Shown one piece after another: positions 1-64,000 of a stretch of 64,000 nt of DNA. Positions within the stretch are counted from its first letter, which is position 1, and every line of letters begins with the position of its first letter. Under the pieces are notes generated by a model. That model was not told the DNA's origin and made no database searches. It saw nothing but the letters and a program-made list of their open reading frames with translations. Source of the stretch: Blastocatellia bacterium (GTDB lineage Bacteria > Acidobacteriota > Blastocatellia > RBC074); assembly GCA_046331525.1 (NCBI GenBank), contig JAXLQQ010000020.1:178-64177 (forward strand). The letters run 5' to 3'. The position numbers and the translations under genes were made by a program.

Positions 1-789
1 GATTACATCGTGCTGGCGAATTAAATTTCAACAATCCACCAACAAAGAACAATTATAATTACAGAGAACGATGCTGCTATGCAGCGAAAGTTTTGATCGT
101 ACCACCTGTTACGCTCGTAATACAATAACTATTTGAGGAAGTTTTGACTAAACAGGGAACTTCCCCTCCCGGTCAAAAACCCTATTAAGGCTATTGTCAG
201 GCTTACTGCGGGGTGATTGCCTAATTTTTACTGATTATTTCTTGCTTACAAAAACGTAGGAAATTTACCATTCAAACCTAACATTGTCAAGTGGAAAAGT
301 TAATGTTCCTTTAGTCAATAAATCCCTGTGCTCTAACAGTTTAGATGAAGCTGGAAAGACCTGAACACTGCCATATTATTTGGAAGCTTGCGAAGGGTTT
401 GTGATGTGGTCTCCCCTTGATTGGATACCTGAATTCAGCAAATAGAAGCTGGGCGTAGGGGCGGAAGTTAAGCGTGTGACTGTTAACATACCTCACATTT
501 CTTTTTCCGCTGGTCAAAAGCGAAAACCCAATCCTGTCACCAACAATCGCGGATTGTAAAATTTTCCATGAAATGAATCACCAATTTTTTCCATATCTAC
601 ATGAAGGCTGAATTTGTGCCCACAAAGACAACCCATCTGAGATTCGCCCTTTCCAGCAAAGGCTGAAAGGTCAGTTAACAAATTAGTGCGGTGAAAATGA
701 GCAGCCCATTTCCTCACTGCCGGATGCAATAGACGCGGGAGATTGCCCGCCGTTCTCACAACCTGCTTGCCCACTCCCGCTGCTCACGC

Positions 790-1860
790 ATGTCAGGTAC
801 GTCTGCTTGCTGTATGTCCGTACAACCTCTGAATTCTCTTACTCTGCCCCACACGCTGTTGCCCCTTCCGGGACTCGTCTACCGGAGTGCTGCTCTGCAA
901 CAGGTCGCCGAGCAAATCTATCGGATCAAAGACCATCCCAGCATTGTTCTCGTCACCGGAGAATCCGGGACGGGCAAGGAACTTGTCGCGCGGGCGCTGC
1001 ATAAGCTCAGCCACCGCGCCAATCACCCTTTCGTTGCCTATAACTGTAGCGCCTTACCCATGCAATTGGCGGAGGCGGCATTGTTTGGGTATCGGCGCGG
1101 GGCCTTTACAGATGCAAAAGAAGACTCGCTGGGCGTGATTCGGGCTGCTGCCAACGGGACGTTGTTTCTGGACGAGATAGGAGAGTTGCCAGTGGAACTC
1201 CAACCGAAATTGCTGCGGTTTCTGGATCAGGGCGAAATCCATCCGCTCGGCGAACCACAGCCGCAACGGGTCAATGTCCGCATCGTGGCGGCAACGAATG
1301 CCGATCTGGAAGAGCGCGTGCAGGCTAAAACCTTTCGTGATGACCTCTACTATCGCTTGAATGTTTTCTCGATATGCCTGCCACCTTTACGAGAACGGGG
1401 GGCAGATATTGGAGTTCTGCTGGATCATTTTCTGCAACTGTACGGACAGCGGGCCGGGAAACCACAATTGCGGCTCAAACGAGAAGCCCGTACCGCTCTT
1501 TTGCAATACCACTATCCAGGGAATGTGCGCGAGTTGAGCAGTATCGTGCAAAGAATTGTGGTCTACGGTTCCAATCAGCAACGTATCAGCCGCGCCAACC
1601 TTGTCCAATATTGCCCGGAACTTGGGCGACTGACTGCGGGAGGAAAGGTTGTTGACTTGAAGTCCCTGCTTCCTGAACATCTTCCCATAGAACTGTCATT
1701 ACAAGAGGTCAGAGTAGCGTGGGGAGAAGCGTTGGAGCGCAAGCTCATCGCAGAAGCGTTGTGGCGACACGGCGGAAATGTGAAGCGGGCGGCGGCTGAT
1801 CTTGGCTGGGAACGTTCGACCTTACGCAATAAGCTCAAAGCCTACAAGCTTCTTGCCTAA
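790..1860 (+). CDS. Sigma-54-dependent transcriptional activator (bacterial enhancer-binding protein). It has only an AAA+ domain and a C-terminal Fis-type HTH, with no N-terminal sensor or receiver domain.
   Basis: Walker A GESGTGKE, the GAFTDA sigma-54 contact loop, an R-finger region and the C-terminal HTH GNVKRAAADLGWERSTLRNKLK. Only about 35 aa precede the AAA+ core. Confidence 0.9.
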   Translation: MSGTSACCMSVQPLNSLTLPHTLLPLPGLVYRSAALQQVAEQIYRIKDHPSIVLVTGESGTGKELVARALHKLSHRANHPFVAYNCSALPMQLAEAALFGYRRGAFTDAKEDSLGVIRAAANGTLFLDEIGELPVELQPKLLRFLDQGEIHPLGEPQPQRVNVRIVAATNADLEERVQAKTFRDDLYYRLNVFSICLPPLRERGADIGVLLDHFLQLYGQRAGKPQLRLKREARTALLQYHYPGNVRELSSIVQRIVVYGSNQQRISRANLVQYCPELGRLTAGGKVVDLKSLLPEHLPIELSLQEVRVAWGEALERKLIAEALWRHGGNVKRAAADLGWERSTLRNKLKAYKLLA

Positions 1861-1994
1861 TGCAACATTTGCTCAAGCGGATACTAGGTAGACACGCTTT
1901 GTTTTTCGTGTAGTCGGTACTCAATCTGTTGAAAACGTAAATAAAAGAGAAGACAGAGAGTTAGGGGGCTTACGTGAATTGGTGCTTGGTTTTG

Positions 1995-2013
1995 GTGGTC
2001 AATGATTGACCAC
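1995..2013. promoter_or_regulatory. Perfect 9-1-9 palindrome GTGGTCAATgATTGACCAC, a candidate activator binding site upstream of RHS-1
   Basis: Exact reverse-complement symmetry read from the sequence. It lies about 110 nt upstream of a -24/-12-like element at 2123-2138 (TGGCTCGCCAGTTGAC). Confidence 0.3.
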
Positions 2014-2382
2014 TTTGCATGAATTTAAGAATCACTTTCCGCTTGCGAAAGCATCGTTAAAACTTTTTATCTTCCTTGCTTGCCATAAGTTAAAACAAAA
2101 ATCCAGACCAGGGGACAAACCGTGGCTCGCCAGTTGACTAGCAGAGGGGCGGAGTCATCACGAAATCTGACAACATTGCCAAGCTGACCCCCCATCAATC
2201 GGAGCGGCTTCAGCAAAAATGCTTCAATCAAACCTGTTTTGGTGAAGCTGCCAACGCATAACACGTTGCATCACGTAACGGCAGAGAGCCTGTCGCACGG
2301 TTCCACAATTTCTTTGAGACCAGTTCGTTGCCTATTTCGGGGAAAGGCCCGTTGTCGCTTCCCTTTTTTACCAGAGGTTTCC

Positions 2383-5300
2383 ATGAGAAAGATTACCCAT
2401 TGCTTACTTACCCCGGCCCAAACATTGATTGTAAAAATGTCTTGTTTAGGACACGCCTTGAACACCACAATGCGCCGCTTATCGGGATGGCGGGAAAACA
2501 AAATGCACGCTGTTGCCCCGCAACATGCGAGGCATATTCATTGGCAAAGCATATCTCTATGGCGACGCGCGATCAGCCTTATGCTGTGCGTAGTGCTACT
2601 GGCAAATCCGATTCTAGCCATGCCACAAGGAGTCCTTATTCTCAGCAATGAATTCCGTTATAGCTTGGCCTTTTATTGGTATAACAGCGGACTGGCTGCT
2701 AAGTTCAATGCGTGGTTTCAGAAACCTGCGGCGGTGCAGGATACAAGAGGCTGGGATGGCAAGGGCGCACCGCCGAATACTCCCCCAGAACCCAGCGTGC
2801 AAGAGAAGCAAGCCAATCGTGATGTCAAAGTCTCCAAAATAGAAATTTCGCCGCGTGACGTGACAATTCATACCGGTGAGAAAGCGGTCTTCGCCGCAGT
2901 TGCCTACGACAAAGACGGTAACTTAGTTCCAGGCGTAAAATTTATCTGGGATGGCTCTGATGAAGACAGGAAACGCAAGATGAGCGTGTCGCCACGAGGC
3001 ATTTTTACCTCTCCGGTGCCGGGCAACTACAAAGTCACAGTCGAAGCCTTAAATAAAAGAGATAGCGTCAAGGTAACGGTCATCGGCGAGAAACTTAACC
3101 CCAAAGACCCCGGCGTAAAAGGCGAGCCGATTTCCACCTCTGACAAACCGAAAGCGAAAATCTCGCGCAACACAATAGAGACACCAATGCAACGCATTGG
3201 CGGCGCGGCTCCCACTGTGCCGGACGAGTCGAACTTGCTCAAAAAAACATCTGCAACAGAACTAGCGCAGGTTGGGCGTAAAGGAACACGGTATGCGGCA
3301 AAACCAATGGCAGTCACCGCCGCCGTGCAAGGTGGTAATTACGATTACTATCAGTGGAATGGTGGCAATTACACCGAGGCCGATGATCCAGGACGCGAAC
3401 GTGGCGATATGGCCGGTCACGCAGCAGATGGCGGTGCAGGCAGTGGTAACTTCCAATTCTCTGCCCCCATCACGGGTTTGGACGGACGCGGAATAGACCT
3501 TAATCTGGTGCTCAACTATAACTCGCGCATTTGGCATAAATCCGGTTCGGATATGTATTTTGACATTGACGGCGATTACATTCCCGGCTGGACGTTTGGT
3601 TTTGGGCGAATCGTCACGGCAGGGAATGGTTATATGCTCATTGAGGCGGATGGTACTCGCCACAGTTATGGCGGCAATCCGTGGAGCTACTCGGCTCCCA
3701 ATACATCATTACAAGGGTTTGATGGTTACACCAAAGATGGTTCCTACATCAATTACTGGGCGCGCGGCTATCGTCCGCAATATGGTAGCTACATTCTGGA
3801 CGCATGGGCGAAATTACCGAACGGCACGAAGATCATCTACGGCGCATCGGCCAATCTCGGCGCTTATCCCACGCAAATTACCGATGCCAACGGCAATTAC
3901 ATCACGATTACCTACGTCAATAATCAAGGGCCGCAGATTGACACGATTACCGATACCTTGGGACGGCAAATCAAATTCAAATACGTGGATTTGCTAGTTG
4001 GCAGTGTCTACAAAAAAGTGGTCGTCGCAGTGACGGTACCGGGCTTCAATGGCGGGGCAGATCGTGTTATTGCACGCTATGCTTATGATACCAAGAGTTT
4101 GACAGATTCCGGTTCCAATTACGGCTTTAGCGGTGTTACCTGTCGGGTGCAAAATGCCACGATTGCACGACTCAAAGCGATTTACTATCCCGCCACGAAT
4201 ACAGGCTATTGGTTTGGGGATTCAGATTCCTATTCCACCTACGGTATGCTCCGCAAAATTAGCGAACGACGCGGAATGGCATGCAGCAACCCAGATGTGA
4301 CAACTGCGGAGGCGAATATCACGAATTCGGGAGTGATGTCACGCGAAGTAGTCTATGAGCATACGTCACAGGCTGGTTATAGCAACACCTCCGGCCCTTT
4401 GACGGATGTACCGACCTATAACCAAACGACGGAAGATTGGTCGGGGCGGCATGCAAGCGCCCCCCACAACATTCCAAAGCCTGTCACTGAATACAACGTT
4501 ACAACCAATAGCAGCACCATCACGACTCGAATCACTCGTCGTGATACTAGCTCTTCTGATGGCCTGACAACAGAGCAAATCACCGACAACAACACAAGTT
4601 CGCAAACCTATGGGTTATTGTTGGAAGACACCACCTTTCCCACTAAAACCAGTTCGACCGTCTTGCACAAATCCAAAGTTTATTGGGAAGTTCCTGACCT
4701 TAACACCTACCCCTCACATTACGGTGCGCCACGTCCGAATCATACTGAAGTGACAGATGAGCGCGGGCAAATGACCTCGACTTATTACACCTACGGTGTC
4801 AATTATAATCAGGTGGCGGATGTACGTGAATATGGCTACAACAATCAGTTTCTACGCCGCACCCACACCGACTACATTAACACCACGCCTTATATTGGTT
4901 ATTGGAGTAACAACCCCTACGGTAGTTATTTCGGACGCCACATTTACAGTTTGGTGAGCGCCGTCTCGGTCTATGCCAGTGAGAATGATGATTCAGTGCG
5001 TGTCTCGCGCACCGAATATCAATACGATCAACAGAGCGGGCAGCAGCTTTACAATACGCCTGATGTGCCTCAGCATGAATTAGTTTCTGACCCCTATGAT
5101 CCGGGCTATCAGATTTGTGATTGGGTCTGGAATGGCTGGGATTATGACTACATTTGTAACACTTATTACACCTATGACTCCGGCACAGATAAACGCGGTA
5201 ACATAACGAGTGTCAAACGGTACGCTGATGCGTTGAATGTGCCAAACGATCCGCTTGCCTTAACCGAAACGCGCAATTACGACATCTGCGGCAATTTAAT

Positions 5301-8300
5301 TACGGCGGCTCCGGCCTGCTGCGAACAAACGGTTTACACCTATTCTATTGATACTAAATATACGTGGCCTTCATCGGTTACGCACGGGTTAATTTCCGAC
5401 GCATCTCAGCGTAACACAATTAGCACGGTCTACGACTTAAACACTGGCTTAGTAACAACAGCCTATAATCCGAATGGTCTTTACTCCACAACCACATATA
5501 ACGCCTCAACTTTGCGCCCAACTTTTGAGTATGGATTCAGGTCGTCTTCCAGTCAGCCAGTGGGTTACACCTATCACGAGTATTATGACAACACCAGCAA
5601 TAATGACATGGCGATTATAGATTTCAGTTATGAATCTGGCCTCAATGGGGCGAGTTGGGCAAATCGCGTGGACAAATATCTGGACGGGAAAGGGCGCGTT
5701 GGGGCAGAAATAGGTTTCACTGCCGGATATGAAATGGATGTCGTGGCGACTATTTATGATCAATTCGGGCGCGTGAAAACGCAATCACGACCCTATCGGT
5801 TAAACACAAGTTGGGGGCTTGTTGGGACGCAGGAGTGGACAAATTTTAACTATGACGTTCAGGATCGTATTACCAGCGAAGTCGCGCCAGATGGTAGCAT
5901 CAGTTATCGCTATTACAATGAAACGTCCTATCCGAGTGGGGCTACTCCTGGTGGGCAGACTATCCGTCTTAAAGATGCCTGGGGGCGAGAACGCTGGGCG
6001 CGAAGTGATGAACAAAATCGCTTAGTTGAAGTTGTAGAACCTGCACCAAATGGTGATGGTACAGTGGCAAGCAACGGCTTAATAACAACTTACTCTTATA
6101 ACACGCTCGGCAACTTGACAGGGGTCAATCAAGGCGGGCAAACCCGTAGTTTCAAATTCGACAGTTTGGGGCGCATGACGAATCAAAAGCTGGCTGAGCG
6201 TCAGGCAACGCTGACTGATAGCGGCGGCGATGGCAGCACTTGGAGCGATTATTTCAAATATGACAATCGCGGCAATCTGATTCAGCGCATAGATGCGCGG
6301 CGTGTTAAAACGAACTTTGATTATGGTAGTGACCCCCTTAATCGCCTACAAAGCGTGAGTTATGATAAGTCCAATGCACTGGATGCAACAAATATCAAAG
6401 ACGCTGCGACGGTGTCCTATACCTATGAAAATACATCAAGCAAAGATAAGACGCGATTACTTAGCATAAGTTTAACTGCTGTCAATGGGTTGCCTACGGA
6501 TTTTGGTAATCAATCCTTCGGTTATGACAGCGAAGGTCGTTTGAGTAGTCTAACGCAAAAATATGGCAACAGTCGGAACGCAACGACCAGTTACGAATAT
6601 GACACACTGGGGCGTACAAAGAAAATTTTCTATCCGGCTCAGCAAGGGCAAACCGGCAATCCGATCCGCGAAGGTACCCTGACTTATGATCTAGCCAGCC
6701 GGTCTCAATCACTAACTTATAACAGCACGGCGATGGCGAATAATCCGGTTTACAATCCCTCTAGCCAAACAACACAGCTTGATGTCGGCGGTGCAATTCA
6801 GGAGCAATATACCTTCGATCCACAAACCGGTCTGCTCACCAATCAGAAAGTTAAGCAAGGCTCAACTACACACATGGATTTGAGTTATGACTACAACAAC
6901 CTCTACACGGGAACAGGACAGAATTCAACATGGAAAACAGGCCAATTAAGCAAGATCGTTGACAATAAAAATAATGAGCGTAATAGGCAATTTACCTATG
7001 ACAAATTGAGTAGGTTAAAGGAGGCGAAAGGTGGCTCTTCTTTCACCCTGTGGAGTCAAACATATAGCTATGATAATTGGGGAAATCGCACGGGCGTGGC
7101 GGGTAGTGGATTTGCAGCGACCATTCCAGCAAATACTATCGCAATCGGCTCTGATGGGTTGACAAGCGTCACCTACGATACTGCGACAAACCGCATTACG
7201 AGTGGTAGTTTCAGCTACGATGCAGCAGGCAACCAAACCCAAGCAAATGAGAATGGGTTGGTAAATAATTATAAATACGACACCGCAGGCAGATTAGCTG
7301 AAGTTACGAATAATGCTGGCACACATACCTATGCCTATGGGACAAGCAATCAGCGGTTGCAAAGTGTAGAAGGAAGCAACACGACTTTGTACACATGGGA
7401 AGGCGGAAGTGTCATCGCGGAATACAATGGTGCGGGCACTGGGATGACCTGGACAAAGAGCTATGTATATTTAGGCGCAAGATTGTTGGCAGTCGAGTCT
7501 CCGCTTAGTGTGAATTCTACCGAGATTCAGTATCAGCATCCAGATCGGTTAGGGACGAGGCTTGTGACGAACACAGCGGGCGGAATTGTAAGTGAGAATA
7601 TCGGTTTGCCTTTTGGGAATATCATCGCAGGCGAGTCTACAAATATCGGGGGGAGCGCAACGAAGAAACGGTTTACGACCTATGATCGTAGTGACACAAC
7701 AACCTTGGATTATGCGGTAAATCGCAATTATTCAGCAGCACAGGGACGCTTCACACAGGTTGACCCAATTGGGATCAACGCCTCTTCTTTGGAAAACCCA
7801 CAATCGCTAAATTTATACGCATACGTCGGAAATGATCCTATTAATCGCACCGATCCTGATGGCCTATTCTGGAAGGAAATTGGAAACTTCTTCAAAAAGG
7901 TTGGGAAATTTTTCAGCAAAGTGGGAGAAGTAATAGGCCGTGTTCTCAACAATCGGTGGGTACGAATAGGCGTATTCTTATTAGGCTTTTTTATGCCTGG
8001 GCTAAAGCTTATCAGTGCTGCCTTGGCGAAAGTCGTAAATGTTGCCCTCAAGGTTTATAATTTCGTTGCCGATGTAGGCGCACAATTGCAACTCTACGGG
8101 ATGCTCTTCCAAGGGAAATTTAAGGAGCTAGGATTAAGCTTAGCGAATGGGCTGGTAGGAAATGCTATCTCCAATTTGATTGATCCGATAATCGGGGGGG
8201 TGCAAAAAGCTTTATTCGATCCGAAATTTGACGAACTAGCCGACCTCTTTGTCGGGGGATGGAAAGGGTTCAAGCAGGCTTGGCAAAATCTTGGAAATTC

Positions 8301-8670
8301 TTTTGGGCAAAAGGTCTTCAATCTTATGTTTGGTTATGGGAATTATGGGGGGGCTGGACATCCTCCTGATGGTGCATTCGACCCTCAAGCCGGTCAGTTT
8401 AATCCTGATACCCCTGGAATTGATAGTGTTGATAATAGGTTTAAGGGACACGATAAGCGGTATCGAACTGCTGGCTACAGCAAGTTAAAAGCCGATGTCA
8501 TTTTAGTAGGAGGTCTCTTCTTTTCGTCTCCAAGACTGCATGCTTCAGACATCGCGTTTTCAGGACAATTTAGAGGCCGACCAGGCTCTGGAAGTGTGTA
8601 TAAATTTGTAGCTACTGCTGCCTTTACGGGAATGGCGATTGGGAGAGGCACTGCGAAAGCCTTCAAATAA
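2383..8670 (+). CDS. RHS/YD-repeat polymorphic toxin 1: N-terminal hydrophobic anchor or signal, Big_2-like Ig domain, YD-repeat shell, RHS core, PLA2-like C-terminal tip
   Basis: Numerous YD-type repeats (YxYDxxGNL/R, e.g. YSYNTLGNLT, FKYDNRGNLI, YEYDTLGR). Core end motif YVGNDPINRTDPDGL at 7852-7866. Ig-like segment around 2827-3085. The ATG at 2383 has a GAGG 5 nt upstream; the ATG at 2503 is an alternative start just before the hydrophobic segment LMLCVVLLANPILA. Confidence 0.9.
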   Translation: MRKITHCLLTPAQTLIVKMSCLGHALNTTMRRLSGWRENKMHAVAPQHARHIHWQSISLWRRAISLMLCVVLLANPILAMPQGVLILSNEFRYSLAFYWYNSGLAAKFNAWFQKPAAVQDTRGWDGKGAPPNTPPEPSVQEKQANRDVKVSKIEISPRDVTIHTGEKAVFAAVAYDKDGNLVPGVKFIWDGSDEDRKRKMSVSPRGIFTSPVPGNYKVTVEALNKRDSVKVTVIGEKLNPKDPGVKGEPISTSDKPKAKISRNTIETPMQRIGGAAPTVPDESNLLKKTSATELAQVGRKGTRYAAKPMAVTAAVQGGNYDYYQWNGGNYTEADDPGRERGDMAGHAADGGAGSGNFQFSAPITGLDGRGIDLNLVLNYNSRIWHKSGSDMYFDIDGDYIPGWTFGFGRIVTAGNGYMLIEADGTRHSYGGNPWSYSAPNTSLQGFDGYTKDGSYINYWARGYRPQYGSYILDAWAKLPNGTKIIYGASANLGAYPTQITDANGNYITITYVNNQGPQIDTITDTLGRQIKFKYVDLLVGSVYKKVVVAVTVPGFNGGADRVIARYAYDTKSLTDSGSNYGFSGVTCRVQNATIARLKAIYYPATNTGYWFGDSDSYSTYGMLRKISERRGMACSNPDVTTAEANITNSGVMSREVVYEHTSQAGYSNTSGPLTDVPTYNQTTEDWSGRHASAPHNIPKPVTEYNVTTNSSTITTRITRRDTSSSDGLTTEQITDNNTSSQTYGLLLEDTTFPTKTSSTVLHKSKVYWEVPDLNTYPSHYGAPRPNHTEVTDERGQMTSTYYTYGVNYNQVADVREYGYNNQFLRRTHTDYINTTPYIGYWSNNPYGSYFGRHIYSLVSAVSVYASENDDSVRVSRTEYQYDQQSGQQLYNTPDVPQHELVSDPYDPGYQICDWVWNGWDYDYICNTYYTYDSGTDKRGNITSVKRYADALNVPNDPLALTETRNYDICGNLITAAPACCEQTVYTYSIDTKYTWPSSVTHGLISDASQRNTISTVYDLNTGLVTTAYNPNGLYSTTTYNASTLRPTFEYGFRSSSSQPVGYTYHEYYDNTSNNDMAIIDFSYESGLNGASWANRVDKYLDGKGRVGAEIGFTAGYEMDVVATIYDQFGRVKTQSRPYRLNTSWGLVGTQEWTNFNYDVQDRITSEVAPDGSISYRYYNETSYPSGATPGGQTIRLKDAWGRERWARSDEQNRLVEVVEPAPNGDGTVASNGLITTYSYNTLGNLTGVNQGGQTRSFKFDSLGRMTNQKLAERQATLTDSGGDGSTWSDYFKYDNRGNLIQRIDARRVKTNFDYGSDPLNRLQSVSYDKSNALDATNIKDAATVSYTYENTSSKDKTRLLSISLTAVNGLPTDFGNQSFGYDSEGRLSSLTQKYGNSRNATTSYEYDTLGRTKKIFYPAQQGQTGNPIREGTLTYDLASRSQSLTYNSTAMANNPVYNPSSQTTQLDVGGAIQEQYTFDPQTGLLTNQKVKQGSTTHMDLSYDYNNLYTGTGQNSTWKTGQLSKIVDNKNNERNRQFTYDKLSRLKEAKGGSSFTLWSQTYSYDNWGNRTGVAGSGFAATIPANTIAIGSDGLTSVTYDTATNRITSGSFSYDAAGNQTQANENGLVNNYKYDTAGRLAEVTNNAGTHTYAYGTSNQRLQSVEGSNTTLYTWEGGSVIAEYNGAGTGMTWTKSYVYLGARLLAVESPLSVNSTEIQYQHPDRLGTRLVTNTAGGIVSENIGLPFGNIIAGESTNIGGSATKKRFTTYDRSDTTTLDYAVNRNYSAAQGRFTQVDPIGINASSLENPQSLNLYAYVGNDPINRTDPDGLFWKEIGNFFKKVGKFFSKVGEVIGRVLNNRWVRIGVFLLGFFMPGLKLISAALAKVVNVALKVYNFVADVGAQLQLYGMLFQGKFKELGLSLANGLVGNAISNLIDPIIGGVQKALFDPKFDELADLFVGGWKGFKQAWQNLGNSFGQKVFNLMFGYGNYGGAGHPPDGAFDPQAGQFNPDTPGIDSVDNRFKGHDKRYRTAGYSKLKADVILVGGLFFSSPRLHASDIAFSGQFRGRPGSGSVYKFVATAAFTGMAIGRGTAKAFK

Positions 8671-8686
8671 AGGGGGGGAAGGTTCG

Positions 8687-8822
8687 TGCGAATTTCATTG
8701 AGGTCGGTAGGCGTAATGATATACTGACAATCGTGGCAACATTGGATTGACTTAGATCAATCGCGGTGGGCATCGGAACTGCTCAATTTTCGTTTGTTCG
8801 CTCTCTCAATGAAATTCGCACC
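8687..8822. repeat. Perfect 17-bp inverted repeat (GTGCGAATTTCATTGAG / CTCAATGAAATTCGCAC) enclosing about 100 nt, between the RHS-1 stop and the WD40 gene
   Basis: Arms at 8687-8703 and 8806-8822 are exact reverse complements. There is an inner small stem GATTGA..TCAATC. Confidence 0.7.
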
Positions 8823-8907
8823 ATTATTCAATGATTCATCACAACTCGGAATCATTATTACAGTTAAAAAGATAACCCTGCCTTTAATTTAACAGAGGGA
8901 TTTTACA

Positions 8908-10236
8908 ATGCAGTATTCAATTAGTATTGTCCTTTCTTGCCTAGTGATATTTTGTTTTATGCCGATGAGGGAAAAGTCATCAGTTATACGGAATTCTGAT
9001 TCAGATGCTACTTTGCCCTTTATGCAGCAACATCGAGAAAACACGTCAGATCAGATCACCTTGCGCCAAACTCTTCCAGACTCTTCGGAAAATCTTGAGG
9101 CCGCCTATATGCGACTGGGATTTAGCCCTGATGGGAGGACGCTCATCACAGGGCCAGCCCATAAGGAGGCAAAAGTATGGGATGTATTGTCTGGAAAGTT
9201 AGTGGTGGCTTTGAAGGGGAAAAGCACGGGTTCTGTAGCCAGCTATAGCCCGGACGGAAAATATGTCATTACTGCACCAGGAAAAGACCTTGTAATATGG
9301 AATGCTCAAACGGGAGAGTTAATCAAAAAAATATCGGCTGTCGGAGGTATCCAGGCGGTGGGTGGGATAATAAAGGTTCAATATACTGCGAATGGTAGTT
9401 ACCTTCTTGGTACAGATGGCACTTGTCGTGGGACAGTTGTTGATCTAACGGCAATGAGTAAAATTAAAGAGATCATGCCGAAGAGTTTTCTCGGTAAGAA
9501 TAACTATGAAAATGGAGCATTAAGCCTTAGCCCTGACGGTCAGACTGTACTTGGCGTTTGTGGTGGCAACTCAAAGATTAGGCTTTATGCGATTCAGACA
9601 GGAAAGGAACTCAAAACTTTTCCGGCACACCAAGGAACATACGCGGATGGAACGGATTTCTACGAAACGCACAGTGTCATGTTTCTTCCAGACGGAAGAC
9701 GCTTTGTGACATTAGGAATCGGAGGAATGAAGCTGTGGGATGTAGCAACAGGGCAGCAATTAACCAACTTTGCCAAGCATCGCAGCACAATCTACGATGT
9801 ATTTTTGAGTCCTGATACGAAGTTGTTAGGCGCGGTCAGCCGCGATGGAACGGCGATTCTTTGGGATTGGGAGCAGGGAAAAGAGAAACATACTTTTTCT
9901 GGCTATAAAAGTTTTGTTTCTCGACTTGCTTTTAGTTCAGATGGGAAGATTATAGCAGCAGGCGGAAAAGAGGTAAGAGCCTGGGATGTAGAAACAGGTA
10001 GGTTATTAACCTCAATTGATAATAAAGAGCAAGAAGTTAAAGAACTTATATTTACCAAGCAAGGAGAATGGTTAATTGTCTCCGACGAAAAGAAAGTTAC
10101 TGTTTGGAATCCACAAAGCGGTGTCTTGGTTAGAGAGTTGGGTAATGCGCGTGCGCCTATAGCTATTAGTGCTGATGGAAAAATATTGGCAACACGCGGG
10201 ATGCAAAAAGATGTTTTACTATGGGATTTACAATAA
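8908..10236 (+). CDS. WD40 beta-propeller repeat protein with an N-terminal hydrophobic anchor or signal
   Basis: Repeated blade-end motifs KVWDV, VIWNA, KLWDV, ILWDW, RAWDV, TVWNP, LLWDL. N-terminus is ISIVLSCLVIFCF. GAGGGA RBS before the ATG. The gene is visibly AT-rich. Confidence 0.85.
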   Translation: MQYSISIVLSCLVIFCFMPMREKSSVIRNSDSDATLPFMQQHRENTSDQITLRQTLPDSSENLEAAYMRLGFSPDGRTLITGPAHKEAKVWDVLSGKLVVALKGKSTGSVASYSPDGKYVITAPGKDLVIWNAQTGELIKKISAVGGIQAVGGIIKVQYTANGSYLLGTDGTCRGTVVDLTAMSKIKEIMPKSFLGKNNYENGALSLSPDGQTVLGVCGGNSKIRLYAIQTGKELKTFPAHQGTYADGTDFYETHSVMFLPDGRRFVTLGIGGMKLWDVATGQQLTNFAKHRSTIYDVFLSPDTKLLGAVSRDGTAILWDWEQGKEKHTFSGYKSFVSRLAFSSDGKIIAAGGKEVRAWDVETGRLLTSIDNKEQEVKELIFTKQGEWLIVSDEKKVTVWNPQSGVLVRELGNARAPIAISADGKILATRGMQKDVLLWDLQ

Positions 10237-10363
10237 ACCTGTTTAGCTATAAGAGTTGTAGACTTGCCCGTGTCTGAAATCAACTAGACTTTTCCTCTGC
10301 CTCTACACGTCTCACATAAAATAATCGGTGGGAGTAGTGTGCGCAGACCAAGAGAGGTTATCT

Positions 10364-10789
10364 ATGTCCCTCACGATGACGACCAGCCCTAAGCTGCTCC
10401 GACATGCACTTTCATCCTCTAAAAGCAGCCAAAACTTATCTGCTCCTTTGCTCGTTCCGCGTGATTGGCGAGTGCAAAAAGTCATCAAGCGATTGCTCAA
10501 TAATTTACACCAGCCGCATTACCGCGACAATCTGGCAGAAACAGTGAGTCTTTGTCCAAAACAATTGACGCGGGTGTTTCGGCAGCAGACTGGCTTCACG
10601 CCACTGCAATATCTGAAGCGGTTGCGTTTGGAAGAGGCGAAAGACCTGTTGGCAGACTTCACGCTGAGTATTCAGGAAGTGTTACAGCAAGTTGGCTATG
10701 AAAATGCAAGTCAGTTTAGTGCTGATTTTAAGCACGCTTTTGGTCGCACGCCGCGCCAATACCGACAATTAGTGCTGAGCCATCAGTGA
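10364..10789 (+). CDS. AraC/XylS-family transcriptional regulator with essentially only the HTH domain
   Basis: Dual HTH signature: LAETVSLCPKQLTRVFRQQTGFTPLQYLKRLRLEEAKDLL and GYENASQFSADFKHAFGRTPRQYR. There is no room for a ligand-binding domain. Confidence 0.8.
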   Translation: MSLTMTTSPKLLRHALSSSKSSQNLSAPLLVPRDWRVQKVIKRLLNNLHQPHYRDNLAETVSLCPKQLTRVFRQQTGFTPLQYLKRLRLEEAKDLLADFTLSIQEVLQQVGYENASQFSADFKHAFGRTPRQYRQLVLSHQ

Positions 10790-10790
10790 A

Positions 10791-10840
10791 ATGTCCTTTT
10801 TTTGTTAGTGATGTCCATTTTTTGTTAGAAATAGTGTCCC
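10791..10840. repeat. Roughly 20-nt direct repeat (ATGTCC-T-rich-GTTAG, 2 copies plus a partial copy) immediately after the AraC stop
   Basis: Sequence is atgtcctttttttgttagtg atgtccattttttgttagaa atagtgtcc. An ACCACA..TGTGGT stem follows. Confidence 0.5.
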
Positions 10841-11038
10841 AAACCACAATAAAACTGTGGTAGCGTTTTGGGCGTCATCTGGTAGATAAAGTTCACGAGT
10901 CCACAGTTGCACTCTCATTGCAAGAATGCCGACTGTCGTCCTCGCTCTCGACAAAATTCATTTCTTCCTGTGTGGGCAATTCGCGCTCACGTCAGGAATC
11001 GTGTGTCCAGCTTCTGCGGCTGGGGCGAAAGGATTTCT

Positions 11039-11509
11039 ATGCCATTTTCATTTCGACGTTTGTCTAAAACACAATTGATTGCGCTGGGGGTTATAGCTGT
11101 ACTGGGGATTGCCGTCTTTGGGGTTAGCGAGAAACTCAAATTGGCCAATACCCCTGCTCCTGTTGCACGAGCGCGGCAGATAGAGCCTCCACAGAATCAG
11201 TCTCAACCACCCCGCTCCAAGCTGGAATCGGAAGTGATTGTGCTGCGAGAGCGCGGCTTTGAGCCTTTTGAAATTACTCGTCCGACAGGAACCTTTGCTT
11301 TAACCGTGGACACTCGAATTGGGGGCAGAAATGCTGATCTTGTTTTGAGTCAAGTTGCAGGCGAGAAAGTTCGTGAGGTGAAGCTACCAGTCGGCAAGAG
11401 AGCTTGGAGAGAACAAATCAATCTGCCACCAGGAAGATATATCTTGACGGTTGCCAACCAACCGAATGCGATTTGCAAGATTACGATCACACCGCCGCGC
11501 CCCTCTTAA
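11039..11509 (+). CDS. Hypothetical membrane-anchored protein upstream of RHS-2
   Basis: The N-terminal TM segment LIALGVIAVLGIAVFGV is followed by a P/Q-rich linker and a roughly 100-aa beta-rich segment. No family was recognised. Confidence 0.55.
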   Translation: MPFSFRRLSKTQLIALGVIAVLGIAVFGVSEKLKLANTPAPVARARQIEPPQNQSQPPRSKLESEVIVLRERGFEPFEITRPTGTFALTVDTRIGGRNADLVLSQVAGEKVREVKLPVGKRAWREQINLPPGRYILTVANQPNAICKITITPPRPS

Positions 11510-11579
11510 CGTTGGCAGCAAGGTCTAAGATAACCTCACTTTCCTAATGTAACGCTGATTCATCTACTTGGAGTTTTTT

Positions 11580-14500
11580 ATGTTGCTCTTCAGCTATTTT
11601 GAAAAATACGGCACTGTTGTTCGTCTGAAAACTATAGGACTCATTCTTCTCTGTTTATTTGGCGTTACAGACCACACCTACGCGCAATATGATAAAACCG
11701 CCGGCGTCACACCGAGCTTACTGACTCCGGGTACACCTGCGGGAACATACCCCTTAGAAGGATTCGATACAGTAAATTTATACAATGGGAACATGAACTT
11801 CAGTCTGCCCCTCCTCACGATCAAAGGCCGTGGCAGTGTCAGTCACACGATTAACTTGCGAATTGAGCAGCGTTGGCAATTAGATGGTTATTTCGCTTCG
11901 CAAGGGATTTACACGCCGATGGCACATTGGTGGACTGGGATTGAACCTGGGTATGGGCCGGGCACAATGGAGGGCAGGTATCTCAATGACCCCTGTGGTG
12001 ATCCAGTCTATAGCGGACAGCAAATCACGCGACTCTACTTCACCACGCCTGATGGAACCGAGATTGAGTTTCGTGATCAAGAGAGTCGGGGCGAAACAAA
12101 ACTTGGCAACTGTTATCCGCATGGCATCTATAGCCCTACTTTCAACCGCAAAAAAATATTTAATGCAGTGGACGGTTCAGCCGCGACGTTTATTTCCGAT
12201 ACGGACATTTACGACTGGAATGGGATTGGCGACACATATATTTTTCCAACCGGAAACTTGATGTGGCGTGATGGCACTATGTACCGCATAGTAAATGGTC
12301 AGGTGAGTTGGATGCGGGATCGTAATGGCAATCGTTTGGAATGTAATGGGAATGTATTTAAGGATTCTTTGAATCGTGAAGTCACAATTACCACGCACCC
12401 TCAAAGCCCTGCCCCAAACTATTATGATAAAATTACCTACCGGGGGAATGATGGTGCCATCCGGGAAATTAAAATTTGGTATAAACCCTTGGAAGATATT
12501 TTACGGGCCGATTATCAGGTTGGGACGGCTCCTTATACGCGAACCTACGATCAATTATTTGGCTTGGGAAGTTCCCAGACTCGGCATAATCCGTTGAAAG
12601 CGGCGTCGGTCGAATTGCCGAATGGAAAAAGTTACCAGTTTTATTACAATCCTTATGGCGAGTTAGCGCGTGTAGTATTACCTACTGGCGGTGCTTACGA
12701 ATATGACTGGATGGGTTATATTAGTGGCAATCCTGACATCATCCGGCGCGTGGCAGAAAAACGAGTCTATCCGACAGGTGGGCAGGGAACAGCTTTCTCG
12801 GTGAAAACGATTTTTTCCGATAATCAGACTCCAACCGGGACAAATTCCTGGTTCTTCACCGAACAGCGCGATGCTGCCAACAATTTGCTGGCCCACAGCA
12901 AGCATTACTTTTACTATAATTCCGTTAGTTCCACATACCTTTGGACTCCGTTTCAAAACAGGCCATACGACGAAGGACGCGAAAATAAAACAGAGGTTTA
13001 CAACACCTCTGGCAGCAACGTGTCGAACATGCTGCGAGAAACAAGTCAAGTGTGGACAGCTAGTTTTTGGGGGGCGGCTCCTTCGTCGGACACGCGCATC
13101 AGTGAGAAGGTAACAACGTTATCTGACATCAGTCCCAATCTCGTCTCAAAAGAGACTTACAGTTATGACGCCTATAACAATAAGACGGACATCTATGAAT
13201 ACAATTTTGGAGCGGGAAATTATGGAACTCTTATCCGGCGCACGCATACAGACTATGTGACTACCAATAATAGTGCGAATTATGCGACGGCTACCAATAT
13301 TCACTTGCGCGGGCTACCAAGCGTGATACAGGTCTTTGATGCTAACAATATCAAGCGGGCCGAATCGCTCTTAGAATACGATAACTATAATCAAAGTAGT
13401 TCGGATGTCTTCCATGCTGCACTTATCCCGCGCAACAATATCAGTGGGCTGGATAGTATCTTCACGACTAGCTATTACAACCGTGGTAACGTGACAAAAA
13501 CGACGCAAAATCTTCTGGATGTGAATGGAAACGTCACCAGTTCCATCTACAATCATGCCCAATACGACATTGCCGGAAATGTGGTGAAAACGGTTGATCC
13601 ACGCAGCACTACCTCGAATCTTATTACCACAACATTTGAATTCGATGATCGGTTTGGCTATCCCAATGGCGAAGCACAGTCCAACAGTACGCCGCCCGCT
13701 CCTGGCTCGACCTGGCTGAATGGGCAAACGACCTACGCTTTTCCCACCAAAGTCACCAATGCGCTCGGACATATTGCCTACACGCAGGTAGATTATTTCC
13801 TCGGCAAACCCGTTGACACCGAAGACGCGAATAATATCAAGGGAAGTTTGTACTATATTGACGCCTTTGACCGTCCGACCAAAGGTATTCGGGCAGTCGG
13901 CACGGCGCTGCAAAATCAAACGCTCATCACTTACGACGATACGAACCGAATAGTTACGACCACGACGGACAAAGATGCGAACACCGATGGCGCACTGCAA
14001 AGCAAAGCCTTTTATGACGGCTTAGGACGGCTCTATCGGAAGGCCACGTATGAAGGAACGATTCCGGGCTATAGTCAGGCTCAGTGGGCTATTGTGGAAA
14101 CGCACTTTGATGCGCTGGGCCGGGTCTATCGCCGTAGTAACCCTTTCCGCGATGCCTCTCCGATTGTGGCTTTGCCAGGCAATGCGGAATGGACAACTTC
14201 AACTTTTGATGCGCTCAGTCGCGTCCTCACCGTTACTGCGCCAGACAATACGGTGGCGACAACCAGTTACATAGGCAATGAGGTCTTAGCGATTGATCAA
14301 GCGGGCAAACAGCGCAAGAGTGAATCCGATGCGGTTGGAAGACTCGTGAAGGTCTGGGAAGCGCCGAACGATCCAACCAATTTCAACTATCTTACCACCT
14401 ATGCGTATGACACCTTGGATAATCTGACAACTGTTACCCAGGGCGCACAAACGCGCACCTTTGTCTATGATTCGCTCAAGCGTTTGAAACAGGTAACTAA

Positions 14501-17366
14501 TCCTGAGAGCGGGACAACAACTTACACCTACGACAATAATTTCAATTTACTTACTAAGTTAGATGCAAACAGTATCACGACGACCTATGCGTATGATGCG
14601 TTGAATCGGAATACGACTACCAATTATTCCAATACTGCGATCACTCCTGATCTGACGCGCAGCTATGATGGTGCCACCACTGGCAAAGGCCAATACTGGG
14701 AATCCTACGCTGGGGGAGATTTTACGAATGGCAGCAATGTTGAGTACCAGAAGATCAATGCCTACGATGTGCTGGGACGCCCTTTATCTGTCACGCAAAG
14801 ACAAAAGCTGAATGGCACCTGGAGCGCGAGTTTGTACACCACGGCACGCACCTACAATCTGGCTGGCAATGTGCTTTCACAAACCTACCCGTCCGGCAAA
14901 GTCGTGAATTACAGCTACGATCAGGCAGCCCGCCTGACGAGCTTTACCGGGCAATTAGGAGGTATCACAGGGCCGGGTAACACGGATATTAGTTATGCAA
15001 ATAACATCAAATACAACGCGCGTAGCCAGATGATCCGTGAGACTTTTGGCACGACGACAAATCTTTATCATCGCAACTACTACAATCGGCGGGGGCAACT
15101 GTTTGACGCCCGGCTCGGCACGGATAGCAACACAGCTTACGATGTTGAGAATCCAGTGGTTTGGCGTTGGGCAACGGGAACATGGAATCGTGGAGCGATC
15201 CGGCTGAATTACAGTAGCACGGGAAATGATTATGAGGATTATACGACCACCAATGGCGCGTTGGTGAACAACAATGGCAATGTGTATCGCATGGATCATT
15301 TCATTCCCGATAACGACAGCGTGACCTCCTGGAAAATGAATGCCAATTACTATAATTATGACGCGCTTAATCGTTTGCAGTGGGTGCAGGAAAATCAGGT
15401 CAATAATGGCGCAGAAACGGTAGCTTATAAACAAACCAATTCGTATGATCGCTGGGGCAATCGCACGATAGATCAAAGCAATACCTGGGCGATGGATGGA
15501 AATGTTTGGGTGGAGGATAGTCTTCCAAGCAGTGCGGTAGCAGTAGGTGATAACGACGGTTGGAATTGGGTGACCGCCGCTCCGACACCGTTCTCCGGGT
15601 CGTCAAGTCACCAATCCAGCACTGTCGCTGGAGTCCACCAACATTACTTTTATGGAGCAACAAATACGCTGACGCTTACGGCCAGTGATAGTCTGTATGC
15701 GTGGGTTTATCTTGACCCGACGAACCCGCCCACAGAGGTGATGTTGCAATGGAACAACGGCGACTGGGAGCATCGCGCCTATTGGGGGGCTGATCAGATT
15801 GGCTGGGGAGTGAACAATACCAACAGCCGTCGTTATGTGGGAGCGTTACCAGCAACCGGTGGTTGGGTGCGCTTGGAAGTCCCGGCTTCCGCCGTGGGCT
15901 TAGTCGGCAGCACCCTGAATGGAATGGCCTTCACTTTATATGGCGGTAAAGCAACGTGGGATCGGGCCGGCAAGACTGCTCTTATAGGGGGCGGAATTAA
16001 CAAAGAGAAGTACACCGTAGACGCGACAAATAACCGCTTCACGGAACTCACCTATTATGCGTCAGGGGCTGTCAAGGGCGAAAAGACGACTGGGACGGGA
16101 CGGATGGAGTATCAATACGATGCCGAAAATCGTGTCATCGCTTACGGGTATAATATTGTTACGACCCCCGGCAATCCGGTGACCAGTCGCTATTTCTATG
16201 ATGCCGATGGTAATCGCACACGAAAGATCGTGAGTGGCACGGAAACCTGGTTTGTTTATGGATTGGACGGTGAATTGGTGGCAGAGTACAATGCCAACGG
16301 CGCGGTGGGAAGCCCGCAGAAAGAATACGGCTACCGTAGCGGACAATTGTTAGTGGTGTATGACACCACAGAAACGACGGCGGACAAGAAGCTACAATGG
16401 ATGGTGACGGATCACCTCGGAACGCCGCGTATGGTCATTGACAAGACAGGTAGCCTGAGTGGAGTAAAACGACACGATTACCTCCCCTTCGGCGAAGAGC
16501 TTGGAGCAGGTGTGGGATTACGAAGCGCGGGAAACGGCTACACGGCGGATCAAGTGCGACAGAAGTTTACAGGGTATGAGCGGGATACGGAGACCGGACT
16601 GGATTATGCGCAGGCGCGGATGTATGCGAATGTGCAGGGGCGGTTTACTAGCCCTGATCCACTACTTGAAAGTGGGCGGCCCGAAGACGCACAATCTTGG
16701 AATCGGTACGCATACGCCCGCAACAACCCGCTCGCTTATATCGACCCGACAGGACTGAATTATGAGCATCTCAAGGGGCGGCAAAAAGATTTGATTGATC
16801 AATGGGCTGCTGCTCAGAATAAGGCGAACAAAACCAATATTAGTGCAGAAGCGATGTACAATGGACTTACCGAATCACAGAGAAGTACCTATGAATCCGT
16901 GACGCACGCGATGATGAACACCCAGCTCAAAGATGATAAAGGGAATTCCCTCGGCAATGCGTTGGATGCTGTCCAAAGCATAACTTCTATTGCTGGCGAC
17001 TCCAAAGATGGCGGTGCCCCGAAAGACGCGAAATCGGATCAACAGTTCCGAGTGTATGTAGAAATAAAGAGCGGCAAAGAGTTGATTGCTGGCTCCGTAC
17101 AGTTCGATAGCGGGCGTAATAAGGGTGGGCTTCACGAGGGCTATCCTTTGAGCTTCCGGCTCAAGGGAGGAGTGCCAAGTCTTCAGGTCTCAATGAGCGA
17201 GGACTTTAGGCGGGGAGATAATGATGTAGATTATCTTCCGAAATGGCACCCTTTGCATCTTACCAAGGCTAATTCTGACATTCGCGATGGCAATAACTAC
17301 AAGAACCATACCAAACGTTTTGGGCCAGGCTTGGTAAACTGGTGGGAGAAAAAGAAGAAGAAATGA
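11580..17366 (+). CDS. RHS/YD-repeat polymorphic toxin 2 with signal peptide, non-YD insertion and an unrecognised C-terminal toxin tip
   Basis: Signal-like N-terminus (LILLCLFGVTDHTYAQ). Many YD repeats (YAYDTLDNLT, FVYDSLKRL, YTYDNNFNLL, YAYDALNR). Core end motif YARNNPLAYIDPTGL at 16743-16757. GGAG lies 6 nt before the ATG at 11580. Confidence 0.9.
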   Translation: MLLFSYFEKYGTVVRLKTIGLILLCLFGVTDHTYAQYDKTAGVTPSLLTPGTPAGTYPLEGFDTVNLYNGNMNFSLPLLTIKGRGSVSHTINLRIEQRWQLDGYFASQGIYTPMAHWWTGIEPGYGPGTMEGRYLNDPCGDPVYSGQQITRLYFTTPDGTEIEFRDQESRGETKLGNCYPHGIYSPTFNRKKIFNAVDGSAATFISDTDIYDWNGIGDTYIFPTGNLMWRDGTMYRIVNGQVSWMRDRNGNRLECNGNVFKDSLNREVTITTHPQSPAPNYYDKITYRGNDGAIREIKIWYKPLEDILRADYQVGTAPYTRTYDQLFGLGSSQTRHNPLKAASVELPNGKSYQFYYNPYGELARVVLPTGGAYEYDWMGYISGNPDIIRRVAEKRVYPTGGQGTAFSVKTIFSDNQTPTGTNSWFFTEQRDAANNLLAHSKHYFYYNSVSSTYLWTPFQNRPYDEGRENKTEVYNTSGSNVSNMLRETSQVWTASFWGAAPSSDTRISEKVTTLSDISPNLVSKETYSYDAYNNKTDIYEYNFGAGNYGTLIRRTHTDYVTTNNSANYATATNIHLRGLPSVIQVFDANNIKRAESLLEYDNYNQSSSDVFHAALIPRNNISGLDSIFTTSYYNRGNVTKTTQNLLDVNGNVTSSIYNHAQYDIAGNVVKTVDPRSTTSNLITTTFEFDDRFGYPNGEAQSNSTPPAPGSTWLNGQTTYAFPTKVTNALGHIAYTQVDYFLGKPVDTEDANNIKGSLYYIDAFDRPTKGIRAVGTALQNQTLITYDDTNRIVTTTTDKDANTDGALQSKAFYDGLGRLYRKATYEGTIPGYSQAQWAIVETHFDALGRVYRRSNPFRDASPIVALPGNAEWTTSTFDALSRVLTVTAPDNTVATTSYIGNEVLAIDQAGKQRKSESDAVGRLVKVWEAPNDPTNFNYLTTYAYDTLDNLTTVTQGAQTRTFVYDSLKRLKQVTNPESGTTTYTYDNNFNLLTKLDANSITTTYAYDALNRNTTTNYSNTAITPDLTRSYDGATTGKGQYWESYAGGDFTNGSNVEYQKINAYDVLGRPLSVTQRQKLNGTWSASLYTTARTYNLAGNVLSQTYPSGKVVNYSYDQAARLTSFTGQLGGITGPGNTDISYANNIKYNARSQMIRETFGTTTNLYHRNYYNRRGQLFDARLGTDSNTAYDVENPVVWRWATGTWNRGAIRLNYSSTGNDYEDYTTTNGALVNNNGNVYRMDHFIPDNDSVTSWKMNANYYNYDALNRLQWVQENQVNNGAETVAYKQTNSYDRWGNRTIDQSNTWAMDGNVWVEDSLPSSAVAVGDNDGWNWVTAAPTPFSGSSSHQSSTVAGVHQHYFYGATNTLTLTASDSLYAWVYLDPTNPPTEVMLQWNNGDWEHRAYWGADQIGWGVNNTNSRRYVGALPATGGWVRLEVPASAVGLVGSTLNGMAFTLYGGKATWDRAGKTALIGGGINKEKYTVDATNNRFTELTYYASGAVKGEKTTGTGRMEYQYDAENRVIAYGYNIVTTPGNPVTSRYFYDADGNRTRKIVSGTETWFVYGLDGELVAEYNANGAVGSPQKEYGYRSGQLLVVYDTTETTADKKLQWMVTDHLGTPRMVIDKTGSLSGVKRHDYLPFGEELGAGVGLRSAGNGYTADQVRQKFTGYERDTETGLDYAQARMYANVQGRFTSPDPLLESGRPEDAQSWNRYAYARNNPLAYIDPTGLNYEHLKGRQKDLIDQWAAAQNKANKTNISAEAMYNGLTESQRSTYESVTHAMMNTQLKDDKGNSLGNALDAVQSITSIAGDSKDGGAPKDAKSDQQFRVYVEIKSGKELIAGSVQFDSGRNKGGLHEGYPLSFRLKGGVPSLQVSMSEDFRRGDNDVDYLPKWHPLHLTKANSDIRDGNNYKNHTKRFGPGLVNWWEKKKKK

Positions 17367-17935
17367 TTAAACTGATTCTTGAGAGGCTTGTTTTACTGTT
17401 GCTAATGTCGGGCGTTGTGGTTCCAGCGACGGCGCAGAATAATGCGCTGAAGAAGGCTGACCAGCAGGCAGAAGTCGCCGTGCGATCCTTTCTTAACATC
17501 TGGTTGGTTGACAGAGATGTGAAGCGTGCCACTGGCTACCTCAGCACTGATAAGAACTTGTGTGCGCCCACAGAAATGCCGGACTCTTTTCAGCTAACTG
17601 CAAGATCGACGGCTCTGACCACGCTCAGGAAAAACCTTCGTCGTCCGCTGAAATGGATGTCTAGGCGGAAATCACTGTCAGCAGCGATTTCCGCTTTTCC
17701 CTCTGATCGCCAATCAGTAGATGGTGGCGTTTTGGTGAATAACAGCCCTGAATTCAGACTGTTTCGAGTTACCGAGAGGGTCTTAAATAATTGTAAGGCA
17801 CCGGTGAATAGTCCTCTATATGAGGCTGTATTCACCTTCGGGTTGGGGCCAGATCGCGGTGCCGGGATGTACTTCGTATTTCATAAAGAACGAGAACAAT
17901 GGAGAATTGTTTTGTACGATTGGCTTGCGCAGTAG
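17363..17935 (+). CDS. Secreted NTF2-like protein, candidate immunity protein for the RHS-2 tip
   Basis: Its ATG overlaps the RHS-2 TGA in an ATGA overlap at 17363-17366. Signal peptide is MIKLILERLVLLLLMSGVVVPATAQ. The segment AEVAVRSFLNIWLVDRDVKRATGYLS resembles NTF2/SnoaL-like folds. Confidence 0.65.
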   Translation: MIKLILERLVLLLLMSGVVVPATAQNNALKKADQQAEVAVRSFLNIWLVDRDVKRATGYLSTDKNLCAPTEMPDSFQLTARSTALTTLRKNLRRPLKWMSRRKSLSAAISAFPSDRQSVDGGVLVNNSPEFRLFRVTERVLNNCKAPVNSPLYEAVFTFGLGPDRGAGMYFVFHKEREQWRIVLYDWLAQ

Positions 17936-18016
17936 GGCGAGACGGCCTTATCAACAAGCAGGCCAAACTTGCTCTCCCTCACCGCTGATGAACTGCTACG
18001 GGGCATAGATCACTCA

Positions 18017-18330
18017 TTAGCGCAATAGATAAAGATTTGCGCGCCCATACATCTGCCGTTTGAGCAGTTTCAAGCGATTCAACCACCCTTCGCTTTGCCC
18101 GTTACTTCACTACTGAAGACAGTGGCTGTCGGACTATCGCTTCATCCGTCTTCAGGCTGGCCGCAAAGCTGGCTTATTCGGGAACGCTACTTTCCTGTAC
18201 GCGCTGCCACCAAGGATCAAAGTCGCGTTCCGCGCGCTTGTTGACAATTCCTGCGCCAATGTTTGCGTCTGCGCGAATTCGCACTGGCTTTGCACCAGTG
18301 CTTGCATCATTAAAGAATCAGCCTTCCCAG
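18017..18330 (-). pseudogene. ISL3-family-like transposase C-terminal remnant
   Basis: The minus strand of 18017-18100 translates to GQSEGWLNRLKLLKRQMYGRANLYLLR-stop, the typical C-terminal signature of ISL3-type DDE transposases. An in-frame stop lies just upstream. Further upstream similarity continues in another frame (the 18152-18433 ORF). Confidence 0.5.
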
Positions 18331-19275
18331 TCAAAACGCTATCCGCAGTTGTCTGCGATTCGGGAATCCCTCGACATACTCCGAGACCCAAGCGGACAGC
18401 GGCTCCGCCGAATGCCCAAGATAGTCTTTGCACATCGGCAGAATCCGTTTCTTCTCGTCCAGGTAGAGCTTGTCCAAGAACGCAAAGAAACTCTGCGGTG
18501 GATTAGCGAGAACCGTGCAAGCTTCGGTTAGCCCTGCGTGGAAAACGTGATTCTGTTTCTTCAGCGCGAGCGTCCATTTCTTTTGGGCAAGCAGGTAGAG
18601 TGAAGCGGCGAAGAACGTGGTGTCGAGAAACGCTTCAAAATTGAGATTTGTCAGAAACGAGCCGTCTTTCTGTTGTTGCCCCCATCCACAGAACGCCATC
18701 ACCTGTTGGCTGACCAATAGTTCGTTCGCTTCCGTCACCGTCTGCCTCTCCATCTGCGTCCAATCACAACCGCAGGCACAAATCGTCAACGACGTGCGAT
18801 CCCAATAGAGACGCTTCCGACACATCGGACATCTGTCCATCAACAGCAACTGATGCTTCAGGCAAACCGTCACATGTGCCAAGTCCCAATACCAGCGGTG
18901 ATGTGGGCTTTCGGCCAGACACGCAGGGCAGAATTTTGGGTACTTGAATTTGATATATCTGACGGGGATTCGGGCCACCCCAAGTGTCACCCATTGTCCA
19001 TCATCCTGATAGCAGATTCGCTGAAATCTGGCTTCGTCATACCCTGTTGCCTGCGCTAAACCTGACAGATCAGGGCAACAACGGGAAGAAACGCGGCCCT
19101 CTGTCGGTTCTATCGTCCAATGCAACGCCGCCTCAATTTCCTTGATCCCCGCGTACCCATTGTCTTCGGCGAGGCGCAGCAAATAGCCCATCAAAGTTTC
19201 GTCAGGAGCAAGATGGGGAATGACGAGGAAGCGGGCGGCAGGGCTGCTTTGCGCAGAACTCGAACTACTGGTCAT
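18331..19275 (-). CDS. tniQ: TniQ/TnsD-family (Tn7-like transposition targeting) protein; orphan, and possibly C-terminally truncated by the adjacent IS remnant
   Basis: N-terminal TniQ signature PHLAPDETLMGYLLRLAEDNGY and zinc-ribbon pattern CPACL..x..CLKH..x..CPMC. No tnsA/B/C gene is present nearby. Confidence 0.8.
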   Translation of the reverse strand: MTSSSSSAQSSPAARFLVIPHLAPDETLMGYLLRLAEDNGYAGIKEIEAALHWTIEPTEGRVSSRCCPDLSGLAQATGYDEARFQRICYQDDGQWVTLGVARIPVRYIKFKYPKFCPACLAESPHHRWYWDLAHVTVCLKHQLLLMDRCPMCRKRLYWDRTSLTICACGCDWTQMERQTVTEANELLVSQQVMAFCGWGQQQKDGSFLTNLNFEAFLDTTFFAASLYLLAQKKWTLALKKQNHVFHAGLTEACTVLANPPQSFFAFLDKLYLDEKKRILPMCKDYLGHSAEPLSAWVSEYVEGFPNRRQLRIAF

Positions 19276-19410
19276 GAGCTTACCAGAGAGGGCTGGTTAG
19301 TTGCTGTCAGTAGTTTCGTTGACGGGGCGTCAGATAAAGCAGAACAAAGATACGCGAAAACTTACTATAGGAAAAGACGCGATAAGAATTATCGGAAAGA
19401 AAATATTGCC

Positions 19411-19444
19411 TAAAAAAAGGATACCGAAAGGGGGGCGGTATCCT
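19411..19444 (-). terminator. Rho-independent terminator after the small ORF
   Basis: On the minus strand, a 9-bp stem AGGATACCG/CGGTATCCT with a 9-nt loop is followed by a T7 tract. Confidence 0.6.
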
Positions 19445-19462
19445 TACCGTGCTGCAACACAA

Positions 19463-19648
19463 TCATCCGCCAAGGTGGTGTGCAACCAGATAAATCAGCT
19501 TCAGCAGAATCACAATCAGTTCAACGAAACTTAGGATTATGGTGTAACGCTTTATCTGGAAGTGCAGTTTATCTGATGCCGGACACTCCAATTCCAAGTG
19601 TTCCTCGTCCATCTTAGTCAATATACGTTCTAATATTTTTTTGAACAT
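19463..19648 (-). CDS. Small (61 aa) tail-anchored hydrophobic peptide, unknown function
   Basis: AAGGAG lies 7 nt upstream of the ATG at 19648. The C-terminal hydrophobic segment is IILSFVELIVILLKLIYLVA. It has its own terminator. Confidence 0.5.
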   Translation of the reverse strand: MFKKILERILTKMDEEHLELECPASDKLHFQIKRYTIILSFVELIVILLKLIYLVAHHLGG

Positions 19649-20983
19649 AAGTATGCTCCTTTGGAGATTTACTCCATCTATTCTGTTAGTAAAATAGACA
19701 CGTAAAAACCGAAGGCTTGCGTGATGGCAACGGTGCGACTCCAATCACGGAGACACACCAATAGGGTATTGCCAGATGGACTTTCCTGTGGTATCTTATC
19801 AAATGCTACTTCGATAAGATTTTTAGGAGAGTCCGCTGATTTCAAATCACGCGGGCTTTTCTAGTTTTCAGTATCAACTTATCACCACAGACACGATTGC
19901 CCGTGATGCTTCATCAATTCCTCCTTTCCGGCTCAAAGCCGAGAAGAGAACACAGCTATCTCTTGATAGCTCCGCACGAATTTAGGGGGTAAGTGAAACT
20001 CCCAACAGGGGGTGAGTTAGAGGCCGGGCTGAATACTTCTCACCTCAATAGCAACAACCTAGCTTTGGGTGCTAAGTGTCTTTTGAGGACTCGCCAAAAC
20101 CGCCGAAAAAGATTACTGGCTTTGTCCTTCAAAGGCAAGGGCTTTCCACTATTTCTGCAAGTTTTACTTGAGGTCAACTATGGGTTGTAACCTGGAAAGA
20201 TATAGGGCAAGTAGGGACTTCAGAGAGCCTCAGTTTGAAGGTTACTTGCACAACGGTTTCCCCCGTCAATTGATATGAGAGAATAACCCTTCATTGCAAA
20301 TCGCACCCACCGGAAAAGAAGTTGGCCGATCTATCTTTGGTGCGGTGGGAAGACAACATAGATGCAGGAAGTGTTACGGGATATTTGCCGACGCGGGAGA
20401 TATGCACAACTAGCAAGAAAAGAGGTCAATTCGCTGTGACTGCGTTTTTGTCGCTTACTATCCCAGGGGTTACTTCAAGAAAGCACCTGCTGGCGCAAAC
20501 GGCGAGGCTGCTATCGAGCGCGTTTGCTACCGCATCCCAAACAGCAAGGCACAAAGAAATTTTGCTTCGCAATCACCGCCCTTTCGTTCCTTTCCGGCAT
20601 CCCTTTAAGGCCGGAGGGAACGTTATGCTTTATGTGATTGACGGCTTGAAAAACAGTTACCGGAAAGGAGCAACAACTGGCGTTTATGGCAAGGAAGTCG
20701 GCTCAGTTGCAAACAGATTGGGAAGTAGCGGCAAAACGAGGAGATAGTGGCTCCTCGGTTTGCAATCAAACAACAAATTATCTGTACAGTCCTTGCTTTA
20801 GTTCAGGATTGGGTTACTGTATAAGTCCCTAACCGAGAGACTCAAAATGTTTCAACACAGCAGAAATTCCACCACTCCGAAATCGCCGTGGCTGCGTTTT
20901 TTAGATGCCGTCCATATCCGAGGATACCTTTCCAGAGAAGCCCACCACAGAAGCCTTTATTTCATTTATTCGTAGAGCCAGAA

Positions 20984-21017
20984 TCACTTTTTCATGTAGG
21001 AAATTCACTTTTTCATG
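20984..21017. repeat. Tandem 13-nt direct repeat TCACTTTTTCATG with 21-bp period. The second copy encodes the last codons and the stop of comEC.
   Basis: Copies at 20984-20996 and 21005-21017 are identical. Confidence 0.7.
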
Positions 21018-22210
21018 GAACGGATAAGGGGAACCACCACCGTCACAACAATCAGCACGGTAAGAAACGAAAGCTGAAACGCCGGATCGAATAAATCGCG
21101 CGGTTGCCAGGTCAACAACACCAGCGCCGAAGCTGCCAGCGTATTCGCGCCCGGTGCCGTGCGGAAAATGAATTCTCCCAGCAGAACAAACGTCAACATC
21201 ACCATCGCCCGCGTAATCGCCGGTTGCGCGCCCACCATCAACGCATAGCCCCACAACAACGAAAGCACCACCGCCAATCGCACGCCACGCGCTGTGATGA
21301 TCCTGGTTGCCAGCCACGAAATTACCAGCGCCAGCAACGCCACATGCAAACCGGAAATCACGAGCAAGTGATACGTGCCACCCACGCGAAATGCCTCTGC
21401 CGTGTCGTGCGGAAGGAAATATTGATTCCCAAACAGTGCCGCCGCCAGAATCCCTGCGGTGGGCGGCGTAAAGCTGCGCAGCAAAATCGTGATCGCTTGC
21501 GCGCGCACAGCATAAAGCAGGGCCAAGAAGCGCGAAGGCGTGCTTTCGCCCAACCGCTCGATCAACAACGGGCTTTTGATTAAGCCCGTCGCATCGTAGC
21601 CGCGAAATTCCAGCATCTCGTCAAAATTCGGCGCGCCTGGATTGCGGTATCCTTGTGCTTTGCGCAAATTCGCCAGCGCCCGAATCCGCACGCCGTAGCC
21701 AAGCCGCAACGCATCAAAATCTGCGCGATCCTGCGCTGCTGCAAACGGCACGACCAGGCGCACCGTGCCCGAAGCTGCTTGCGCTTTGCCAAGTGTGGCG
21801 ATGCGTTCGATAGCGACTTCCAGATAGATGCGCTCCGGTGCCAGTTCCGGCGCGGTTTGAATAACGCCCCACACCTCGACCGGTTCAGCCGCCTCAATGA
21901 CACCGCGCGCGAAGAGTTGTTTAATACGATGGTGCGCTACGCCTGCGTCATTCAATGACCAGCAGAGGCCGCCGCAGGCGCAGCAGCTTAGCAACAAAAA
22001 ACAAGTGATCCACCCTTCGCGCTGCCAGCGACGAAAGCCAATCAGGGCGAGGGCGGCGGCAAAGAAAATAACCGCAACAAGCAGCCAGGATGAGCGCGCA
22101 AAATGAAGGAAACGTGCGGCAAGCAGTTCGCCCACGATAAAGGCGACCGCCAGAAAAATAAGCGGTTGCTGGCGCACCGTGAGTTGAACGAAGGCGAGGC
22201 GACGAGGCAT
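21005..22210 (-). CDS. comEC: ComEC/Rec2-family competence channel protein, apparently 3-prime truncated
   Basis: N-terminal TM plus OB-like region, then the competence-domain motif HLLVISGLHVALLAL. The ORF stops about 175 aa into that domain, with no further TM helices or metallo-beta-lactamase domain. Confidence 0.8.
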   Translation of the reverse strand: MPRRLAFVQLTVRQQPLIFLAVAFIVGELLAARFLHFARSSWLLVAVIFFAAALALIGFRRWQREGWITCFLLLSCCACGGLCWSLNDAGVAHHRIKQLFARGVIEAAEPVEVWGVIQTAPELAPERIYLEVAIERIATLGKAQAASGTVRLVVPFAAAQDRADFDALRLGYGVRIRALANLRKAQGYRNPGAPNFDEMLEFRGYDATGLIKSPLLIERLGESTPSRFLALLYAVRAQAITILLRSFTPPTAGILAAALFGNQYFLPHDTAEAFRVGGTYHLLVISGLHVALLALVISWLATRIITARGVRLAVVLSLLWGYALMVGAQPAITRAMVMLTFVLLGEFIFRTAPGANTLAASALVLLTWQPRDLFDPAFQLSFLTVLIVVTVVVPLIRSMKK

Positions 22211-22302
22211 AAGGATTTAGGCGACAGGCGGCTACCCTGTCGCCGATTGTATACAGCTTGGGTTATTCTTTGACAGCAACGGGCGGCTAACCAGTTGTGT
22301 CT

Positions 22303-23485
22303 CTAATTTGCGGACAACTTTATGACTGTTTCTATGTGATAGGTTTGCGGAAACATATCCAGTGCAGTGATGGTGGTCAGTCGATAGCCACCCTGCGTCA
22401 ATATCTTTAAATCACGCGCCAACGTGGTCGGATCGCACGAAACATAACGAATGACGGTTGGTTTGTGTTGCAATAAGCGGCGGATCACCGGCTCGCCTGC
22501 GCCCGCGCGCGGTGGATCGAGTAGTACAAAATCCGGGCGCGGCAGCTTCGGTTGCTTAAGCCAGGTTTCGACCGAAACGGCTTCGTAGCGAATGTTCTGC
22601 ACCTTATTGCGTTCGGCATTGGCAAGGCCGTGACGAACCGAAAGGCGGCTGCCTTCAACGGCATACACCTGGTCGAAATGCCGAGCGAGCGGCAACGAAA
22701 ACAAACCGGCTCCGGCATACAGGTCAAAGGCGATGCGGCCTTTTGCTTCGTCCGTTGCCTCGCACACAAGCTGTTCGACCAGTAACCGATTGGCCTGAAA
22801 AAACGTGCGCACGCCGAAGCGATAGTTAAAGCCGAGAATCGTTTGCTCCACGGTGCCGCGCGCATCTACTTCTGCCGTGCGCGCGTTTTCGCCGGTAGCG
22901 GGGGTGGCCAGTACTTCGGTATCGCCTGCGGTCAAGTAAACGCGCGTTGCGCTCTTGGGAATGTTTTGCGTGCGCAACGTTTGCAGCTTGTCCTGCGCCG
23001 TCGGTAATAAAATCGGGCATTCCGTCACTTCACAAAGGTCGTGCGAGTTGGCTTGAAAATAGCCGAGCCTGCCATCTGGCGTGCGCTTGAGTTCAGCGCG
23101 CGAACGGTAGCCGAATTCGTCTGCTGCCAAAACTTCAATGTCCTGCTCCCACACGATGCCGCCGATGCGGCGCAGCGATTCGCGGATGATGTCGGCTTTG
23201 CTTTGGCATTGTGCGGCGTAATCCAAATGCTGCAACTGACAACCGCCACAGATACCGAAGTGACGGCACGGCGCGCTGCGGCGATGCGGCGAAGGGACGA
23301 TAATCTCTTCTATTACGCCGCGCGCAGAAATTGCGTTCAAGTTTCGTGACCCGCACGCGTAAGCGATCTCCGGGCGCGGCAAACGGAACGAAGACCGTTT
23401 GCTGATTTACGCGCCCCAGGCCGTCACCGCCGTAAATCAGTTTTTCAATCGTGATTTCGTAAATGTCTCCGAGGCGCAGATTCAT
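22303..23485 (-). CDS. rlmD: 23S rRNA (uracil-5)-methyltransferase RlmD/RumA family, with an apparent frameshift between the TRAM domain and the Fe-S/methyltransferase part
   Basis: The TRAM domain (GDIYEITIEKLIYGGDGLGRV..VRVTKLERNF) is in one frame. ARGVIEEIIVPSPHRRSAPCRHFGICGGCQLQH and the SAM-MTase motifs are in another. The junction is near 23320-23340. Confidence 0.85.
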
Positions 23486-24207
23486 TACAGGTAAAACAGG
23501 CCGAGTCGTGGCACGCGGTACTCATCACGGAGTTTGCGCGCAATCCAATTATTGAGCGTCTGTTCGTAGATTTCCTTGTCCATATTTTTGCGATAACTCT
23601 TCAGGTCTTTTTCGCCTTGCGCGCGCAATTCCGCCAGCTTTTCCGCGCTCGCGTGCTGCTGAATCGCGTCGAGCAAAAAGCTTTCGATCAAATTCAGATC
23701 GGCATCCATCTGCCCCAGAAAATCATCGTTCGGCTTGCTCAAATCGTGGCTGATTTCTTCCAGCCGACGCGCGGCACGATCAAAGGATTCGGCCAGCAAA
23801 ATATCGTCGGCGTAGCTGATGCTGAGTCGTGTTAACGTCTCCTGCCATTCGTGTAGGGCCAGTTTCAGATTGGCGATTGAAAAACCGCCGATTTCTTCGG
23901 GCTGGGCTTCATCCTCTGCGCCATTTTCTTCGCGCCCGCCGACGTGGGATTCCAGATACTGCTGGTAAGCTTTCTCGACGGCCTGCTGGCAGTAAAAGAG
24001 GTTGTTGACCCACTGCCCGAATTTACGCGGCTTTTGGTCGTAAATGTCGAATGCCTGATTGATGCCGCGTAGCGCAATGCGCAACGGCACGCCGCGTTGC
24101 TTCCAGGTTTCAATCAACGCCCAATCAAGCGGCGAGACTAACAAATGTTTTCCCCGCCGCCGCACAAACTCCTCTTCGACTTCGGTGAAGTAATTAAAAT
24201 AATTCAT
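23485..24207 (-). CDS. Conserved hypothetical protein, family not recognised
   Basis: Clean 240-aa ORF whose stop overlaps the rlmD start. N-terminus is LVSPLDWALIETWKQRGVPLRIALRGINQAF. Confidence 0.65.
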   Translation of the reverse strand: MNYFNYFTEVEEEFVRRRGKHLLVSPLDWALIETWKQRGVPLRIALRGINQAFDIYDQKPRKFGQWVNNLFYCQQAVEKAYQQYLESHVGGREENGAEDEAQPEEIGGFSIANLKLALHEWQETLTRLSISYADDILLAESFDRAARRLEEISHDLSKPNDDFLGQMDADLNLIESFLLDAIQQHASAEKLAELRAQGEKDLKSYRKNMDKEIYEQTLNNWIARKLRDEYRVPRLGLFYL

Positions 24208-24215
24208 TGAGAGAA

Positions 24216-24312
24216 GATGGGGGATGCTAGATGCTGGAAACTGCGGCTCTGCCCTCTTAAAGTCTCTTTAGAATTCATCTTCACCCCTAGCATCCAGCAT
24301 CTAACATCCATC
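24216..24312. repeat. Imperfect long inverted repeat (GATGCT-unit arms) filling the spacer between the 23485-24207 gene and coaX
   Basis: The 11-bp perfect core TAGATGCTGGA (24228-24238) pairs with TCCAGCATCTA (24293-24303). Flanking imperfect pairing extends it. The loop is about 54 nt. Confidence 0.6.
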
Positions 24313-24314
24313 AT

Positions 24315-25082
24315 CTATTTCCTGTTTTTCTCGTAAATCAGCCGCAAGCCTTCGAGCGTCAAATCATCGTCAATCTCTGCGATCAATTCGCTGCCGCGTC
24401 CGATGAGTTTGGCCAGCCCGCCCGTTGCAATGATCTTCGTGTCTTCGCCCAGTTCGGCAATCATCCGCCGCAGGATGCCATCCACCAGACCAATGTAGCC
24501 GAAATATAAACCTGACTGTACGCTGCCAATCGTCGTTTCGCCGATCACTTTGTCAGGATGTCGGATTTCGACGCGCGACAACCGCGCCGCACGCTGGAAC
24601 AACGCTTCGGCAGAGATGTTGAGGCCGGGCGTGATCACGCCGCCCAGATACTCGCCGTCCTGGCTCACCGCATCAAACGTCGTCGCCGTCCCAAAATCCA
24701 CGATGATGCACGGCGCGCCGTAGCGTGTAATCGCTGCCACGCTGTTCACAATGCGATCTGCACCTACATCCGTTACCGGCTGGTAGCGAATTGGCATCCC
24801 GGTTTCGCTGCTGTGATCCACGTAATACGGCGTCAGGCCAAAGTAGTTTTCCGCCATCTTCGTCAGCGTAAAATTCAGCGGCGGCACGACGGAAGAAATT
24901 GCAATGCCCGTAATCTTTTCCGAATCCATTTTGGCCAGCGTGAAGAGGTTGCGGAAGAGGATGCCGTATTCATCAATCGTGCGATTGCGTTCGGTGGAAA
25001 GCCGCCAATTCGTGATGAGCGTTTCGCCTTCGTAAACGCCTACGACCGTGTTTGTGTTGCCAACGTCAATGACCAGGAGCAT
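24315..25082 (-). CDS. coaX: Type III pantothenate kinase
   Basis: N-terminal MLLVIDVGNTNTVVGVY and the later DFGTATTFD motif. Confidence 0.9.
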   Translation of the reverse strand: MLLVIDVGNTNTVVGVYEGETLITNWRLSTERNRTIDEYGILFRNLFTLAKMDSEKITGIAISSVVPPLNFTLTKMAENYFGLTPYYVDHSSETGMPIRYQPVTDVGADRIVNSVAAITRYGAPCIIVDFGTATTFDAVSQDGEYLGGVITPGLNISAEALFQRAARLSRVEIRHPDKVIGETTIGSVQSGLYFGYIGLVDGILRRMIAELGEDTKIIATGGLAKLIGRGSELIAEIDDDLTLEGLRLIYEKNRK

Positions 25083-25181
25083 AAGATTTTCAGGAAGTCG
25101 CGCCGTTGTTTTTCAACGAGCCAGCATCTTACCAAGCAGGAGGAAAATGCGGCAAGAGCAGCGGAGGCCGGACGGAGAAGC

Positions 25182-25276
25182 AGAGAGGGAGAGAAAGAGC
25201 GATGGAGAGAAAAGAAAGGTTCTTGCTATAAGCACATCTTCATTCCATCTCTCCATCGCTCTTTCTCTCCCTCTCT
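25182..25276. repeat. Perfect 29-bp inverted repeat (purine-rich AGAGAGGGAGAGAAAGAGCGATGGAGAGA) with a 37-nt loop, between birA and coaX
   Basis: Arms at 25182-25210 and 25248-25276 are exact reverse complements. Confidence 0.85.
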
Positions 25277-25282
25277 CTTTCT

Positions 25283-26113
25283 TCATCCTGCTTGCCGTCG
25301 CAGGTGGGTTATCTCGCCGATGAGTAGCGGACGGACAAGACCGGATTCTGTTTTCAACAGCAGCGCGCCGCTTTCATTCAGCCCACAGGTTTCGCCGCGT
25401 AGTTCTTCGTGATCGAAATGCACAATGACGGATTTGCCGTGCGCGTAGGTCGAAAGCTCCTGCCAGCGCGTGAGGATTTTGTGAGCGCGATTGTGGCGCA
25501 ACTCTTCATACCAACAGGCAAGGCGGGTTAGCAGTGCGTTGCGGACAGTGGCGGTTTCGCACCGCAGCCCGCCTTCGATGTGCAGCGAAGTTGCAATTTC
25601 ACGCAGCTCAGCGGGAAAAGACAGATGATTCAGATTCACGCCAATGCCGACAATCACGCGCGGCGCGGCCTGCGCCACGCTGGTGCTTTCGATCAAAATT
25701 CCGCTCAGCTTGCGGTCATTGGCCAGCACATCGTTCGGCCATTTAATGTCCAGCCGCACGCCGGAAAGAGACGCTTCTCGTAGGATTGCTTGCAGCGCCT
25801 CCGTAACGGCTACAGCGGTCATCAAGCTTAGCAATGGGAATTTTTCGGCGCTGATTTCCGGGCGCAGCAGCACGGACAAATACAAACCTTCGCCGGGCGC
25901 AGAATGCCACGCGCGCGCTCGTCTGCCACGTCCGGCGGTTTGCTCATCTGCCGTCACGCAGGTGAATTCCGGCGCGTCCAACATCTGTTTCAAGTGATCG
26001 TTGGTCGAGCCAAGCGTTTCGTAATGATGAATCGTGAAGGGCGGATGAAGTTCAACGCGGAAGGCGGAGCGCAGAGCGCGGAGTGGAAATTCTTCGGCAT
26101 TATCTTGGTTCAT
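25283..26113 (-). CDS. birA: Biotin--[acetyl-CoA-carboxylase] ligase
   Basis: Motifs GRGRRARAWHS and IKWPNDV. Confidence 0.9.
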   Translation of the reverse strand: MNQDNAEEFPLRALRSAFRVELHPPFTIHHYETLGSTNDHLKQMLDAPEFTCVTADEQTAGRGRRARAWHSAPGEGLYLSVLLRPEISAEKFPLLSLMTAVAVTEALQAILREASLSGVRLDIKWPNDVLANDRKLSGILIESTSVAQAAPRVIVGIGVNLNHLSFPAELREIATSLHIEGGLRCETATVRNALLTRLACWYEELRHNRAHKILTRWQELSTYAHGKSVIVHFDHEELRGETCGLNESGALLLKTESGLVRPLLIGEITHLRRQAG

Positions 26114-26136
26114 TGTTCAGCGATCAGACTTCCGCC

Positions 26137-27003
26137 TTACGAGGTTCTGATTTTGAAGCTGATGTCTACCGCTGGCGCAGAGTGCGTAATCGCACCAATC
26201 GAAATCAAATCCACGCCCGCTTCCGCGTAGGCGCGCACGTTGTCGAGCGTGATGCCGCCGGAGGCTTCGGTTAAGGCGCGGCGGTCGGCGGGCGCAGCAG
26301 CTTTGACAGCGGCGACGCATTCACGCACCTGATCAGGCGTCATATTGTCGAGCAGGATGATGTCGGCATTGGCTTGCAGCGCTTGGTGAACTTGTTCGAG
26401 GGAGGCAGTTTCGACTTCAATCTTATGCAGGTGGCCAGCGGCTTCGCGCGCACGGCGCACGGCTTCGGCGATGCCACCGGCTAGGGCAATGTGATTGTCT
26501 TTAATCAGCACGCCGTCATCCAGTCCGAGACGATGATTGCGTCCGCCGCCGCAGGTAACGGCGTATTTTTCCAGCATACGCAGGCCAGGTACAGTTTTGC
26601 GCGTGTCTACAATTTGCGCGTCGGTTCCGGCAATTGCATCAACGAAGAGCTTGGTTTTTGTGGCAATGCCGGAAAGATGTTGCAGGAAGTTGAGCGCAGT
26701 ACGTTCGGCAGCGAGGAGCGTTTGTGCTTCGCCTGCGACGCGCGCGAAGACTTTTCCGGCTTTGATTTCATCGCCGTCGTTGGCAGTGGATTGGATTTGC
26801 GTCTCGACATCAAACCACCCAAAAACCGCGTCGGCGACCTCAATGCCCGCCAACACCAAATCCTGTTTGGCCAGAAAACTGCCGACACCACGCGCGGCAC
26901 TGCGAATCGTCGCGCGCGAAGTAATGTCGCCGCGTCCTAAATCTTCGAGCAAGGCGCGCTCGACAGCTTCGTAAATGTAATCAGAGTCAAGCGGTAAAAT
27001 CAT
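26137..27003 (-). CDS. nadC: Nicotinate-nucleotide diphosphorylase (quinolinate phosphoribosyltransferase)
   Basis: Motifs EDLGRGDITS, DTRKTVPGLR and GGGRNHRLGLDD. The internal ATG at 27003 fits family length. Confidence 0.9.
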   Translation of the reverse strand: MILPLDSDYIYEAVERALLEDLGRGDITSRATIRSAARGVGSFLAKQDLVLAGIEVADAVFGWFDVETQIQSTANDGDEIKAGKVFARVAGEAQTLLAAERTALNFLQHLSGIATKTKLFVDAIAGTDAQIVDTRKTVPGLRMLEKYAVTCGGGRNHRLGLDDGVLIKDNHIALAGGIAEAVRRAREAAGHLHKIEVETASLEQVHQALQANADIILLDNMTPDQVRECVAAVKAAAPADRRALTEASGGITLDNVRAYAEAGVDLISIGAITHSAPAVDISFKIRTS

Positions 27004-27064
27004 AGCGTGTGATTTATGCCCCAACTGAACAGAAGATACAAGGCTGGCTTTACGCGCAAAAATT

Positions 27065-28114
27065 TTAGGCGGGAAGGTTGCCCGTGCGTCGTTGCCACAA
27101 CTCAACGGCAAGCTTGATGGCGGTAATCATACTGGCAGGATCGGCTTTGCCCTGCCCGGCGATGTCGAAGCCGGTGCCGTGATCTACGGAGGTGCGGATG
27201 AAGGGTAAGCCCAATGTGACATTCACGGCTTCACCAAACGCGAAGCATTTGATCGGAATCAAGCCTTGATCGTGATAGCACGAAACAACGAGGTCGAATT
27301 CACCGCGCGCTGCCCGGAGAAAAATTGTATCGCCTGAATGAGGCCCGCTGACGTTGATGCCGAGCGCATCGCGGCAATGCGCAATCGCGGGCAGCATCTC
27401 GGTGGCTTCTTCCGTGCCGAACAATCCGCCTTCGCCGCCGTGTGGATTAAGCGCGGCAACGGCGATACGAGGTTGCGCAAAGCCAAGCTGTTGTAACTCT
27501 CGATGCACGAGGCGCAGCAATTTTTCGAGCGGTTCTTTTTTGACGTGGGCGGAAACTTCTGTCAGCGGCAGATGCGTGGTCAGTAACGCGACGCGCAGAT
27601 TGGGCGCGACAAAGGACATCGCAAAATCCTGCGTGCCTGTGAGGTGCGCCAACATTTCCGTATGGCCGGGAAAGTGATAGCCGCCAAGATGCAAAGCCGC
27701 TTTATTGATGGGAGCCGTAACCATCGCGTCAAGCTCGCCTGCTAGACACAATTGCACAGCGGCTTCGATGTACTCTCCCGCCGCACGTCCAGCAATGTCT
27801 TTTTCCTGTCCCATCGGCAGCGCGGCGGGCAGATTATCGAGACTATAAATTAATGGCTCATTGGCAGACAGAGCTAATGCTGCCAGCGACGTGCCGGGGG
27901 GAAGTACCGCAAAATTATGAGAGAGTTGAAAAGACCGCGCCCAACGTGTGAGGTATGGCGCATCGCCAATCAGTATGGGAACGCAAGCCGCAAGTACGTC
28001 TTCACTTGCGGCGGCTTTGAGCGCAACTTCCGGGCCGATGCCCGCCGGATCACCAATGGTAATGCCGATGAGTGGCCGTCGAGCCACCTGCGCGTTGCTG
28101 GTTCGCAAAGTCAT
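27065..28114 (-). CDS. pdxA: 4-hydroxythreonine-4-phosphate dehydrogenase
   Basis: Motifs IGITIGDPAGIGPEV, NPHGGEGG and TSVDHGT. Confidence 0.9.
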   Translation of the reverse strand: MTLRTSNAQVARRPLIGITIGDPAGIGPEVALKAAASEDVLAACVPILIGDAPYLTRWARSFQLSHNFAVLPPGTSLAALALSANEPLIYSLDNLPAALPMGQEKDIAGRAAGEYIEAAVQLCLAGELDAMVTAPINKAALHLGGYHFPGHTEMLAHLTGTQDFAMSFVAPNLRVALLTTHLPLTEVSAHVKKEPLEKLLRLVHRELQQLGFAQPRIAVAALNPHGGEGGLFGTEEATEMLPAIAHCRDALGINVSGPHSGDTIFLRAARGEFDLVVSCYHDQGLIPIKCFAFGEAVNVTLGLPFIRTSVDHGTGFDIAGQGKADPASMITAIKLAVELWQRRTGNLPA

Positions 28115-28161
28115 AGCACTGCACGCCAACGGCGTAGACTCAGGCGCAACACTAGGCACCG

Positions 28162-28524
28162 CTATTTCTTCGCGGTTTCACCATCTTTGTAGAGGTATTT
28201 AATGTTGTGCTTGAGAATCAGCAGATTCGGCCCTTCCAGACGATTCAGCTTGAGGCTGTTTTTGTCATACCATTCAATTGAGCCGTGCAACGTTTCGCCG
28301 TCCTGCAACACGATGACCATTGGCGTATGGGCATCCATCTGCTTTTTGTAATAAAAGCTTTCGGCGTTGGTTTGCTCCGGTGGAACCTTTTTGCGTTGCG
28401 CCGCTGCCGCCGCGGATTGCTGAGCGGATTGCTGCGCCGAGTGTTGCGCCGCGCGCGCCGCGTGGACTTGCGCTTCGCGTGCTTTGACATCAGCCAATGT
28501 GGTGCGAATTAACTTCCTATTCAA
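28162..28524 (-). CDS. Hfq-like Sm-fold protein with a Q/A-rich N-terminal extension
   Basis: [37 protein letters not shown] follows the Sm1/Sm2 pattern of Hfq. TTG start with AAGGAG 8 nt upstream. Confidence 0.55.
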
Positions 28525-28860
28525 GTGAGTTCTCCTTCTTAGATCAGATTTTCATGGGCTAGGCTGGGCGAGAGGCATTTTCGCCCTCGCTTCTGACTTC
28601 CACCGCTATCTCCCCAGAGAGTTTGCATGATGTGTGCTCACGCCGCGCTTGGTTGCGACAGAGGCTCTGCTATTTCGGTAGTGTGTGAGGCAAACTAACC
28701 GCTTGTCCCAAAGGTTACTTCAAGACATTACTCGTGCGAGCATCTGTAAAGGCAAAATGCGGGAATCATCCATTTGACGCCAAGCCCCGCGCCGGGATGA
28801 TAGACAGCACTGCTGTTCAATGGGTGCCGCTATGCTAGCGCACATTAAACACGAAGCGCA

Positions 28861-28889
28861 AGCCGCAAGCTGCAATAAAGCTTACGGCT
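28861..28889 (-). terminator. Possible terminator hairpin downstream of ftsZ
   Basis: An 11-bp stem AGCCGCAAGCT/AGCTTACGGCT with 1 mismatch and a 7-nt loop. The downstream T-richness on the minus strand is only partial. Confidence 0.3.
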
Positions 28890-28935
28890 CGCTAGTTTTT
28901 GCGACCGCTGGTGAACTGGCGAATCCGGTTAGGAA

Positions 28936-30069
28936 TTAGTCTGCCTTTTTGCGGATATACGCAGGCGTATCATAATCTTCCTGCCGCGACGCCGACGTAT
29001 TATTCGTACCCAAGACGCGCGGTGTGGTGGGAGCCGCGGTGTTTTGTCGTACGGGGAAGTTATGTAAATTCTCGGCGGCTTTGGCTTTCTCAAAGCCAGT
29101 GGCAATGACGGTGATTTTCATCTCATTCTGCAACCGCTCATCCGTCACCGTTCCGAAGATAATGTTGGCATCCGGGTCAGCTTCGTCGTGAATGATGTGC
29201 ATTGCCTCATCCACTTCAAAGAGCGTCAGATCGGCCCCGCCTGTGATGTTAATCAATACACCTTTCGCTCCTTGAATCGTAGCTTCTTCGAGCAAGGGGC
29301 TGGAAATCGCGCGGTGCGTGGCTTCCTGCGCACGATTGTCGCCAAGTGCGTGCCCGGTTCCCATCAGCGCCATTCCCATACCCTTCATAATGGATTTCAC
29401 GTCAGCAAAATCCACATTGATAAAGCCGGGAACCGTAATCAGATCAGAAATGCCCTGCACCGCTTGTCGCAACACATCATCGGCCATGCGGAAGGAGTCT
29501 GACAGGGTCATATTGCGATCTACTGTCTGCTTGAGCCGTTCATTCGGAATGGTAATGAGCGTGTCAACGACGGAACGCAATTCCTGCAAGCCTAGGTCAG
29601 CCTGTTGCATGCGACGTCGGCCTTCAAAGGGAAAGGGCTTCGTCACGACAGCGACTGTCAGTGCGCCCAGTTCTGCCGCAAGCGAGGCGATAATCGGTGC
29701 CGCACCTGTACCCGTGCCGCCGCCCATGCCGACTGTGACAAACACCATGTCTGCGCCTTCTAGCGCTTCCAGAATTTTGTCCGTGTCTTCTAAGGCGGCA
29801 TCACGTCCGATTTCCGGGTTGGCTCCTGCGCCTAATCCTTTGGTCAGGCGTGAGCCAATCTGTAATTTAATCGGGGCATGCGCGCGTTTGAGTGCTTGGG
29901 CGTCCGTGTTTGCTACCAAAAAATCAATGCCCTCAATGCGGGCATCAATCATGTGATTGACAGCGTTACCGCCGCCACCGCCAACTCCGATCACCTTGAT
30001 TCGTGCTCCTGAAGTGGGAGGATCTTCATCAAAGCTGATGTCTAATCCCTGGCGATCATCTATTGCCAT
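28936..30069 (-). CDS. ftsZ: Cell division GTPase FtsZ
   Basis: Tubulin signature [10 protein letters not shown] and NTDAQAL. Confidence 0.97.
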
Positions 30070-30417
30070 CCTTGGCCTCCTGCTTTACGAGCAAGTTTGG
30101 AAAACATGCCTCTATGTTGGTTAATTGGTTTCTTCGCTCTTTCCGGGTCGGCCATTCGGGCGTTTACAGCATGGCGACGAGATAACAAATTTTTTTTCAT
30201 CTTTAACCGCATTCGCTCAAATCGGAAAGAATCTTGTGACGAGGCTTGTCAATAAATTGAAATACAACAAATCGTGAGATTGAGTGGCTGTCAAAATGCC
30301 ATTCGCATGGATGAGCGAGAACTTATTTTAATGCGTCATCTTGTATGCGATTGCGGATTTTAGCACAACATCTAGATTTGCCAAGTGCAACTCAACCAAT
30401 CTGACTCCTCATCGCAA

Positions 30418-30445
30418 CTTTTTTTAAGCTAGTGCTTAAAAAAAG
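30418..30445. terminator. Perfect AT-rich 12-bp palindromic hairpin CTTTTTTTAAGC-tagt-GCTTAAAAAAAG downstream of ftsA
   Basis: Exact palindrome read from the sequence. It lies about 60 nt after the true ftsA stop. Confidence 0.4.
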
Positions 30446-30503
30446 TGATATTAGTTCTTTTCAAAGACAAAAATTAGGCTTCAACACAGGAAAAACGCCG
30501 CTT

Positions 30504-31762
30504 CTATAAATGCAAAAAGCTGCGAAACATCCCTTTAAATTTCGCCGCTGTGGACGCACCAATGGAAAGCGCCATTCCTGCTTTAGCCTGACTGAATTGT
30601 TGTCCGCCGCGCCGTAACCCATACATTGCCAATCCAACCGCCGTCGCATAACCGGGGGTGGCGACTTCCTCAAAAGGACTGCCCACGTCATGAGCCTGCC
30701 GACACGCACTGGCGCATCGAAAATTTGTTCCGCCACCTCGACGATGCCCGTCAGCAACGAACCGCCGCCTGTCAAAATCACGCCACTCGACAACTGGCGA
30801 TCAAAACCGGAGGCACGAATTTCGTCCTGCACCTGCGTCAACAACTCTTCGGCGCGCGGTTCCAGAATGCCGCATAAAATATCGCGCGAAAGTAAGCGCG
30901 GTTCACGGCCGCCGACACTCGGCACCTCAATCATTTCGGATGCACTCTGCTGATCCATCAACTGACGATACGTGCAGCCGAATTCGCGCTTAATGCGTTC
31001 GGCCTCAGGAATCGGTGTCCGTAAGCCAAACGCAATATCGTTGGTAAAATGATTCCCTCCAATGGGGAAGACCGCTGTATGCCACACCGAACCACGCTGA
31101 TAGATTGCAAGATTAGTCGTTTCTCCACCAATGTCAACCAGCGCCGTTCCAAACTCGCGGTCTTCGTCATTTAAGACGGATTCCGCAGCGGCGAGCGGTG
31201 CTAACAATAAGTCTGACACCATCAATCCGGCACGATTCACGCTCGTCACGATGTTTTGTTTGGCCGCAATCGGGCTCGTGATAATGCGCACGGAAACGGC
31301 GAGTCGTGAACCGAGCATGCCGAGTGGATCGCCAATACCATCCTGATCGTCTACCGTGTATTCCTGTGGCAACACATCAGCAATTTCTCTTCCGGCGGGA
31401 ATCGAAATTGCGCACGCACCATCAATCACGCGCTGGATGTCTTCGCGGGTAATTTCACGGTGACGCGAGGACACCGCAATCACGCCTTTGCTGTTGTGGC
31501 CTTTGATGTGCGAGCCGCCGAGCGCGACAAAAGCCTGCTCGGCGTGCAGTCCCGACGTGCGTTCGGCCAGTTCTATCGCCCGCTTGATGGCATCCACTGC
31601 CGCATCAGGATTGACGATGACACCTTTGCGTAAGCCTTTGGATTCGGCTTCGCCAATGCCCAAAACCTCCAGTTTTCCATCGAGCGGTTCCGCAATCACG
31701 GCGCGCACGTTCGTCGTGCCGATGTCCAGTCCCACGATATGATTTGCAAATTTTCTAGCCAT
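30504..31762 (-). CDS. ftsA: Cell division protein FtsA, with an apparent 1-nt frameshift near the C-terminus
   Basis: Actin-like fold motifs ([20 protein letters not shown]). After VRVGR the long ORF becomes nonsense, while the canonical tail [22 protein letters not shown] and an amphipathic helix continue in the 30504-30686 frame. Confidence 0.9.
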
Positions 31763-31789
31763 AATCAGTAACCTCTTTCGGGTGAGGAG

Positions 31790-32899
31790 TTATTTCAATC
31801 CCACCGCCACACGATCCGCGTGCATGACGTTGAGATAGGCAATGCCATCGCTGTGAACGAGTTTTTCCGCGTCCGTAATTTTGTAAAAGCCGAGCGTCGA
31901 AAGGTCTTTGCGCTCAATCGCGTCCAGCACCTTCAACGCTTTCTCCAATCGCGCGCGAAATTCCGCGTCGCCCAGGAGCACGTCCACGTTGTATTTCTGT
32001 AAATGCACGCGCACGGCTTGCGGTTCCTGCAGGCGGACTTCATCAATCGACTCGGACAGCTTTATGCTGCCCTGATCCAACTCGGTAAGCAGGCGCTGAT
32101 AGGTTTCCATGCGGCGACGATTCGCGGCCCTGAGTTCATTGCTCGCGCCTTCTTCCAGACCATTGATGATCGGCGGTACTTTGTCGGTTTGGTTGAAATC
32201 GAGTTCGCCCAAACTGCGACCGTCACGGTCTACCCAGACGATGGAATTGCTCGGATTGCGCCAGGGCGCGACCGGTTCGCGTTCGTGAACGGTCACACGC
32301 ACGGCATCAGGCAGCACACGCGCGACATCAGCTTCCAGCACCCAGGGATTTTTTTCGACCGTTGTGCGAAGCGCCTGCAAATCAAGCTGCCACAGTCCGC
32401 GCATTTTGTAGGCGTCCAAGCTACGCAGCACCTCTTCGCGTGAGGCGCGCTTGGTTCCTTGCAGTTCGATTTCTTTCACAACAAAGAACTGCACGCCGGA
32501 CAGTCGGCTGTATGCCATCACGCCGAACGTCAAGACTAGCAGGGCGGCGAGGGCAATCAAGCTTAGATACATCCACCGCTTCGCCGCCTCGCTCACGGCA
32601 GCTTTGCGCGCTCGCTTTTCAACGCGCCCCGCCGGGATTTCGCGTTTGCGCGCCTCGCGTCGTTCCGCCGCGCGTTGTTCGTTCCGCTCGCGCCATTGTT
32701 GATCGTAGCGTGCTTGATAATCCTGCTCTTCCGCTTCCTGCTGATACTCTTCGGGCAAGCCACGCCGCCGCGCGGAGGAAGTGGTTTTGGCACCCGTAAT
32801 CACTTGCGTAGCGGGAATGCTGCGGCTCGCACCGCTGCGATGATGCCGCGCCGCCAAATTGCTGTAACCGGTATTTTCGTTGTTTGGGGATGAAGCCAT
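31790..32899 (-). CDS. ftsQ: Cell division protein FtsQ (POTRA plus FtsQ domain) with a long charged N-terminal tail
   Basis: Position between murC and ftsA. Single TM segment LSLIALAALLVLTFGVMAY followed by a POTRA-like segment FFVVKEIELQGTKRASREEV. Confidence 0.8.
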   Translation of the reverse strand: MASSPNNENTGYSNLAARHHRSGASRSIPATQVITGAKTTSSARRRGLPEEYQQEAEEQDYQARYDQQWRERNEQRAAERREARKREIPAGRVEKRARKAAVSEAAKRWMYLSLIALAALLVLTFGVMAYSRLSGVQFFVVKEIELQGTKRASREEVLRSLDAYKMRGLWQLDLQALRTTVEKNPWVLEADVARVLPDAVRVTVHEREPVAPWRNPSNSIVWVDRDGRSLGELDFNQTDKVPPIINGLEEGASNELRAANRRRMETYQRLLTELDQGSIKLSESIDEVRLQEPQAVRVHLQKYNVDVLLGDAEFRARLEKALKVLDAIERKDLSTLGFYKITDAEKLVHSDGIAYLNVMHADRVAVGLK

Positions 32900-32906
32900 A
32901 AAAATC

Positions 32907-34274
32907 TTAGCTTGCTAAAAACTCCTCGCCTGCTTTCCACACACTACCTGCGCCGAGCGTCAGCACCAAGTCATTCGGTTGTGCCACGTCCGCAATTGCC
33001 TGCGCGCCCTGCTCAACGCTGCCGATGTAGCGCACGTTGCGATGTCCGAAGCGTTCGATGTCTTCCGCCAATGCCTGTGCCGTCACGCCGGGAATCGGTT
33101 CTTCGCTGGCCGCGTAAATATCCGTCAGCAGCACCACGTCTGCATCATAGAAACTTCGCGCAAAGTCTTCGCGTAAGGCCGCAGTCCGCGAGTACCGGTG
33201 CGGTTGGAAAAGGACGATAAGACGGCGACCGCTCGATTTCGCTGCCGCCAACGTCGCGCGAATTTCTGTCGGATGATGTCCATAATCGTCAACCACTAAA
33301 ATGTTGTCGGCGCGTTCGCCCTTGACCTGAAACCGCCGCTCGGCTCCGCGAAACGTTTCGAGTGCGGACGCGATGATTTCAAACGAAAGCTCTAAATCCA
33401 GCCCCACCGCAATCGCTGCCAGCGCATTACTGACGTTGTGCATGCCCGGCACATTCAACTGCACGCGGCCTAAATCCTGCCCGCGATATTTCACGTTGAA
33501 GGCCGAGCCGAAGCGGTCGTGTCTCACTTCGACTTGCGAAGCGGAAATATCGGCTTGGGCGGTCATGCCGTAAGTAATCAAGCGGCGCGTGATGCGCGGA
33601 ATGATCGCCTGTACATTGGGGTCGTCGAGGCAAATAATGACTGCGCCGTAAAACGGAACCTTGTTCACGAACTGCACAAAATGTGCCTGAATCTCATCAA
33701 GGTCTTTGTAAAAATCCAGATGCTCGCGGTCTATGTTGGTTACCACGGCAATCGTCGGATCAAGTTTCAAAAAGCTCTTATCGCTTTCGTCCGCTTCGAC
33801 CAGAATAAAATCGCCGTGCCCCAGCTTTGCATTGCTACCCCATGCATTCAGCCGTCCGCCAACCACGACCGTCGGATCAAGCCCGCCCTGCGTCAGGACA
33901 TATGCCGTCATCGAAGTCGTCGTCGTTTTGCCGTGCGAACCGGCAATCGCTATGCCGTATTTCAGGCGCATCAATTCGGCCAACATCTCCGCGCGCGGAA
34001 TCACCGGAATCTGTTTGCGTACCGCTTCAACCACTTCAGGATTGTCTGCCCGCACCGCTGTTGACGTGACGATGACGTGCGCTCCTTCAATATTGCTTGC
34101 CTTATGGCCTTCGTGAACGATGCCGCCCAACGCTTCCAGCCGATCCGTAATCGCCGTGCGCTTCATATCCGAGCCGGACACGCGGTAGCCCAGATTCAGC
34201 AACACCTCGGCAATGCCGCTCATGCCGATGCCGCCAATGCCGACGAAATGAATATGCTGGAACTTGGAAAACAT
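32907..34274 (-). CDS. murC: UDP-N-acetylmuramate--L-alanine ligase
   Basis: Motifs [15 protein letters not shown] and [11 protein letters not shown]. Confidence 0.95.
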
Positions 34275-34275
34275 A

Positions 34276-34380
34276 ATTTGAGATTTGAAATTGGAGATTT
34301 GAGATGAGTTGGTTACAAACTCACAAGGCTGAAATTTGAGCGGTTCTTCCCTCTCAAATTTCCAATCTCCAATCTCAAAT
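34276..34380. repeat. Imperfect roughly 29-nt inverted repeat (GAGATT/TTGGAG-unit arms) filling the murG-murC spacer
   Basis: The left arm 34276-34304 pairs with the right arm 34352-34380 with about 4 mismatches. The right arm ends at the murG stop. Confidence 0.6.
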
Positions 34381-35450
34381 CACCTTATCCTCTCTGCTAT
34401 ATCAACTACTCTTGCCGCCGCGTCGGGATGCGCCAGCTTTTTGCTGGCTGCGCTCATTGCTGCCAATCGCTCGGCATCGCCAATCAAAACCAATAACTCG
34501 CTGGCCAATCGTTCGCCGCTCAACTCTGATTGCAAAATCATCCGGCCTGCGCCTGCGCGTTCGACGGCTTCGGCGTTTTTGCGTTGATGATCGTCGGCGG
34601 CCCAGGGGAAGGGAATCATCAAGGCGGGACGACCTGCTGCTGCTAATTCAGCAACCGTCGTTGCGCCCGCGCGTGAAATCACCAAATCAGCGTTGGCAAA
34701 CTCATCCACGATCTTTTCCAGAAACGGTTTTACCGTGACGTGCAGCGATGATTTCGCATACGCTGCTTTCACTTTTTCAAAATCCAACTCGCCCGTTTGG
34801 TGCGTGATGGAGAGGCGCTCTTTGTGCGGTTCCAGCATCGGAATCGCCGCGATCATCGCTTCGTTAATCGCGCGCGCGCCTTGACTGCCACCCGTAATCA
34901 AAATGCGAATCGTGTCGCTCGGCGTTTTTGCCGGAATGCTGAAAAACTCGGCGCGCACCGGATTGCCGGTGATTTCCGCTTTGCCGCGAAAGAACGATTT
35001 GGCCTCGTCAAACGAAACCGCCGCCGCTTTGACAAAGCGCGCCAGCACGCGATTCGTGAAGCCGGGCAGCGCGTTCGATTCCGCCACCATCGTCGGCACG
35101 CCCAGCAATGATGCGACCATTAACATCGGCCCTGACGAATATCCGCCCACACCAATCACGACATCTGGTCTGTATTTCCCAATCAAAGAACGAACCGCAA
35201 AAAAGCTTTTCGGTAGTAGCAGGAGCGATCTCATACGTTTGGCAGCATTCACTCCTTTCAGCGCAGCAACTTCAATTAACTCTAGTTTGAACCCTTCGCG
35301 CGGCACGATCTTCGTTTCCAGGCCGCGTGCAGTGCCGATAAAAACAATGCCGCAGTTGGGATTGCGCCGCCGGAACTCCTGCGCAATCGCGACACCGGGA
35401 TAAATATGCCCGCCCGTGCCGCCGCCTGCGATGATGACGGAACCGATCAT
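34380..35450 (-). CDS. murG: UDP-N-acetylglucosamine--N-acetylmuramyl-(pentapeptide) pyrophosphoryl-undecaprenol GlcNAc transferase
   Basis: Motif [14 protein letters not shown]. The ATG at 35450 overlaps the ftsW stop in an ATGA overlap. The longer 435-aa ORF is an upstream extension. Confidence 0.95.
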
Positions 35451-36598
35451 TCCTCCGCCTTCGCCTGTTCCGAGATGTTGAGCAATACGCCGATAGCGGC
35501 TAACGCAAAGACCAGCGACGAACCGCCCGCGCTCACAAATGGCAACGTAATGCCTTTTGTCGGCACTAAACTCAGCACAACGCTCATATTGAAAAACGCT
35601 TGTGCAATCAGCATCGTCGTTAAGCCAATGCCAAGCAGTTGCCCGAATTGATCGGGTGCGCGAAAGCTTGCTTTCAAGCAGCGCCACATCAGCAACCCAA
35701 ACACCAGCACAATCACAGTTGTGCCGACAAACCCCAACTCTTCGCCGACAACCGCAAAGATAAAATCGGTTTTGGCTTCAGGTAGAAAACCAAGCTTTTG
35801 TTTACCTGCTCCCAGGCCCACGCCCGACACGCCACCGGAACCAACGGCGTAGAGCGATTGATTGATCTGATAGCCTGCACCTCTTCGCACCGCAGGCGAA
35901 GCTTCCGGGTCCATAAACGCAATCAATCGTGCCAGTCGAAACTTTTCGCCCATAATGTAGACATATCCGACAACTAACACAGGCGGAATCAACGTCAGCA
36001 GATGCCAGATCGGGACACGCCCCACCACCAGCAGCACGACAAAGATAATGCCGAGCATCAGCGCCGTACCCAGATCAGGTTCTTTCAGGATGAGCAGAAT
36101 GAGTGCGCCAGTTACGATCCCCGCAGGCAGAAACGTCGTGCGAAAATCCCATTCGCGCTGTTCTTCATTGCGGCGCGTCAGGAAGTAGGCCAGAAACGTG
36201 ACCAGCACGATTTTTGCCAGTTCAGATGGTTGTGCTGACAGCGGGCCAAAACGAATCCACCGCCGCGCGCCATTCGCTTCACGGAAAAACAGCACCGTAA
36301 TCAACAGCGTCACGCTGCTCACCAGCCCCAATAAAATCAGGGTCGGCGAAGCGTAGCGTTGATAATCAATGCGCATCAGAATCAGCATTACCACGATGCC
36401 AATCGCTGCCCAGCCCGCCTGCCGCAAGACCGCACTGAACGAGCCTTCAAGCTGCGTCGAAGCGTGAAAGCCCGACGCGCTGTACACCATCACCAGACCA
36501 AACAATGTGAGGCCGATTGCCGCGCAGGCCATCAGCACATCCCATTGCGCTTCCTCAATGGCGGTGAAAAATTTATTGCTGATAATTTCCTTTGCCAT
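35447..36598 (-). CDS. ftsW: Peptidoglycan glycosyltransferase FtsW (SEDS family)
   Basis: Multi-TM SEDS protein with motifs [16 protein letters not shown] and [10 protein letters not shown]. Confidence 0.95.
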
Positions 36599-36601
36599 AA
36601 C

Positions 36602-37945
36602 TCAATTTTGTTGCGCCAGGACAGCGGCCTTAAAAACTTGTCCGCGATGTTCGTAGTTATCGAACATATCAAAGCTCGCACAGGCCGGTGCGAGTAATAC
36701 CGTGTCGCCTGTGTTCGCTAGTTTCCTGCCAAGTATAACCGCGCCTTCCATTGTCGCGGCACGATGAAGCGGCTTGGTGTCAGCGAGCGCGGCGGCGATT
36801 TTGTCCGCGGCGGCTCCAATCAGGATTACGTGTTCGCAGCGTGCATGGATGAGCGGCACGAGCGGAGCATAATCGCCGCCTTTGTCCTTGCCGCCTAAAA
36901 TCACAATGACGCCTCGGTCAAATGCTTCAAGGGCTTTGATGGTCGAATCCACATTCGTCGCCTTCGAGTCGTTGTAAAATTTCACACCGTTGATTTCGGC
37001 TACAAATTCCAACCGATGCTCGACGCCTTTGAAGTTGCGAATCGTTTCCCGCATCGAATCTAGCGATGCACCGCAAATCAAACCGACCGCCAGCGTCGCC
37101 ATCACGTTTTCGAGGTTATGCGCACCGCGAATGCCGATTTCATTGCGTGAAAGCAAGACGTGCTCAACGCCATTCGCACGCGCAATCACGTCGTCGTCGC
37201 GCAGGAAAATCCCTTCTTCCAACTCGCGATTGTTGCTGAAAAACGTCTTGTGCGCGTTCGTTTCCATCGCGGCCACACGCGCGTCATCAGCATTCAGCAC
37301 TGCCAAATCTTCCGGCGTTTGATTGCGAAAGATATTCGCCTTCGCTGCCGCGTATTCGTCCATCGAAGCGTAGCGATCCAGATGATCCGGCGTGATGTTC
37401 AGCAGCACAGCGGCGAACAAATGAAGCGACTGGACAGCTTCAAGTTGAAAGCTGCTTAGTTCAATCACCGTGAAGCCATCGGTGCGTGAGGTTTCGACCA
37501 GTGAAATTAGCGGCGTACCGATGTTGCCGCCCACTTGTGTGGGCAAGCTTGCATTTTTCAGCACTTCGCCAATTAACGTCGTCGTCGTCGTTTTGCCATT
37601 GGAGCCTGTGATGCCGATCAGCCGACCTTGCAGGAACCGCGCGGCCAGTTCGATTTCGCTGATGATCGGTACGCCAGCGGCCATCGCCTTCTGAAACGGT
37701 TCCAGCGCGAGCGGCACGCCCGGACTGGCGACAATCAATTCTGCGTTTTCAAATAACGTAGTTGGGTGTGAGCCGCCAATGACTTCAATTCCTTGCGCCT
37801 GCAACTCTGCGGCAACGGTGATGCTTTCCAGCGGTTGTGCATCGTTGGCAATAACGGATGCGCCACGTGCGTGCAAAAACCGGGCGGCAGCGATACCGCT
37901 TTTGCCTAAGCCAACCACCAGAATTTTTTTGCCCGCCAGTTCCAT
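36602..37945 (-). CDS. murD: UDP-N-acetylmuramoylalanine--D-glutamate ligase
   Basis: Motifs [15 protein letters not shown] and [12 protein letters not shown]. Confidence 0.95.
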
Positions 37946-39063
37946 TACCGTAACTTCAACGTTGAAAGCGCCAGCAGACCAAACAGCACTGCCGCAATCA
38001 AAAAGCGAAAGACAATTTTCGGCTCTTTCCAGCCTGATAATTCAAAGTGATGATGCAGCGGCGACATCTTGAAGACGCGCTTTTTCGTGAGCTTGAACGA
38101 CATCACCTGGATCATTACGGAAAGCGCTTCGAGCATAAACACGCCGCCGATGATCGTCAGCACGACTTCCTGTTTGATAATGACCGCAATCGTTGCCAAC
38201 GTACCGCCAATGCCGAGCGCGCCGACATCGCCCATAAAAACTTCGGCAGGCGGCGCATTGAACCAGAGAAACCCTAGGCTCGCGCCGACTAACGCACCAC
38301 CAACAATCGTCAATTCCGAGATTGTCAATTCGCCCGTTCCCGTGCTGCGAATCAAATCCAGATACTCCGCAAACTTCGCGTGCCCTGTGACGTACACAAG
38401 CGCCGTCAATGCTGAAGCCGCCACAACCGTGACACTAATTGCCAAACCATCTAGGCCATCCGTCAGATTCACCGCGTTCGAGCAAAACACCGTAAAGAGC
38501 ATCAGAAAGGCCAGGTACGCGAGAAAGGGTAACGTTGGGTGAAAGTCTTTGAAGAACGGCACGCTCAACACCCAGCTATAATTCGTCAATTGCTTCAGCA
38601 TCAGGCCAACAATTAACGCCGTGCCAAATTGCCCGACTAATTTCTGCTTGCCAGTTAAGCCCAGGCTCCGTTTCTTTTTGATCTTGATGTAATCATCCAA
38701 AAAGCCAACCAGCGAAAAGCCCAGCGTGCCAACGAGGGCAATCCACAGATACCTGTTTTTCAAATCTGCCCACAGCAGCGCCGAGACGACAACGGAGCCA
38801 ATGACCAACACGCCGCCCATCGTTGGCGTTCCCTTTTTGGCCTGATGATGGGCCGGGCCTTCTTCGCGGATTTCCTGCCCAAACTTGAACTCGCGTAATT
38901 TGCGGATCATCCACGGCCCCAGCCCCAGACTTAATAAAAATGCAAAGATCGTGGCATACGCGGTGCGAAACGTGACGTACTGGAAGACATTGAACGCCTT
39001 CAGCACCGGATAGGCGTGGGCATACTGCTCAAAAAGTAATTTGTAGAATAAGTAGTAGAGCAT
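37945..39063 (-). CDS. mraY: Phospho-N-acetylmuramoyl-pentapeptide transferase
   Basis: Motifs [22 protein letters not shown] and PLHHHFE. Confidence 0.95.
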
Positions 39064-39094
39064 TATGCAGTGTAATAAATTCCTCGCTGGGGAT

Positions 39095-40525
39095 TTATGT
39101 TGCTTTTCCTCCTAACGCTGCTTTCAATCGTTCGACCACGCGCTCTGTGCGCACACCGCGCGAGCCTTTGACTAAGACTAGATCGCCCGGTTGCAACTCG
39201 TTCAGCAATTGTTCCGCCGCTTCTTCCGGCGTCGCGCAAAAGGTCGCGTGACAGGAGCCGATTTCGTTTGCGCCTGCGACTAACTCGCCCGCCAAACCGC
39301 GCAGGCCGAAAAGGCGCTCGATGCCAGCGGTGGCGATGTCTTGGCCGCATTGGCGATGCATTGCTGCACCCTGTTCGCCCAGTTCGAGCATTTCTCCGGC
39401 AATGACGATGCGGCGCGCGTACCCTTTGGCCTGCGCCATTGCCTGCACGGCTTGCAGCAGGGCCGGGGGATTCGAGTTGTACGAATCGTCAATAACCGTC
39501 ACGCCGTTAGCGAATTGGATGAGTTCGCCGCGCATCTTCGACGGCATAGCGGTGTTGAGCCGCGCCGCGATTTGCTCCGCTTGCAAACCAAAATGATGCC
39601 CTGCCGCCGCCGCTGCCAGTGCGTTGTAGACGTTGTGCTTACCGAGCAAGGGCAAGTGTACGAATGCTTCGCCGCTCGGCGTGCGTAGTGTAAACGCCGT
39701 CGCGTGCAAACTTTCGTAATTGATGTTCGTGGCGCGAATGTTTGCTGTGGCCTCAATGGCAAATGTCAAAGAACGAATGTTTGTTCGCCGTGCCTGCATT
39801 GCAATTACCAGCGGATCATCGGCATTGAGAATCGCGGTGCCGTTCGGTTGCAGGCCGTCAATAATTTCGGCTTTGGCTTCGGCGATGCCCTCGCTGGTGC
39901 CGAAAAATTCAATGTGCGCGGTGCCGACGTTGCCCACGATGGAAACTGTTGGCGGCGCGATTTCCGTTAGTCGTCGGATTTCGCCAAACGAACTCATACC
40001 AAATTCCAGCACGGCAAGGTTGAAATCACTCGGTTGTGCCGTTGCCGAAATCATTCGTCCAACCGTCAACGGCAATCCATAGCTCGTATTTAAATTGCCA
40101 AGCGACTTGAATACTTTTGGCGTTACTGCTTCCAGTACGTGCGCCGTCAAATCCTTCATCGTCGTTTTGCCCGCGCTGCCCGTCACGGCAACAATTGGAC
40201 GTTGCCACGCGGCCAGCACTTTTTGCGCCAGTTGCTGAAAGGCAAACGCTGTATCGGTGACAAACAACAAACAGTCTTTGTGCGGGGCAAGGTGTTTGGC
40301 AAAGGGCAAACGATGATGTACGACCAATGCGGCCAGCGCGCCTTTGTCCAAAACTTCGGCAACGAACTGATGCCCGTCTACGCGCTCACCGGGAATAGCG
40401 ACGAAGATTTCACCTGGTTTGACGAGGCGCGAATCAATCGCAAAGCCTGCGGGCACGGCTTCCGCTACCGTCGGCGAAAGACGATGCGTGGCACCGCAGA
40501 GATTGGCGATTTCGCTCAGCTTCAT
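39095..40525 (-). CDS. murF: UDP-N-acetylmuramoyl-tripeptide--D-alanyl-D-alanine ligase
   Basis: Motif [12 protein letters not shown] and Mur ligase architecture. The ATG at 40525 (MKLSEIANL) is preferred over the upstream extension. Confidence 0.9.
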
Positions 40526-40533
40526 TCTTTTTA

Positions 40534-40640
40534 TTAACCACGGGGAGCACGGGGGACACGGGGAAGTGACTACTACAGAATTGATGGAGTAAAACAAAAA
40601 CTCAAAAAAGCTCCGTATCCCCCGTGCTCTCCGTGGTTAA
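40534..40640. repeat. 23-bp inverted repeat with 1 mismatch (arms made of CACGGGG(A) units) and a 61-nt loop in the murE-murF spacer
   Basis: TTAACCACGGGGAGCACGGGGGA at 40534-40556 pairs with TCCCCCGTGCTCTCCGTGGTTAA at 40618-40640. The right arm overlaps the murE stop. Confidence 0.8.
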
Positions 40641-42124
40641 TCTCTGGATTTCCTTTCGCGCAGTGCTTCCTGCGCTACTTCGCGGTCATCGAAATGAATC
40701 TTGCCGCTCGCTAAAATTTGATAGTCCTCGTGGCCTTTGCCTGCGATGACGATCACATCATTCCGTTTGGCCTCGACAATCGCCTGAAAAATCGCAGCGC
40801 GCCTGTCTTCGATCAGTTCATAGTTGCCGTTCGCCTGTTTCAAGCCTGCTTCAATTTCGTGCAATATCAGCAGCGGGTCTTCACTGCGCGGATTGTCTGA
40901 CGTAGCGATGACGTGTTCGCTCAACTGTGCCGCCGCCTGTCCCATCAACAGGCGTTTGAGCTTGTCGCGATCTCCACCGCAGCCGAACACTGTAATGACG
41001 CGCCCGCCGGTTGTCTTCGCCGTGTCGCGCGCCATTTGCAAAACGTTCACCAGCGCGTCCGGTGTGTGGGCGTAATCCACAACAACGGTAATGTCATCTT
41101 CGCCTGCGCTTACACGCTCAAACCGGCCTGCGGCACCTCGGCTGGCACCGATGCCGCACGTGATGCTTTCCGCGTCAATGCCAAGCGCAATGCCGATGCC
41201 CACTGCGCACAGGATGTTGTAAGCGTGCGGACGCCCGACGAGAGGCGAGCGAATTGCGAGATCACCGAGAGGAGTGCGAGCCGTGAAAGACAGCCCAGCA
41301 ACGCCAAAATCATTTCGATCAGCGGTAAGATCAGCGCGCGAATCAAGGGCATAACTCAAAACCTCGGCGCTCGTCACAGACGGCAACTGCGCCCCGTAAG
41401 CGTCGTCTACATTGACGACGATGAAATCTTTGGCTTTGACAAACAGCTTACGTTTCGCAGCGGCGTAAGCTTCCATCGTGCCGTGATAATCCAAATGGTC
41501 TTGCGTGAGATTGGTGAACGCCGCCACAGCAAAATCCAACGCATCTACACGCTGCAAATCGAGTGCGATTGAGGAAACTTCCATCACTGCATATTTCGCT
41601 CCGGCCTCGACTGCGCGCCGCAGAAAATCCTGAATATGTGACGCTTCAGGCGTCGTGTGTTCGGCGGTCTCTTCCTGCTCGCCGATGCGATGACTGATTG
41701 TGCCCATCATCGCAGGCACCGCGCCCGCCGCGCGAAAAATCGCTTCGCACAAATGCGCCGTCGTCGTTTTGCCATTCGTGCCGGTGATGCCGACCAGTTT
41801 CAAAGAGCGCGAAGGATGCCCATGCACGATTGCTGCCGTGTGCGCGAGCGCCGCGCGGGCATCGGCGACCTGCAACCACGCGCCAGCAAAATCAGCCGGG
41901 CGTGGGATTTCGGAAATAACAGCGAGCGCGCCGCGTTGCGTAGCTTGTTGGACGAAATTGTTTCCGTCCGTTGTTGCGCCTTTGATTGCTACGAAAATGC
42001 CCCCCGGCACAACGCGGCGCGAATCGTGAGTGACCGCAAAACTCGCGGGCGCGATGGTTGTTTCCATCTTGTCGCCGCTCGCTTGTGCGCGTAATTCCCG
42101 CACGATGTCACTCAGTAAAGTCAT
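40637..42124 (-). CDS. murE: UDP-N-acetylmuramoyl-L-alanyl-D-glutamate--2,6-diaminopimelate ligase
   Basis: Motifs [13 protein letters not shown] and DNPR. The ATG at 42124 (MTLLSDIV) is preferred. Confidence 0.95.
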
Positions 42125-42137
42125 TTTGGTCTTAGTT

Positions 42138-42184
42138 CTTTGTTTTTTGGGCTTTTGGCAAAGGCCAAAGACCAAAAAACAAAG
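42138..42184. repeat. Roughly 21-bp hairpin (1 mismatch, 1 bulge, AAAG tetraloop) in the ftsI-murE spacer
   Basis: CTTTGTTTTTTGGGCTTTTGGC-aaag-GCCAAAGACCAAAAAACAAAG. Confidence 0.75.
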
Positions 42185-42190
42185 GCCGAA

Positions 42191-44419
42191 TTATTTAAAT
42201 TCAACGATCAACGTATCGCCCACTTGCCGCTGGCTTTTGGCCAGGCCGATGCCGATGGCTTTTAGTTTTACGCGCGCCTGACTGCACAGGGCGACGGCCT
42301 CGCGCAAGTTGCGTCCAACGACATTGGGCGCGTTGGCAACCGCCTGTTTCGTCGCTTGTGGTTTAGTTGCTTCGGGCGCTTTTTTCACAGCCACAGCGGG
42401 CGTGCTGGACGCTTTGGGCGTAGGCAATTTTAAAATAGGCGTTGCCTTCGGTGCCGCCGTTGCTTTGGCAATGGCGGGCGTCGCCGTTGGCGTTGCGGTC
42501 GGCTTGACACTTGCCTGCGGGGGTGGCGTGACAGCGGGACGGTTCGGTGCCGGAGCGGCGGCGACCAGCGATTTCGCCAGCCCTTTGTCGCGTGCCTGAA
42601 ATTCTTTTTCCAGTGCCGCCATCTTTTCTTTGTGGTCTTCGGTGTCGGGCAACACGCCGTAATCCACCAGCGCCGCCTGCGCGATTTGATTGAAAACAGG
42701 AGCCGCGACTTGGCCGCCCTGATGCGCGCCTTTGGGATAATCCAGCACGACGATAATGGCAAAGCGGGGGCTGGTCGCGGGAACAAAGCCTGCGAACGAG
42801 GCGACGTACGCGGAACTGGAATACGCGCCGTTGATGACTTTTTGCGCCGTCCCGGTTTTGCCTGCGGCGGTGTAGCCAGCCAGTTGTACGGCGTGGCGCG
42901 CGGTGCCGATTTCCACGACATCGGCGAGCATGGTTTTCATCGTGTCCGCGGTTTGCTCGTTCACGACCTGACGTGTTGCGGGATTCGCCTTCCACAGTTC
43001 GCGTTGTTCGGCGTCGCCGCTGACGATTTGTTTGACGATGTGAGGTTGTACCCAAGTGCCGCGATTCGCAATCGCCGCCATCGCGCTGACCGCTTGCACC
43101 GCGGTCACGCCGATTTCATGCCCCATCGGAATCGAACCCATCGAATTCTGCGTCCAGTTCTCAAACTTGCGCACAATGCCGGGCGATTCGTAGGGCAAAT
43201 CAATGCCAGTTTTTTTGCCGAAGCCAAACCGGGTCAAATAATCAAACATTCTCTCTTTGCCAACTTGCATCCCAATCTTGATGGCCGCCACGTTCGACGA
43301 TTTGGCGAGTGCTTCTCTCACCGTTAATTCGCCGTAGGGATGCGCGTCACGCACGATGCGCGGGCCAATCGCAATCTGTCCGTTGCCACAAAAAATCTTG
43401 TTTTCCGGTTTGACGATGCCTTCCTGAATCGCGGCGGAATAGGTCACGATCTTGAAGACCGAGCCGGGTTCATACGGGTCAGTCAAAGCACGGTTGCGGC
43501 GCGCATACGCTTCTTTGTCCGAGCCGGTTAAGTGCATCGGATCATACGTGGGGTAATTGGCGAGCGTCAGCACTTCGCCATTGCTGATGTCCAGCACGAT
43601 GGCGCTGCCGCTTTCGGATTGGGTTTCTTCGACGGCCTGCGCCAGCATCTTTTCGGCTTTGTACTGCAGCGTGGCGTCAATGGTCGTGATGATCGTCGAA
43701 CCGGCAAGGGCTTCCTGATCGGCGCGCGACAAGACGTGGCCCTGACTATCGGTTTCCAAAAAGCTTTTGCCGCTTTGCCCCGCGAGTTGTTTTTCCTGCG
43801 TGGCTTCCAATCCGGCGGCTCCGATCAGCGAGGGCGATGGCGTAGCGTCAGGCGCGGCTTTGCCTTTCGCAATCACTTCAGGTTTGCTGACAAAGCCGAG
43901 GATGTGCGCGGCTAGGTTACTTTGCGGATAGAGGCGCTGCGGTTCGTGGAGGATTTTGATGCCCGTGAATTTGCGAGCAATTTTTAGATCAGCGCTTTCG
44001 GTTACGTTACGCAACGCATCGACGGCTTCGGGCGCGACTTTTTTTGCAATGACGAAATCTTTTAGCTCGCCGTGAAAGCGCGCGTTCAAATCGCCTTCAT
44101 TGAGCTTGAGCGTTTCCGCCAGTGTTTTGACGACGAAGGGCAGGTCTTTATCTACGATCTGATGCAAATCCGCTTTGATCGTGACGGTGTCGCCACTGAG
44201 GGCGAGCAAGGTGCCGTGCCTATCCACAATCGTGCCGCGTGCGGCGGTGACGTTTTCCAGGCGTTCGCGTTGGCGCGCGGCTTTCTCGGCCAGTTCTGCG
44301 TGCCGCATGATTTGTAAAAAGGCCAGCCGCCAGATAATCACGCCCATCCAGGCGACAAAAAGGCACGCGATGGCTAAGTGCCGTCCGGTAAGGCCGCGTT
44401 GTTTCTTTTTGGTTGCCAT
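42191..44419 (-). CDS. ftsI: Class B penicillin-binding protein FtsI with a P/A/T-rich linker and a C-terminal PASTA-like domain
   Basis: Transpeptidase motifs (SVFK = SxxK, SSN, KTGTA). The C-terminus PNVVGRNLREAVALCSQARVKLKAIGIGLAKSQRQVGDTLIVEF is PASTA-like. Confidence 0.93.
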   Translation of the reverse strand: MATKKKQRGLTGRHLAIACLFVAWMGVIIWRLAFLQIMRHAELAEKAARQRERLENVTAARGTIVDRHGTLLALSGDTVTIKADLHQIVDKDLPFVVKTLAETLKLNEGDLNARFHGELKDFVIAKKVAPEAVDALRNVTESADLKIARKFTGIKILHEPQRLYPQSNLAAHILGFVSKPEVIAKGKAAPDATPSPSLIGAAGLEATQEKQLAGQSGKSFLETDSQGHVLSRADQEALAGSTIITTIDATLQYKAEKMLAQAVEETQSESGSAIVLDISNGEVLTLANYPTYDPMHLTGSDKEAYARRNRALTDPYEPGSVFKIVTYSAAIQEGIVKPENKIFCGNGQIAIGPRIVRDAHPYGELTVREALAKSSNVAAIKIGMQVGKERMFDYLTRFGFGKKTGIDLPYESPGIVRKFENWTQNSMGSIPMGHEIGVTAVQAVSAMAAIANRGTWVQPHIVKQIVSGDAEQRELWKANPATRQVVNEQTADTMKTMLADVVEIGTARHAVQLAGYTAAGKTGTAQKVINGAYSSSAYVASFAGFVPATSPRFAIIVVLDYPKGAHQGGQVAAPVFNQIAQAALVDYGVLPDTEDHKEKMAALEKEFQARDKGLAKSLVAAAPAPNRPAVTPPPQASVKPTATPTATPAIAKATAAPKATPILKLPTPKASSTPAVAVKKAPEATKPQATKQAVANAPNVVGRNLREAVALCSQARVKLKAIGIGLAKSQRQVGDTLIVEFK

Positions 44420-44453
44420 ACCCTACTCCTCGTGGACTCTGCTGAGGTCGTCT

Positions 44454-45050
44454 TTAGTGCCTCGCTGTTTTGGCTCGTGGTTGCGGGGCGGATTGTATTT
44501 TCGCTTTTTCAGTAGCAGTTACTTTTTTTGTGCTGCTCACAAGTTTTTTCTGATCCATCTCCAGCGGAGCCAGATCGGCAGACTTGCGCGCTTCACGATC
44601 AATTTCCTGCGGGCTGGCCGCATGTTCGACTTCGGCTTGCAGCCGTTGATTTTTGGCTTTGATGTTTTGGGTCTGGTCTTTCAGCTTGATTTCATCGCGT
44701 CCAAAGGCATGCGCGATAAAGTGTTCGCGCAAACTGTACATAAAACCACCCGCGAACAAGACGCCGCAAAAGAGCAAGCCGACCAATGCATAAGGCCGCG
44801 AGGTTGCTTTGGCCACCTCTTTTGCTTGGGTGGGCAACTGTAATTGCTCATCCAGCGCCAACAGCGATAGGCCACGATGCTTGAGCGTACCGACTTCCAC
44901 CGTTGGCAGCGACCACGCGGGCGTTAACTGAGTCAACAAAGGAGCAGCCGCGCGCGTGATGGGTTTCGCCGCAGGTTTCACGCTGTAATTTGCCTGCGTT
45001 CGTTTCGCTACCGGCCCGTTCTGAATTTGCGGGCGAAAAGAATTATTCAT
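44454..45050 (-). CDS. FtsL-like cell division protein (single TM plus coiled coil); start uncertain
   Basis: Position between rsmH and ftsI. TM segment YALVGLLFCGVLFAGGFMY followed by a heptad-like segment. Confidence 0.55.
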   Translation of the reverse strand: MNNSFRPQIQNGPVAKRTQANYSVKPAAKPITRAAAPLLTQLTPAWSLPTVEVGTLKHRGLSLLALDEQLQLPTQAKEVAKATSRPYALVGLLFCGVLFAGGFMYSLREHFIAHAFGRDEIKLKDQTQNIKAKNQRLQAEVEHAASPQEIDREARKSADLAPLEMDQKKLVSSTKKVTATEKAKIQSAPQPRAKTARH

Positions 45051-45085
45051 ATTGGCAATTCCTCCGGCACGGGAATTGGGGGTCG

Positions 45086-46054
45086 TTACGTGTAAATGAT
45101 CGGCTGCAATTTCTGGCAAGCGCGAAGTTTCGCGCTGCGCGCGCGGGGATTCGCTTGCAGTTCACTTTCGCGCGGTTGAGCGGGCTTGCTTGTGAGAAGC
45201 TCAACACGCCGCGCGGTGCCACAACGACAATCCGGCAGCTGAGGAGGGCAAACACAGTGACCAGATTGAAATTTCAATGCCTGCTTGATGAGCCTGTCTT
45301 CAAGCGAATGAAACGTAATCACCACTAATCGTCCGCCCACTTCCAGCAAATCTACCGCGTCGGCGACAAACTGCGGTAATCCGTCCAATTCACGATTCAC
45401 CGCAATGCGCAACGCCTGAAATGTTTTGGTCGCCGGATGAATTTTCCAGTGACCTTTTTGATGTATTGCCGCCACCACCAAATCCGCCAGTTGCTTGGTG
45501 GTTTGGAGCGGCGCTTTCACGCGCGCCTGCACGATGCGATGCGCAATCCTGCGTGCCGCGTGTTCTTCTCCAAATGCAAAAATCAAATCCGCGAGTTCGC
45601 GCTCGCTCAAGGTATTTACAAGGTCAGCAGCCGTCGTTGCCTCTGTCCGATCCATCCGCATATCCAGCGGCGAATCTTCATTGAAGCGAAAACTGAATCC
45701 GCGCTCTGGCGTATCGAACTGGTAAGACGACACGCCCAAATCTGCCAGAATGCCGTGCACTGCGCTGATGCCTTTTTCAAGCAACGCTGCCTTGATTTGG
45801 CGATAGTCGTTATGCACTGCCGTAAATCGTTCGCCAAATCCCGCCAGCCGTTGCTGCGCGAACGCAATCGCTTCGGCATCCCGATCAAATCCGATGATGC
45901 GATTTTCCGGCGAGGCTTGCAGAATACCTTCGCTGTGTCCGCCCATTCCGAGCGTCGCGTCAACGAACAATCCTCCTGCTGTCACATTCAACGATTCCAG
46001 CGATTCACTGAACATCACCGGTAGATGCATGTTTTGGGGAGAAGTGAGAGACAT
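45086..46054 (-). CDS. rsmH: 16S rRNA (cytosine1402-N4)-methyltransferase
   Basis: Motifs [23 protein letters not shown] and SFHSLEDR. Confidence 0.95.
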
Positions 46055-46083
46055 GGCAAATTTCAAAACTCCAATCTCAAATT

Positions 46084-46527
46084 TCAAATCCCCAACCGCG
46101 CAATCTGCTCAGCATCTTCATCCGTGAACGGATGTGCATTTAGTCGCAACCGGAAGCGATCTGCGCTCCAGATTTCCAAATAAGTCAAATAACCAAAAAT
46201 CGTAACCTCACCTAACAATTCCGCCGCGCCTCTGAGCAACGGGTGAATCAAAATCCGGCCTTGCGGATCAAGCGTTTGCAGTTGCCCGTAATAATTCACG
46301 CGATCCAAAAATTTGCGTCTGGTTGGATCCATCGTGGGCAACAGCGCCAGCTTGTTTTCAATCTCCTCCCACTCCGTCAGCGGGTATAACCGCGCGCATT
46401 CTCCGTCCAAACTTGTCACGTAAAAATCAGGATTGCCGTAATGTTGATCCAGATAGCGCTTGAAGCTTGCAGGAATCTTGATGCGTCCTTTATCATCAAT
46501 GGTGGCTGTATAGCTTCCGCGTAACAT
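46084..46527 (-). CDS. mraZ: Transcriptional regulator MraZ
   Basis: [19 protein letters not shown] plus a second DxxGR motif (LDPQGRILI). Confidence 0.95.
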
Positions 46528-46972
46528 TAAATAGGCAAGCTGAAAAACAACGAGTTGACAATGAGTAGCGTTGGAGAATTCAAGTACGCTTTTCGGTTAG
46601 CTTTTATCTAAGCCCCTTTTTAATCAAATGCTTATGCTCTAAGGTTGAGCTTCAATTTACACCGCTAAATTACTAAAATAGACCACCTTATTCCACTTTG
46701 TCCCACTGGATTGGCGCAGTGTATGGCACCCTTCTGGCGATGTCAAGCAATTTTATGACGAAAATCTTGCTAATTTCTTTCTTCAGGTCAGCTCAGCTAA
46801 ATGCTTGTATAAACTGGACAAGAGGATTTAGGATAAACCTATCATTTCGTTGAGTTTTGTTAAACTGAAGGAGCCCGCCTTTGTTGGTAGTTCTGCCCGG
46901 CGAGGCTTGGCATTTCCGTTGCTTCCTAGTATCTTGCCAACTCTTTCAATCATAAATTTCGTTTTTGTACTG

Positions 46973-47722
46973 ATGTCTCAATCACTGCAATTACTTACGT
47001 TCGGCCTGCTTGCTGCCGCCGGAAATTTGCTGGGCGGCTGGTTTGTCGCCAGAGCGCAAACGGCGAATCATCCGCGACTCAAGCGTCTGCTGGCTTTTGG
47101 CGCGGGGTTTATGTTGGCGGCGGTGGTGCTGGAAGTTATTCCCGCAAGCTTTGCGCAGGCGGGAGTGGACGGCGCGCTGGCGATGGTCTGGCTGTTGGCT
47201 GGTTATCTGATTATTCAGCTGGTTGAACATACGATTGCTCCGCATTTTCATTTTGGTGAGGAAGTGCATACTGAAGAAATGCATCGTTCGGGCGTGGCCG
47301 TCACGGCGGTTGCGGCGCTGACGTTTCATGCATTTTTTGACGGCGTGACAATTGCTTCTGGCTTACTCGTCAATTTTCGTCTGGGGTTGTTGTTGTTTTT
47401 AGCGGTGTTGCTGCACAAAGCTCCCGAAGGATTTACAGTAGCTTCGATTATGATGAGCGCCGGAAAAACGGGACGCGCGGCGTTGAATGCCACGTTGCTC
47501 ATTGCTGTGGCGACTTTTGCCGGGATTTTTTGCGTGGTATTAGTGGATCGCGCGCTTGCGTTTGCTCTACCGCTATCGGCTGGCGCGACGTTGTATATCG
47601 CAGCTTCTGATTTGATCCCAGAAGCCAACCGGGAAGGTGGCTGGCGCACGTCGCTCTTTATTTTTGTCGGTGTGGCATTTTTTTACCTCACGCATTTGTT
47701 GCTGCACCGCCTTTTGGGGTAA
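46973..47722 (+). CDS. ZIP-family divalent metal transporter
   Basis: Multi-TM protein with a His-rich loop [14 protein letters not shown] and the motif [13 protein letters not shown]. Confidence 0.85.
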
Positions 47723-47880
47723 GTGCAATTTTTTCCTGAAAAAACTGGCGTCATAGAAGAAGAAGGAATATTATTTTAGCTGTCGTGTTTTCCTTTTCAA
47801 CCCAATTGCTTTTTCCACTGAAGCAATGTTTGCGCGACAACCTCAGAACGACCTGAAGTTGCTGCTGTCAGGAGGCCGCC

Positions 47881-49134
47881 ATGCAAAAAATCGTTTCTCG
47901 GTTCGTAGCCCTCTCCTTCGCCTTGCTACTCATCGCCAGCGTTGCACAAGCGCAGTATCTGGTGTCGAGCAAAGCAGGTTTTGTTAATCGTGTGGAAGGA
48001 AAAGTCCACCTCCACGGACAGGGCAGTGCGCCCGATGATATGCACGCCGCCTCAATGGCTTCGCAGATGAAGGAGGGCAATCAGATTTCCACCGATGCCA
48101 ACAGCCACGCGGAATTGCTATTGACGCCCGGCTCGTACCTGCGCCTGAACGAAAAAACGACAGTGGAAGCTGTGCGCACTTCGCTGGAAGGCAGCCGTTT
48201 TGATATTGTGCAGGGATCGGTGATCGTCGAAATTGGCGAAATTGACAAAAAGAGTGCAATCGAAATCGGCACGCCGCGCGGCGTAGTGACGATGAACAGA
48301 GCTGGAATTTATCGTATTGATGTCGTCGGCAAAGATGTTGCCGTGAGCGTGCGCAAAGGCGAAGCTTACATTGGCACTCGTGACCAATTGCTGACGAATA
48401 ATGTGATCAAAATCGGTGGCAACCGTGTATATCGCTTAGTTGGCGATGGCGCGCCACAAACTGCCAAACTTAGCGCCAAAGTATTTGATGAGTTCGATCA
48501 GTGGAGTTATTTGCGCGCCGAATCGTTGGTCGCGGCGAACTATTCGCTGCTGCAACGGACGCGCTCGCGCAATGCGCTGCTGTCGGGGTGGATTTACGAT
48601 CCAATGATGAACAGCTACACCTTTGTGCCAAGTTCGTGGTTGTTTGTTACACCCTATGGTTTTGGATTTTACCGGCGCTACAGTGATTGCGACTGGTGCT
48701 TTGGCGGGTACCTTAATCCCTATTATTACAATGGCGGTTATTACGGCAATGGATCAAACAATGGCGGTGGCGGTGGTTCCACAAATGTCGGGAGCGGTGG
48801 TGCGCCGCCGCGTGTGACGGATGAAAGCCGTTTGGCGAATCGCACGCACACGCAACGTGATACGCCAAGCCGTCAGGTTGAGCCGTATTCGCGTCCGACG
48901 GTTTTCTATCCAACAGATCGTGGAGCGAGTTCGAGAGGGATTGATTCTCAGTCTTCTGTGTACAGTCCTTCCTCGCGCTCAACTTCATCTTTCCCCAGTT
49001 CTTCTCCTTCTTCTGCACCTGCGTCGAGCGTGCCGAGTCGTGTTGATACTAGCTCACCAGCCAGTTCAGATCGTGGCGGCGGTGGCGGGCGCGGCGATTC
49101 TTCACGCGGTACGAGCGGCCCGCGTGGCAACTGA
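47881..49134 (+). CDS. Secreted FecR-domain protein with a G/S/Y-rich low-complexity C-terminal tail
   Basis: Signal peptide ALSFALLLIASVAQAQ. FecR-like segment ISTDANSHAELLLTPGSYLRLNEKTTV..GSVIVE. The tail is rich in GGGG and S/P. Confidence 0.65.
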   Translation: MQKIVSRFVALSFALLLIASVAQAQYLVSSKAGFVNRVEGKVHLHGQGSAPDDMHAASMASQMKEGNQISTDANSHAELLLTPGSYLRLNEKTTVEAVRTSLEGSRFDIVQGSVIVEIGEIDKKSAIEIGTPRGVVTMNRAGIYRIDVVGKDVAVSVRKGEAYIGTRDQLLTNNVIKIGGNRVYRLVGDGAPQTAKLSAKVFDEFDQWSYLRAESLVAANYSLLQRTRSRNALLSGWIYDPMMNSYTFVPSSWLFVTPYGFGFYRRYSDCDWCFGGYLNPYYYNGGYYGNGSNNGGGGGSTNVGSGGAPPRVTDESRLANRTHTQRDTPSRQVEPYSRPTVFYPTDRGASSRGIDSQSSVYSPSSRSTSSFPSSSPSSAPASSVPSRVDTSSPASSDRGGGGGRGDSSRGTSGPRGN

Positions 49135-49151
49135 TAGCAGTTTTGCAATTT

Positions 49152-49204
49152 GAAAAAAACTTACGCGGCGAATGAAATGAAATCATTCGCCGCGTAAGTT
49201 TTTT
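49152..49204. terminator. Bidirectional rho-independent terminator between convergent genes
   Basis: A7 tract, then a perfect 16-bp stem CTTACGCGGCGAATGA/TCATTCGCCGCGTAAG (49159-49174 / 49182-49197) with a 7-nt loop, then a T6 tract. Confidence 0.85.
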
Positions 49205-49228
49205 GTCTCGAACTTTTGCTGCCCCTCG

Positions 49229-49858
49229 TTATTTCTTGTCCGCCTTTTTGTCGTCCGCTTTCTTTTCTTCCAGCTTATTTTCAGCGGGCTTCGTTTCTGC
49301 TGCTGCGTCTTTCTTCTCGTCCTTCTTCTCTTCCGGCTTTTCCCACGCGGCAATGGCTAAGCGGTCGGTGTCGCCAATCTTTTCTTTGATGATCGTGAGC
49401 GGCAGATAAATCGTTTCATTTTTGGCAAAGTAATATGTGCAGCCAATCGTGACGCTGGTATCCGTTAAATCTACGACGTTTTCCGTCAGCGGAACCGCTT
49501 CAATGACTTTGTCATCTTTGCCTTTGCGTTGCGCTAGCAAGCTGTCGTGCAGTGTGGTGTTTGATTCCGTCAACTTCTTCTGCGCGTCGGCAGACAGCAT
49601 CGCCTGCGCTTGATTGAAGTCGCCTTCTTTAATCAGTTGATTGAATTTATAAATCGTTTCATTCACCTGCTTCGGGTCATTTACCGCAACGGGCGGTGGC
49701 GGCGGCGCGACTTTGCGACTCGCCACTTTTTTGTAGACGGCGAAAGAGCCGAACAAACAAAGAATCGCAATGATCCAAAGGAAAATCGGAGTAGATTGGC
49801 CTGTGCGGGGATTTTCCCGACTGGCCGCTTCGTTGGTGTCTTCAAATACTGTTCTCAT
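49229..49858 (-). CDS. Hypothetical single-pass membrane protein with a K/E-rich tail
   Basis: TM segment IFLWIIAILCLFGSFAVY and a C-terminal EKKDEKKD-type low-complexity region. Confidence 0.55.
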   Translation of the reverse strand: MRTVFEDTNEAASRENPRTGQSTPIFLWIIAILCLFGSFAVYKKVASRKVAPPPPPVAVNDPKQVNETIYKFNQLIKEGDFNQAQAMLSADAQKKLTESNTTLHDSLLAQRKGKDDKVIEAVPLTENVVDLTDTSVTIGCTYYFAKNETIYLPLTIIKEKIGDTDRLAIAAWEKPEEKKDEKKDAAAETKPAENKLEEKKADDKKADKK

Positions 49859-50038
49859 CTACAGCCTCGCTAGCAAAAAGGGGAAGTTGATAAATACGCT
49901 CGCTGGACTTCAAGTTAACGCAGCCCTAATGCTGTGTCAAATTGAAGCTTTTCCGTTGCATCCCACGCGGGAGATGGCTAAGCTTCGCTTTTTGCTTTTG
50001 CGCTACGAGAACCACTAACACTGCCCTGGAAAGAATTT

Positions 50039-51313
50039 ATGTCCACCAAAACAACTCTTGGAATCTTAGGTCTTGGCACCGTTGGCACAGGCGTCGTCAA
50101 ATTGCTGCGCGACAACCCGCAGTTTGCAATTCGCGCCATTGCGGTGCGCGATAAAAACAAACCACGCGAAATAGATCTCTCAGCTTTTCATGTCACCGAT
50201 AACCCATTTGAATTAGCCGACGACCCAAACATCGAAATCATCGTCGAAGTCGCCGGCGGCATCGGTCAGGTACACGAAGTCGTCAAGCGTGCCATCACGA
50301 ACGGCAAACACGTCATCACGGCGAATAAGGAAATGATCGCCAAATACGGGCCGGAGATTTTCGAGGCGGCCAATCGCCACAACGTCACCGTCTTTTTTGA
50401 AGCCGCTGTCGGCGGCGGCATTCCGCTGATTTCGACGCTCCAACGCGGCCTGCAAGCTAACCGCATCTCCAAAGTCGCAGGCATCGTCAACGGCACGACG
50501 AATTACATCCTGACGATGATGGAGCAGGAAAAGAAACCGTTTGCTGAAGCCTTGCGCGAAGCCCAAGTCAAAGGCTACGCCGAAGCTGATCCGACGGATG
50601 ACGTTGAAGGCAATGATGTTGTCTACAAGATTGCGATTCTCGCTTCGCTCGCGTTTCAAGCACCAGTCGAAGTCGGGAAAATTTATCGGCAAGGCATCAC
50701 GCAAATCAGCGATTTGGACATTCAACTGGCCAATGAATTCGGCTATCGTATCAAGATGATCGGCCTCGCGCAGCCGTTCGGCAGCGCAGGCAAAATTGAT
50801 GTGCGCGCGCATCCGATGCTCGTGCCGCAGCATCATCCGCTGGCGGGCGTCGAAGGCGTCAACAACGCGATTTTTATTAGCGGCAGCGCCGTCGGCGAAA
50901 TCATGCTTTCCGGCCCCGGCGCGGGACAGTTCCCCACCGCCAGCGCCGTCGTCGGCGATGTTATTAACTTAGCCAGCGCTCTGAAGCTCCCGGATTTTGC
51001 GCGCTACTTCCAGCCCGCGATGAATTCCCAAACCTGCGATGTCAGCCCGATTGATGAAACAAACAACGCTTATTACATTCGCCTGCAAACGCTGGACGTG
51101 CCGGGCGTGATCGGCAATTTGGGAATGGCATGCGGCGAACACGGCATCAGTCTGTTGGGCCTTGTGCAAAAAGGCGTGACGGAAGACGGCATCGCCACGA
51201 TTGTGTTGCTGACGCATCGCGTGAAAGAAAGCCAGTTACAGGCGGCCTTGCGCGATATCCGCAAACAAGATACAACAAAAGACATTCCGGTTGTGTTGCG
51301 CGTTCTGAGTTAA
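50039..51313 (+). CDS. hom: Homoserine dehydrogenase with a C-terminal ACT domain
   Basis: Motifs GILGLGTVGTGV, VITANKE and GIVNGTTNYILT. Confidence 0.95.
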   Translation: MSTKTTLGILGLGTVGTGVVKLLRDNPQFAIRAIAVRDKNKPREIDLSAFHVTDNPFELADDPNIEIIVEVAGGIGQVHEVVKRAITNGKHVITANKEMIAKYGPEIFEAANRHNVTVFFEAAVGGGIPLISTLQRGLQANRISKVAGIVNGTTNYILTMMEQEKKPFAEALREAQVKGYAEADPTDDVEGNDVVYKIAILASLAFQAPVEVGKIYRQGITQISDLDIQLANEFGYRIKMIGLAQPFGSAGKIDVRAHPMLVPQHHPLAGVEGVNNAIFISGSAVGEIMLSGPGAGQFPTASAVVGDVINLASALKLPDFARYFQPAMNSQTCDVSPIDETNNAYYIRLQTLDVPGVIGNLGMACGEHGISLLGLVQKGVTEDGIATIVLLTHRVKESQLQAALRDIRKQDTTKDIPVVLRVLS

Positions 51314-51334
51314 GGTAAAATCAAGGTCTGCGGT

Positions 51335-51428
51335 AAATCGCAAAAAGCAAAAGCGAAAAGGGCGGTACTTTTTATTGTTAGTTTGAAAACTTCTCTCCGG
51401 CCTTTTACGTTTGCCTTTTGCGATTTTG
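51335..51428. repeat. Imperfect roughly 30-nt inverted repeat (GCAAAAG-unit arms) between hom and the kinase gene
   Basis: AAATCGCAAAAAGCAAAAGCGAAAAGGGCGG pairs with CCGGCCTTTTACGTTTGCCTTTTGCGATTTT. The loop is about 32 nt. Confidence 0.6.
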
Positions 51429-51452
51429 CCTTTTGAGTTTTCGGTTCGCTTT

Positions 51453-53021
51453 ATGCCCCAGCTTAAGCTAGAAAACAGTTTGGTGGATGATCGCTACGAG
51501 GTGCGCGAACGGCTGAGTCTTGGCAGCTATGCCGAAATCTTTGTCGCGCGTGACCGTCAGGCGAATGAGTTGGAAGTCGTCATTAAGGCGCTCAACACCA
51601 ATTTGCAAGGCACGCCAGAATCTGACCTTGAGAAGACACTCATCGAAAATTTTCAGAACGAAGCGATGGCGCTTGATGCCGTGCGCCATCCGCACGTTAT
51701 TTTGCGACTCGGACACGGCACGGCAGCGGATTTGAATAGTGTGCCGTTTCATTACCTCGTGCTGGAATATTTGCCGGGTGGCGATTTACTTCGATTGTGC
51801 AAGGGACAACCAGGCAGCGCGTTGGAGTTGCAGAAGGCATTGTTTTATTACAAACAAGTCTGTGAAGCCCTCGCGTATGCGCACAGCAAAGGCGTTATTC
51901 ATCGCGACCTCAAGCCGAACAATTTCCTGCTCAGCCGCGATCATTCCTTGCTCAAGGTCGCCGATTTCGGCGTCGCAAAAATGAGCGGCGAAGAAAACGC
52001 CGAAATCACGCGCGTCGGAGCCGACATTTACGCCCCGCCAGAACATCACCCAGACGAATCGCGCGGGCATATCGGACGGCTGACAGCCGCGGCGGATATT
52101 TATTCGCTGGCGAAAAGTTTTTACACCATCGTGGGGGGCCGTCCTCCTTCGCAATTCATTCGCCGCCCGATCACATCCTTGCCAGACACGATTCAAGCGC
52201 AGCCCTGGAGCGCGAGTTTATTGTCCGTGCTGAATCGCGCGACAGTGGAAAAGCCTGCGGAGCGGTATGCGACGGTCATCGAGTTTTGGAGCGAGCTGGC
52301 AAATGTTGCCGCACAAATGCCCGCCCGTGTCGTCACAGTGGAAGAGGACGCGACGCGGGTGCGTTCCAAGGAAGCGAAAGTTGAATTGAAAGTCGCCCCC
52401 ACGAATATTCCCGCCTCGCCCGATCAACCGGAATTCACCTCGTTATTGCCAGAGGCCGCGACGAATTTGCCGAACTCCACGCCACCGCCCGTAGCCGAGA
52501 AGCGAAAAATCGTCGTCAATTTCGATCCTCCACCCGCCGCCCCTGTTATAACGCCGAAATCCGCTCCGCCACCGGTTGCGCCGCGTCGCCGCTCTGCCGT
52601 TGCGCCGGAACCGGACATCCCGCTCGAATCCTTTATGGCACCGATGTGGCGGCGGGTGGCAGTGGCGTTGTTGGCAATACTGTTTTTAGCTACGCTCGTG
52701 AGCGTCTATCGTTATGCCAGAGAACGCCGCACGGCTTCGGCGAACACTTCTTCACCCGCCAATCCGATTGATAAAATTTTTGGCGAACAACTGGAAGTCA
52801 TTGCCGACGGCCTGACGGTGCGTGGCGGGCCGGGGGCGAGTTTTGAAAAGCTCGGAGAAATTACGCAAAATTCCAAGCATCGCGTCATCAGTAAAAATCC
52901 GAACGGCTGGGTACAAATTCAGGTCAGCGAATGGAGTTCTCGTTACCCCGCAAGCGCGCAAAAAGAGGGCTGGGTGAATGGCAATCCAAAATTTGTTAAC
53001 ATTACTCGCCGTTTGTTCTAA
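51453..53021 (+). CDS. Ser/Thr protein kinase with a TM segment and a C-terminal SH3b-like domain
   Basis: Motifs VIKAL, HRDLKPNNFLL, DFGVAK and APPE. TM segment VAVALLAILFLATLVSVY. C-terminal segment TVRGGPGASFEKLGEI..NGWVQIQV. Confidence 0.9.
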   Translation: MPQLKLENSLVDDRYEVRERLSLGSYAEIFVARDRQANELEVVIKALNTNLQGTPESDLEKTLIENFQNEAMALDAVRHPHVILRLGHGTAADLNSVPFHYLVLEYLPGGDLLRLCKGQPGSALELQKALFYYKQVCEALAYAHSKGVIHRDLKPNNFLLSRDHSLLKVADFGVAKMSGEENAEITRVGADIYAPPEHHPDESRGHIGRLTAAADIYSLAKSFYTIVGGRPPSQFIRRPITSLPDTIQAQPWSASLLSVLNRATVEKPAERYATVIEFWSELANVAAQMPARVVTVEEDATRVRSKEAKVELKVAPTNIPASPDQPEFTSLLPEAATNLPNSTPPPVAEKRKIVVNFDPPPAAPVITPKSAPPPVAPRRRSAVAPEPDIPLESFMAPMWRRVAVALLAILFLATLVSVYRYARERRTASANTSSPANPIDKIFGEQLEVIADGLTVRGGPGASFEKLGEITQNSKHRVISKNPNGWVQIQVSEWSSRYPASAQKEGWVNGNPKFVNITRRLF

Positions 53022-53048
53022 CCTGCATAACTACTCATCGGAGCAATT

Positions 53049-53938
53049 ATGGGTCTCAAAAACTTAATCAGTGATTTCAGACGATGGCTGGACGGCGAAG
53101 ATGCCGCTTCCTTAGCGCCGGAAGCGCCGCCCGCGCGACGCGAATGGGAAGAGTTTTTGGTGTCCGTCGCGCGTGAAGTCGAAGCCGTAATGCAACGCGA
53201 AATGTTTACGCCGCCGGGTGGGCCGACCTATATTCCGCGCGAATATCTGGTGTTTTGAGCAAGGCCGATGACGCACAATGGCAGGGCGACAAGCGGGAAG
53301 GTTTGCAGCGCGGATTGCATCACGTTCTGTCCGAACGCGCAAAGGAATTAATTCAGGACAAAGACGTACAAACGAAAAGCTTTGCGTTGGAATTGCGTGT
53401 GGATGGTACGCTCGAAAAAGGGCAATATCGCGTACAGCCTGTGTGGGACAGTTCCGCGCCCAAAACCGAGGTCAAACCGCGTAAGCCTGTCCTTGCTCCT
53501 GCCACAACGGCGATTGATGTGGAGGAAACGATTGCCGCTCCTGTGAATGAAAGCCCCGCGACGCTGGTACGACCTCGCGCGCCGCTGTTTGTGATCGAGT
53601 ATGGCCGAGCCGGAGAATCGCCGGAAACGCTTTCTGCGCATAAAACCAGCATCTCGATTGGACGCGGCGCAAAGGATATGCAGGTGGATTTGCGGTTAGA
53701 TGGTGATCTGGAAATCAGTCGCAAACATGCAACTCTGGAACAGTTGGAAGACGGGCGATTTGCAATTATGTGTGAGGGGCGTAATTCGCTAGAAGTCGCA
53801 GGCCGCGAAGTTCAGCAGGGAGATCGGCTGGAATTTGAAAGCGGTGCACTCATCAAAATTGGCATCTATCAACTCAAATGCACCGCGCCTGTCAAAGCTG
53901 AGTTGCCGCTGCCAGATGTGGCAGTAGCAGAAGGATAA
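53049..53938 (+). CDS. FhaA-like protein (DUF3662-type N-terminal domain plus C-terminal FHA domain), split by an apparent frameshift at a T-run
   Basis: The N-terminal part ends YIPREYLVF-stop at 53256-53258, and the continuation LSKADDAQW is in another frame. The FHA signature is ISIGRGAKDMQVDLRLDGDLEISRKHATL. Confidence 0.8.
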
Positions 53939-53940
53939 TC

Positions 53941-54366
53941 CTATAAAATCAATCGCCGCAGCACGCCTTGCCAGATTGTTGCATCATCAGAAAGAATCAG
54001 CAGCCCATATTTATTTCCCTGTTCCGGGTCAGTTTCTGCTACTCGCATAACTTTCGCGCAGGCGTGCGTGTCTTCTTCAGGATGCAGAATCGTGAGGATG
54101 ACGCGCTCATCCAATTGCAATTCAAGATAGGTATGTACCAATAGCCCTGTAACGCTCACATCAATACTGCGGGCGATGCCTTTTTGTTCGGGTGTCGTGA
54201 TGTGCAAATCAATTTCTATCGGGATGCGCGCGAGATACTGACGGCGATCATTGATGGAGATGGAACTTTCGTTTACTGGTGACGAAGACATAGGCGCAGC
54301 AGGCGGCGTTTCGAGAATGGAAACTTCAATCTCGTCTTCTTCATTATAGGAATGGTTCTCGTTCAT
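53941..54366 (-). CDS. PilZ-domain (c-di-GMP binding) protein
   Basis: RRQYLAR (RxxxR) and DVSVTGL (DxSxxG) motifs at the correct spacing. Confidence 0.75.
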   Translation of the reverse strand: MNENHSYNEEDEIEVSILETPPAAPMSSSPVNESSISINDRRQYLARIPIEIDLHITTPEQKGIARSIDVSVTGLLVHTYLELQLDERVILTILHPEEDTHACAKVMRVAETDPEQGNKYGLLILSDDATIWQGVLRRLIL

Positions 54367-54553
54367 GGCGACTGCCTCACGCAGAGGGGATAGCTTTTAT
54401 GAGCCGGGGCAGGTGACTTGCGCAGTGTAACACACCTTAATGGTTGCGCCAGCCATTAACGATGAAGATAATTGTCCTGTAGCCCCTATGCTTCTGGCAA
54501 CCAATCCGGTTGCAGATCATTTGTCAATGCCCGCTGTGAGAGGAGACCACGCA

Positions 54554-55720
54554 ATGATTCGGCTGAAACAGATTCTGATTGGAAAACTCGTTGCCATTTT
54601 GCTGGCTACGCAATTGCTGAGCGGCTTTCCTACGCATCGTTCGTATTTTGCGTTGGAGGCACAAGCCAGCCGCATCAATCTGGCACAATTGAGCCAGAAA
54701 ATTTCTGAGCCGGGCGGTTATTTTGGTTCCGATAATTTGGTGTCAAACGAACTCTCCTATCAACACATCATCCCAAAATTACAGGAAATGGGCGTGAGCG
54801 GCGGCGTATATCTGGGCGTAGGGCCGGATCAAAGTTTTACTTACATTGCTGCGATCAAGCCAAGCAAGGCATTCATGATTGATATCCGGCGCGATTGCCT
54901 TCTGCATCACCTGCTTTTCAAAGCCTTGTTTATGAGTGCGCGCAATCGAGCCGAATATCTTTCGCTGATGTTCGGGCGGCCTGTGCCTGCTCATTTGAAA
55001 GACTGGAATAAAAAATCGCTCAAAGAGTTGATCGAATACATTGACCGCACGCCTGCCGACAACAAGCTGATTGACAAATATCGTGTTGACATCAAACAAC
55101 TCATCAATAAATTCGGCTTCAATCTTTCCGACCGTGACCACGAAGCGATTGCACGCATTTATCAGGCGTTTTATCAATCTGGCATGGAGGTGCGTTATGT
55201 GATTCGGGATCGTCCGATGCCGTCGAACCGCTACTTCCCGAGCTATCGCAGCATCCTGCTCGAAACTGATCTTAATAACCAGCAGCGCAATTATCTGGCG
55301 ACAGAGGAGAGCTATCAGTTCCTGAAAAAGATGCAGGATCAAAATTTGATTATTCCGGTCACCGGAGATTTGTCGGGCGACCACGCAGTAAAGGAAATCG
55401 GCAAATACTTACAGGAAACGGGCGAAAAGGTTTCGGCCTTTTATGTCTCCAACGTCGAGTTTTATTTGTGGCGGCAAAGCGGCAGCTTTGAGCGATTTGT
55501 CCAAAACTTAAAGAGCCTGCCGATAGACAACAAGAGCGTGATTATTCGCAGTTATTTCAATTACGCTTACTACGCCTATCAGCATCCGAAAACGGTCGAG
55601 AATCATTTCAGTGTCCAGCAATTCCAAACCATCGAAAGCGTGATTAAGGATATGGACCCGACGACCGGTGGTTATAATTCGTATTACGATCTGGTAACGC
55701 GGCATATGGTGGATTATTGA
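54554..55720 (+). CDS. Conserved hypothetical secreted protein, family not recognised
   Basis: Signal-like segment LVAILLATQLLSG. GAGAGGAG RBS before the ATG at 54554. Clean 388-aa ORF. Confidence 0.6.
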   Translation: MIRLKQILIGKLVAILLATQLLSGFPTHRSYFALEAQASRINLAQLSQKISEPGGYFGSDNLVSNELSYQHIIPKLQEMGVSGGVYLGVGPDQSFTYIAAIKPSKAFMIDIRRDCLLHHLLFKALFMSARNRAEYLSLMFGRPVPAHLKDWNKKSLKELIEYIDRTPADNKLIDKYRVDIKQLINKFGFNLSDRDHEAIARIYQAFYQSGMEVRYVIRDRPMPSNRYFPSYRSILLETDLNNQQRNYLATEESYQFLKKMQDQNLIIPVTGDLSGDHAVKEIGKYLQETGEKVSAFYVSNVEFYLWRQSGSFERFVQNLKSLPIDNKSVIIRSYFNYAYYAYQHPKTVENHFSVQQFQTIESVIKDMDPTTGGYNSYYDLVTRHMVDY

Positions 55721-55722
55721 AA

Positions 55723-55802
55723 TTTGGTCTTTGGTTTTTGGTCTCAGGTCTTGGCGCAAAAATTCCAAGACCCAAGACCCAAGACCAAAAACCTAAAGCC
55801 AA
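55723..55802. repeat. Imperfect inverted repeat (TTGGTCT / AGACCCA unit arms), one arm carrying an extra 7-nt unit
   Basis: Left arm 55726-55754 and right arm 55765-55800, with about 23 pairs and a 7-nt bulge. Confidence 0.6.
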
Positions 55803-55878
55803 CTGACAACACGCAACTCCTCTGCTATAGTACCGCGCTTACTTCCTCCAACCTTTCTTTACTCTCGAGGTAATACCA

Positions 55879-56628
55879 ATGTCAGGGCACTCAAAGTGGC
55901 ATACAATTAAGCACAAAAAAGGCGCGCTCGATGCCAAGCGCGGCAAGATTTTTACGCGGCTCATCAAGGAAATCACTGTCGCCGCGCGCAGCGGCAGCAG
56001 TGGCGATGTCAACCTGAACGCGCGGTTGCGCAAGGCCGTTACGGATGCCAAAGCCAGCAACATGCCGAACGATACGATTGAGAAAGCTATCAAACGCGGC
56101 ACGGGCGAATTGGAAGGCGTGAGTTACGAAGAAATCACCTACGAAGGCTATGGCCCGGCGGGGGTAGCGGTGATTTTGGAAACGATGACTGACAATCGCA
56201 ATCGCACGGTCGCTGAAATCCGGCATTTATTTGGCAAGAATGGCGGCAATCTGGGCGAAGCAAATTCCGTCGCCTGGATGTTTGATCGCAAAGGCTCCAT
56301 CCTCGTGGATGTCAGCGCAAAGAGCGAAGACGAACTAATGGAAATCGCGCTCAACGCCGGAGCCGAAGACATGCAAACGGAAGCGGACAGCTATCAAATT
56401 CTTACCGCGCCAGAAGATTTCGATGCCGTGCTTGAAGCAGTGAAAGCTGCTGGCATCGAACCCCTCGAAGCCGAAATTTCCAAGATCCCGCAAAATTATA
56501 TCAAGCTCGAAGGCAAAGACGCACAACAGATGCTCAAGCTCTACGAAGCACTCGACGATCACGACGACGTGCAAAAAGTGTTTGCGAACTTCGACATTGA
56601 TGATGCGACAATGGAACAGGCAGGGTAA
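55879..56628 (+). CDS. yebC: YebC/PmpR-family transcriptional regulator
   Basis: [32 protein letters not shown]. Confidence 0.95.
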
Positions 56629-56631
56629 GTC

Positions 56632-56715
56632 AGGATTTAGGATTTAGGATACAGGATTTAGTGCCTGCGCGGAGCCTTCCCTAAATCCTACCTCCTACAT
56701 CCCAAATCCTACATC
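56632..56715. repeat. Imperfect inverted repeat (AGGATTT unit arms) between yebC and the recU-like gene
   Basis: AGGATTTAGGATTTAGGATACAGGATTTAG pairs with CTAAATCCTACCTCCTACATCCCAAATCCTACATC, including a 9-bp perfect core next to the loop. Confidence 0.6.
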
Positions 56716-56716
56716 T

Positions 56717-57421
56717 ATGACCTTCAAACGTCGCGGAGCCGAAACCGGCAGCGGCTTCCAGGATGCCATCAATCGAACCAACGAAGCTTACGAAAAGCTG
56801 GGGCGCGCCTGCATTACGCGCAAGGCGATTCCCGGCAAATACCTGATCGAACGCGGTGAGGCGCGACGTGGCTTGTCGTTGCCCGCCATGAATCTGGCCG
56901 CGCCCGGCGAACAGGCGCGGCTTTCCTCCCACAATCTCAAAGACCTGGTCAAAGAAAACAAGGCCAAAGACTGGCGCAAGTTTATTCCCGAATCCAAAGC
57001 CGAGCCGGATTACGGCGGTGCCATCGCTCCTGACGGCCGCGCGATTTATTACGACGCCAAAACCACACGACGCCAGGTGCTGGACTTCGATAACCTGCAC
57101 GCACATCAAATCGAATTTTTAGAACGCGCCGGACGGGTTGGTGCAGTGGCAGGCTTTCTTGTCGAATTCAGCACACATCAGGAAGTCTATTTTTTGCCTA
57201 TCCAAATCGTTGTGCTATGGCGTGAACAAGCGCAGCGCAAGAGCATTCCGTACCAGTTTTTTGCCAATCACCTAGCGCTCGTTCCGCCGGGCAAAGGCTT
57301 AGTCCTCTTCGATTACCTTGCTGCGATTACCGTGCAGGAGCAGCGTTATCAGCAGGATTACTCGGCCTTCAAACTGCCTGCTACTGCGATAGGGCAAAGA
57401 GCAAAGATGCTTGTTTCTTGA
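56717..57421 (+). CDS. RecU-like PD-(D/E)xK Holliday junction resolvase
   Basis: GSGFQDAINRTNEAY, PDYGG..GRAIYYDAKTT and HAHQIEFL..GFLVEF..VYFLP parallel the Bacillus RecU blocks (DYNG..IDFEAKET..HQIEHM). Confidence 0.65.
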   Translation: MTFKRRGAETGSGFQDAINRTNEAYEKLGRACITRKAIPGKYLIERGEARRGLSLPAMNLAAPGEQARLSSHNLKDLVKENKAKDWRKFIPESKAEPDYGGAIAPDGRAIYYDAKTTRRQVLDFDNLHAHQIEFLERAGRVGAVAGFLVEFSTHQEVYFLPIQIVVLWREQAQRKSIPYQFFANHLALVPPGKGLVLFDYLAAITVQEQRYQQDYSAFKLPATAIGQRAKMLVS

Positions 57422-57606
57422 CCCCCCGCCCTTCTGCTCCAACTTTTTTCAGCCGACAGAAAAAATCTCTATAACCCTGAAACGTTTTGCGATGTAGCCT
57501 CATATAGTCATGAGGCTATACCGACAAATCCTTTTGAGTTTGCAACTGATCCTGTCGTTTTCCCGTTGGGAAACAGACAGGGACGATAACAAGGTACAGG
57601 AAAGAT

Positions 57607-58386
57607 ATGAAACGCCCATTCTGCTCGACGCTTTGTGTCCTTAGTTTGCTGTTCACTTTTTTCTCGTCTGCCTCTGCCCAGACGTTTCCCGTCAAAAAAC
57701 AACGCAAGCTGAACATTCCCGGCCCACGGGCTTTTGTGTATGACGAACGACTGTCTGCATTGCGCGCCAAACCTGATGTCAAAGCACCACTAATCGCGCG
57801 GCTCCATCGCAATCGTGAAGTCGGCATCGTCGGTACTCCGCGCAGCACGAACGGCGGGCCGCTGTTTTATCCCGTTGCCATTTCACGCAACCAGCGCGGC
57901 TGGATCATTGCTGAAGCGTTGGCTCGCCCGCAGCTCGAACCAGATGCAGCCCGCTTGATGAGTGTGCTTGAAGACACTAAAGACGATTTTGCGCGCGCGC
58001 GCTTGGCTCGACTCTGTGCCGATCAATACCGCAGCTTGGAACATGCGCCGCGTGCCTTGCTCACCTTAGGCGAAGTGGCCGAACGGGCGGCCAGCAAGCT
58101 TTCCCGCGAAGCACAAAAGCGAATCGGCGAACCGGATGAAGCGCTCGATAAAAATTTGAGCGCCCGTGAATATTTGCTGAATTATGTCGGACTGGATCGG
58201 TACAACAAACTCGGTGTTACTTTTGATTACGACCCAGCGGGCGAACGGCTGGTGTATGACGGCGGCGCTTACCGGGAAATTCTGAAAAAATATCCGCGCA
58301 GCGCAGTGGCAAAAGAAGCGCAGGAACGTCTGGCCAAACTCACCAGCCCTGCCACGCAAGCCGCGCGCAACGAAGACGCGAAATAG
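57607..58386 (+). CDS. Hypothetical secreted protein
   Basis: Signal peptide LCVLSLLFTFFSSASAQ. Clean ORF. Family not recognised. Confidence 0.55.
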   Translation: MKRPFCSTLCVLSLLFTFFSSASAQTFPVKKQRKLNIPGPRAFVYDERLSALRAKPDVKAPLIARLHRNREVGIVGTPRSTNGGPLFYPVAISRNQRGWIIAEALARPQLEPDAARLMSVLEDTKDDFARARLARLCADQYRSLEHAPRALLTLGEVAERAASKLSREAQKRIGEPDEALDKNLSAREYLLNYVGLDRYNKLGVTFDYDPAGERLVYDGGAYREILKKYPRSAVAKEAQERLAKLTSPATQAARNEDAK

Positions 58387-58529
58387 CGCGCACGATTTTA
58401 TCATTTGTGTTCTCAGGCAATGGGGGAGAACTCCCTTCTCAATGGCTTATTCTTGGGTATTGGAAATGAGTCTTGGGAAGGGAGATGGTCGGGAACGGCT
58501 TACGATAAATACAGCCAGTTGTAAGCCGC

Positions 58530-59891
58530 TTAACTCTCTTTGACTTTCGAGTTGGAAAGCAGAAAGGCAATGGCGATCAGGCTAAGAAGAATTGCTTCGC
58601 CCAGGATAACCTGGGAAAGCGGCATGTGCAGGCGCGGCAAGCCGGGAAAGAGTTTGCCTAGCGGCGATTGCTCGGCCTGATCCGCCAGCAGTCCCGTGAA
58701 CAGGACGCCGAGCGCCATCCCGCCACGAAATGCAACCATATAAATTGCCATCACGCGGCCCCGCATTTCCTCCGGCACCAGCAATTGTACCAGCGAGGAT
58801 GTCAGCGAAAATGTTGCGACCAAGCCGCCACTGACCAGAAACACCAGCGGATAGGTCAGCCATAGAATCGGGAACGCTGCCAGCACCATCAACAACAGAC
58901 CGGAGCCAAGTTGCAGCAGCAGTACCGTACGACCCTTATGCCGTACATCGCCCAGCCACGCTGAAAATAATGCGCCGATGGCCGACCCTGCGCCCGAAGC
59001 GGAAAGCAAGGTTCCATACAGAAACGCACCATACCCATTGGCATCGGTGTGCAGATGTTCTTTGGCAAAAGCGGGCAGAAAGGTGATGAACTGAATGCCC
59101 AAAAACGTAGACGCAAAGGAAATCATCGTCAGTGAGCGCAGGACATTGCGATGCCAGACGAATGACAACCCCTGCTTCATTTCGCTTTGAATGTTCTTGG
59201 TTTGCTCCGCGCGTATGATTGGTGGGACAACCATCAAGGTCAGTGCGATGACGACCGCGACAAACGACAGACCATTGATGGCAAAACAGACGGCAGCCGC
59301 TTGTGAGGTCAATTCCTTCTTGTCGGCTCCCATCAGCCACAACACGCCGCCGCCAATGACCGGCCCTATCGCCCGCGCTAAATTGAATTGCATCGAATTT
59401 AACGCAATCGCATTTGGCATATCTTCTTTGCGCTTGACCAGAATGGGCATTAGGGCTTGATATGCTGGCCCGCCGAAGGCTTGCGCACAACCGGTCAAAA
59501 ACGAAAGCATGAGAATGGGCCAAACCGATTGCAGGTGAAAGGCTGCGAGCCCTGCCAAAGTGAAAGCGAAGGTCAGTTGCAACCACTGGGAGGTCATTAA
59601 AATTTTGCGCCGATCCACACGATCCGCGACGACGCCGCCCAACAGCGAAAACAACAGAATCGGAATGGTCGCCAAAAAACTGTTGAGTCCCAAAAACCAT
59701 TCGCTACCCGTCAGCGCAAAGATCAACCAATTCTGCGCTGTTTCCTGCATCCACGTGCCGGAACTCGACGTAAATGCCCCAAACCATAACAACCGGAAAT
59801 TACGATATTGAAAGGCGCGAAACGTTCTGCCGAAAAAACCCTTGGATTCTGAAGCGGTTGGAATTGGTTGAGGTTGTGCAGCAGAAGACAT
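58530..59891 (-). CDS. MFS transporter
   Basis: About 12 predicted TM segments and the motif VADRVDRRKIL in loop 2-3. Confidence 0.88.
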   Translation of the reverse strand: MSSAAQPQPIPTASESKGFFGRTFRAFQYRNFRLLWFGAFTSSSGTWMQETAQNWLIFALTGSEWFLGLNSFLATIPILLFSLLGGVVADRVDRRKILMTSQWLQLTFAFTLAGLAAFHLQSVWPILMLSFLTGCAQAFGGPAYQALMPILVKRKEDMPNAIALNSMQFNLARAIGPVIGGGVLWLMGADKKELTSQAAAVCFAINGLSFVAVVIALTLMVVPPIIRAEQTKNIQSEMKQGLSFVWHRNVLRSLTMISFASTFLGIQFITFLPAFAKEHLHTDANGYGAFLYGTLLSASGAGSAIGALFSAWLGDVRHKGRTVLLLQLGSGLLLMVLAAFPILWLTYPLVFLVSGGLVATFSLTSSLVQLLVPEEMRGRVMAIYMVAFRGGMALGVLFTGLLADQAEQSPLGKLFPGLPRLHMPLSQVILGEAILLSLIAIAFLLSNSKVKES

Positions 59892-59990
59892 TCAGGTGGT
59901 TACAAAAGGAAGCGATGGAGGCTGGGCAGGCAAAAGAAGAAGGTGACTTTTACCTGCCGTCACCGGGCTTGATCATCGGATGACCGAAAG

Positions 59991-60410
59991 TTAATTGCTT
60001 ACATCATGGGTGCGGCTTTCCTGCCGAATAGGTAGATAGATTTTGTACCATTCATCGTGTGCCGCGTGTTTGGTGTAGGCTTCCAGGGCCGCTTCATTGG
60101 TAAATTCCATCGCAATGATGGCGTCATATTCCTTTCCATCCTGCGTGGTGGTTTGCAGTTTGACTTTTTTTGTCCACACTCGCAGCAGACCAGGCACAAC
60201 GCCTGCCATCTTTCTGGCACCGTCAAGCGCCGCCTGTTTTTGTTCGGCGGTTGCATCATCTTTCCACTTTACTGTGATGAAGTGAATCAGCGTGCTGGCG
60301 GTGCTGCCACCTGTTTTAGCAGTTGCTTTCGCCGCTTTCTTTTGCGGCGTAGCGAACGCGCCCAGCGCAACGGTGAGTAGCAACCCAACCAATATCGTTT
60401 TCTTGAACAT
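59991..60410 (-). CDS. Secreted Dabb (stress-responsive alpha/beta barrel) domain protein
   Basis: Signal peptide, then LIHFITVKWKDDATAEQKQAAL..AIIAMEFTNEAALEAYTKHAAH. Confidence 0.7.
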   Translation of the reverse strand: MFKKTILVGLLLTVALGAFATPQKKAAKATAKTGGSTASTLIHFITVKWKDDATAEQKQAALDGARKMAGVVPGLLRVWTKKVKLQTTTQDGKEYDAIIAMEFTNEAALEAYTKHAAHDEWYKIYLPIRQESRTHDVSN

Positions 60411-60438
60411 CCGTACTTTGCTCCTTTATCCGAAATTA

Positions 60439-60810
60439 TTATTTACGTTTAGCTGTCCAGGTGCCGGACGCCTGTTCGCCCAGATTCACCTGACCTTTCA
60501 TCGTGTCTTTTTCAATCGTGCCGGAATAGGTGATTTTCCCCAGGCTTTCCGCATTGAATGAAAATTCAATCTTGTCGCCTTTTACCGTGCCCTTGATGTC
60601 AGCCTCGCCGAATTGGCCATTGTATTTGCCCGTCAGTGTTTCGCCTTCCTGTTTGAAGGTAAACGTCGGCGAACCTGACCCGGCGGAGGTTTCCACCGTG
60701 AAGACCCAGGTGCCCGTGACATTTATTTTGTCCTGTGCGCCAACTGCGCCTAACAACAGGCACAGCCAGAATAAGCTCAACGCAATCCGAGTGATTTTGG
60801 CCATATTCAA
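60439..60810 (-). CDS. Small secreted beta-rich hypothetical protein
   Basis: Signal peptide LSLFWLCLLLGAVGAQ and repeated GTW..T/K beta-strand pattern. Confidence 0.55.
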   Translation of the reverse strand: MNMAKITRIALSLFWLCLLLGAVGAQDKINVTGTWVFTVETSAGSGSPTFTFKQEGETLTGKYNGQFGEADIKGTVKGDKIEFSFNAESLGKITYSGTIEKDTMKGQVNLGEQASGTWTAKRK

Positions 60811-60830
60811 ATTTCCTTTCCGGTTTATTT

Positions 60831-60931
60831 GCGGGACGGAGATGATAACAGAAAAGCCGCGAAAACCAGAACGGGCGAGGCAAATTATCGCGGCTTTCAG
60901 CCGGAGGAACTACGCCTCCTTACCGTCCCGC
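60831..60931 (-). other. Nested multi-stem structure in an intra-operon spacer
   Basis: The outer 9-bp stem GCGGGACGG/CCGTCCCGC (60831-60839 / 60923-60931) encloses a 10-bp stem AAAGCCGCGA/TCGCGGCTTT (60853-60862 / 60888-60897) and a GGAGG/CCTCC stem (60903-60919). Confidence 0.4.
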
Positions 60932-61443
60932 TATTTGGCGCTGGGAACGCTTTCGGCGTGTAATTGCTGAAGCTTTTTTTGCAGGGATTGTAATTCCTGT
61001 TGCTCCTGCTGCAACTGCGTTTGCAGTTCGGCCCATTGCTCGTCGAGAGGTTGACGTTTTTCGCGGAGGCTTTGCAACTGCGGGCCGGATAGTTTGGTTT
61101 TCAAACCTTCGTGTTCCGCACGTGTTTCATCTTGCGGCAAGGTTTGCTCAAGGGCGGCGAGTTGACGCTGAATGCGCAGTTCGGCTTCGGCCAGTTGCGC
61201 GCGTTCGGGTTGCAGGCGTTGAATTTCACGCGCAAGCTGCCTGATTTTCCATTCCGGTAGGGTAATGCCCTGCTGCAACATCTCCGCTCGCAGGTTTCTT
61301 ATTTCTGCTTGGAATTGCTGTCGCAACGCGGTGACCTCAGGGCTGATGTTTTGCGTTGCACCATTTTGCGCCCGCGAAAACGGCACCAAAATGACAACTG
61401 CGAGCAAACAACAAAGTAGCAACCAGCAAGAGGCTTTCTTCAT
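60931..61443 (-). CDS. Secreted coiled-coil hypothetical protein
   Basis: Signal peptide MKKASCWLLLCCLLAVVILVPFSRAQ, then a Q/L/E-rich heptad sequence. Confidence 0.5.
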   Translation of the reverse strand: MKKASCWLLLCCLLAVVILVPFSRAQNGATQNISPEVTALRQQFQAEIRNLRAEMLQQGITLPEWKIRQLAREIQRLQPERAQLAEAELRIQRQLAALEQTLPQDETRAEHEGLKTKLSGPQLQSLREKRQPLDEQWAELQTQLQQEQQELQSLQKKLQQLHAESVPSAK

Positions 61444-61519
61444 CTTCTTTCCCCTCCACAGAAAAGCGGCGCAAGTTCCGCACGTTTGTGCCCTAACTTG
61501 CGCCGCGTACATTGCCAAT

Positions 61520-62071
61520 TTAGAAGCGACTGAGCCGCAGAATGCCAATGCGTGCATTGCCCACACCATTGTTGCAGCTTTCTGTTAGGTAAACTTCGAC
61601 GTAATAGGCATTGTTGTCGAAATCAAACGCTGGCAGCGTGGTGCTGTCAATAAAGCGTGTTTGGAACGAGGTGCTTTGCGGAAAGGAATTGCTGTTGATC
61701 GTCATCAACAAATCATTCGCGCCAGTATTGAGGTTGTAACGGAACAAACAAGCTTCGACTTTTGCGCAGGGGCCGGTATCGAGGTAGCGCATCACAAAGC
61801 GCGTCGTGTTCCCGCCAAAGAGATCATCGGTTGCGGTGACGTTATAGCGCAGAGTCGCTGTCCCATAACCGCCCATAAAGGCGACACCCTGGTAAAAGCC
61901 AACCTGTCCCCGGCTGTCTTCGTCCGCGGTTCCGCTTGAACCGACTGCCGTCCAATGTTCCCGATTGCCATCCCCATCATCGGCGGCCAGGCCGAAGGGC
62001 ACGGAACAAAGTAAGATTGCCGCCAGCATCAGCCGCAGCACTGTTTGAGCAGTGAAATTTCTCATATCCAT
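61520..62071 (-). CDS. Secreted hypothetical protein
   Basis: Signal peptide LRLMLAAILLCSVPFGLAA. Start chosen at MDMRNF. No family recognised. Confidence 0.5.
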   Translation of the reverse strand: MDMRNFTAQTVLRLMLAAILLCSVPFGLAADDGDGNREHWTAVGSSGTADEDSRGQVGFYQGVAFMGGYGTATLRYNVTATDDLFGGNTTRFVMRYLDTGPCAKVEACLFRYNLNTGANDLLMTINSNSFPQSTSFQTRFIDSTTLPAFDFDNNAYYVEVYLTESCNNGVGNARIGILRLSRF

Positions 62072-62402
62072 GATCGTTTTCTCCGTGTTGAGTTTGCTGA
62101 GACACAGCTGCGCTCTGTCTCGTTTTGTGCTTAAGGCAATGTCCGGGATTTGAACTACAGGGGATGAAACGGTACTGCCCAAATCCGTCACAACGAAACA
62201 ATTTCCAAGCATCTACCGATTTTGTAATCGGTAAATATTGTTCTGTGAGGTGGCTTATATGATGAGGAACAGGCCAGAGCATGGGATACGCATTAGCGAA
62301 AGTCAAGAATTCAATTATTAAAATAAAACCGCTGCAAAAGGCTGATTTCACAGGGTATTTTGCGAGTACAGGAGGGGCGATGAAAAGTGTATGAGCGGGC
62401 AA

Positions 62403-63089
62403 TCAGCCAACAAATTTATAGCCCAGCCCGTGAATGGTAAGAATAAATTGCGGATGGCGCGGATTGGGTTCGAGCTTTTGTCGGAGCAAGCCGATATGCA
62501 CGTCTACCGTGCGGGTTGTCGGCATCGCGTCATAGCCCCAAACTTCATTCAGCAATTCGTCGCGTGAAATGGTAGCTTCCCGATGCTCGATCAAGTAACG
62601 CAGCAAGTGATATTCGCGCGCGGCCAGTTCGATGGGCTGGCCGTTGCGCGTAACCTCCGCCCGGCGGTAATCCACGCGCACATCGCCGAAGGTATAAACT
62701 TCTGCTGTCGTTTGATCCGGCTGCGGCGTACGGCGCAGGATGGCTTCGATGCGCGCGAGCAATTCGCCCATATCGAAGGGCTTCGTCAGGTAATCGTCCG
62801 CGCCGAGTTTTAAGCCGAGAATTTTGTCTATGACCTGCCCGCGCGCGGTGAGCATAATCGCAGGCGTTTGCACGCTGTGTTGCCGCAAATCGCGTAGGAC
62901 GTCAAAGCCGTTTTTGCGCGGCAGCATTACATCAAGGATGAGCAAATCAAATGCTTCCTGCTTGGCCTTTTGCAAACCAGTTTCGCCGTCCTGTGCGACG
63001 CTGATGGCATAGCCTTCGTCCGTCAGGCAATCGCTCAGCGTCATGACTAAACCGGGTTCGTCCTCGACCAGCAGAATTTTTTTGCTCAT
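62403..63089 (-). CDS. OmpR-family response regulator
   Basis: Receiver domain (ILLVEDEP, DLLILDVMLP, KP) plus a winged-helix C-terminus (RTVDVHIGLLRQKL, GLGYKF). Confidence 0.92.
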   Translation of the reverse strand: MSKKILLVEDEPGLVMTLSDCLTDEGYAISVAQDGETGLQKAKQEAFDLLILDVMLPRKNGFDVLRDLRQHSVQTPAIMLTARGQVIDKILGLKLGADDYLTKPFDMGELLARIEAILRRTPQPDQTTAEVYTFGDVRVDYRRAEVTRNGQPIELAAREYHLLRYLIEHREATISRDELLNEVWGYDAMPTTRTVDVHIGLLRQKLEPNPRHPQFILTIHGLGYKFVG

Positions 63090-64000
63090 ACGTGAACTTC
63101 GCTTTTGGCCTCGACGTGCGAGGTTTGCAGAATTTCTTCGGCGATGGCGGGGAAAGTAAGGATGAATATACTGCCTTGTCCTTCGCTGCTTTCCACGCGG
63201 ATGCGGCCATTATGCGCGTTCACGATGTTTTTGACCAGACTCAGGCCGAGTCCGTTGCCGTGAATTTGTGCGGCTTTGACTTCGCTGCCGCGATAGAACG
63301 GCTCAAAGATATGACGTTGATCTTCGGCGGAAATCCCGATGCCGTGATCGGCGACTTTGATTTGTACCTCTTCTTTTGTGCCTGTCCTGGCCAGTTCTGC
63401 GGTGAGGCCGATCCAGCGTTGCTCGCCGCCGTATTTCATCGCGTTGTTGAGCAGGTTTTGCAACGCGCGTCCGAGCGCCGAGCTATCGGCCATCACGGCA
63501 GGCAATTCAGGCGCGATGCTGGTATCAAGTTGGAAGCCGCCTTCGGCCAGCAGCGGCTGCGAAGAGGACAGCACGTCGTTGATGACCTGGTTGACGCTGG
63601 TGGGATGCAATTCGTATTTCTGCTTGCCTGATTGGACGCCCGCGAATTCCAGAATTTGTTCGACCATTTCCTGCAAGCGGCGCGTTTCCTTGCGAATCAT
63701 CGAACCGTAATGCGCCACGCGCTGCGGGTCTTTGATGACACCGCGCGTCAGGTTGTACCCGGCAGAATCAATCACGGCCAGCGGCGTGCGCAGTTCGTGC
63801 GAGACGCCGGCGACAAAATCCATTTGCTGCTGCGCCAGCTTTTTCGCCCGCCGCACCGAAAGCATCAACAGGCCGATACTGGAAATGAGCAACAACAAAA
63901 CGCCGGAACTGATCAGCAAATTGCGTCGCCGCGCCTGTGCGACTGCGGCATCCAATGAACCAGCGCGGTGTCGAATGCGCAACTCCCACGCTCGATTGTC
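63086..64000 (-). CDS. Sensor histidine kinase (HisKA plus HATPase_c); the N-terminus lies beyond the window edge
   Basis: H-box FVAGVSHELRTPL, N-box LLNNAMKY, G-boxes DHGIGI and GNGLGLS. The stop overlaps the response regulator start. Confidence 0.88.
   Translation of the reverse strand, partial: DNRAWELRIRHRAGSLDAAVAQARRRNLLISSGVLLLLISSIGLLMLSVRRAKKLAQQQMDFVAGVSHELRTPLAVIDSAGYNLTRGVIKDPQRVAHYGSMIRKETRRLQEMVEQILEFAGVQSGKQKYELHPTSVNQVINDVLSSSQPLLAEGGFQLDTSIAPELPAVMADSSALGRALQNLLNNAMKYGGEQRWIGLTAELARTGTKEEVQIKVADHGIGISAEDQRHIFEPFYRGSEVKAAQIHGNGLGLSLVKNIVNAHNGRIRVESSEGQGSIFILTFPAIAEEILQTSHVEAKSEVHV

Follow-up and report, generated by a model that had tools for sequence, protein, structure and literature searches.

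Locus and architecture of the RHS-1 cassette

In the window (the entire 64,000-nucleotide stretch of Blastocatellia DNA analyzed here), the gene RHS-1 (2239 to 8670, plus strand) was listed as an open reading frame (ORF) of 2,143 amino acids with matches to RHS_repeat, PKD, YD_repeat_2x, and Rhs_assc_core. Its real start is probably an in-frame ATG such as that at 2503, 5' of a signal-like hydrophobic segment (2572 to 2622) that is followed by an Ig/PKD-like domain and then by the YD-repeat shell. The YD/RHS repeats matched PF05593 and TIGR01643, and the match to TIGR03696 (Rhs_assc_core; 55.6 bits) ended at residue 1876, exactly the Leu of DPDGL. The autoproteolysis motif DPINRTDPDGL occupies 7834 to 7866 on the plus strand; the interval 7852 to 7866, given for it in an earlier note on this DNA, corresponds to the DPDGL part. 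The family alignment was invariant up to and within this motif, after whose Leu the tip begins. Given its repeats, the end of its core at the motif, and its variable tip, which is not related to the RHS-2 tip of the window, RHS-1 is by sequence a member of the RHS/YD-repeat polymorphic toxins. The N-terminal basic and hydrophobic segment was also found in the full-length orthologues of four homologous loci (L009, L010, L016, and L022), and RHS-1 probably forms a YD-repeat shell that is exported by Sec. Domain searches revealed no PAAR, VgrG, or SpvB domain in RHS-1, and the ORFs scanned around it included no T6SS genes, the neighbors being housekeeping or mobile-element genes; delivery by a T6SS was ruled out on these grounds.

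The tip (267 amino acids; 7867 to 8667) contains no cysteines and comprises two modules. Module 1 (7867 to 8283, plus strand; ~139 amino acids) is helical and partly hydrophobic, with the stretches FFKKVGK and VLNNRWVRIG, the latter invariant in the family alignment, the hydrophobic segment RIGVFLLGFFMPGLKLI, and one strongly hydrophobic 17-mer. The amphipathic to hydrophobic stretch running from FFKKVGKFFSKVGEVIG to GVFLLGFFMPGLKLISAALAKVV that had been noticed earlier was present, and helices were predicted there, at low confidence, by a first AlphaFold model of the entire tip (7-sequence alignment; pLDDT of 49). Module 1 is a pre-toxin module common to several RHS tips: it was also found after DPxGL where the tip ends in another domain (eCIS_core/DUF4157; P0048 and P0055) or in other tails.

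An intergenic spacer of 237 bp (8671 to 8907; GC, 40.9%), with GAGGG 8 nt 5' of the next ATG, separates RHS-1 from a gene on the same strand (8908 to 10236) that encodes a WD40 protein of 442 amino acids, the candidate cognate immunity protein. The match to PF00400 was 94.6 bits (cutoff of 27) and those to whole-propeller families had E values of about 1e-40 to 3e-40, in agreement with the view that the adjoining gene is not of the small Imm type. Nine SPDG-type WD repeats were counted (residues about 60 to 442), so that the roughly seven blades first proposed undercount the repeats. Immunity proteins are not typically as large as 442 amino acids. The claim that it is signal anchored held for the hydrophobic N-terminal segment (residues 5 to 19; 8920 to 8964, plus strand) but not for the basic n-region seen in homologues, which is absent here; with charged residues following the hydrophobic segment as well, the export and topology of the window copy are uncertain. 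A hidden small immunity gene was ruled out, as no ORF of >36 amino acids lies wholly inside the spacer and the corresponding gaps at homologous loci were mostly 3 to 100 bp. Relative to the shell (GC of 48.5%; 44.0 to 52.7% in 800-bp windows), the tip (44.9%) and the WD40 gene (43.6%) were more AT rich, and this was clearer at third codon positions (GC of 33% in the PLA2 part, 38% in the WD40 gene, and 50% in the shell); the compositional shift that had been described is real but modest, and weak on overall GC.

The phospholipase A2-like module of the tip

Module 2 (8284 to 8667) was assigned as a phospholipase A2 (PLA2)-like domain from profile homology to PLA2, invariant residues, and an AlphaFold model. 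Its features, all on the plus strand, include the putative Ca-loop YGNYGGAGH (8335 to 8361), which aligns to YGCYCGxGG of sPLA2; D189 (8431 to 8433); H195-D196 (8449 to 8454), at the position of the catalytic His-Asp (H48/D49); Y199 (8461 to 8463), the Tyr of HDxxY; and D210 (8494 to 8496), a second Asp that is likewise conserved and lies on the next helix. After the core come about 55 residues of clade-specific tail, with DIAF..GR..G..YKF (DIAF at 8548 to 8559) and a hydrophobic C-terminal helix. The two motifs on which the earlier note based its PLA2 proposal were thus found as described, YGNYGGAGH beginning at 8335 and GHDKRY ending at 8463, with 29 residues between them. Across the tip family alignments, D189, H195, D196, and D210 were invariant and Y157 and G158 nearly so, and the motifs are therefore more than a chance resemblance.

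Searched directly against Pfam, NCBIfam, and PDB sequences, the window tip gave no match, with no PLA2 family at E ≤ 1 in Pfam and a single subthreshold match overall (DUF6186; E of 0.1). When the PDB was searched with a profile of the seven-sequence tip family, the matches besides RHS/teneurin cores were secreted PLA2s only, in the correct register (E of about 0.09), and against 1.84 billion proteins this profile gave 88 matches at E ≤ 1e-3, the weaker of which covered only the YGxYCG..HDxxY..AD core. Among 35 of the proteins so retrieved, Pfam matches were to PF08398 in 24, PF00068 in 12, PF05826 in 9, and PF09056 in 1. One of the matches was a bridge, an RHS protein of 1,934 amino acids with a direct match to PF08398 (31.4 bits). 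Alignment by hhalign of 21 RHS tips of the clade with 19 PLA2-like sequences (16 of which match PF08398) gave a probability of 99.4% over 72 columns and an E value of 3e-21 that is optimistic because the PLA2 set was chosen by similarity to the tip profile. In these comparisons, H195, D196, Y199, and D210 aligned to HDxxY..AD of PF08398 members. The AlphaFold model of the domain, for which the alignment included true PLA2 relatives, had a pLDDT of 79.6 (88 to 94 in the core). Foldseek returned from the PDB one match with a TM score above 0.5, rice PLA2 2wg8 (0.51/0.58), at a nonsignificant E of 1.6, and from a viral library parvovirus or densovirus VP1 as top matches, likewise nonsignificant (E of 0.1 or worse). 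These data support module 2 as a PLA2-like domain whose nearest family is the parvovirus VP1u-type PF08398 (Phospholip_A2_4). The proposal thus stands at the level of family profiles, on which the assignment rests, and of retained catalytic residues, but not as a direct match of the window tip above the Pfam threshold.

The likeness to PF08398 extends to the YxGxG Ca-loop, HDxxY, the downstream Asp on the next helix, and, in the model, a small all-helical core. The window tip differs from that family in its unusually long spacer of about 30 residues between Ca-loop and His, in its clade-specific tail, and in being fused C-terminally to a helical carrier module and, ahead of that, an RHS shell. 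The window copy is cysteine free, as is parvoviral VP1u. Its description as such was accurate for the window tip and its two closest relatives but not for most of the clade, which retains one Cys pair (YCG / C-x-x-HD) corresponding to the sPLA2 29-45 disulfide; in the window clade both members of the pair were lost jointly and replaced by G plus F/Y. A PLA2-fold toxin domain at the C terminus of RHS or filamentous polymorphic toxins is also known from Tox-PLA2 (Streptomyces 1kp4 type, PF09056), which was described (Zhang et al. 2012, PMC3482391) with the motifs DxC[ST] and CxxHxxxYxN, with disulfides, and without an assigned immunity family. Membership in Tox-PLA2 was ruled out: those motifs are absent, the window tip has HDKRY and no Cys, and PF09056 was not matched.

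Pairing of tips and WD40 genes across homologous loci

Homologous tips were surveyed in acidobacterial metagenome-assembled genomes (MAGs) and metagenome contigs, yielding 30 nonredundant tips, 29 with enough 3' sequence to judge. This check, set out in the earlier note, came out in favor of its proposal: a WD40 gene was directly 3' on the same strand in 25 of these 29, mostly after a gap shorter than that in the window. The 261 kb of loci contained 38 WD40-like ORFs, every one of them at a tip cassette, and the genes outside the cassette were not conserved between loci. The pairing was kept at tip identities as low as 31 to 40%, also where the tip was a short orphan fragment, and within arrays on either strand. 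Tandem tip-WD40 arrays occurred at L015 and L022, and in tandem or orphan arrays each cassette had its own WD40 gene, these being mutually about 30% identical. A signal-like hydrophobic N-terminal segment was found in 22 of 22 WD40 partners, most of them with a basic n-region. Identities of tips and WD40 proteins were correlated (r = 0.66; Mantel p = 2e-4), a mirror-tree result that speaks for co-inheritance of the two rather than for binding, and the WD40 partners diverged faster than the tips (e.g., 29% versus 52% identity), with the last four, C-terminal repeats well conserved across cassettes.

Four tips had no WD40 neighbor, among them that of L009, on a 306-kb contig, with its catalytic residues intact; degraded WD40 remnants 3' of these four were ruled out by tblastn. 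In the L034 to L037 lineage, HD has changed to HE and no WD40 gene is present. Members of a sister PLA2 clade carried small exported or transmembrane (TM) proteins in the position of the WD40 gene. A fused tip-WD40 ORF at L031 was set aside as evidence, as no signal segment is present in its linker and another WD40 gene comes after it; degradation or misassembly may account for this copy. Nearly all of the loci are metagenome contigs, and the three from MAGs all belong to Blastocatellia/Pyrinomonadaceae. Judged by its relatives, the window cassette comes from a member of the Acidobacteriota that is Blastocatellia/Pyrinomonadaceae-like.

Candidate immunity and its alternatives

We lean slightly toward reading the cassette as an RHS shell with a PLA2 cargo plus an exported WD40 propeller as its cognate immunity protein. 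From the limits of the domains, a homology to PLA2 in which the catalytic residues are intact, and a tip-WD40 gene pair that is conserved and co-diverges, we infer the following course of delivery, enzymatic action, and neutralization. The shell, exported by Sec, would cleave itself after DPDGL and carry the 267-amino-acid cargo, of which helical module 1 may serve membrane association or translocation. Module 2 would be a disulfide-free PLA2 of the sPLA2 superfamily that depends on Ca2+ and a His-Asp pair; it would kill cells by hydrolyzing the phospholipids of their membranes from outside the cytoplasm, where it has access to Ca2+. The WD40 propeller, exported and either periplasmic or membrane tethered, would bind the PLA2 domain directly, block its active site or interfacial surface, and so shield the producing cell and its siblings in the compartment that the toxin traverses or reaches.

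Other roles for the WD40 protein need to be weighed against this. It could be an obligatory accessory factor of the PLA2 tip (a chaperone, an activator, or a factor in export or assembly), with immunity possibly a second role; there are literature precedents in the predicted beta-propeller PefE, required for PefD activity, and in Tli, which activates Tle, and WD40 propellers are generic scaffolds, the protein here is far larger than usual immunity proteins, and conservation of the four C-terminal repeats is what a common function would predict. We consider such a role unlikely as the main one, for a separate, divergent WD40 gene per cassette at about 30% identity is the signature of cognate specificity, small exported proteins take the same position in the sister clade, and the WD40 gene was lost in the lineage in which HD became HE. 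It is less likely still that the gene is merely adjacent, an unrelated periplasmic WD40 gene of Blastocatellia held in a conserved operon, with the true immunity gene elsewhere or unneeded (as for a toxin aimed at eukaryotes). The intact L009 tip without a WD40 neighbor would fit that explanation, as would an origin of the cassettes in a narrow lineage, which the three MAG loci leave possible together with phylogenetic inertia; persistence of the pairing at low tip identity, in orphan fragments, and in both orientations, the lack of any other WD40 ORF in the 261 kb of flanks, and the nonconservation of genes outside the cassette all argue against it, and we give it very little weight.

A further explanation shifts the toxic principle to module 1, which would insert into membranes or form pores while the PLA2-like domain is degenerate or lipid binding and the WD40 protein neutralizes or handles the membrane-active part. 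The amphipathic character of module 1 with its strongly hydrophobic segment, the invariance of VLNNRWVRIG, and, in the window tip, the missing Cys pair and the long insertion between Ca-loop and His are compatible with this. Since module 1 also precedes unrelated C-terminal domains (eCIS_core/DUF4157), it looks like a carrier and not like the variable toxin; moreover, the WD40 pairing tracks the PLA2 clade, and the invariance of all PLA2 catalytic residues within that clade argues for selection on catalysis. We therefore regard a toxic module 1 as rather improbable.

The preferred reading, a PLA2 toxin with a WD40 immunity protein, follows the same logic as T6SS Tle/Tli pairs, in which a lipid-degrading effector acts on the periplasmic side and an exported cognate immunity protein is encoded next to it. 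Tle1 to Tle4 belong to the GxSxG alpha/beta hydrolases and Tle5 to the PLDs; a PLA2 fold occurs in none of them. Tle effectors are delivered by a T6SS, whereas RHS-1 has a Sec-signal-like N terminus, no PAAR or VgrG domain, and no T6SS gene among the ORFs scanned around it. No Tli protein is known to be a WD40 propeller. Reports of beta-propeller-like immunity proteins go back to 2012 (Tsi1 and X-Tfi XAC2610, with PefE of Proteus mirabilis predicted), so that the novelty here is narrower than a first beta-propeller immunity protein. Like the WD40 protein of the window, Tsi1, X-Tfi (XAC2610), PliI, and PefE are exported beta-propeller(-like) proteins adjoining effectors, with immunity shown or proposed. 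Unlike it, Tsi1, X-Tfi, and PliI have small folds other than WD40 and act as inhibitors of peptidoglycan hydrolases, and PefE, a prediction, pairs with a PAAR effector; none of the four is a canonical multirepeat WD40 protein paired with a PLA2. Literature searches on PF08398, on the combination of Acidobacteria, Rhs, and WD40, and on bacterial VP1u-like PLA2s found nothing relevant.

The more specific proposal, for which we see the case as evenly balanced, is that a full-size exported WD40 protein is the cognate immunity of an RHS-delivered PF08398-like PLA2; polymorphic toxin systems would thereby have their first immunity family of canonical WD40 proteins. In this clade it would have taken the place of the small exported or TM proteins that still confer immunity in the sister clade; it may recognize the DIAF..GR..YKF tail and may have a second function in folding or activation. 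If this is true, the cargo repertoire of RHS proteins would be extended by a PLA2 lineage, one that ties toxins of bacteria to the VP1u-type PLA2 family of parvoviruses, and a natural disulfide-free bacterial PLA2 would be available, useful for defining a minimal PLA2 fold. It would also overturn the generalization that common scaffolds such as beta-propellers are unused as immunity proteins of polymorphic toxins (PMC3482391), with a large repeat scaffold of evolvable surfaces serving as the specificity determinant. About 25 diverged cognate pairs are on hand for tests of specificity, and the system would provide an initial entry point to antagonism between bacteria among the soil Acidobacteria, a group that is abundant but poorly studied.

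RHS-1 and its two-module tip

RHS-1 is a 2,143-aa ORF (2239-8670) with RHS/YD repeats and a PKD/Ig-like domain. At its N terminus, as in its full-length orthologues, a basic stretch is followed by a hydrophobic segment and then by an Ig-like domain; no PAAR, VgrG, or SpvB domain was found in any of these proteins. This architecture matches the class that Zhang et al. (PMC3482391) describe as Sec-dependent. The Rhs_assc_core (NCBIfam) ends at residue 1876, the Leu of the cleavage motif DPINRTDPDGL (7834-7866); the interval that the earlier note had assigned to this motif is its DPDGL part (7852-7866). What follows is a tip of 267 aa (7867-8667), close to the approximately 265 aa previously estimated, and it has the features described for it: an amphipathic stretch at its start, the phospholipase A2 (PLA2)-like strings YGNYGGAGH (from 8335) and, 29 residues on, GHDKRY (to 8463), and not a single cysteine. 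The cassette had also been called clearly more AT-rich than the shell; GC is indeed lower in the tip (44.9%; 33% at third positions of the PLA2 part) and in the downstream WD40 gene (43.6%; 38% at third positions) than in the shell (48.5%; 50% at third positions), but “clearly” overstates the difference.

The tip consists of a helical module 1 (7867-8283) and a PLA2-like module 2 (8284-8667). Several profile matches cover only the first 100-160 tip residues (FFGKLFKKIGK..., VLNNRWV..., QGKFKE), directly after DPxGL, and bear other C termini, which in the RHS proteins P0048 and P0055 consist of an eCIS_core/DUF4157 domain. Because module 1 also precedes other C termini, it can be read as a reusable carrier and module 2 as the variable toxin; module 1 appears to be an uncatalogued post-cleavage carrier in RHS proteins. 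It contains a single strongly hydrophobic 17-mer, RIGVFLLGFFMPGLKLI, and may serve to associate with membranes or to translocate the cargo.

Relationship of the tip to phospholipases A2

Searches of Pfam, NCBIfam, and PDB sequences with the window tip on its own yielded no match to PLA2 or to another relevant family, and a word-indexed search of 5.8 billion proteins returned only six homologues, all of them RHS C-terminal fragments (39-63% identity). Invariant among these seven sequences were YG, D..HD, a later D, and DIAF..GR..G..KF. The more distant of them carried YGxYCG...C-x-x-HDxxY, the Ca-loop and active-site signature of secreted PLA2 (sPLA2), with the cysteine pair that makes the 29-45 disulfide of sPLA2; both cysteines were jointly replaced in the window tip and its closest relatives (YGG plus F/Y-x-x-HD). 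Searched against the PDB, the seven-sequence profile matched RHS/teneurin cores and otherwise secreted PLA2s only, in the correct register though below threshold (E about 0.09). When 1.84 billion representatives were searched by full HMMER with a tip-only profile (A3), 88 matches reached E<=1e-3, and the weaker ones were confined to the catalytic core (profile positions about 146-217). Among 35 such matches, Pfam assigned PF08398 (Phospholip_A2_4, the parvovirus VP1u-type family) to 24, PF00068 to 12, and PF05826 to 9. One match, the 1,934-aa RHS protein P0053, aligned with positions 1-221 of the tip profile and was also recognized directly by PF08398 (31.4 bits).

Alignment by hhalign of 21 tips solely from the window-type (DIAF) clade (A7) with a 19-sequence comparison set (A8), 16 of whose members were Pfam-verified PF08398, covered 72 columns that run from the Ca-loop past HDxxY into the AD helix, with a probability of 99.4% and an E-value of 3e-21 that is optimistic because A8 was chosen by similarity to the tip profile; the Pfam assignments of its members are independent of that selection. 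Across a 46-sequence alignment, D189, H195, and D196 were invariant and Y157, G158, and D210 nearly so. The PLA2 relationship that the earlier note proposed for the tip C terminus was therefore recovered at the level of family profiles, and the tip domain is very probably homologous to PLA2, a relationship well supported by sequence profiles. Predicted structures were consistent with it but not significant. A whole-tip model from seven sequences was poor (pLDDT 49), and a catalytic-domain model from 46 sequences reached pLDDT 79.6 and pTM 0.69 (core, 88-94). Foldseek placed PLA2-type folds foremost, with E-values that fall short of significance: in the PDB, TM exceeded 0.5 for a single entry, rice secretory PLA2 (2wg8; TM 0.51/0.58; E=1.6), and densovirus and parvovirus VP1 proteins headed the matches in a viral library (E 0.1-1.7).

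WD40 partners and their distribution

The next gene (8908-10236), separated from the tip by a 237-bp spacer with no credible ORF and preceded by GAGGG 8 nt ahead of its ATG, encodes the anticipated 442-aa WD40 protein (PF00400, 94.6 bits; whole-propeller models to E 3e-40) with a hydrophobic N terminus, MQYSISIVLSCLVIFCFMPM. Nine SPDG-type WD repeats were counted, not the roughly seven blades first suggested. Export of this copy is plausible only, because the basic n-region is missing before its hydrophobic segment. Residues about 161-200 (9388-9507) had hardly any counterpart in 22 partners (column conservation, 0.08) and form an insertion peculiar to this lineage, located in repeat three or four.

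A WD40 gene lay directly downstream of the six first homologues wherever sequence was available. A further 33 loci came from scanning genome and metagenome collections; the three genome-collection matches were Pyrinomonadaceae or Blastocatellia MAGs (Acidobacteriota). In a mechanical ORF survey of 30 non-redundant tips, the window not included, a WD40 ORF followed immediately on the same strand in 25, mostly after a gap of 3-100 bp; one tip was on a contig too short to judge, and four had no such ORF downstream, so that the pairing holds for 25 of the 29 judgeable tips and “always” falls short by 4. Throughout 261 kb of locus sequence, all 38 WD40-like ORFs were at tip cassettes and none was elsewhere. 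Two loci (L015 and L022) showed tandem arrays of two to three tip-WD40 cassettes, with one cassette in inverted orientation, and many tips were short orphan RHS C-terminal fragments, resembling classical rhs orphan toxin/immunity arrays. A hydrophobic N-terminal segment was present in 22/22 complete partners, and most of these also had a basic n-region of the kind seen in Sec signal peptides. The pairwise identities among tips correlated with those among their partners (Pearson 0.66, Spearman 0.39, Mantel p=2e-4), the partners diverging faster (window versus locus L010: 29% for WD40, 52% for the tip) and being best conserved in their C-terminal four repeats. At L002, the partner of the closest tip relative (P0001, 63% identity) was broken into two ORFs with a 30-bp gap (2649-3961), possibly a decaying orphan cassette. 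At L031, tip and WD40 domain shared one ORF (2-2704), connected by a basic linker that lacks a signal segment, and a separate second WD40 gene (2780-3979) came after it; the joined ORF may reflect a fusion, the loss of a stop codon, or misassembly.

The four tips without a WD40 gene were heterogeneous. One represented a single lineage (L034-L037, and likewise the representative protein P0031) in which the catalytic HD is changed to HE (CRGHEYPEG; e.g., L034:2292-4373), with neither a WD40 gene nor a remnant downstream; it was the only multi-contig lineage of this kind. Another, at L029, had intact catalytic residues and, 930 bp downstream, a signal-peptide PQQ_2/BamB-type beta-propeller (7680-8942; E 2e-51), which may have taken the place of the WD40 gene, as a member of another propeller superfamily, or may be a BamB that lies there by coincidence. 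L009 had an intact tip with no propeller downstream, and L038 was a truncated fragment. In the sister PLA2 clade (YGYFCAPGWGIDGP, without the DIAF tail), P0053 was followed by a protein kinase gene, whereas the genes after P0052 and P0056 encode proteins of 131 and 150 aa that are homologous to each other (L043:3778-4173 and L044:1571-2023). These combine a signal peptide with a C-terminal TM segment, belong to no Pfam family, and are a candidate family of small immunity proteins for bacterial PF08398-type PLA2 toxins. Given these neighbors, the post-tip slot holds exported proteins in both clades and WD40 propellers specifically in that of the window.

Genomic setting, proposed mechanism, and alternatives

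Upstream of RHS-1 there is a sigma-54 activator (790-1860), and a 153-aa AraC-type HTH regulator (10328-10789) and an unassigned 200-aa ORF lie between the WD40 gene and RHS-2 (10328-11509); all three may be local toxin-gene regulators. RHS-2 (11568-17366; 1,932 aa) has a Sec-signal-like N terminus and a tip of about 200 aa after Rhs_assc_core without a Pfam match. A 197-aa ORF (17342-17935), also without a Pfam match, overlaps its end by 25 nt, and the two are likely a second toxin/immunity pair (11568-17935). Directly after the RHS cluster and before ComEC, a TniQ-family gene (18331-19275, minus strand; PF06527, E 2.5e-20) may be a Tn7-like remnant at the boundary of the RHS island. The remaining scanned neighbors were housekeeping or dcw genes, and no T6SS genes were found among the scanned ORFs, up to about 31.8 kb of the window.

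In the most likely scenario, the RHS shell would be exported and self-cleaved after DPDGL, its cargo would reach a target envelope, and the PLA2 domain would hydrolyze phospholipids where Ca2+ is available. The sPLA2-type enzymes need high Ca2+; the toxin would therefore be inert in the producer cytoplasm, and it is the periplasm that would need protection. There, the WD40 protein, once exported, would inhibit the enzyme by binding to it. That the WD40 protein is the cognate immunity protein seems to us probable; for the mechanism as a whole, our confidence is a little lower, only slightly better than even. A rival account makes the WD40 protein an activator or chaperone of the tip, for which PefE and Tli are precedents. 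Another places the real toxin in helical module 1, and a third takes the tip-WD40 synteny to be non-functional.

RHS-borne PLA2 toxins (Tox-PLA2) were already known from comparative genomics; these are of the 1kp4/PF09056 type, with no immunity protein assigned (PMC3482391), and their motifs differ from those of the window tip, which does not match them. Later reports describe small beta-propeller-like inhibitors (Tsi1, X-Tfi XAC2610, and PliI) and a predicted beta-propeller immunity protein, PefE. The literature searched, with incomplete coverage, held no canonical WD40 immunity protein and no such pairing with PLA2, which is absence of evidence only. The cassette is a variation on the polymorphic toxin-immunity theme and no new type of system, and within that theme, tip and WD40 gene make up a genuine and conserved toxin/partner pair that had not been catalogued before.

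Follow-up and report, generated by a model that had tools for sequence, protein, structure and literature searches.

An RHS protein of a Blastocatellia bacterium with a tip of predicted new fold and an exported downstream partner, both related to one fused acidobacterial protein family

RHS/YD polymorphic toxins with a Sec signal peptide, which are WapA-like, constitute the 'T2SS/Sec-dependent' class (Zhang et al. 2012, PMC3482391). Imm-NTF2 and Imm-NTF2-2 (Pfam) are immunity families paired with Tox-NucA and Tox-JAB-2 (PMC3482391). We analysed a 64,000-nucleotide stretch of DNA (the window) from a Blastocatellia bacterium (Acidobacteriota), in which the protein RHS-2 has several features in common with the Sec-dependent class: signal peptide, YD-repeat shell, core ending in DPxGL and variable C-terminal putative toxin, followed by an overlapping candidate immunity gene, with orphan CT/immunity cassettes. 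RHS-2 is probably a Sec-exported RHS/YD polymorphic toxin; toxicity and neutralisation are read from gene position and comparison of homologues.

The RHS-2 open reading frame comprises 1932 codons (11568-17366), with ATG at 11580 as the likely start; a second gene caller gave a 1928-aa protein from the same ATG. The gene (11580-17366, + strand) encodes a Sec-type signal peptide, a YD-repeat shell, an RHS-associated core and a C-terminal tip. Signal peptides were assigned by visual inspection and hydropathy; that of RHS-2 (N-terminal hydropathy maximum 2.7) is predicted at 11580-11684 (+ strand). The shell repeats matched Pfam RHS_repeat (E 8.4e-20) and TIGR01643 (E 3.7e-10), and there was a precomputed match to TEN_YD-shell. 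TIGR03696 matched residues 1654-1730 (E 1.3e-18). The end of this core (GRFTSPDP...YIDPTGL; 16638-16757, + strand) carries the autoproteolysis-type motif DPTGL at 16743-16757. The PxxxxDPxGL cleavage motif, NNPLAYIDPTGL, has its last base at 16757, and the variable tip follows directly. Pfam and NCBIfam detected neither a PAAR nor a VgrG domain on RHS-2, so it was not classed as a T6SS-delivered Rhs effector.

Upstream of RHS-2 lies a gene for a 156-aa membrane-anchored protein (11039-11509, + strand). An earlier reading of the window from its sequence only (the sequence-only reading) had suggested it as an accessory factor. This suggestion gained no support: a homologue search recovered the protein from the same strain only, and no equivalent gene was present upstream of RHS-1. 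The protein had no family match in Pfam, NCBIfam, PADLOC or PHROGs. The RHS-2 neighbours scanned were genes for a sigma-54 activator, a WD40 protein, an AraC regulator, TniQ and ComEC, and dcw genes. No secretion-system genes were identified among the part of the window ORFs that was scanned, and promoter and terminator scans gave background levels. The window's homoserine dehydrogenase placed the host in its phylum; FtsZ and seven other window proteins gave no exact match.

The tip (16758-17363, + strand) is 202 aa long, in agreement with the domain of roughly 200 aa that had been marked beyond DPTGL, and contains QFRVYVEIKSG, GGLHEGYPLSFRLKGG, DVDYLPKWHPLHLTKANSDIRDG and a KKKKK tail. It belongs to a large uncharacterised family of exported domains. 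The earlier remark that it could not be matched to a toxin family was borne out by profile searches: Pfam gave nothing at E<0.03 (the sole match, RsbRD_N at E 0.033, was under its cut-off), and NCBIfam, PADLOC and PHROGs gave nothing at E<=1. The best match among PDB sequences had E 0.039, and a 40-sequence tip profile gave 0 matches in PDB. AlphaFold2 with the 40-sequence alignment produced a confident model of a mixed alpha/beta fold (pLDDT 93.1, pTM 0.91), superseding a run on a 9-sequence alignment that was unusable (pLDDT 49). Foldseek with this model gave best E values of 0.46 against PDB, with TM <=0.23 among the matches listed, and 0.14 against BFVD. The tip is predicted to have a new fold, without a neighbour in PDB or BFVD. 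CYTH/LolA-like folds were dropped from consideration, as such matches all had E>0.4. A likeness to ColM was also rejected: the residue order differs (D-x-Y-D...H-R in ColM, D-x-D-Y...H in the tip), and Foldseek gave nothing against PDB, which we take to include ColM structures.

The conserved polar residues of the tip are Q96, R98, H126, R134, Q143, S145, D154, D156, D158, Y159, H167, N172, S173, D174 and H184. They are kept in 11-14 of 14 RHS tips, and all family-invariant polar residues are present in the tip of RHS-2. Tip homologues were found with E down to 1e-76 and homologues of the downstream ORF with E down to 1e-104, indicating that neither is a chance feature.

As the sequence-only reading had noted, the next ORF begins inside the RHS stop codon (ATGA, 17363-17366), the ATG at 17363-17365 overlapping the TGA at 17364-17366. 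This start is favoured by two homologues over GTG 17342, which was picked by a gene caller. The ORF (17363-17935, + strand) encodes a 190-aa exported protein, presumed to be the cognate immunity protein. Its N-terminus, MIKLILERLVLLLLMSGVVVPATA followed by QNN, has a 12-residue hydropathy maximum of 3.0, and a signal peptide is predicted at 17363-17434 (+ strand) from hydropathy.

The tip and the downstream protein are both related to a single family. A search with the tip profile gave representatives of 518 clusters (E<=1e-3; 50% identity), mostly from Acidobacteriota; this count is a lower bound on family size. The fused members consist of a signal peptide, an N-domain homologous to the tip and one or two C-domains homologous to the downstream protein. 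About 100 of the 150 top representatives had an N-domain followed by C-domains (one in 34, two in 66), and a hydrophobic N-terminal segment was present in 69 of 76 full-length fused-family members. Tip residues 1-196 aligned with residues 39-231 of family member P0016 at 41% identity (E 3e-42). The mature part of the 190-aa protein is homologous to the C-domains: BLASTP matched the protein to P0016 at residues 470-636 (E 8e-11) and 248-430 (E 2e-5), and its HMM scores were 66.8 bits against C1 and 55.2 bits against C2. By these alignments, the tip is a full-length version of what is normally the exported N-domain of a conserved, mostly acidobacterial protein, and the 190-aa ORF is a free-standing copy, exported as judged by its N-terminus, of the C-domain of that family. 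The description of the toxin partner as novel therefore holds in that no described toxin family includes the tip; however, the tip is not isolated, since it belongs to a family of 518 or more 50%-identity clusters, most members of which carry it fused to the 'immunity' domain. Covalent fusion in hundreds of conserved proteins is a strong argument for binding between the tip and the C-domain.

Some family members have an N-terminal extension of ~550 aa, which gave no Pfam, NCBIfam or PDB match. In 80 genome loci, synteny was lineage-specific only (yidC-jag, folD, an Omp85-like gene) and gave no functional clue; in Acidobacteriaceae the fused-family gene lies between yidC-jag and folD. A word-indexed homology search with a 40-sequence profile recovered only 22 proteins, with the fused family absent. 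P0007-type proteins are standalone secreted N-domains with no C-domain gene nearby, indicating that export of the N-domain is not necessarily harmful to the producer.

The invariant residues of the C-domains are structural (F, W, C, C, W). Two Cys are invariant across C-domains and immunity proteins, and their codons in the 190-aa ORF are at 17561 and 17792. The 190-aa protein matched no Pfam family at E<=1, hence neither Imm-NTF2 nor Imm-NTF2-2, and 29 C-domain relatives searched against Pfam at E<=1 gave nothing except one SnoaL_3 match. Recurrent sub-threshold matches on the C-domain side were to SnoaL_3 (E 0.006 and 0.15), DUF4440 (in 3 members), DUF4864 and DUF4019, and a sub-threshold PDB match was to the CaMKII association domain (E about 2); we take all of these to belong to the NTF2-like clan. 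The indications that the immunity protein has an NTF2-like fold are thus weak. Of the earlier description of the 190-aa protein as a Sec-exported, NTF2/SnoaL-like protein, the first part stood, as the N-terminus looks exported by hydropathy; the second depends on matches below threshold.

Co-inheritance of the tip with its downstream ORF, a further expectation, was found in five RHS lineages. Among RHS-type tips whose downstream DNA was present, an immunity-like exported ORF followed the tip in window/L087, L088, L001/L002/L091, L092 and L107/L121. The partner had a signal-type hydrophobic N-terminus or a lipobox in 5/5 lineages, with lipoboxes on the immunity proteins of L001, L091 and L107. 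L001 contains an orphan RHS-CT array, and in L089 the immunity gene (92% identical) is an orphan, the toxin being absent. Nearest-neighbour identities showed that RHS tips are mostly, not strictly, clustered. The immunity proteins are 32% identical and the tips 64%, the former diverging about twice as fast. Comparison of these lineages showed that the tip and putative immunity genes move together as a cassette.

On balance, we favour with moderate confidence the explanation that an RHS-borne tip has a target in the envelope and that immunity comes from its own in-cis partner domain. Once released from the shell, the tip would be an enzyme whose substrate lies in the envelope or periplasm of the target cell. 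A polar beta-sheet face may provide the catalytic surface; it would comprise R98, R134, Q143, S145 and the strand D154-x-D156-x-D158, and H126, H167, N172-S173-D174 and H184 are nearby. Our best guess for the activity, made with low confidence, is that of a metal-dependent hydrolase or transferase with a cell-wall precursor, lipid or polysaccharide as substrate. The immunity protein would reside in the producer's periplasm, probably with a disulfide bond and, in some lineages, a lipid anchor, and would neutralise the incoming tip by direct binding, reusing the C-domain/N-domain cis interface of the fused proteins. In view of this reuse, the likely origin of the pair is the splitting of an envelope protein that carried its own partner domain, with its N-domain grafted onto RHS. 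The probable ancestor of the immunity protein is the domain once joined in cis to the toxin domain. The envelope is probably the site of tip action; the earlier view that the toxin acts outside the cytoplasm was kept as the best inference, the partner being export-like. Against the toxin reading, the domain is a conserved, normal envelope domain in the same phylum and is not obviously toxic.

The covalent link between N- and C-domains in most family members indicates that the domains work together, but does not imply that one inhibits the other. The downstream protein could be an obligatory partner (an activator or chaperone), with the tip inactive until re-association in trans rebuilds the two-part unit, and the structural invariants of the C-domain would suit a binding module of either kind. 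We consider this unlikely, because the downstream gene occurs without a tip in L089, diverges much faster than the tip and occupies the canonical immunity position of orphan cassettes. All three observations are more in keeping with an immunity protein than with a cofactor.

The tip could also be non-antagonistic cargo: the shell would export or display an acidobacterial envelope enzyme that serves the producer in envelope remodelling or nutrient acquisition, and the downstream protein would be a regulator. Such a role would suit the conserved chromosomal position of the domain family in Acidobacteriota (yidC-jag/folD in Acidobacteriaceae) and the export of the domain without a partner in P0007-type proteins. 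However, the post-DPxGL position, orphan CT cassettes, orphan immunity gene and fast-evolving partner are hallmarks of polymorphic toxins, and the tip recurs on RHS proteins of several separate 50%-identity clusters; we regard the cargo role as likewise unlikely. Action in the target cytoplasm (e.g. on nucleic acids or nucleotides), with export of the partner incidental or mispredicted, is very unlikely: characterised RHS tips mostly act there and alternating acidic/basic residues on beta-strands of the tip could bind phosphates, but the partner has an export-type N-terminus or lipobox in every one of the five lineages, the C-domain has two invariant Cys, and the parent N-domain is itself exported.

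Returning to the RHS-borne toxin with an in-cis partner as immunity protein, we propose only tentatively, as a possibility that we doubt, that the fused proteins are envelope enzymes kept inactive by their own C-domains, which cover the active face of the N-domain, and that splitting gave an RHS weapon and its immunity protein. If true, this would document a route by which an immunity protein arises from a pre-existing intramolecular partner, and the fused family (>=518 clusters, predicted new fold) would be a group of regulated cell-envelope enzymes new to science. More generally, the polymorphic-toxin repertoire would gain a toxin domain of predicted new fold and probably envelope-directed activity, from a phylum, Acidobacteriota, that is dominant in soil and poorly studied. 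The fusion provides a concrete model for the birth of a toxin-immunity pair from one housekeeping protein, and would give a first functional handle on a large unannotated family of conserved acidobacterial secreted proteins.

In contrast to the Sec-dependent RHS/YD class, the putative toxin domain of RHS-2 falls outside the described Tox/Ntox families and lacks a structural neighbour in PDB or BFVD, its immunity protein is predicted to be exported, and the two have a fused, conserved chromosomal homologue in the same phylum. An immunity protein with a signal peptide or lipobox is a feature shared with the T6SS pairs Tae/Tai, Tge/Tgi and Tle/Tli and with ColM-type lipid II-degrading toxins, and points to neutralisation in the periplasm. 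Unlike Tae, Tge, Tle and ColM, the tip resembles no amidase, muramidase, lipase or ColM catalytic domain in sequence or fold (PDB best E 0.46), and unlike T6SS effectors, RHS-2 lacks a PAAR or VgrG marker. Similarly to Imm-NTF2 and Imm-NTF2-2, the 190-aa protein is a small alpha+beta candidate immunity protein, possibly of NTF2-like fold; however, it is apparently exported rather than cytoplasmic, has another toxin partner and two conserved Cys, and matches no Pfam family. EzeT and fused CapRel toxSAS are single-polypeptide toxin-antitoxin fusions, in which the toxic and neutralising domains form one chain or two genes depending on lineage; both are cytoplasmic TA or defence modules. Autoinhibition of the fused acidobacterial form is a hypothesis. 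In contrast to EzeT and CapRel, the fused form here is a conserved chromosomal protein that is exported, with the split form carried on an RHS delivery shell.

The RHS-2 gene occupies an ORF on the forward strand (11568-17366); the probable ATG at 11580 gives a protein of 1928 aa, in agreement with another gene caller. The protein matched Pfam RHS_repeat (E 8.4e-20) and NCBIfam TIGR01643; TIGR03696, the profile for the RHS-associated core, aligned at residues 1654-1730 (E 1.3e-18). This core closes with NNPLAYIDPTGL, whose DPTGL lies at 16743-16757 (forward strand) as described in the sequence-only reading, and the 202 residues past it (the tip) contain all the peptides quoted there together with the KKKKK end. 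The N-terminus (RLKTIGLILLCLFGVTDHTYA followed by Q) resembles a signal peptide (hydropathy maximum 2.7), and Pfam and NCBIfam searches revealed no PAAR or VgrG domain. A Trp-rich insert of ~160 aa (15495-15974), which had no Pfam match, lies within the YD shell just ahead of the core.

The downstream ORF (17363-17935, forward strand) encodes the presumed immunity protein of 190 aa, whose N-terminus is MIKLILERLVLLLLMSGVVVPATA followed by QNN. Its ATG (17363-17365) overlaps the RHS-2 stop codon TGA (17364-17366), the ATGA arrangement noticed previously. This start was favoured over GTG 17342 because the equivalent Met is the start in two homologues, one of which has a quite different upstream gene.

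The window is chromosomal, with a dcw cluster (ftsZ, ftsA, murC, murD, murF, PBP) at 28.9-44.4 kb. Its homoserine dehydrogenase clusters at >=90% identity with proteins of Blastocatellia MAGs, which places the host in the Acidobacteriota. GC content is 47-49% in the RHS island versus 55% in the dcw genes, suggesting that the island is mobile or horizontally acquired DNA. A lone tniQ (18331-19275, reverse strand) directly follows the immunity gene. Upstream of RHS-2, a gene for a membrane-anchored protein of 156 aa (11039-11509) is preceded by an AraC-type regulator gene (10328-10789); the 156-aa protein had no family match and was found only in the same strain, and no equivalent gene lies upstream of RHS-1, results that weigh neither for nor against the accessory role suggested for it. 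In RHS-1 (2239-8670), the DPDGL motif (7852-7866) precedes a Gly- and hydrophobic-rich tip of 267 aa, which had no Pfam match and looks membrane-active. The product of the next gene (8908-10236) is a WD40 beta-propeller whose N-terminus is hydrophobic; as a candidate immunity protein it is unusual.

The RHS-2 tip had no family match in NCBIfam, PADLOC or PHROGs, and no match to PDB sequences with either the single sequence or a 40-sequence profile, in line with the earlier failure to place it in a described toxin family. The only Pfam signal was sub-threshold, to RsbRD_N (E 0.033), a globin-like sensor. Such matches recur (window 16764-16973 and the N-domains of six family members, E 0.02-0.03), cover the three N-terminal helices, and are probably spurious. 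An AlphaFold2 model from a 9-sequence alignment was unusable (pLDDT 49); one from 40 diverse family members was confident (pLDDT 93.1, pTM 0.91). The predicted structure comprises three N-terminal helices, a mixed sheet of ~8 strands, and C-terminal helices. Foldseek found no match at E<=0.001 in PDB or BFVD; the top BFVD hit had E 0.14 and the top PDB hit E 0.46, with TM <=0.23 for the PDB matches listed. The fold is thus predicted to be new relative to these two databases.

Residues Q96, R98, H126, R134, Q143, S145, D154, D156, D158, Y159, H167, N172, S173, D174 and H184 are conserved throughout the family, and 11-14 of 14 RHS tips retain them. In the model they occupy alternating positions on adjacent strands (QFRVY, NYR, PSxQxS, DxDxDY) and the ensuing loop and helix, a pattern that we infer to be typical of an enzyme active face, with possible metal or phosphate binding. 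RHS-borne tips usually close with a Lys-rich tail (KKK to KKKKK; window, L001, L088, L091, L092); this tail is absent from the fused proteins described below, in which the chain runs on into a linker. The AAA/AAG codons of the tail (17348-17362) form a purine-rich stretch immediately before the immunity start codon, so the tail may have a role in the protein, in translation initiation or in both.

Close to the tip in sequence (60-67% identity) are C-terminal fragments of RHS proteins. The tip is not the isolated novelty it had seemed: among 1.84 billion cluster representatives, a profile search recovered 518 proteins at E<=1e-3 (137 at E<=1e-30), and most top members are fused to immunity-like domains. 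The best 150 are mostly 600-670 aa long, with the tip homologue (N-domain) at about residues 10-240. Local HMM searches located immunity-like C-domains after it in ~100 of these (one in 34, two in 66). In BLASTP, the window tip was 41% identical to residues 39-231 of the fused protein P0016 (E 3e-42), and the immunity protein matched its residues 470-636 (E 8e-11) and 248-430 (E 2e-5). Immunity proteins scored slightly higher against C-domain 1 than C-domain 2 (66.8 vs 55.2 bits). A hydrophobic N-terminal segment in 69 of 76 full-length members indicates that the fused proteins are probably exported.

When GTDB species representatives were scanned, 371 loci were confirmed. Of these, the 80 best come almost exclusively from Acidobacteriota (Acidobacteriaceae, Bryobacteraceae, Solibacteraceae, Vicinamibacterales, Blastocatellales), the phylum of the present host; the cultured strain KBS 83 is among them. 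Two copies are present in some genomes; the window has a single N-domain and a single C-domain copy. The gene lies in ordinary chromosomal settings (e.g. yidC-jag-gene-folD), with no conserved functional neighbour among the best 80 loci, and its products have no Pfam or NCBIfam annotation. Some members (P0038, P0042, P0051, P0086, P0109; genes for 950-1190 aa in L006-L085) have a conserved N-terminal extension of ~550 aa (PHENRRELRGL...WLNH) without Pfam, NCBIfam or PDB match. P0007 and P0008 (L005 2673-8966; L004 8001-8984) are standalone secreted N-domain proteins with no C-domain partner; the L005 gene is directly downstream of an FGE-sulfatase-domain gene and two caspase (Peptidase_C14)-Sel1 genes.

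The invariant residues of the C-domain (F, W, C, C, W) are structural, consistent with a binding module. The two Cys are invariant across C-domains and immunity proteins, as would be expected for an extracytoplasmic disulfide. For the NTF2-like character proposed from sequence, the matches of these proteins recur but all stay sub-threshold (DUF4440 in three members; SnoaL_3, E 0.006 and 0.15; DUF4019; DUF4864; in PDB, the CaMKII association domain at E ~2), and this fold is likely, if unproven.

RHS-type proteins ending in the tip domain are spread over several distinct clusters at 50% identity (P0002-4, P0020, P0028, P0046, P0091, and P0114, a 2751-aa protein of an Anaerolineae MAG). The junction is always exactly at DPxGL/(N/D)YE.L, indicating that the entire mature N-domain was grafted onto RHS. 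In every tip locus having downstream DNA, the tip is followed or overlapped by a C-domain-homologous ORF that carries a signal peptide or lipobox, so tip and partner are co-inherited. The loci fall into five groups: the window, with identical copies in L086 and L087; L088, where the immunity protein is 70% identical and the ATGA overlap is also present; L001, L002 and L091; L092; and L107 with L121.

On the best-supported reading, RHS-2 is an RHS toxin exported by Sec; its tip would act in the envelope of the target cell and would be neutralised by the periplasmic immunity protein. L089 (502-1065) carries a counterpart of the window's immunity gene at 92% identity. Its start lies within the end of a RecD-like helicase gene and no RHS tip accompanies it, so it is an orphan immunity gene. 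L001 (170-3166) is an orphan RHS-CT array. Its first unit comprises an RHS end (DSDGRE junction), a different unannotated tip and a 167-aa lipoprotein of its own; after this comes an RHS core fragment that bears a tip of the window's family together with its immunity gene. Immunity proteins also diverge ~2-fold faster than tips (identity 32% vs 64%, 87% vs 97%, and 26% vs 50%). Three rival readings are a partner that activates rather than inhibits the tip, a tip that is non-antagonistic cargo, and a cytoplasmic target; each is harder to reconcile with the orphan cassettes, with an immunity gene that occurs alone and with a partner that evolves fast. The strongest counter-observation is provided by P0007-type proteins, in which a divergent N-domain is exported while no C-domain lies close by.

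Covalent linkage of the homologues in the fused family is strong comparative evidence that tip and immunity protein would bind each other. It suggests that the pair may have originated by gene fission, the immunity protein reusing a pre-existing cis interface.

The window's immunity protein is a member of neither Imm-NTF2 nor Imm-NTF2-2, the Pfam families that pair with the nuclease and JAB toxins (PMC3482391). RHS-2 and its partner are an already known kind of system; the new element is that a conserved exported protein contains, covalently linked, one domain homologous to the toxin and another homologous to the immunity protein. What makes the case valuable is chiefly that the fold is predicted to be new, that the immunity protein is exported, and that a split pair is linked to a large unannotated fused family.

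Follow-up and report, generated by a model that had tools for sequence, protein, structure and literature searches.

How does a competence gene come to be cut midway where it borders a toxin island, with an intact tniQ gene standing alone beside it? The question is raised by an uncultured wastewater Blastocatellia genome, of which we analyzed one stretch of 64,000 nucleotides (the window). Here comEC is reduced to a stump of 401 aa (21005–22210, minus strand) at the edge of an island whose body is formed by the RHS-2 toxin gene and an overlapping downstream partner gene (11568–17935, plus strand). Between the two lie tniQ (18331–19275, minus strand) and, upstream of tniQ, a small ORF of 61 aa without a family match above threshold (19463–19648, minus strand). 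The first-pass annotation had read this arrangement as the trace of a Tn7-like element that once inserted at comEC and then lost tnsA, tnsB and tnsC, and the geometry it described is correct: both genes are on the minus strand, 1729 nt separate the start of tniQ from the stop codon of comEC, and the transcription of tniQ points away from the stump.

The stump is a truncated member of the ComEC/Rec2 family. It is assigned as truncated because it retains only DUF4131 and positions 2–144 of 270 of the Competence domain (Pfam) and scores below the TIGR00361 cut-off; it lacks the metallo-beta-lactamase domain and the remainder of the channel domain. The premature end inside the Competence domain, already noted on first inspection, holds up against intact genes: open comEC frames are ∼850–1340 aa long in thirteen genomes of the same genus and ∼17 further relatives, with a single shorter frame that lies at a contig end (G007, 583 aa), and the gene is uncut in all 13 other species of the genus. 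Comparison with these relatives places the breakpoint after codon 401, since homology stops at ..VVVPLI/RSMKK-stop in the window and the relatives go on ..VPLLDRLKRLGEWQPS... The matches to comEC that were listed for ∼400 class genomes, a tally that included the unpublished genomes G204, G296, G720, G736 and G141, showed no such cut either. Four short frames from this set were inspected and rejected as insertions: G242 and G202 have frameshifts, the remainder of the gene lying directly downstream, and in G184 and G741 the frame runs to the end of its contig.

We read the locus as the right-hand edge of an island of insertion type that lies within comEC. Synteny and base composition both switch at the cut. 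The 5′ flank of comEC (rlmD, coaX, birA) is syntenic with four relatives in the genus; left of 21005, in the left 21 kb of the window, there is no synteny with relatives, the tetranucleotide distance is at the 97.5–99.5th percentile, and the GC content is 0.46–0.50 versus 0.549 genome-wide. The contig that carries the window (C20) ends 177 nt beyond the left end of the window, and 21 kb of the island is visible. No recombinase was seen in this visible part and no cas gene or CRISPR array at the locus, neither the Rfam nor the tRNA scan returned a match in the region, and the promoter and terminator scans of the region gave nothing above shuffled background.

An edge of this kind could also arise with no insertion at all, if a simple deletion or rearrangement, with the ISL3 copy as its possible trigger, had fused the RHS region to the middle of comEC. 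Mobile-element debris is present, a 13-nt repeat at the junction (described below) could be a microhomology scar, and the genes that follow comEC in relatives, up to gyrA, are absent from the assembly. However, gyrA runs off the end of another contig (C10) and the 3′ half of this essential gene is missing, so the missing block is at least partly an assembly gap and not a deletion. The assembly is 67% complete, and neither the start of C20 nor the end of C10 overlaps any other contig end. Moreover, a random deletion would not hit one codon twice, in orthologs that have diverged and whose frames are both open, and we regard this explanation as very unlikely.

Such a recurrence is in fact observed. 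An ortholog known from a metagenome protein record (P0007) is 76% identical to the stump, with 86% positives, over all 401 residues without gaps, and its C-terminus, ..IRSMKK, has the same end residues. A shared end at this divergence argues that the cut, of which the window and P0007 are the only two instances, is reproducible rather than a product of chance decay or misassembly. When neutral substitution to 76% identity was simulated, both frames were open in ∼35 of 3000 simulations, so that the cut must be of recent date and repeated, or else maintained by selection. The orientation of tniQ fits an orientation-specific insertion at this cut.

The two truncated genes might instead descend from one old insertion, inherited by both lineages, with the 5′ half of comEC still in use, either as a shortened protein or through excision of the island, which would restore comEC, as with the intervening elements of sigK and comK. 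The shared end point, the 401 open codons at 76% identity and the rarity with which neutral decay leaves both frames open would all fit, and the homologs of tniQ are similarly diverged (57–75% identity). However, the comEC 3′ half is not found in the assembly, the gene is uncut throughout the rest of the genus, half a channel domain would be unlikely to work, and island-side parts recur in other studies with 0–2 differences, which suggests recent spread. Inheritance of an old insertion therefore seems improbable to us.

Contig C20 might also be a chimera of two genomes, formed in binning or assembly with its joint near 21005–21056. A public contig from the probable source run covers 5566–21056 and ends there, the next one, which has another depth and six base differences, begins at 21027, the composition switches at the same place, and the MAG is incomplete. 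However, the source-run contig crosses the comEC stop codon by 50 nt, contigs from one other study cover the junction region, and P0007 is an independent protein record with the same truncated end; RHS loci across the genus are, in addition, generally low in GC anyway. A chimera is hardly credible in our estimate. Read depth across the 21027–21056 break was dropped as an argument, the depths of the neighbouring contigs being mutually inconsistent. The share of sampled words from 19300–22300 is at most 0.57 in every run but the probable source, which is suggestive only; 0.57 is the fraction of that interval to the left of the junction.

Contigs of three other studies carry parts of the island side with 0–2 differences, and one other-study contig matches the window up to 21014 and then continues with different sequence, which points to a sharp unit boundary. 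In one independent run (X3), where the evidence is tentative at a depth of just 3–5, contig identity begins at 20879 in one record and ends at 21014 in another, outlining a candidate terminal island segment (20879–21014, minus strand). The same run contains a joint from 21014 to 15153 with 12 nt between, and a loose end after 21184 that is not comEC in frame. Runs X3 and X5 have no contig over 21218–22019, and X2 has none over 19213–20816; gaps of this sort carry no weight as evidence.

At the boundary itself there are two exact copies of a 13-nt unit (20984–20996 and 21005–21017, 21 nt apart), of which the right one encodes the ..SMKK-stop end of comEC. A tandem repeat of comparable kind was seen in 4 of 2000 shuffles, and the pair is a candidate for a junction scar or for two tandem end-binding units. 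A search for repeated TnsB-type sites near 20900–21020 had been suggested; the two exact units lie in this interval, but there is no clear third, the next unit in register being barely similar, and no TGT terminus at 21014. The boundary has no array of repeated binding sites, there is no further copy with up to two mismatches in the window or up to one on C20, and the 21 kb to the left yielded no inverted counterpart. A 30-nt match of 20966–20995 to a 698-aa gene in two genomes of the family was set aside as chance, as it lies without extended similarity.

The tniQ gene, by its sequence, is not a decaying relic. Its 314-aa product belongs to the Tn7/Tn5053-type target-selector family, with the zinc-finger Cys/His residues conserved, and matches Pfam PF06527 TniQ (E 2.5e-20, residues 19–145), PADLOC TniQ_IF (E 9.6e-22) and solved CAST TniQ chains in the PDB (E 2e-11). 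Four homologs of 315–321 aa (P0002–P0005) align end to end at 57–75% identity with all zinc-binding Cys/His kept, and together with the window protein they belong to a small family of 314–321 aa. Because the gene is intact and has homologs of equal length, it looks more like a functioning gene that stands by itself than like a relic left behind. An AlphaFold model from five sequences was unusable (mean pLDDT 39.7). More distant relatives in the class, at 30–34% identity, sit in tnsA-tnsB-tnsC-tniQ operons. A conserved chromosomal gene would speak against a mobile origin, but 12 other genomes of the genus yielded no tniQ, which is thus not a core gene. No close tniQ was present in 300 genomes of the class, in 400 of the phylum or in plasmids (best 29.7% identity), and searches of metagenome, genome and viral contigs with tniQ and the homolog alignment as queries gave no related locus. 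The longest contigs recorded for the homologs (44129, 35203, 6426 and 3104 nt) differ from those recorded for cut ComEC proteins, so a link between tniQ and comEC is seen in this window only.

That tniQ stands without tnsA, tnsB or tnsC is correct: no core gene adjoins it. Decayed fragments of these genes were sought in the 1.7-kb spacer between tniQ and comEC (19276–21004), their expected place, but it holds no recognisable protein family, RNA family or tnsA/B/C relic; tblastn with TnsA, TnsB and TnsC against 19276–21000 gave best E-values of 0.2–0.9. There are likewise no relics of the three anywhere in the assembly, at its 67% completeness. Specifically, TnsA (PF08722) has no genome-wide match at E up to 1; for TnsB there is no rve or Mu-transpos_C match on C20, where the island is truncated by the contig end, and four TnsB proteins of the class used as tblastn queries brought no match; for TnsC/TniB (PF05621) the matches are all weak, of general AAA+ type and in other parts of the genome, and there is no tblastn match.

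The missing Tn7 core genes and ends would be expected if the island were of another kind, such as an integrative element with its recombinase past the end of the contig, or an RHS region relocated by recombination, illegitimate or homologous, with tniQ a passenger or a domesticated gene that had no role in the cut. An intact tniQ with a conserved family fits this explanation, as does a second lone TniQ-like gene (645–686 aa) on contig C113, where it is flanked by leuC and a PLD-SNF2 helicase gene and again has no tnsABC. Elements outside the Tn7 family also hit comEC: streptococcal Tn1207.3 and Phi10394.4, which are prophage-like and have recombinases, integrate in this gene. They and the island both interrupt comEC, but the recombinases are theirs and none is visible here. 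Orphan tniQ genes in MAGs have been mentioned before, and were set aside and not studied (bioRxiv 10.1101/2025.07.27.667033). The window gene resembles them in having no accompanying Tn7 components, but it is intact, has relatives of equal length and adjoins a cut, target-like gene. An island of another kind would make the exact match of tniQ position and direction to the Tn7 layout a coincidence, and its recombinase is not in the available 21 kb. We consider it unlikely on balance, although with a substantial share of the probability.

On the other side of tniQ, a 29-codon tail with the signature SNG..EG.N..K..KR..YG (18017–18106, minus strand) is plausibly, from its sequence, the C-terminal remnant of an ISL3-family transposase, with weak matches to positions 209–233 of 240 of PF01610 (E 0.045) and to the ISL3 transposases of family relatives (tblastn, E 0.006–0.05). 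The first-pass annotation had also described an internal stop and a frame change upstream of the tail as part of the same transposase; there is no ISL3 match in 18107–18330, so their attribution to transposase sequence is unsupported. A 21-nt pair, 76% complementary, is found at 17948–17968 and 18227–18247, and no flanking 8-bp duplication of the ISL3 type could be read from the sequence. The suggestion that the RHS genes are former transposon cargo is likewise unsupported: a genus relative carries a sigma-54 activator/AraC/RHS module of the same build at a locus unrelated to this one, and low GC is the rule for RHS loci in the genus.

We tentatively favour, at somewhat less than an even chance, a Tn7-family origin of the island that cuts comEC. 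The island would be, or derive from, a Tn7-family element whose TniQ recognises the highly conserved comEC stretch FQLSFLTV (21056–21079), ∼40–65 nt away from the boundary, and guides insertion to a fixed distance downstream so that the right end adjoins the bound site, as for Tn7 at glmS and Tn6022 in comM. The genes tnsA, tnsB and tnsC may have been deleted from the 1.7-kb spacer or may lie outside the visible 21 kb of the island. The ISL3 tail would be unrelated debris, left by a later IS insertion, with a subsequent deletion altering the 3′ flank of tniQ as well. The cut would abolish DNA uptake, which may shield the island from replacement by recombination. Of the original proposal of a Tn7-like insertion, the cut at a switch of composition and synteny, its recurrence in P0007 and the tniQ orientation speak in favour, while the lack of tnsABC relics and TGT termini, the mere two 13-nt units and a tniQ that is not decaying speak against. 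We see only a small chance for a more far-reaching version, that a TniQ-bearing RHS-toxin island without tnsABC of its own homes into one comEC codon in several Blastocatellia hosts, using a helper transposon in trans or acting as an excisable competence switch.

In Tn7 at attTn7, TnsD binds the 3′ coding end of glmS, and insertion past the stop codon spares the gene. The likeness is that the target gene is transcribed towards the element, with the right end by the bound conserved stretch and the tns genes reading away; the difference is that comEC is cut mid-gene and TnsABC is absent. Tn6022 and AbaR-type Tn7-like islands inactivate comM of Acinetobacter (cited in PMC9881144) and thus offer a Tn7-family element with large cargo inside an inactivated competence gene, but they keep tnsA/B/C-type genes and recognisable ends, whereas the window has tniQ only and the target is comEC. 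This gene is itself the target of a type I-B1 CAST in a cyanobacterium (PMC9881144, Fig. 8), a Tn7-like element predicted without TGT/ACA ends; targeting there is by guide RNA, whereas here no cas genes or CRISPR were seen and the phylum is Acidobacteriota.

That Tn7-like and other elements target competence genes is already known, and bioRxiv 10.1101/2025.07.27.667033 discusses integrating elements with transformation genes as their targets. Should the Tn7 reading prove mistaken, what remains is commonplace debris at an island edge. The recurrent one-codon cut in two diverged hosts is a useful handle, and if the Tn7 reading is true, the comEC of Acidobacteriota would join the short list of competence-gene homing sites for the Tn7 family, with a target selector that outlives its transposase, which would bear on the fixation of such islands.

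The comEC gene of the window (21005-22210, minus strand) retains DUF4131 and only positions 2-144 of the 270 positions of the Competence domain, whereas open comEC frames of approximately 850-1340 aa are found in all 13 congeneric species compared and in further relatives; the lone shorter frame, in the relative G007, sits at a contig end. The premature end inside the Competence domain described in the first-pass annotation therefore stands. In the alignment, homology runs through ..VVVPLI and is followed by RSMKK-stop, where the relatives go on ..LDRLKRLGEWQPS.. instead. To the right of comEC, synteny with four relatives extends through rlmD, a DUF gene, coaX, birA and beyond; to the left of 21005 no ORF matches the genes that follow comEC in those four. 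No comparable cut appears among the matches listed for approximately 400 genomes of the class, and the four short comEC frames inspected there are frameshifts or contig ends. Two family relatives (loci L083, G242:C19, and L084, G202:C16) have a frameshifted comEC with the remaining portion of the gene directly after it, and may represent pseudogenes or sequencing errors.

The assembly (5.78 Mb, 157 contigs, 67% complete) contributes the window as bases 178-64177 of contig C20, and the public run matching it best, the probable source run, is a wastewater metagenome. The names that sources attach to ComEC homologs assign it to Blastocatellia, Acidobacteriota. In relatives, gyrA lies approximately 7-9 kb past comEC. 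Here its 5' half (C10:99204-100319; 95% identity with the G012 ortholog) is cut off by a contig end, and neither the 3' half nor the comEC-gyrA interval of the relatives was found in this 67% complete assembly. Since gyrA is essential and yet incomplete here, an assembly gap accounts for at least part of the missing interval, and, given the spacing in relatives, C10 and C20 probably lie on either side of one gap. In the source run the comEC-rlmD region (22299-23144) also has a second variant, with six differences across 2 kb plus a two-way bubble spanning 23065-23174; the island side shows no variant. At 23326 the public contig of that run is one base short, exactly where a separate first-pass annotation placed a frame break in rlmD; the break may reflect a mistake in assembly or variation between strains instead of a pseudogene. 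Part of the depth shows another one-base difference at 25109.

The same cut is seen in P0007, a ComEC homolog from an independent public metagenome assembly, which is 76% identical to the window protein across all 401 residues with zero gaps. It ends in ..VPFIRSMKK, compared with ..VPLIRSMKK in the window, and no other of the 38 retrieved ComEC homologs has an RSMKK-type ending, so the cut is common to two diverged lineages. For an old cut and a stump free to decay, both frames stay open in approximately 1% of simulations at this divergence with substitutions only, and indels would push the share lower. Thus either both hosts were cut separately at the same site, i.e., by site-specific insertion, or selection has kept the stump; under either alternative, chance decay or a MAG chimera explains the cut poorly.

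The final 13 nt of comEC recur as an exact copy 21 nt further on (4 of 2000 shuffles). A 15.5-kb public contig from the source run equals 5566-21056 with 0 differences and ends at 21056, and the next starts at 21027; the assembly graph therefore branches within 50 nt of the comEC stop. Contigs from three other studies match parts of the RHS toxin gene RHS-2, its partner gene, the ISL3 tail, tniQ and the spacer with 0-2 differences. In an independent low-depth run (X3), the match of one contig ends at 21014, with other sequence after it, and that of another begins at 20879, which tentatively hints that 20879-21014 is a discrete terminal segment with a sharp outer edge. The left 21 kb has atypical composition, a signal tempered by the generally low GC of RHS loci in the genus.

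All RHS genes of the assembly lie within the window; under the Tn7 model of the first-pass annotation they would be former cargo. The order sigma-54 activator, AraC regulator, small ORF and RHS gene (790-17935) recurs at a different locus of a genus relative (G011:C111, L046) with 38-63% protein identity, and looks like a recurring regulatory-plus-toxin module. RHS homologs with 65-77% DNA identity are present in several species. By their build the window's RHS genes appear native to the genus, and the cargo claim is therefore unsupported.

The tniQ gene (18331-19275, minus strand) encodes 314 aa with a full TniQ domain at residues 19-145 (Pfam E 2.5e-20), and matches PADLOC TniQ_IF (E 9.6e-22) and solved CAST TniQ chains (E 2e-11). 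Four metagenome proteins of 315-321 aa, 57-75% identical, align with it from first to last residue, and the zinc-finger Cys/His are all invariant across the five; tniQ is therefore whole, unclipped by the adjoining IS debris. That debris, proposed as an ISL3 remnant, reads as a 29-aa transposase-like tail downstream of tniQ (18017-18106, minus strand) whose C-terminal ISL3 signature survives at low significance (PF01610 E 0.045; tblastn E 0.006-0.05); between it and tniQ there is no ISL3 match. tniQ is not a core gene: 12 further genomes of the genus yielded no copy. Across 300 genomes of the class and 400 of the phylum, its best matches reach 30-34% identity, and these distant relatives are located in canonical tnsA-tnsB-tnsC(TniB)-tniQ operons. 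A second lone TniQ-domain gene of the assembly (645-686 aa, PF06527 E 1e-12; L039, C113:60-4013) adjoins a PLD and SNF2/ResIII helicase gene, truncated where the contig stops, whose product weakly matches PbeA, DpdE and PLD_Helicase in PADLOC; leuC and leuD follow on the opposite strand, and tnsABC is absent from the locus.

The first-pass annotation was right that tniQ stands without tnsA/B/C: relics of TnsA, TnsB or TnsC, for which it suggested a search, are found neither in the spacer (19276-21004) nor in the 67% complete assembly. It also suggested a search for repeated TnsB-type sites near the boundary, which shows only two repeat units and no TGT terminus; no inverted copy was found in the 21 kb to the left. 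The longest contigs recorded for tniQ homologs differ from those recorded for the cut ComEC proteins. A non-Tn7 island with tniQ as a passenger is nearly as likely as a Tn7-derived one. The geometry fits the Tn7 model as proposed: transcription of comEC heads towards the boundary, and that of tniQ, 1.7 kb inside, leads away from it. FQLSFLTV (21056-21079), the coding stretch of comEC with the strongest conservation, is separated from the boundary by 40-65 nt, a distance comparable to the spacing of the TnsD site at glmS. Tentatively, the likeliest reading makes this boundary the margin of an island of Tn7-family descent that inserted into comEC at a fixed site and whose tnsABC either disappeared or lie beyond the visible sequence. 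Precedents are the insertion of Tn6022 in comM and a comEC-targeting CAST (PMC9881144).
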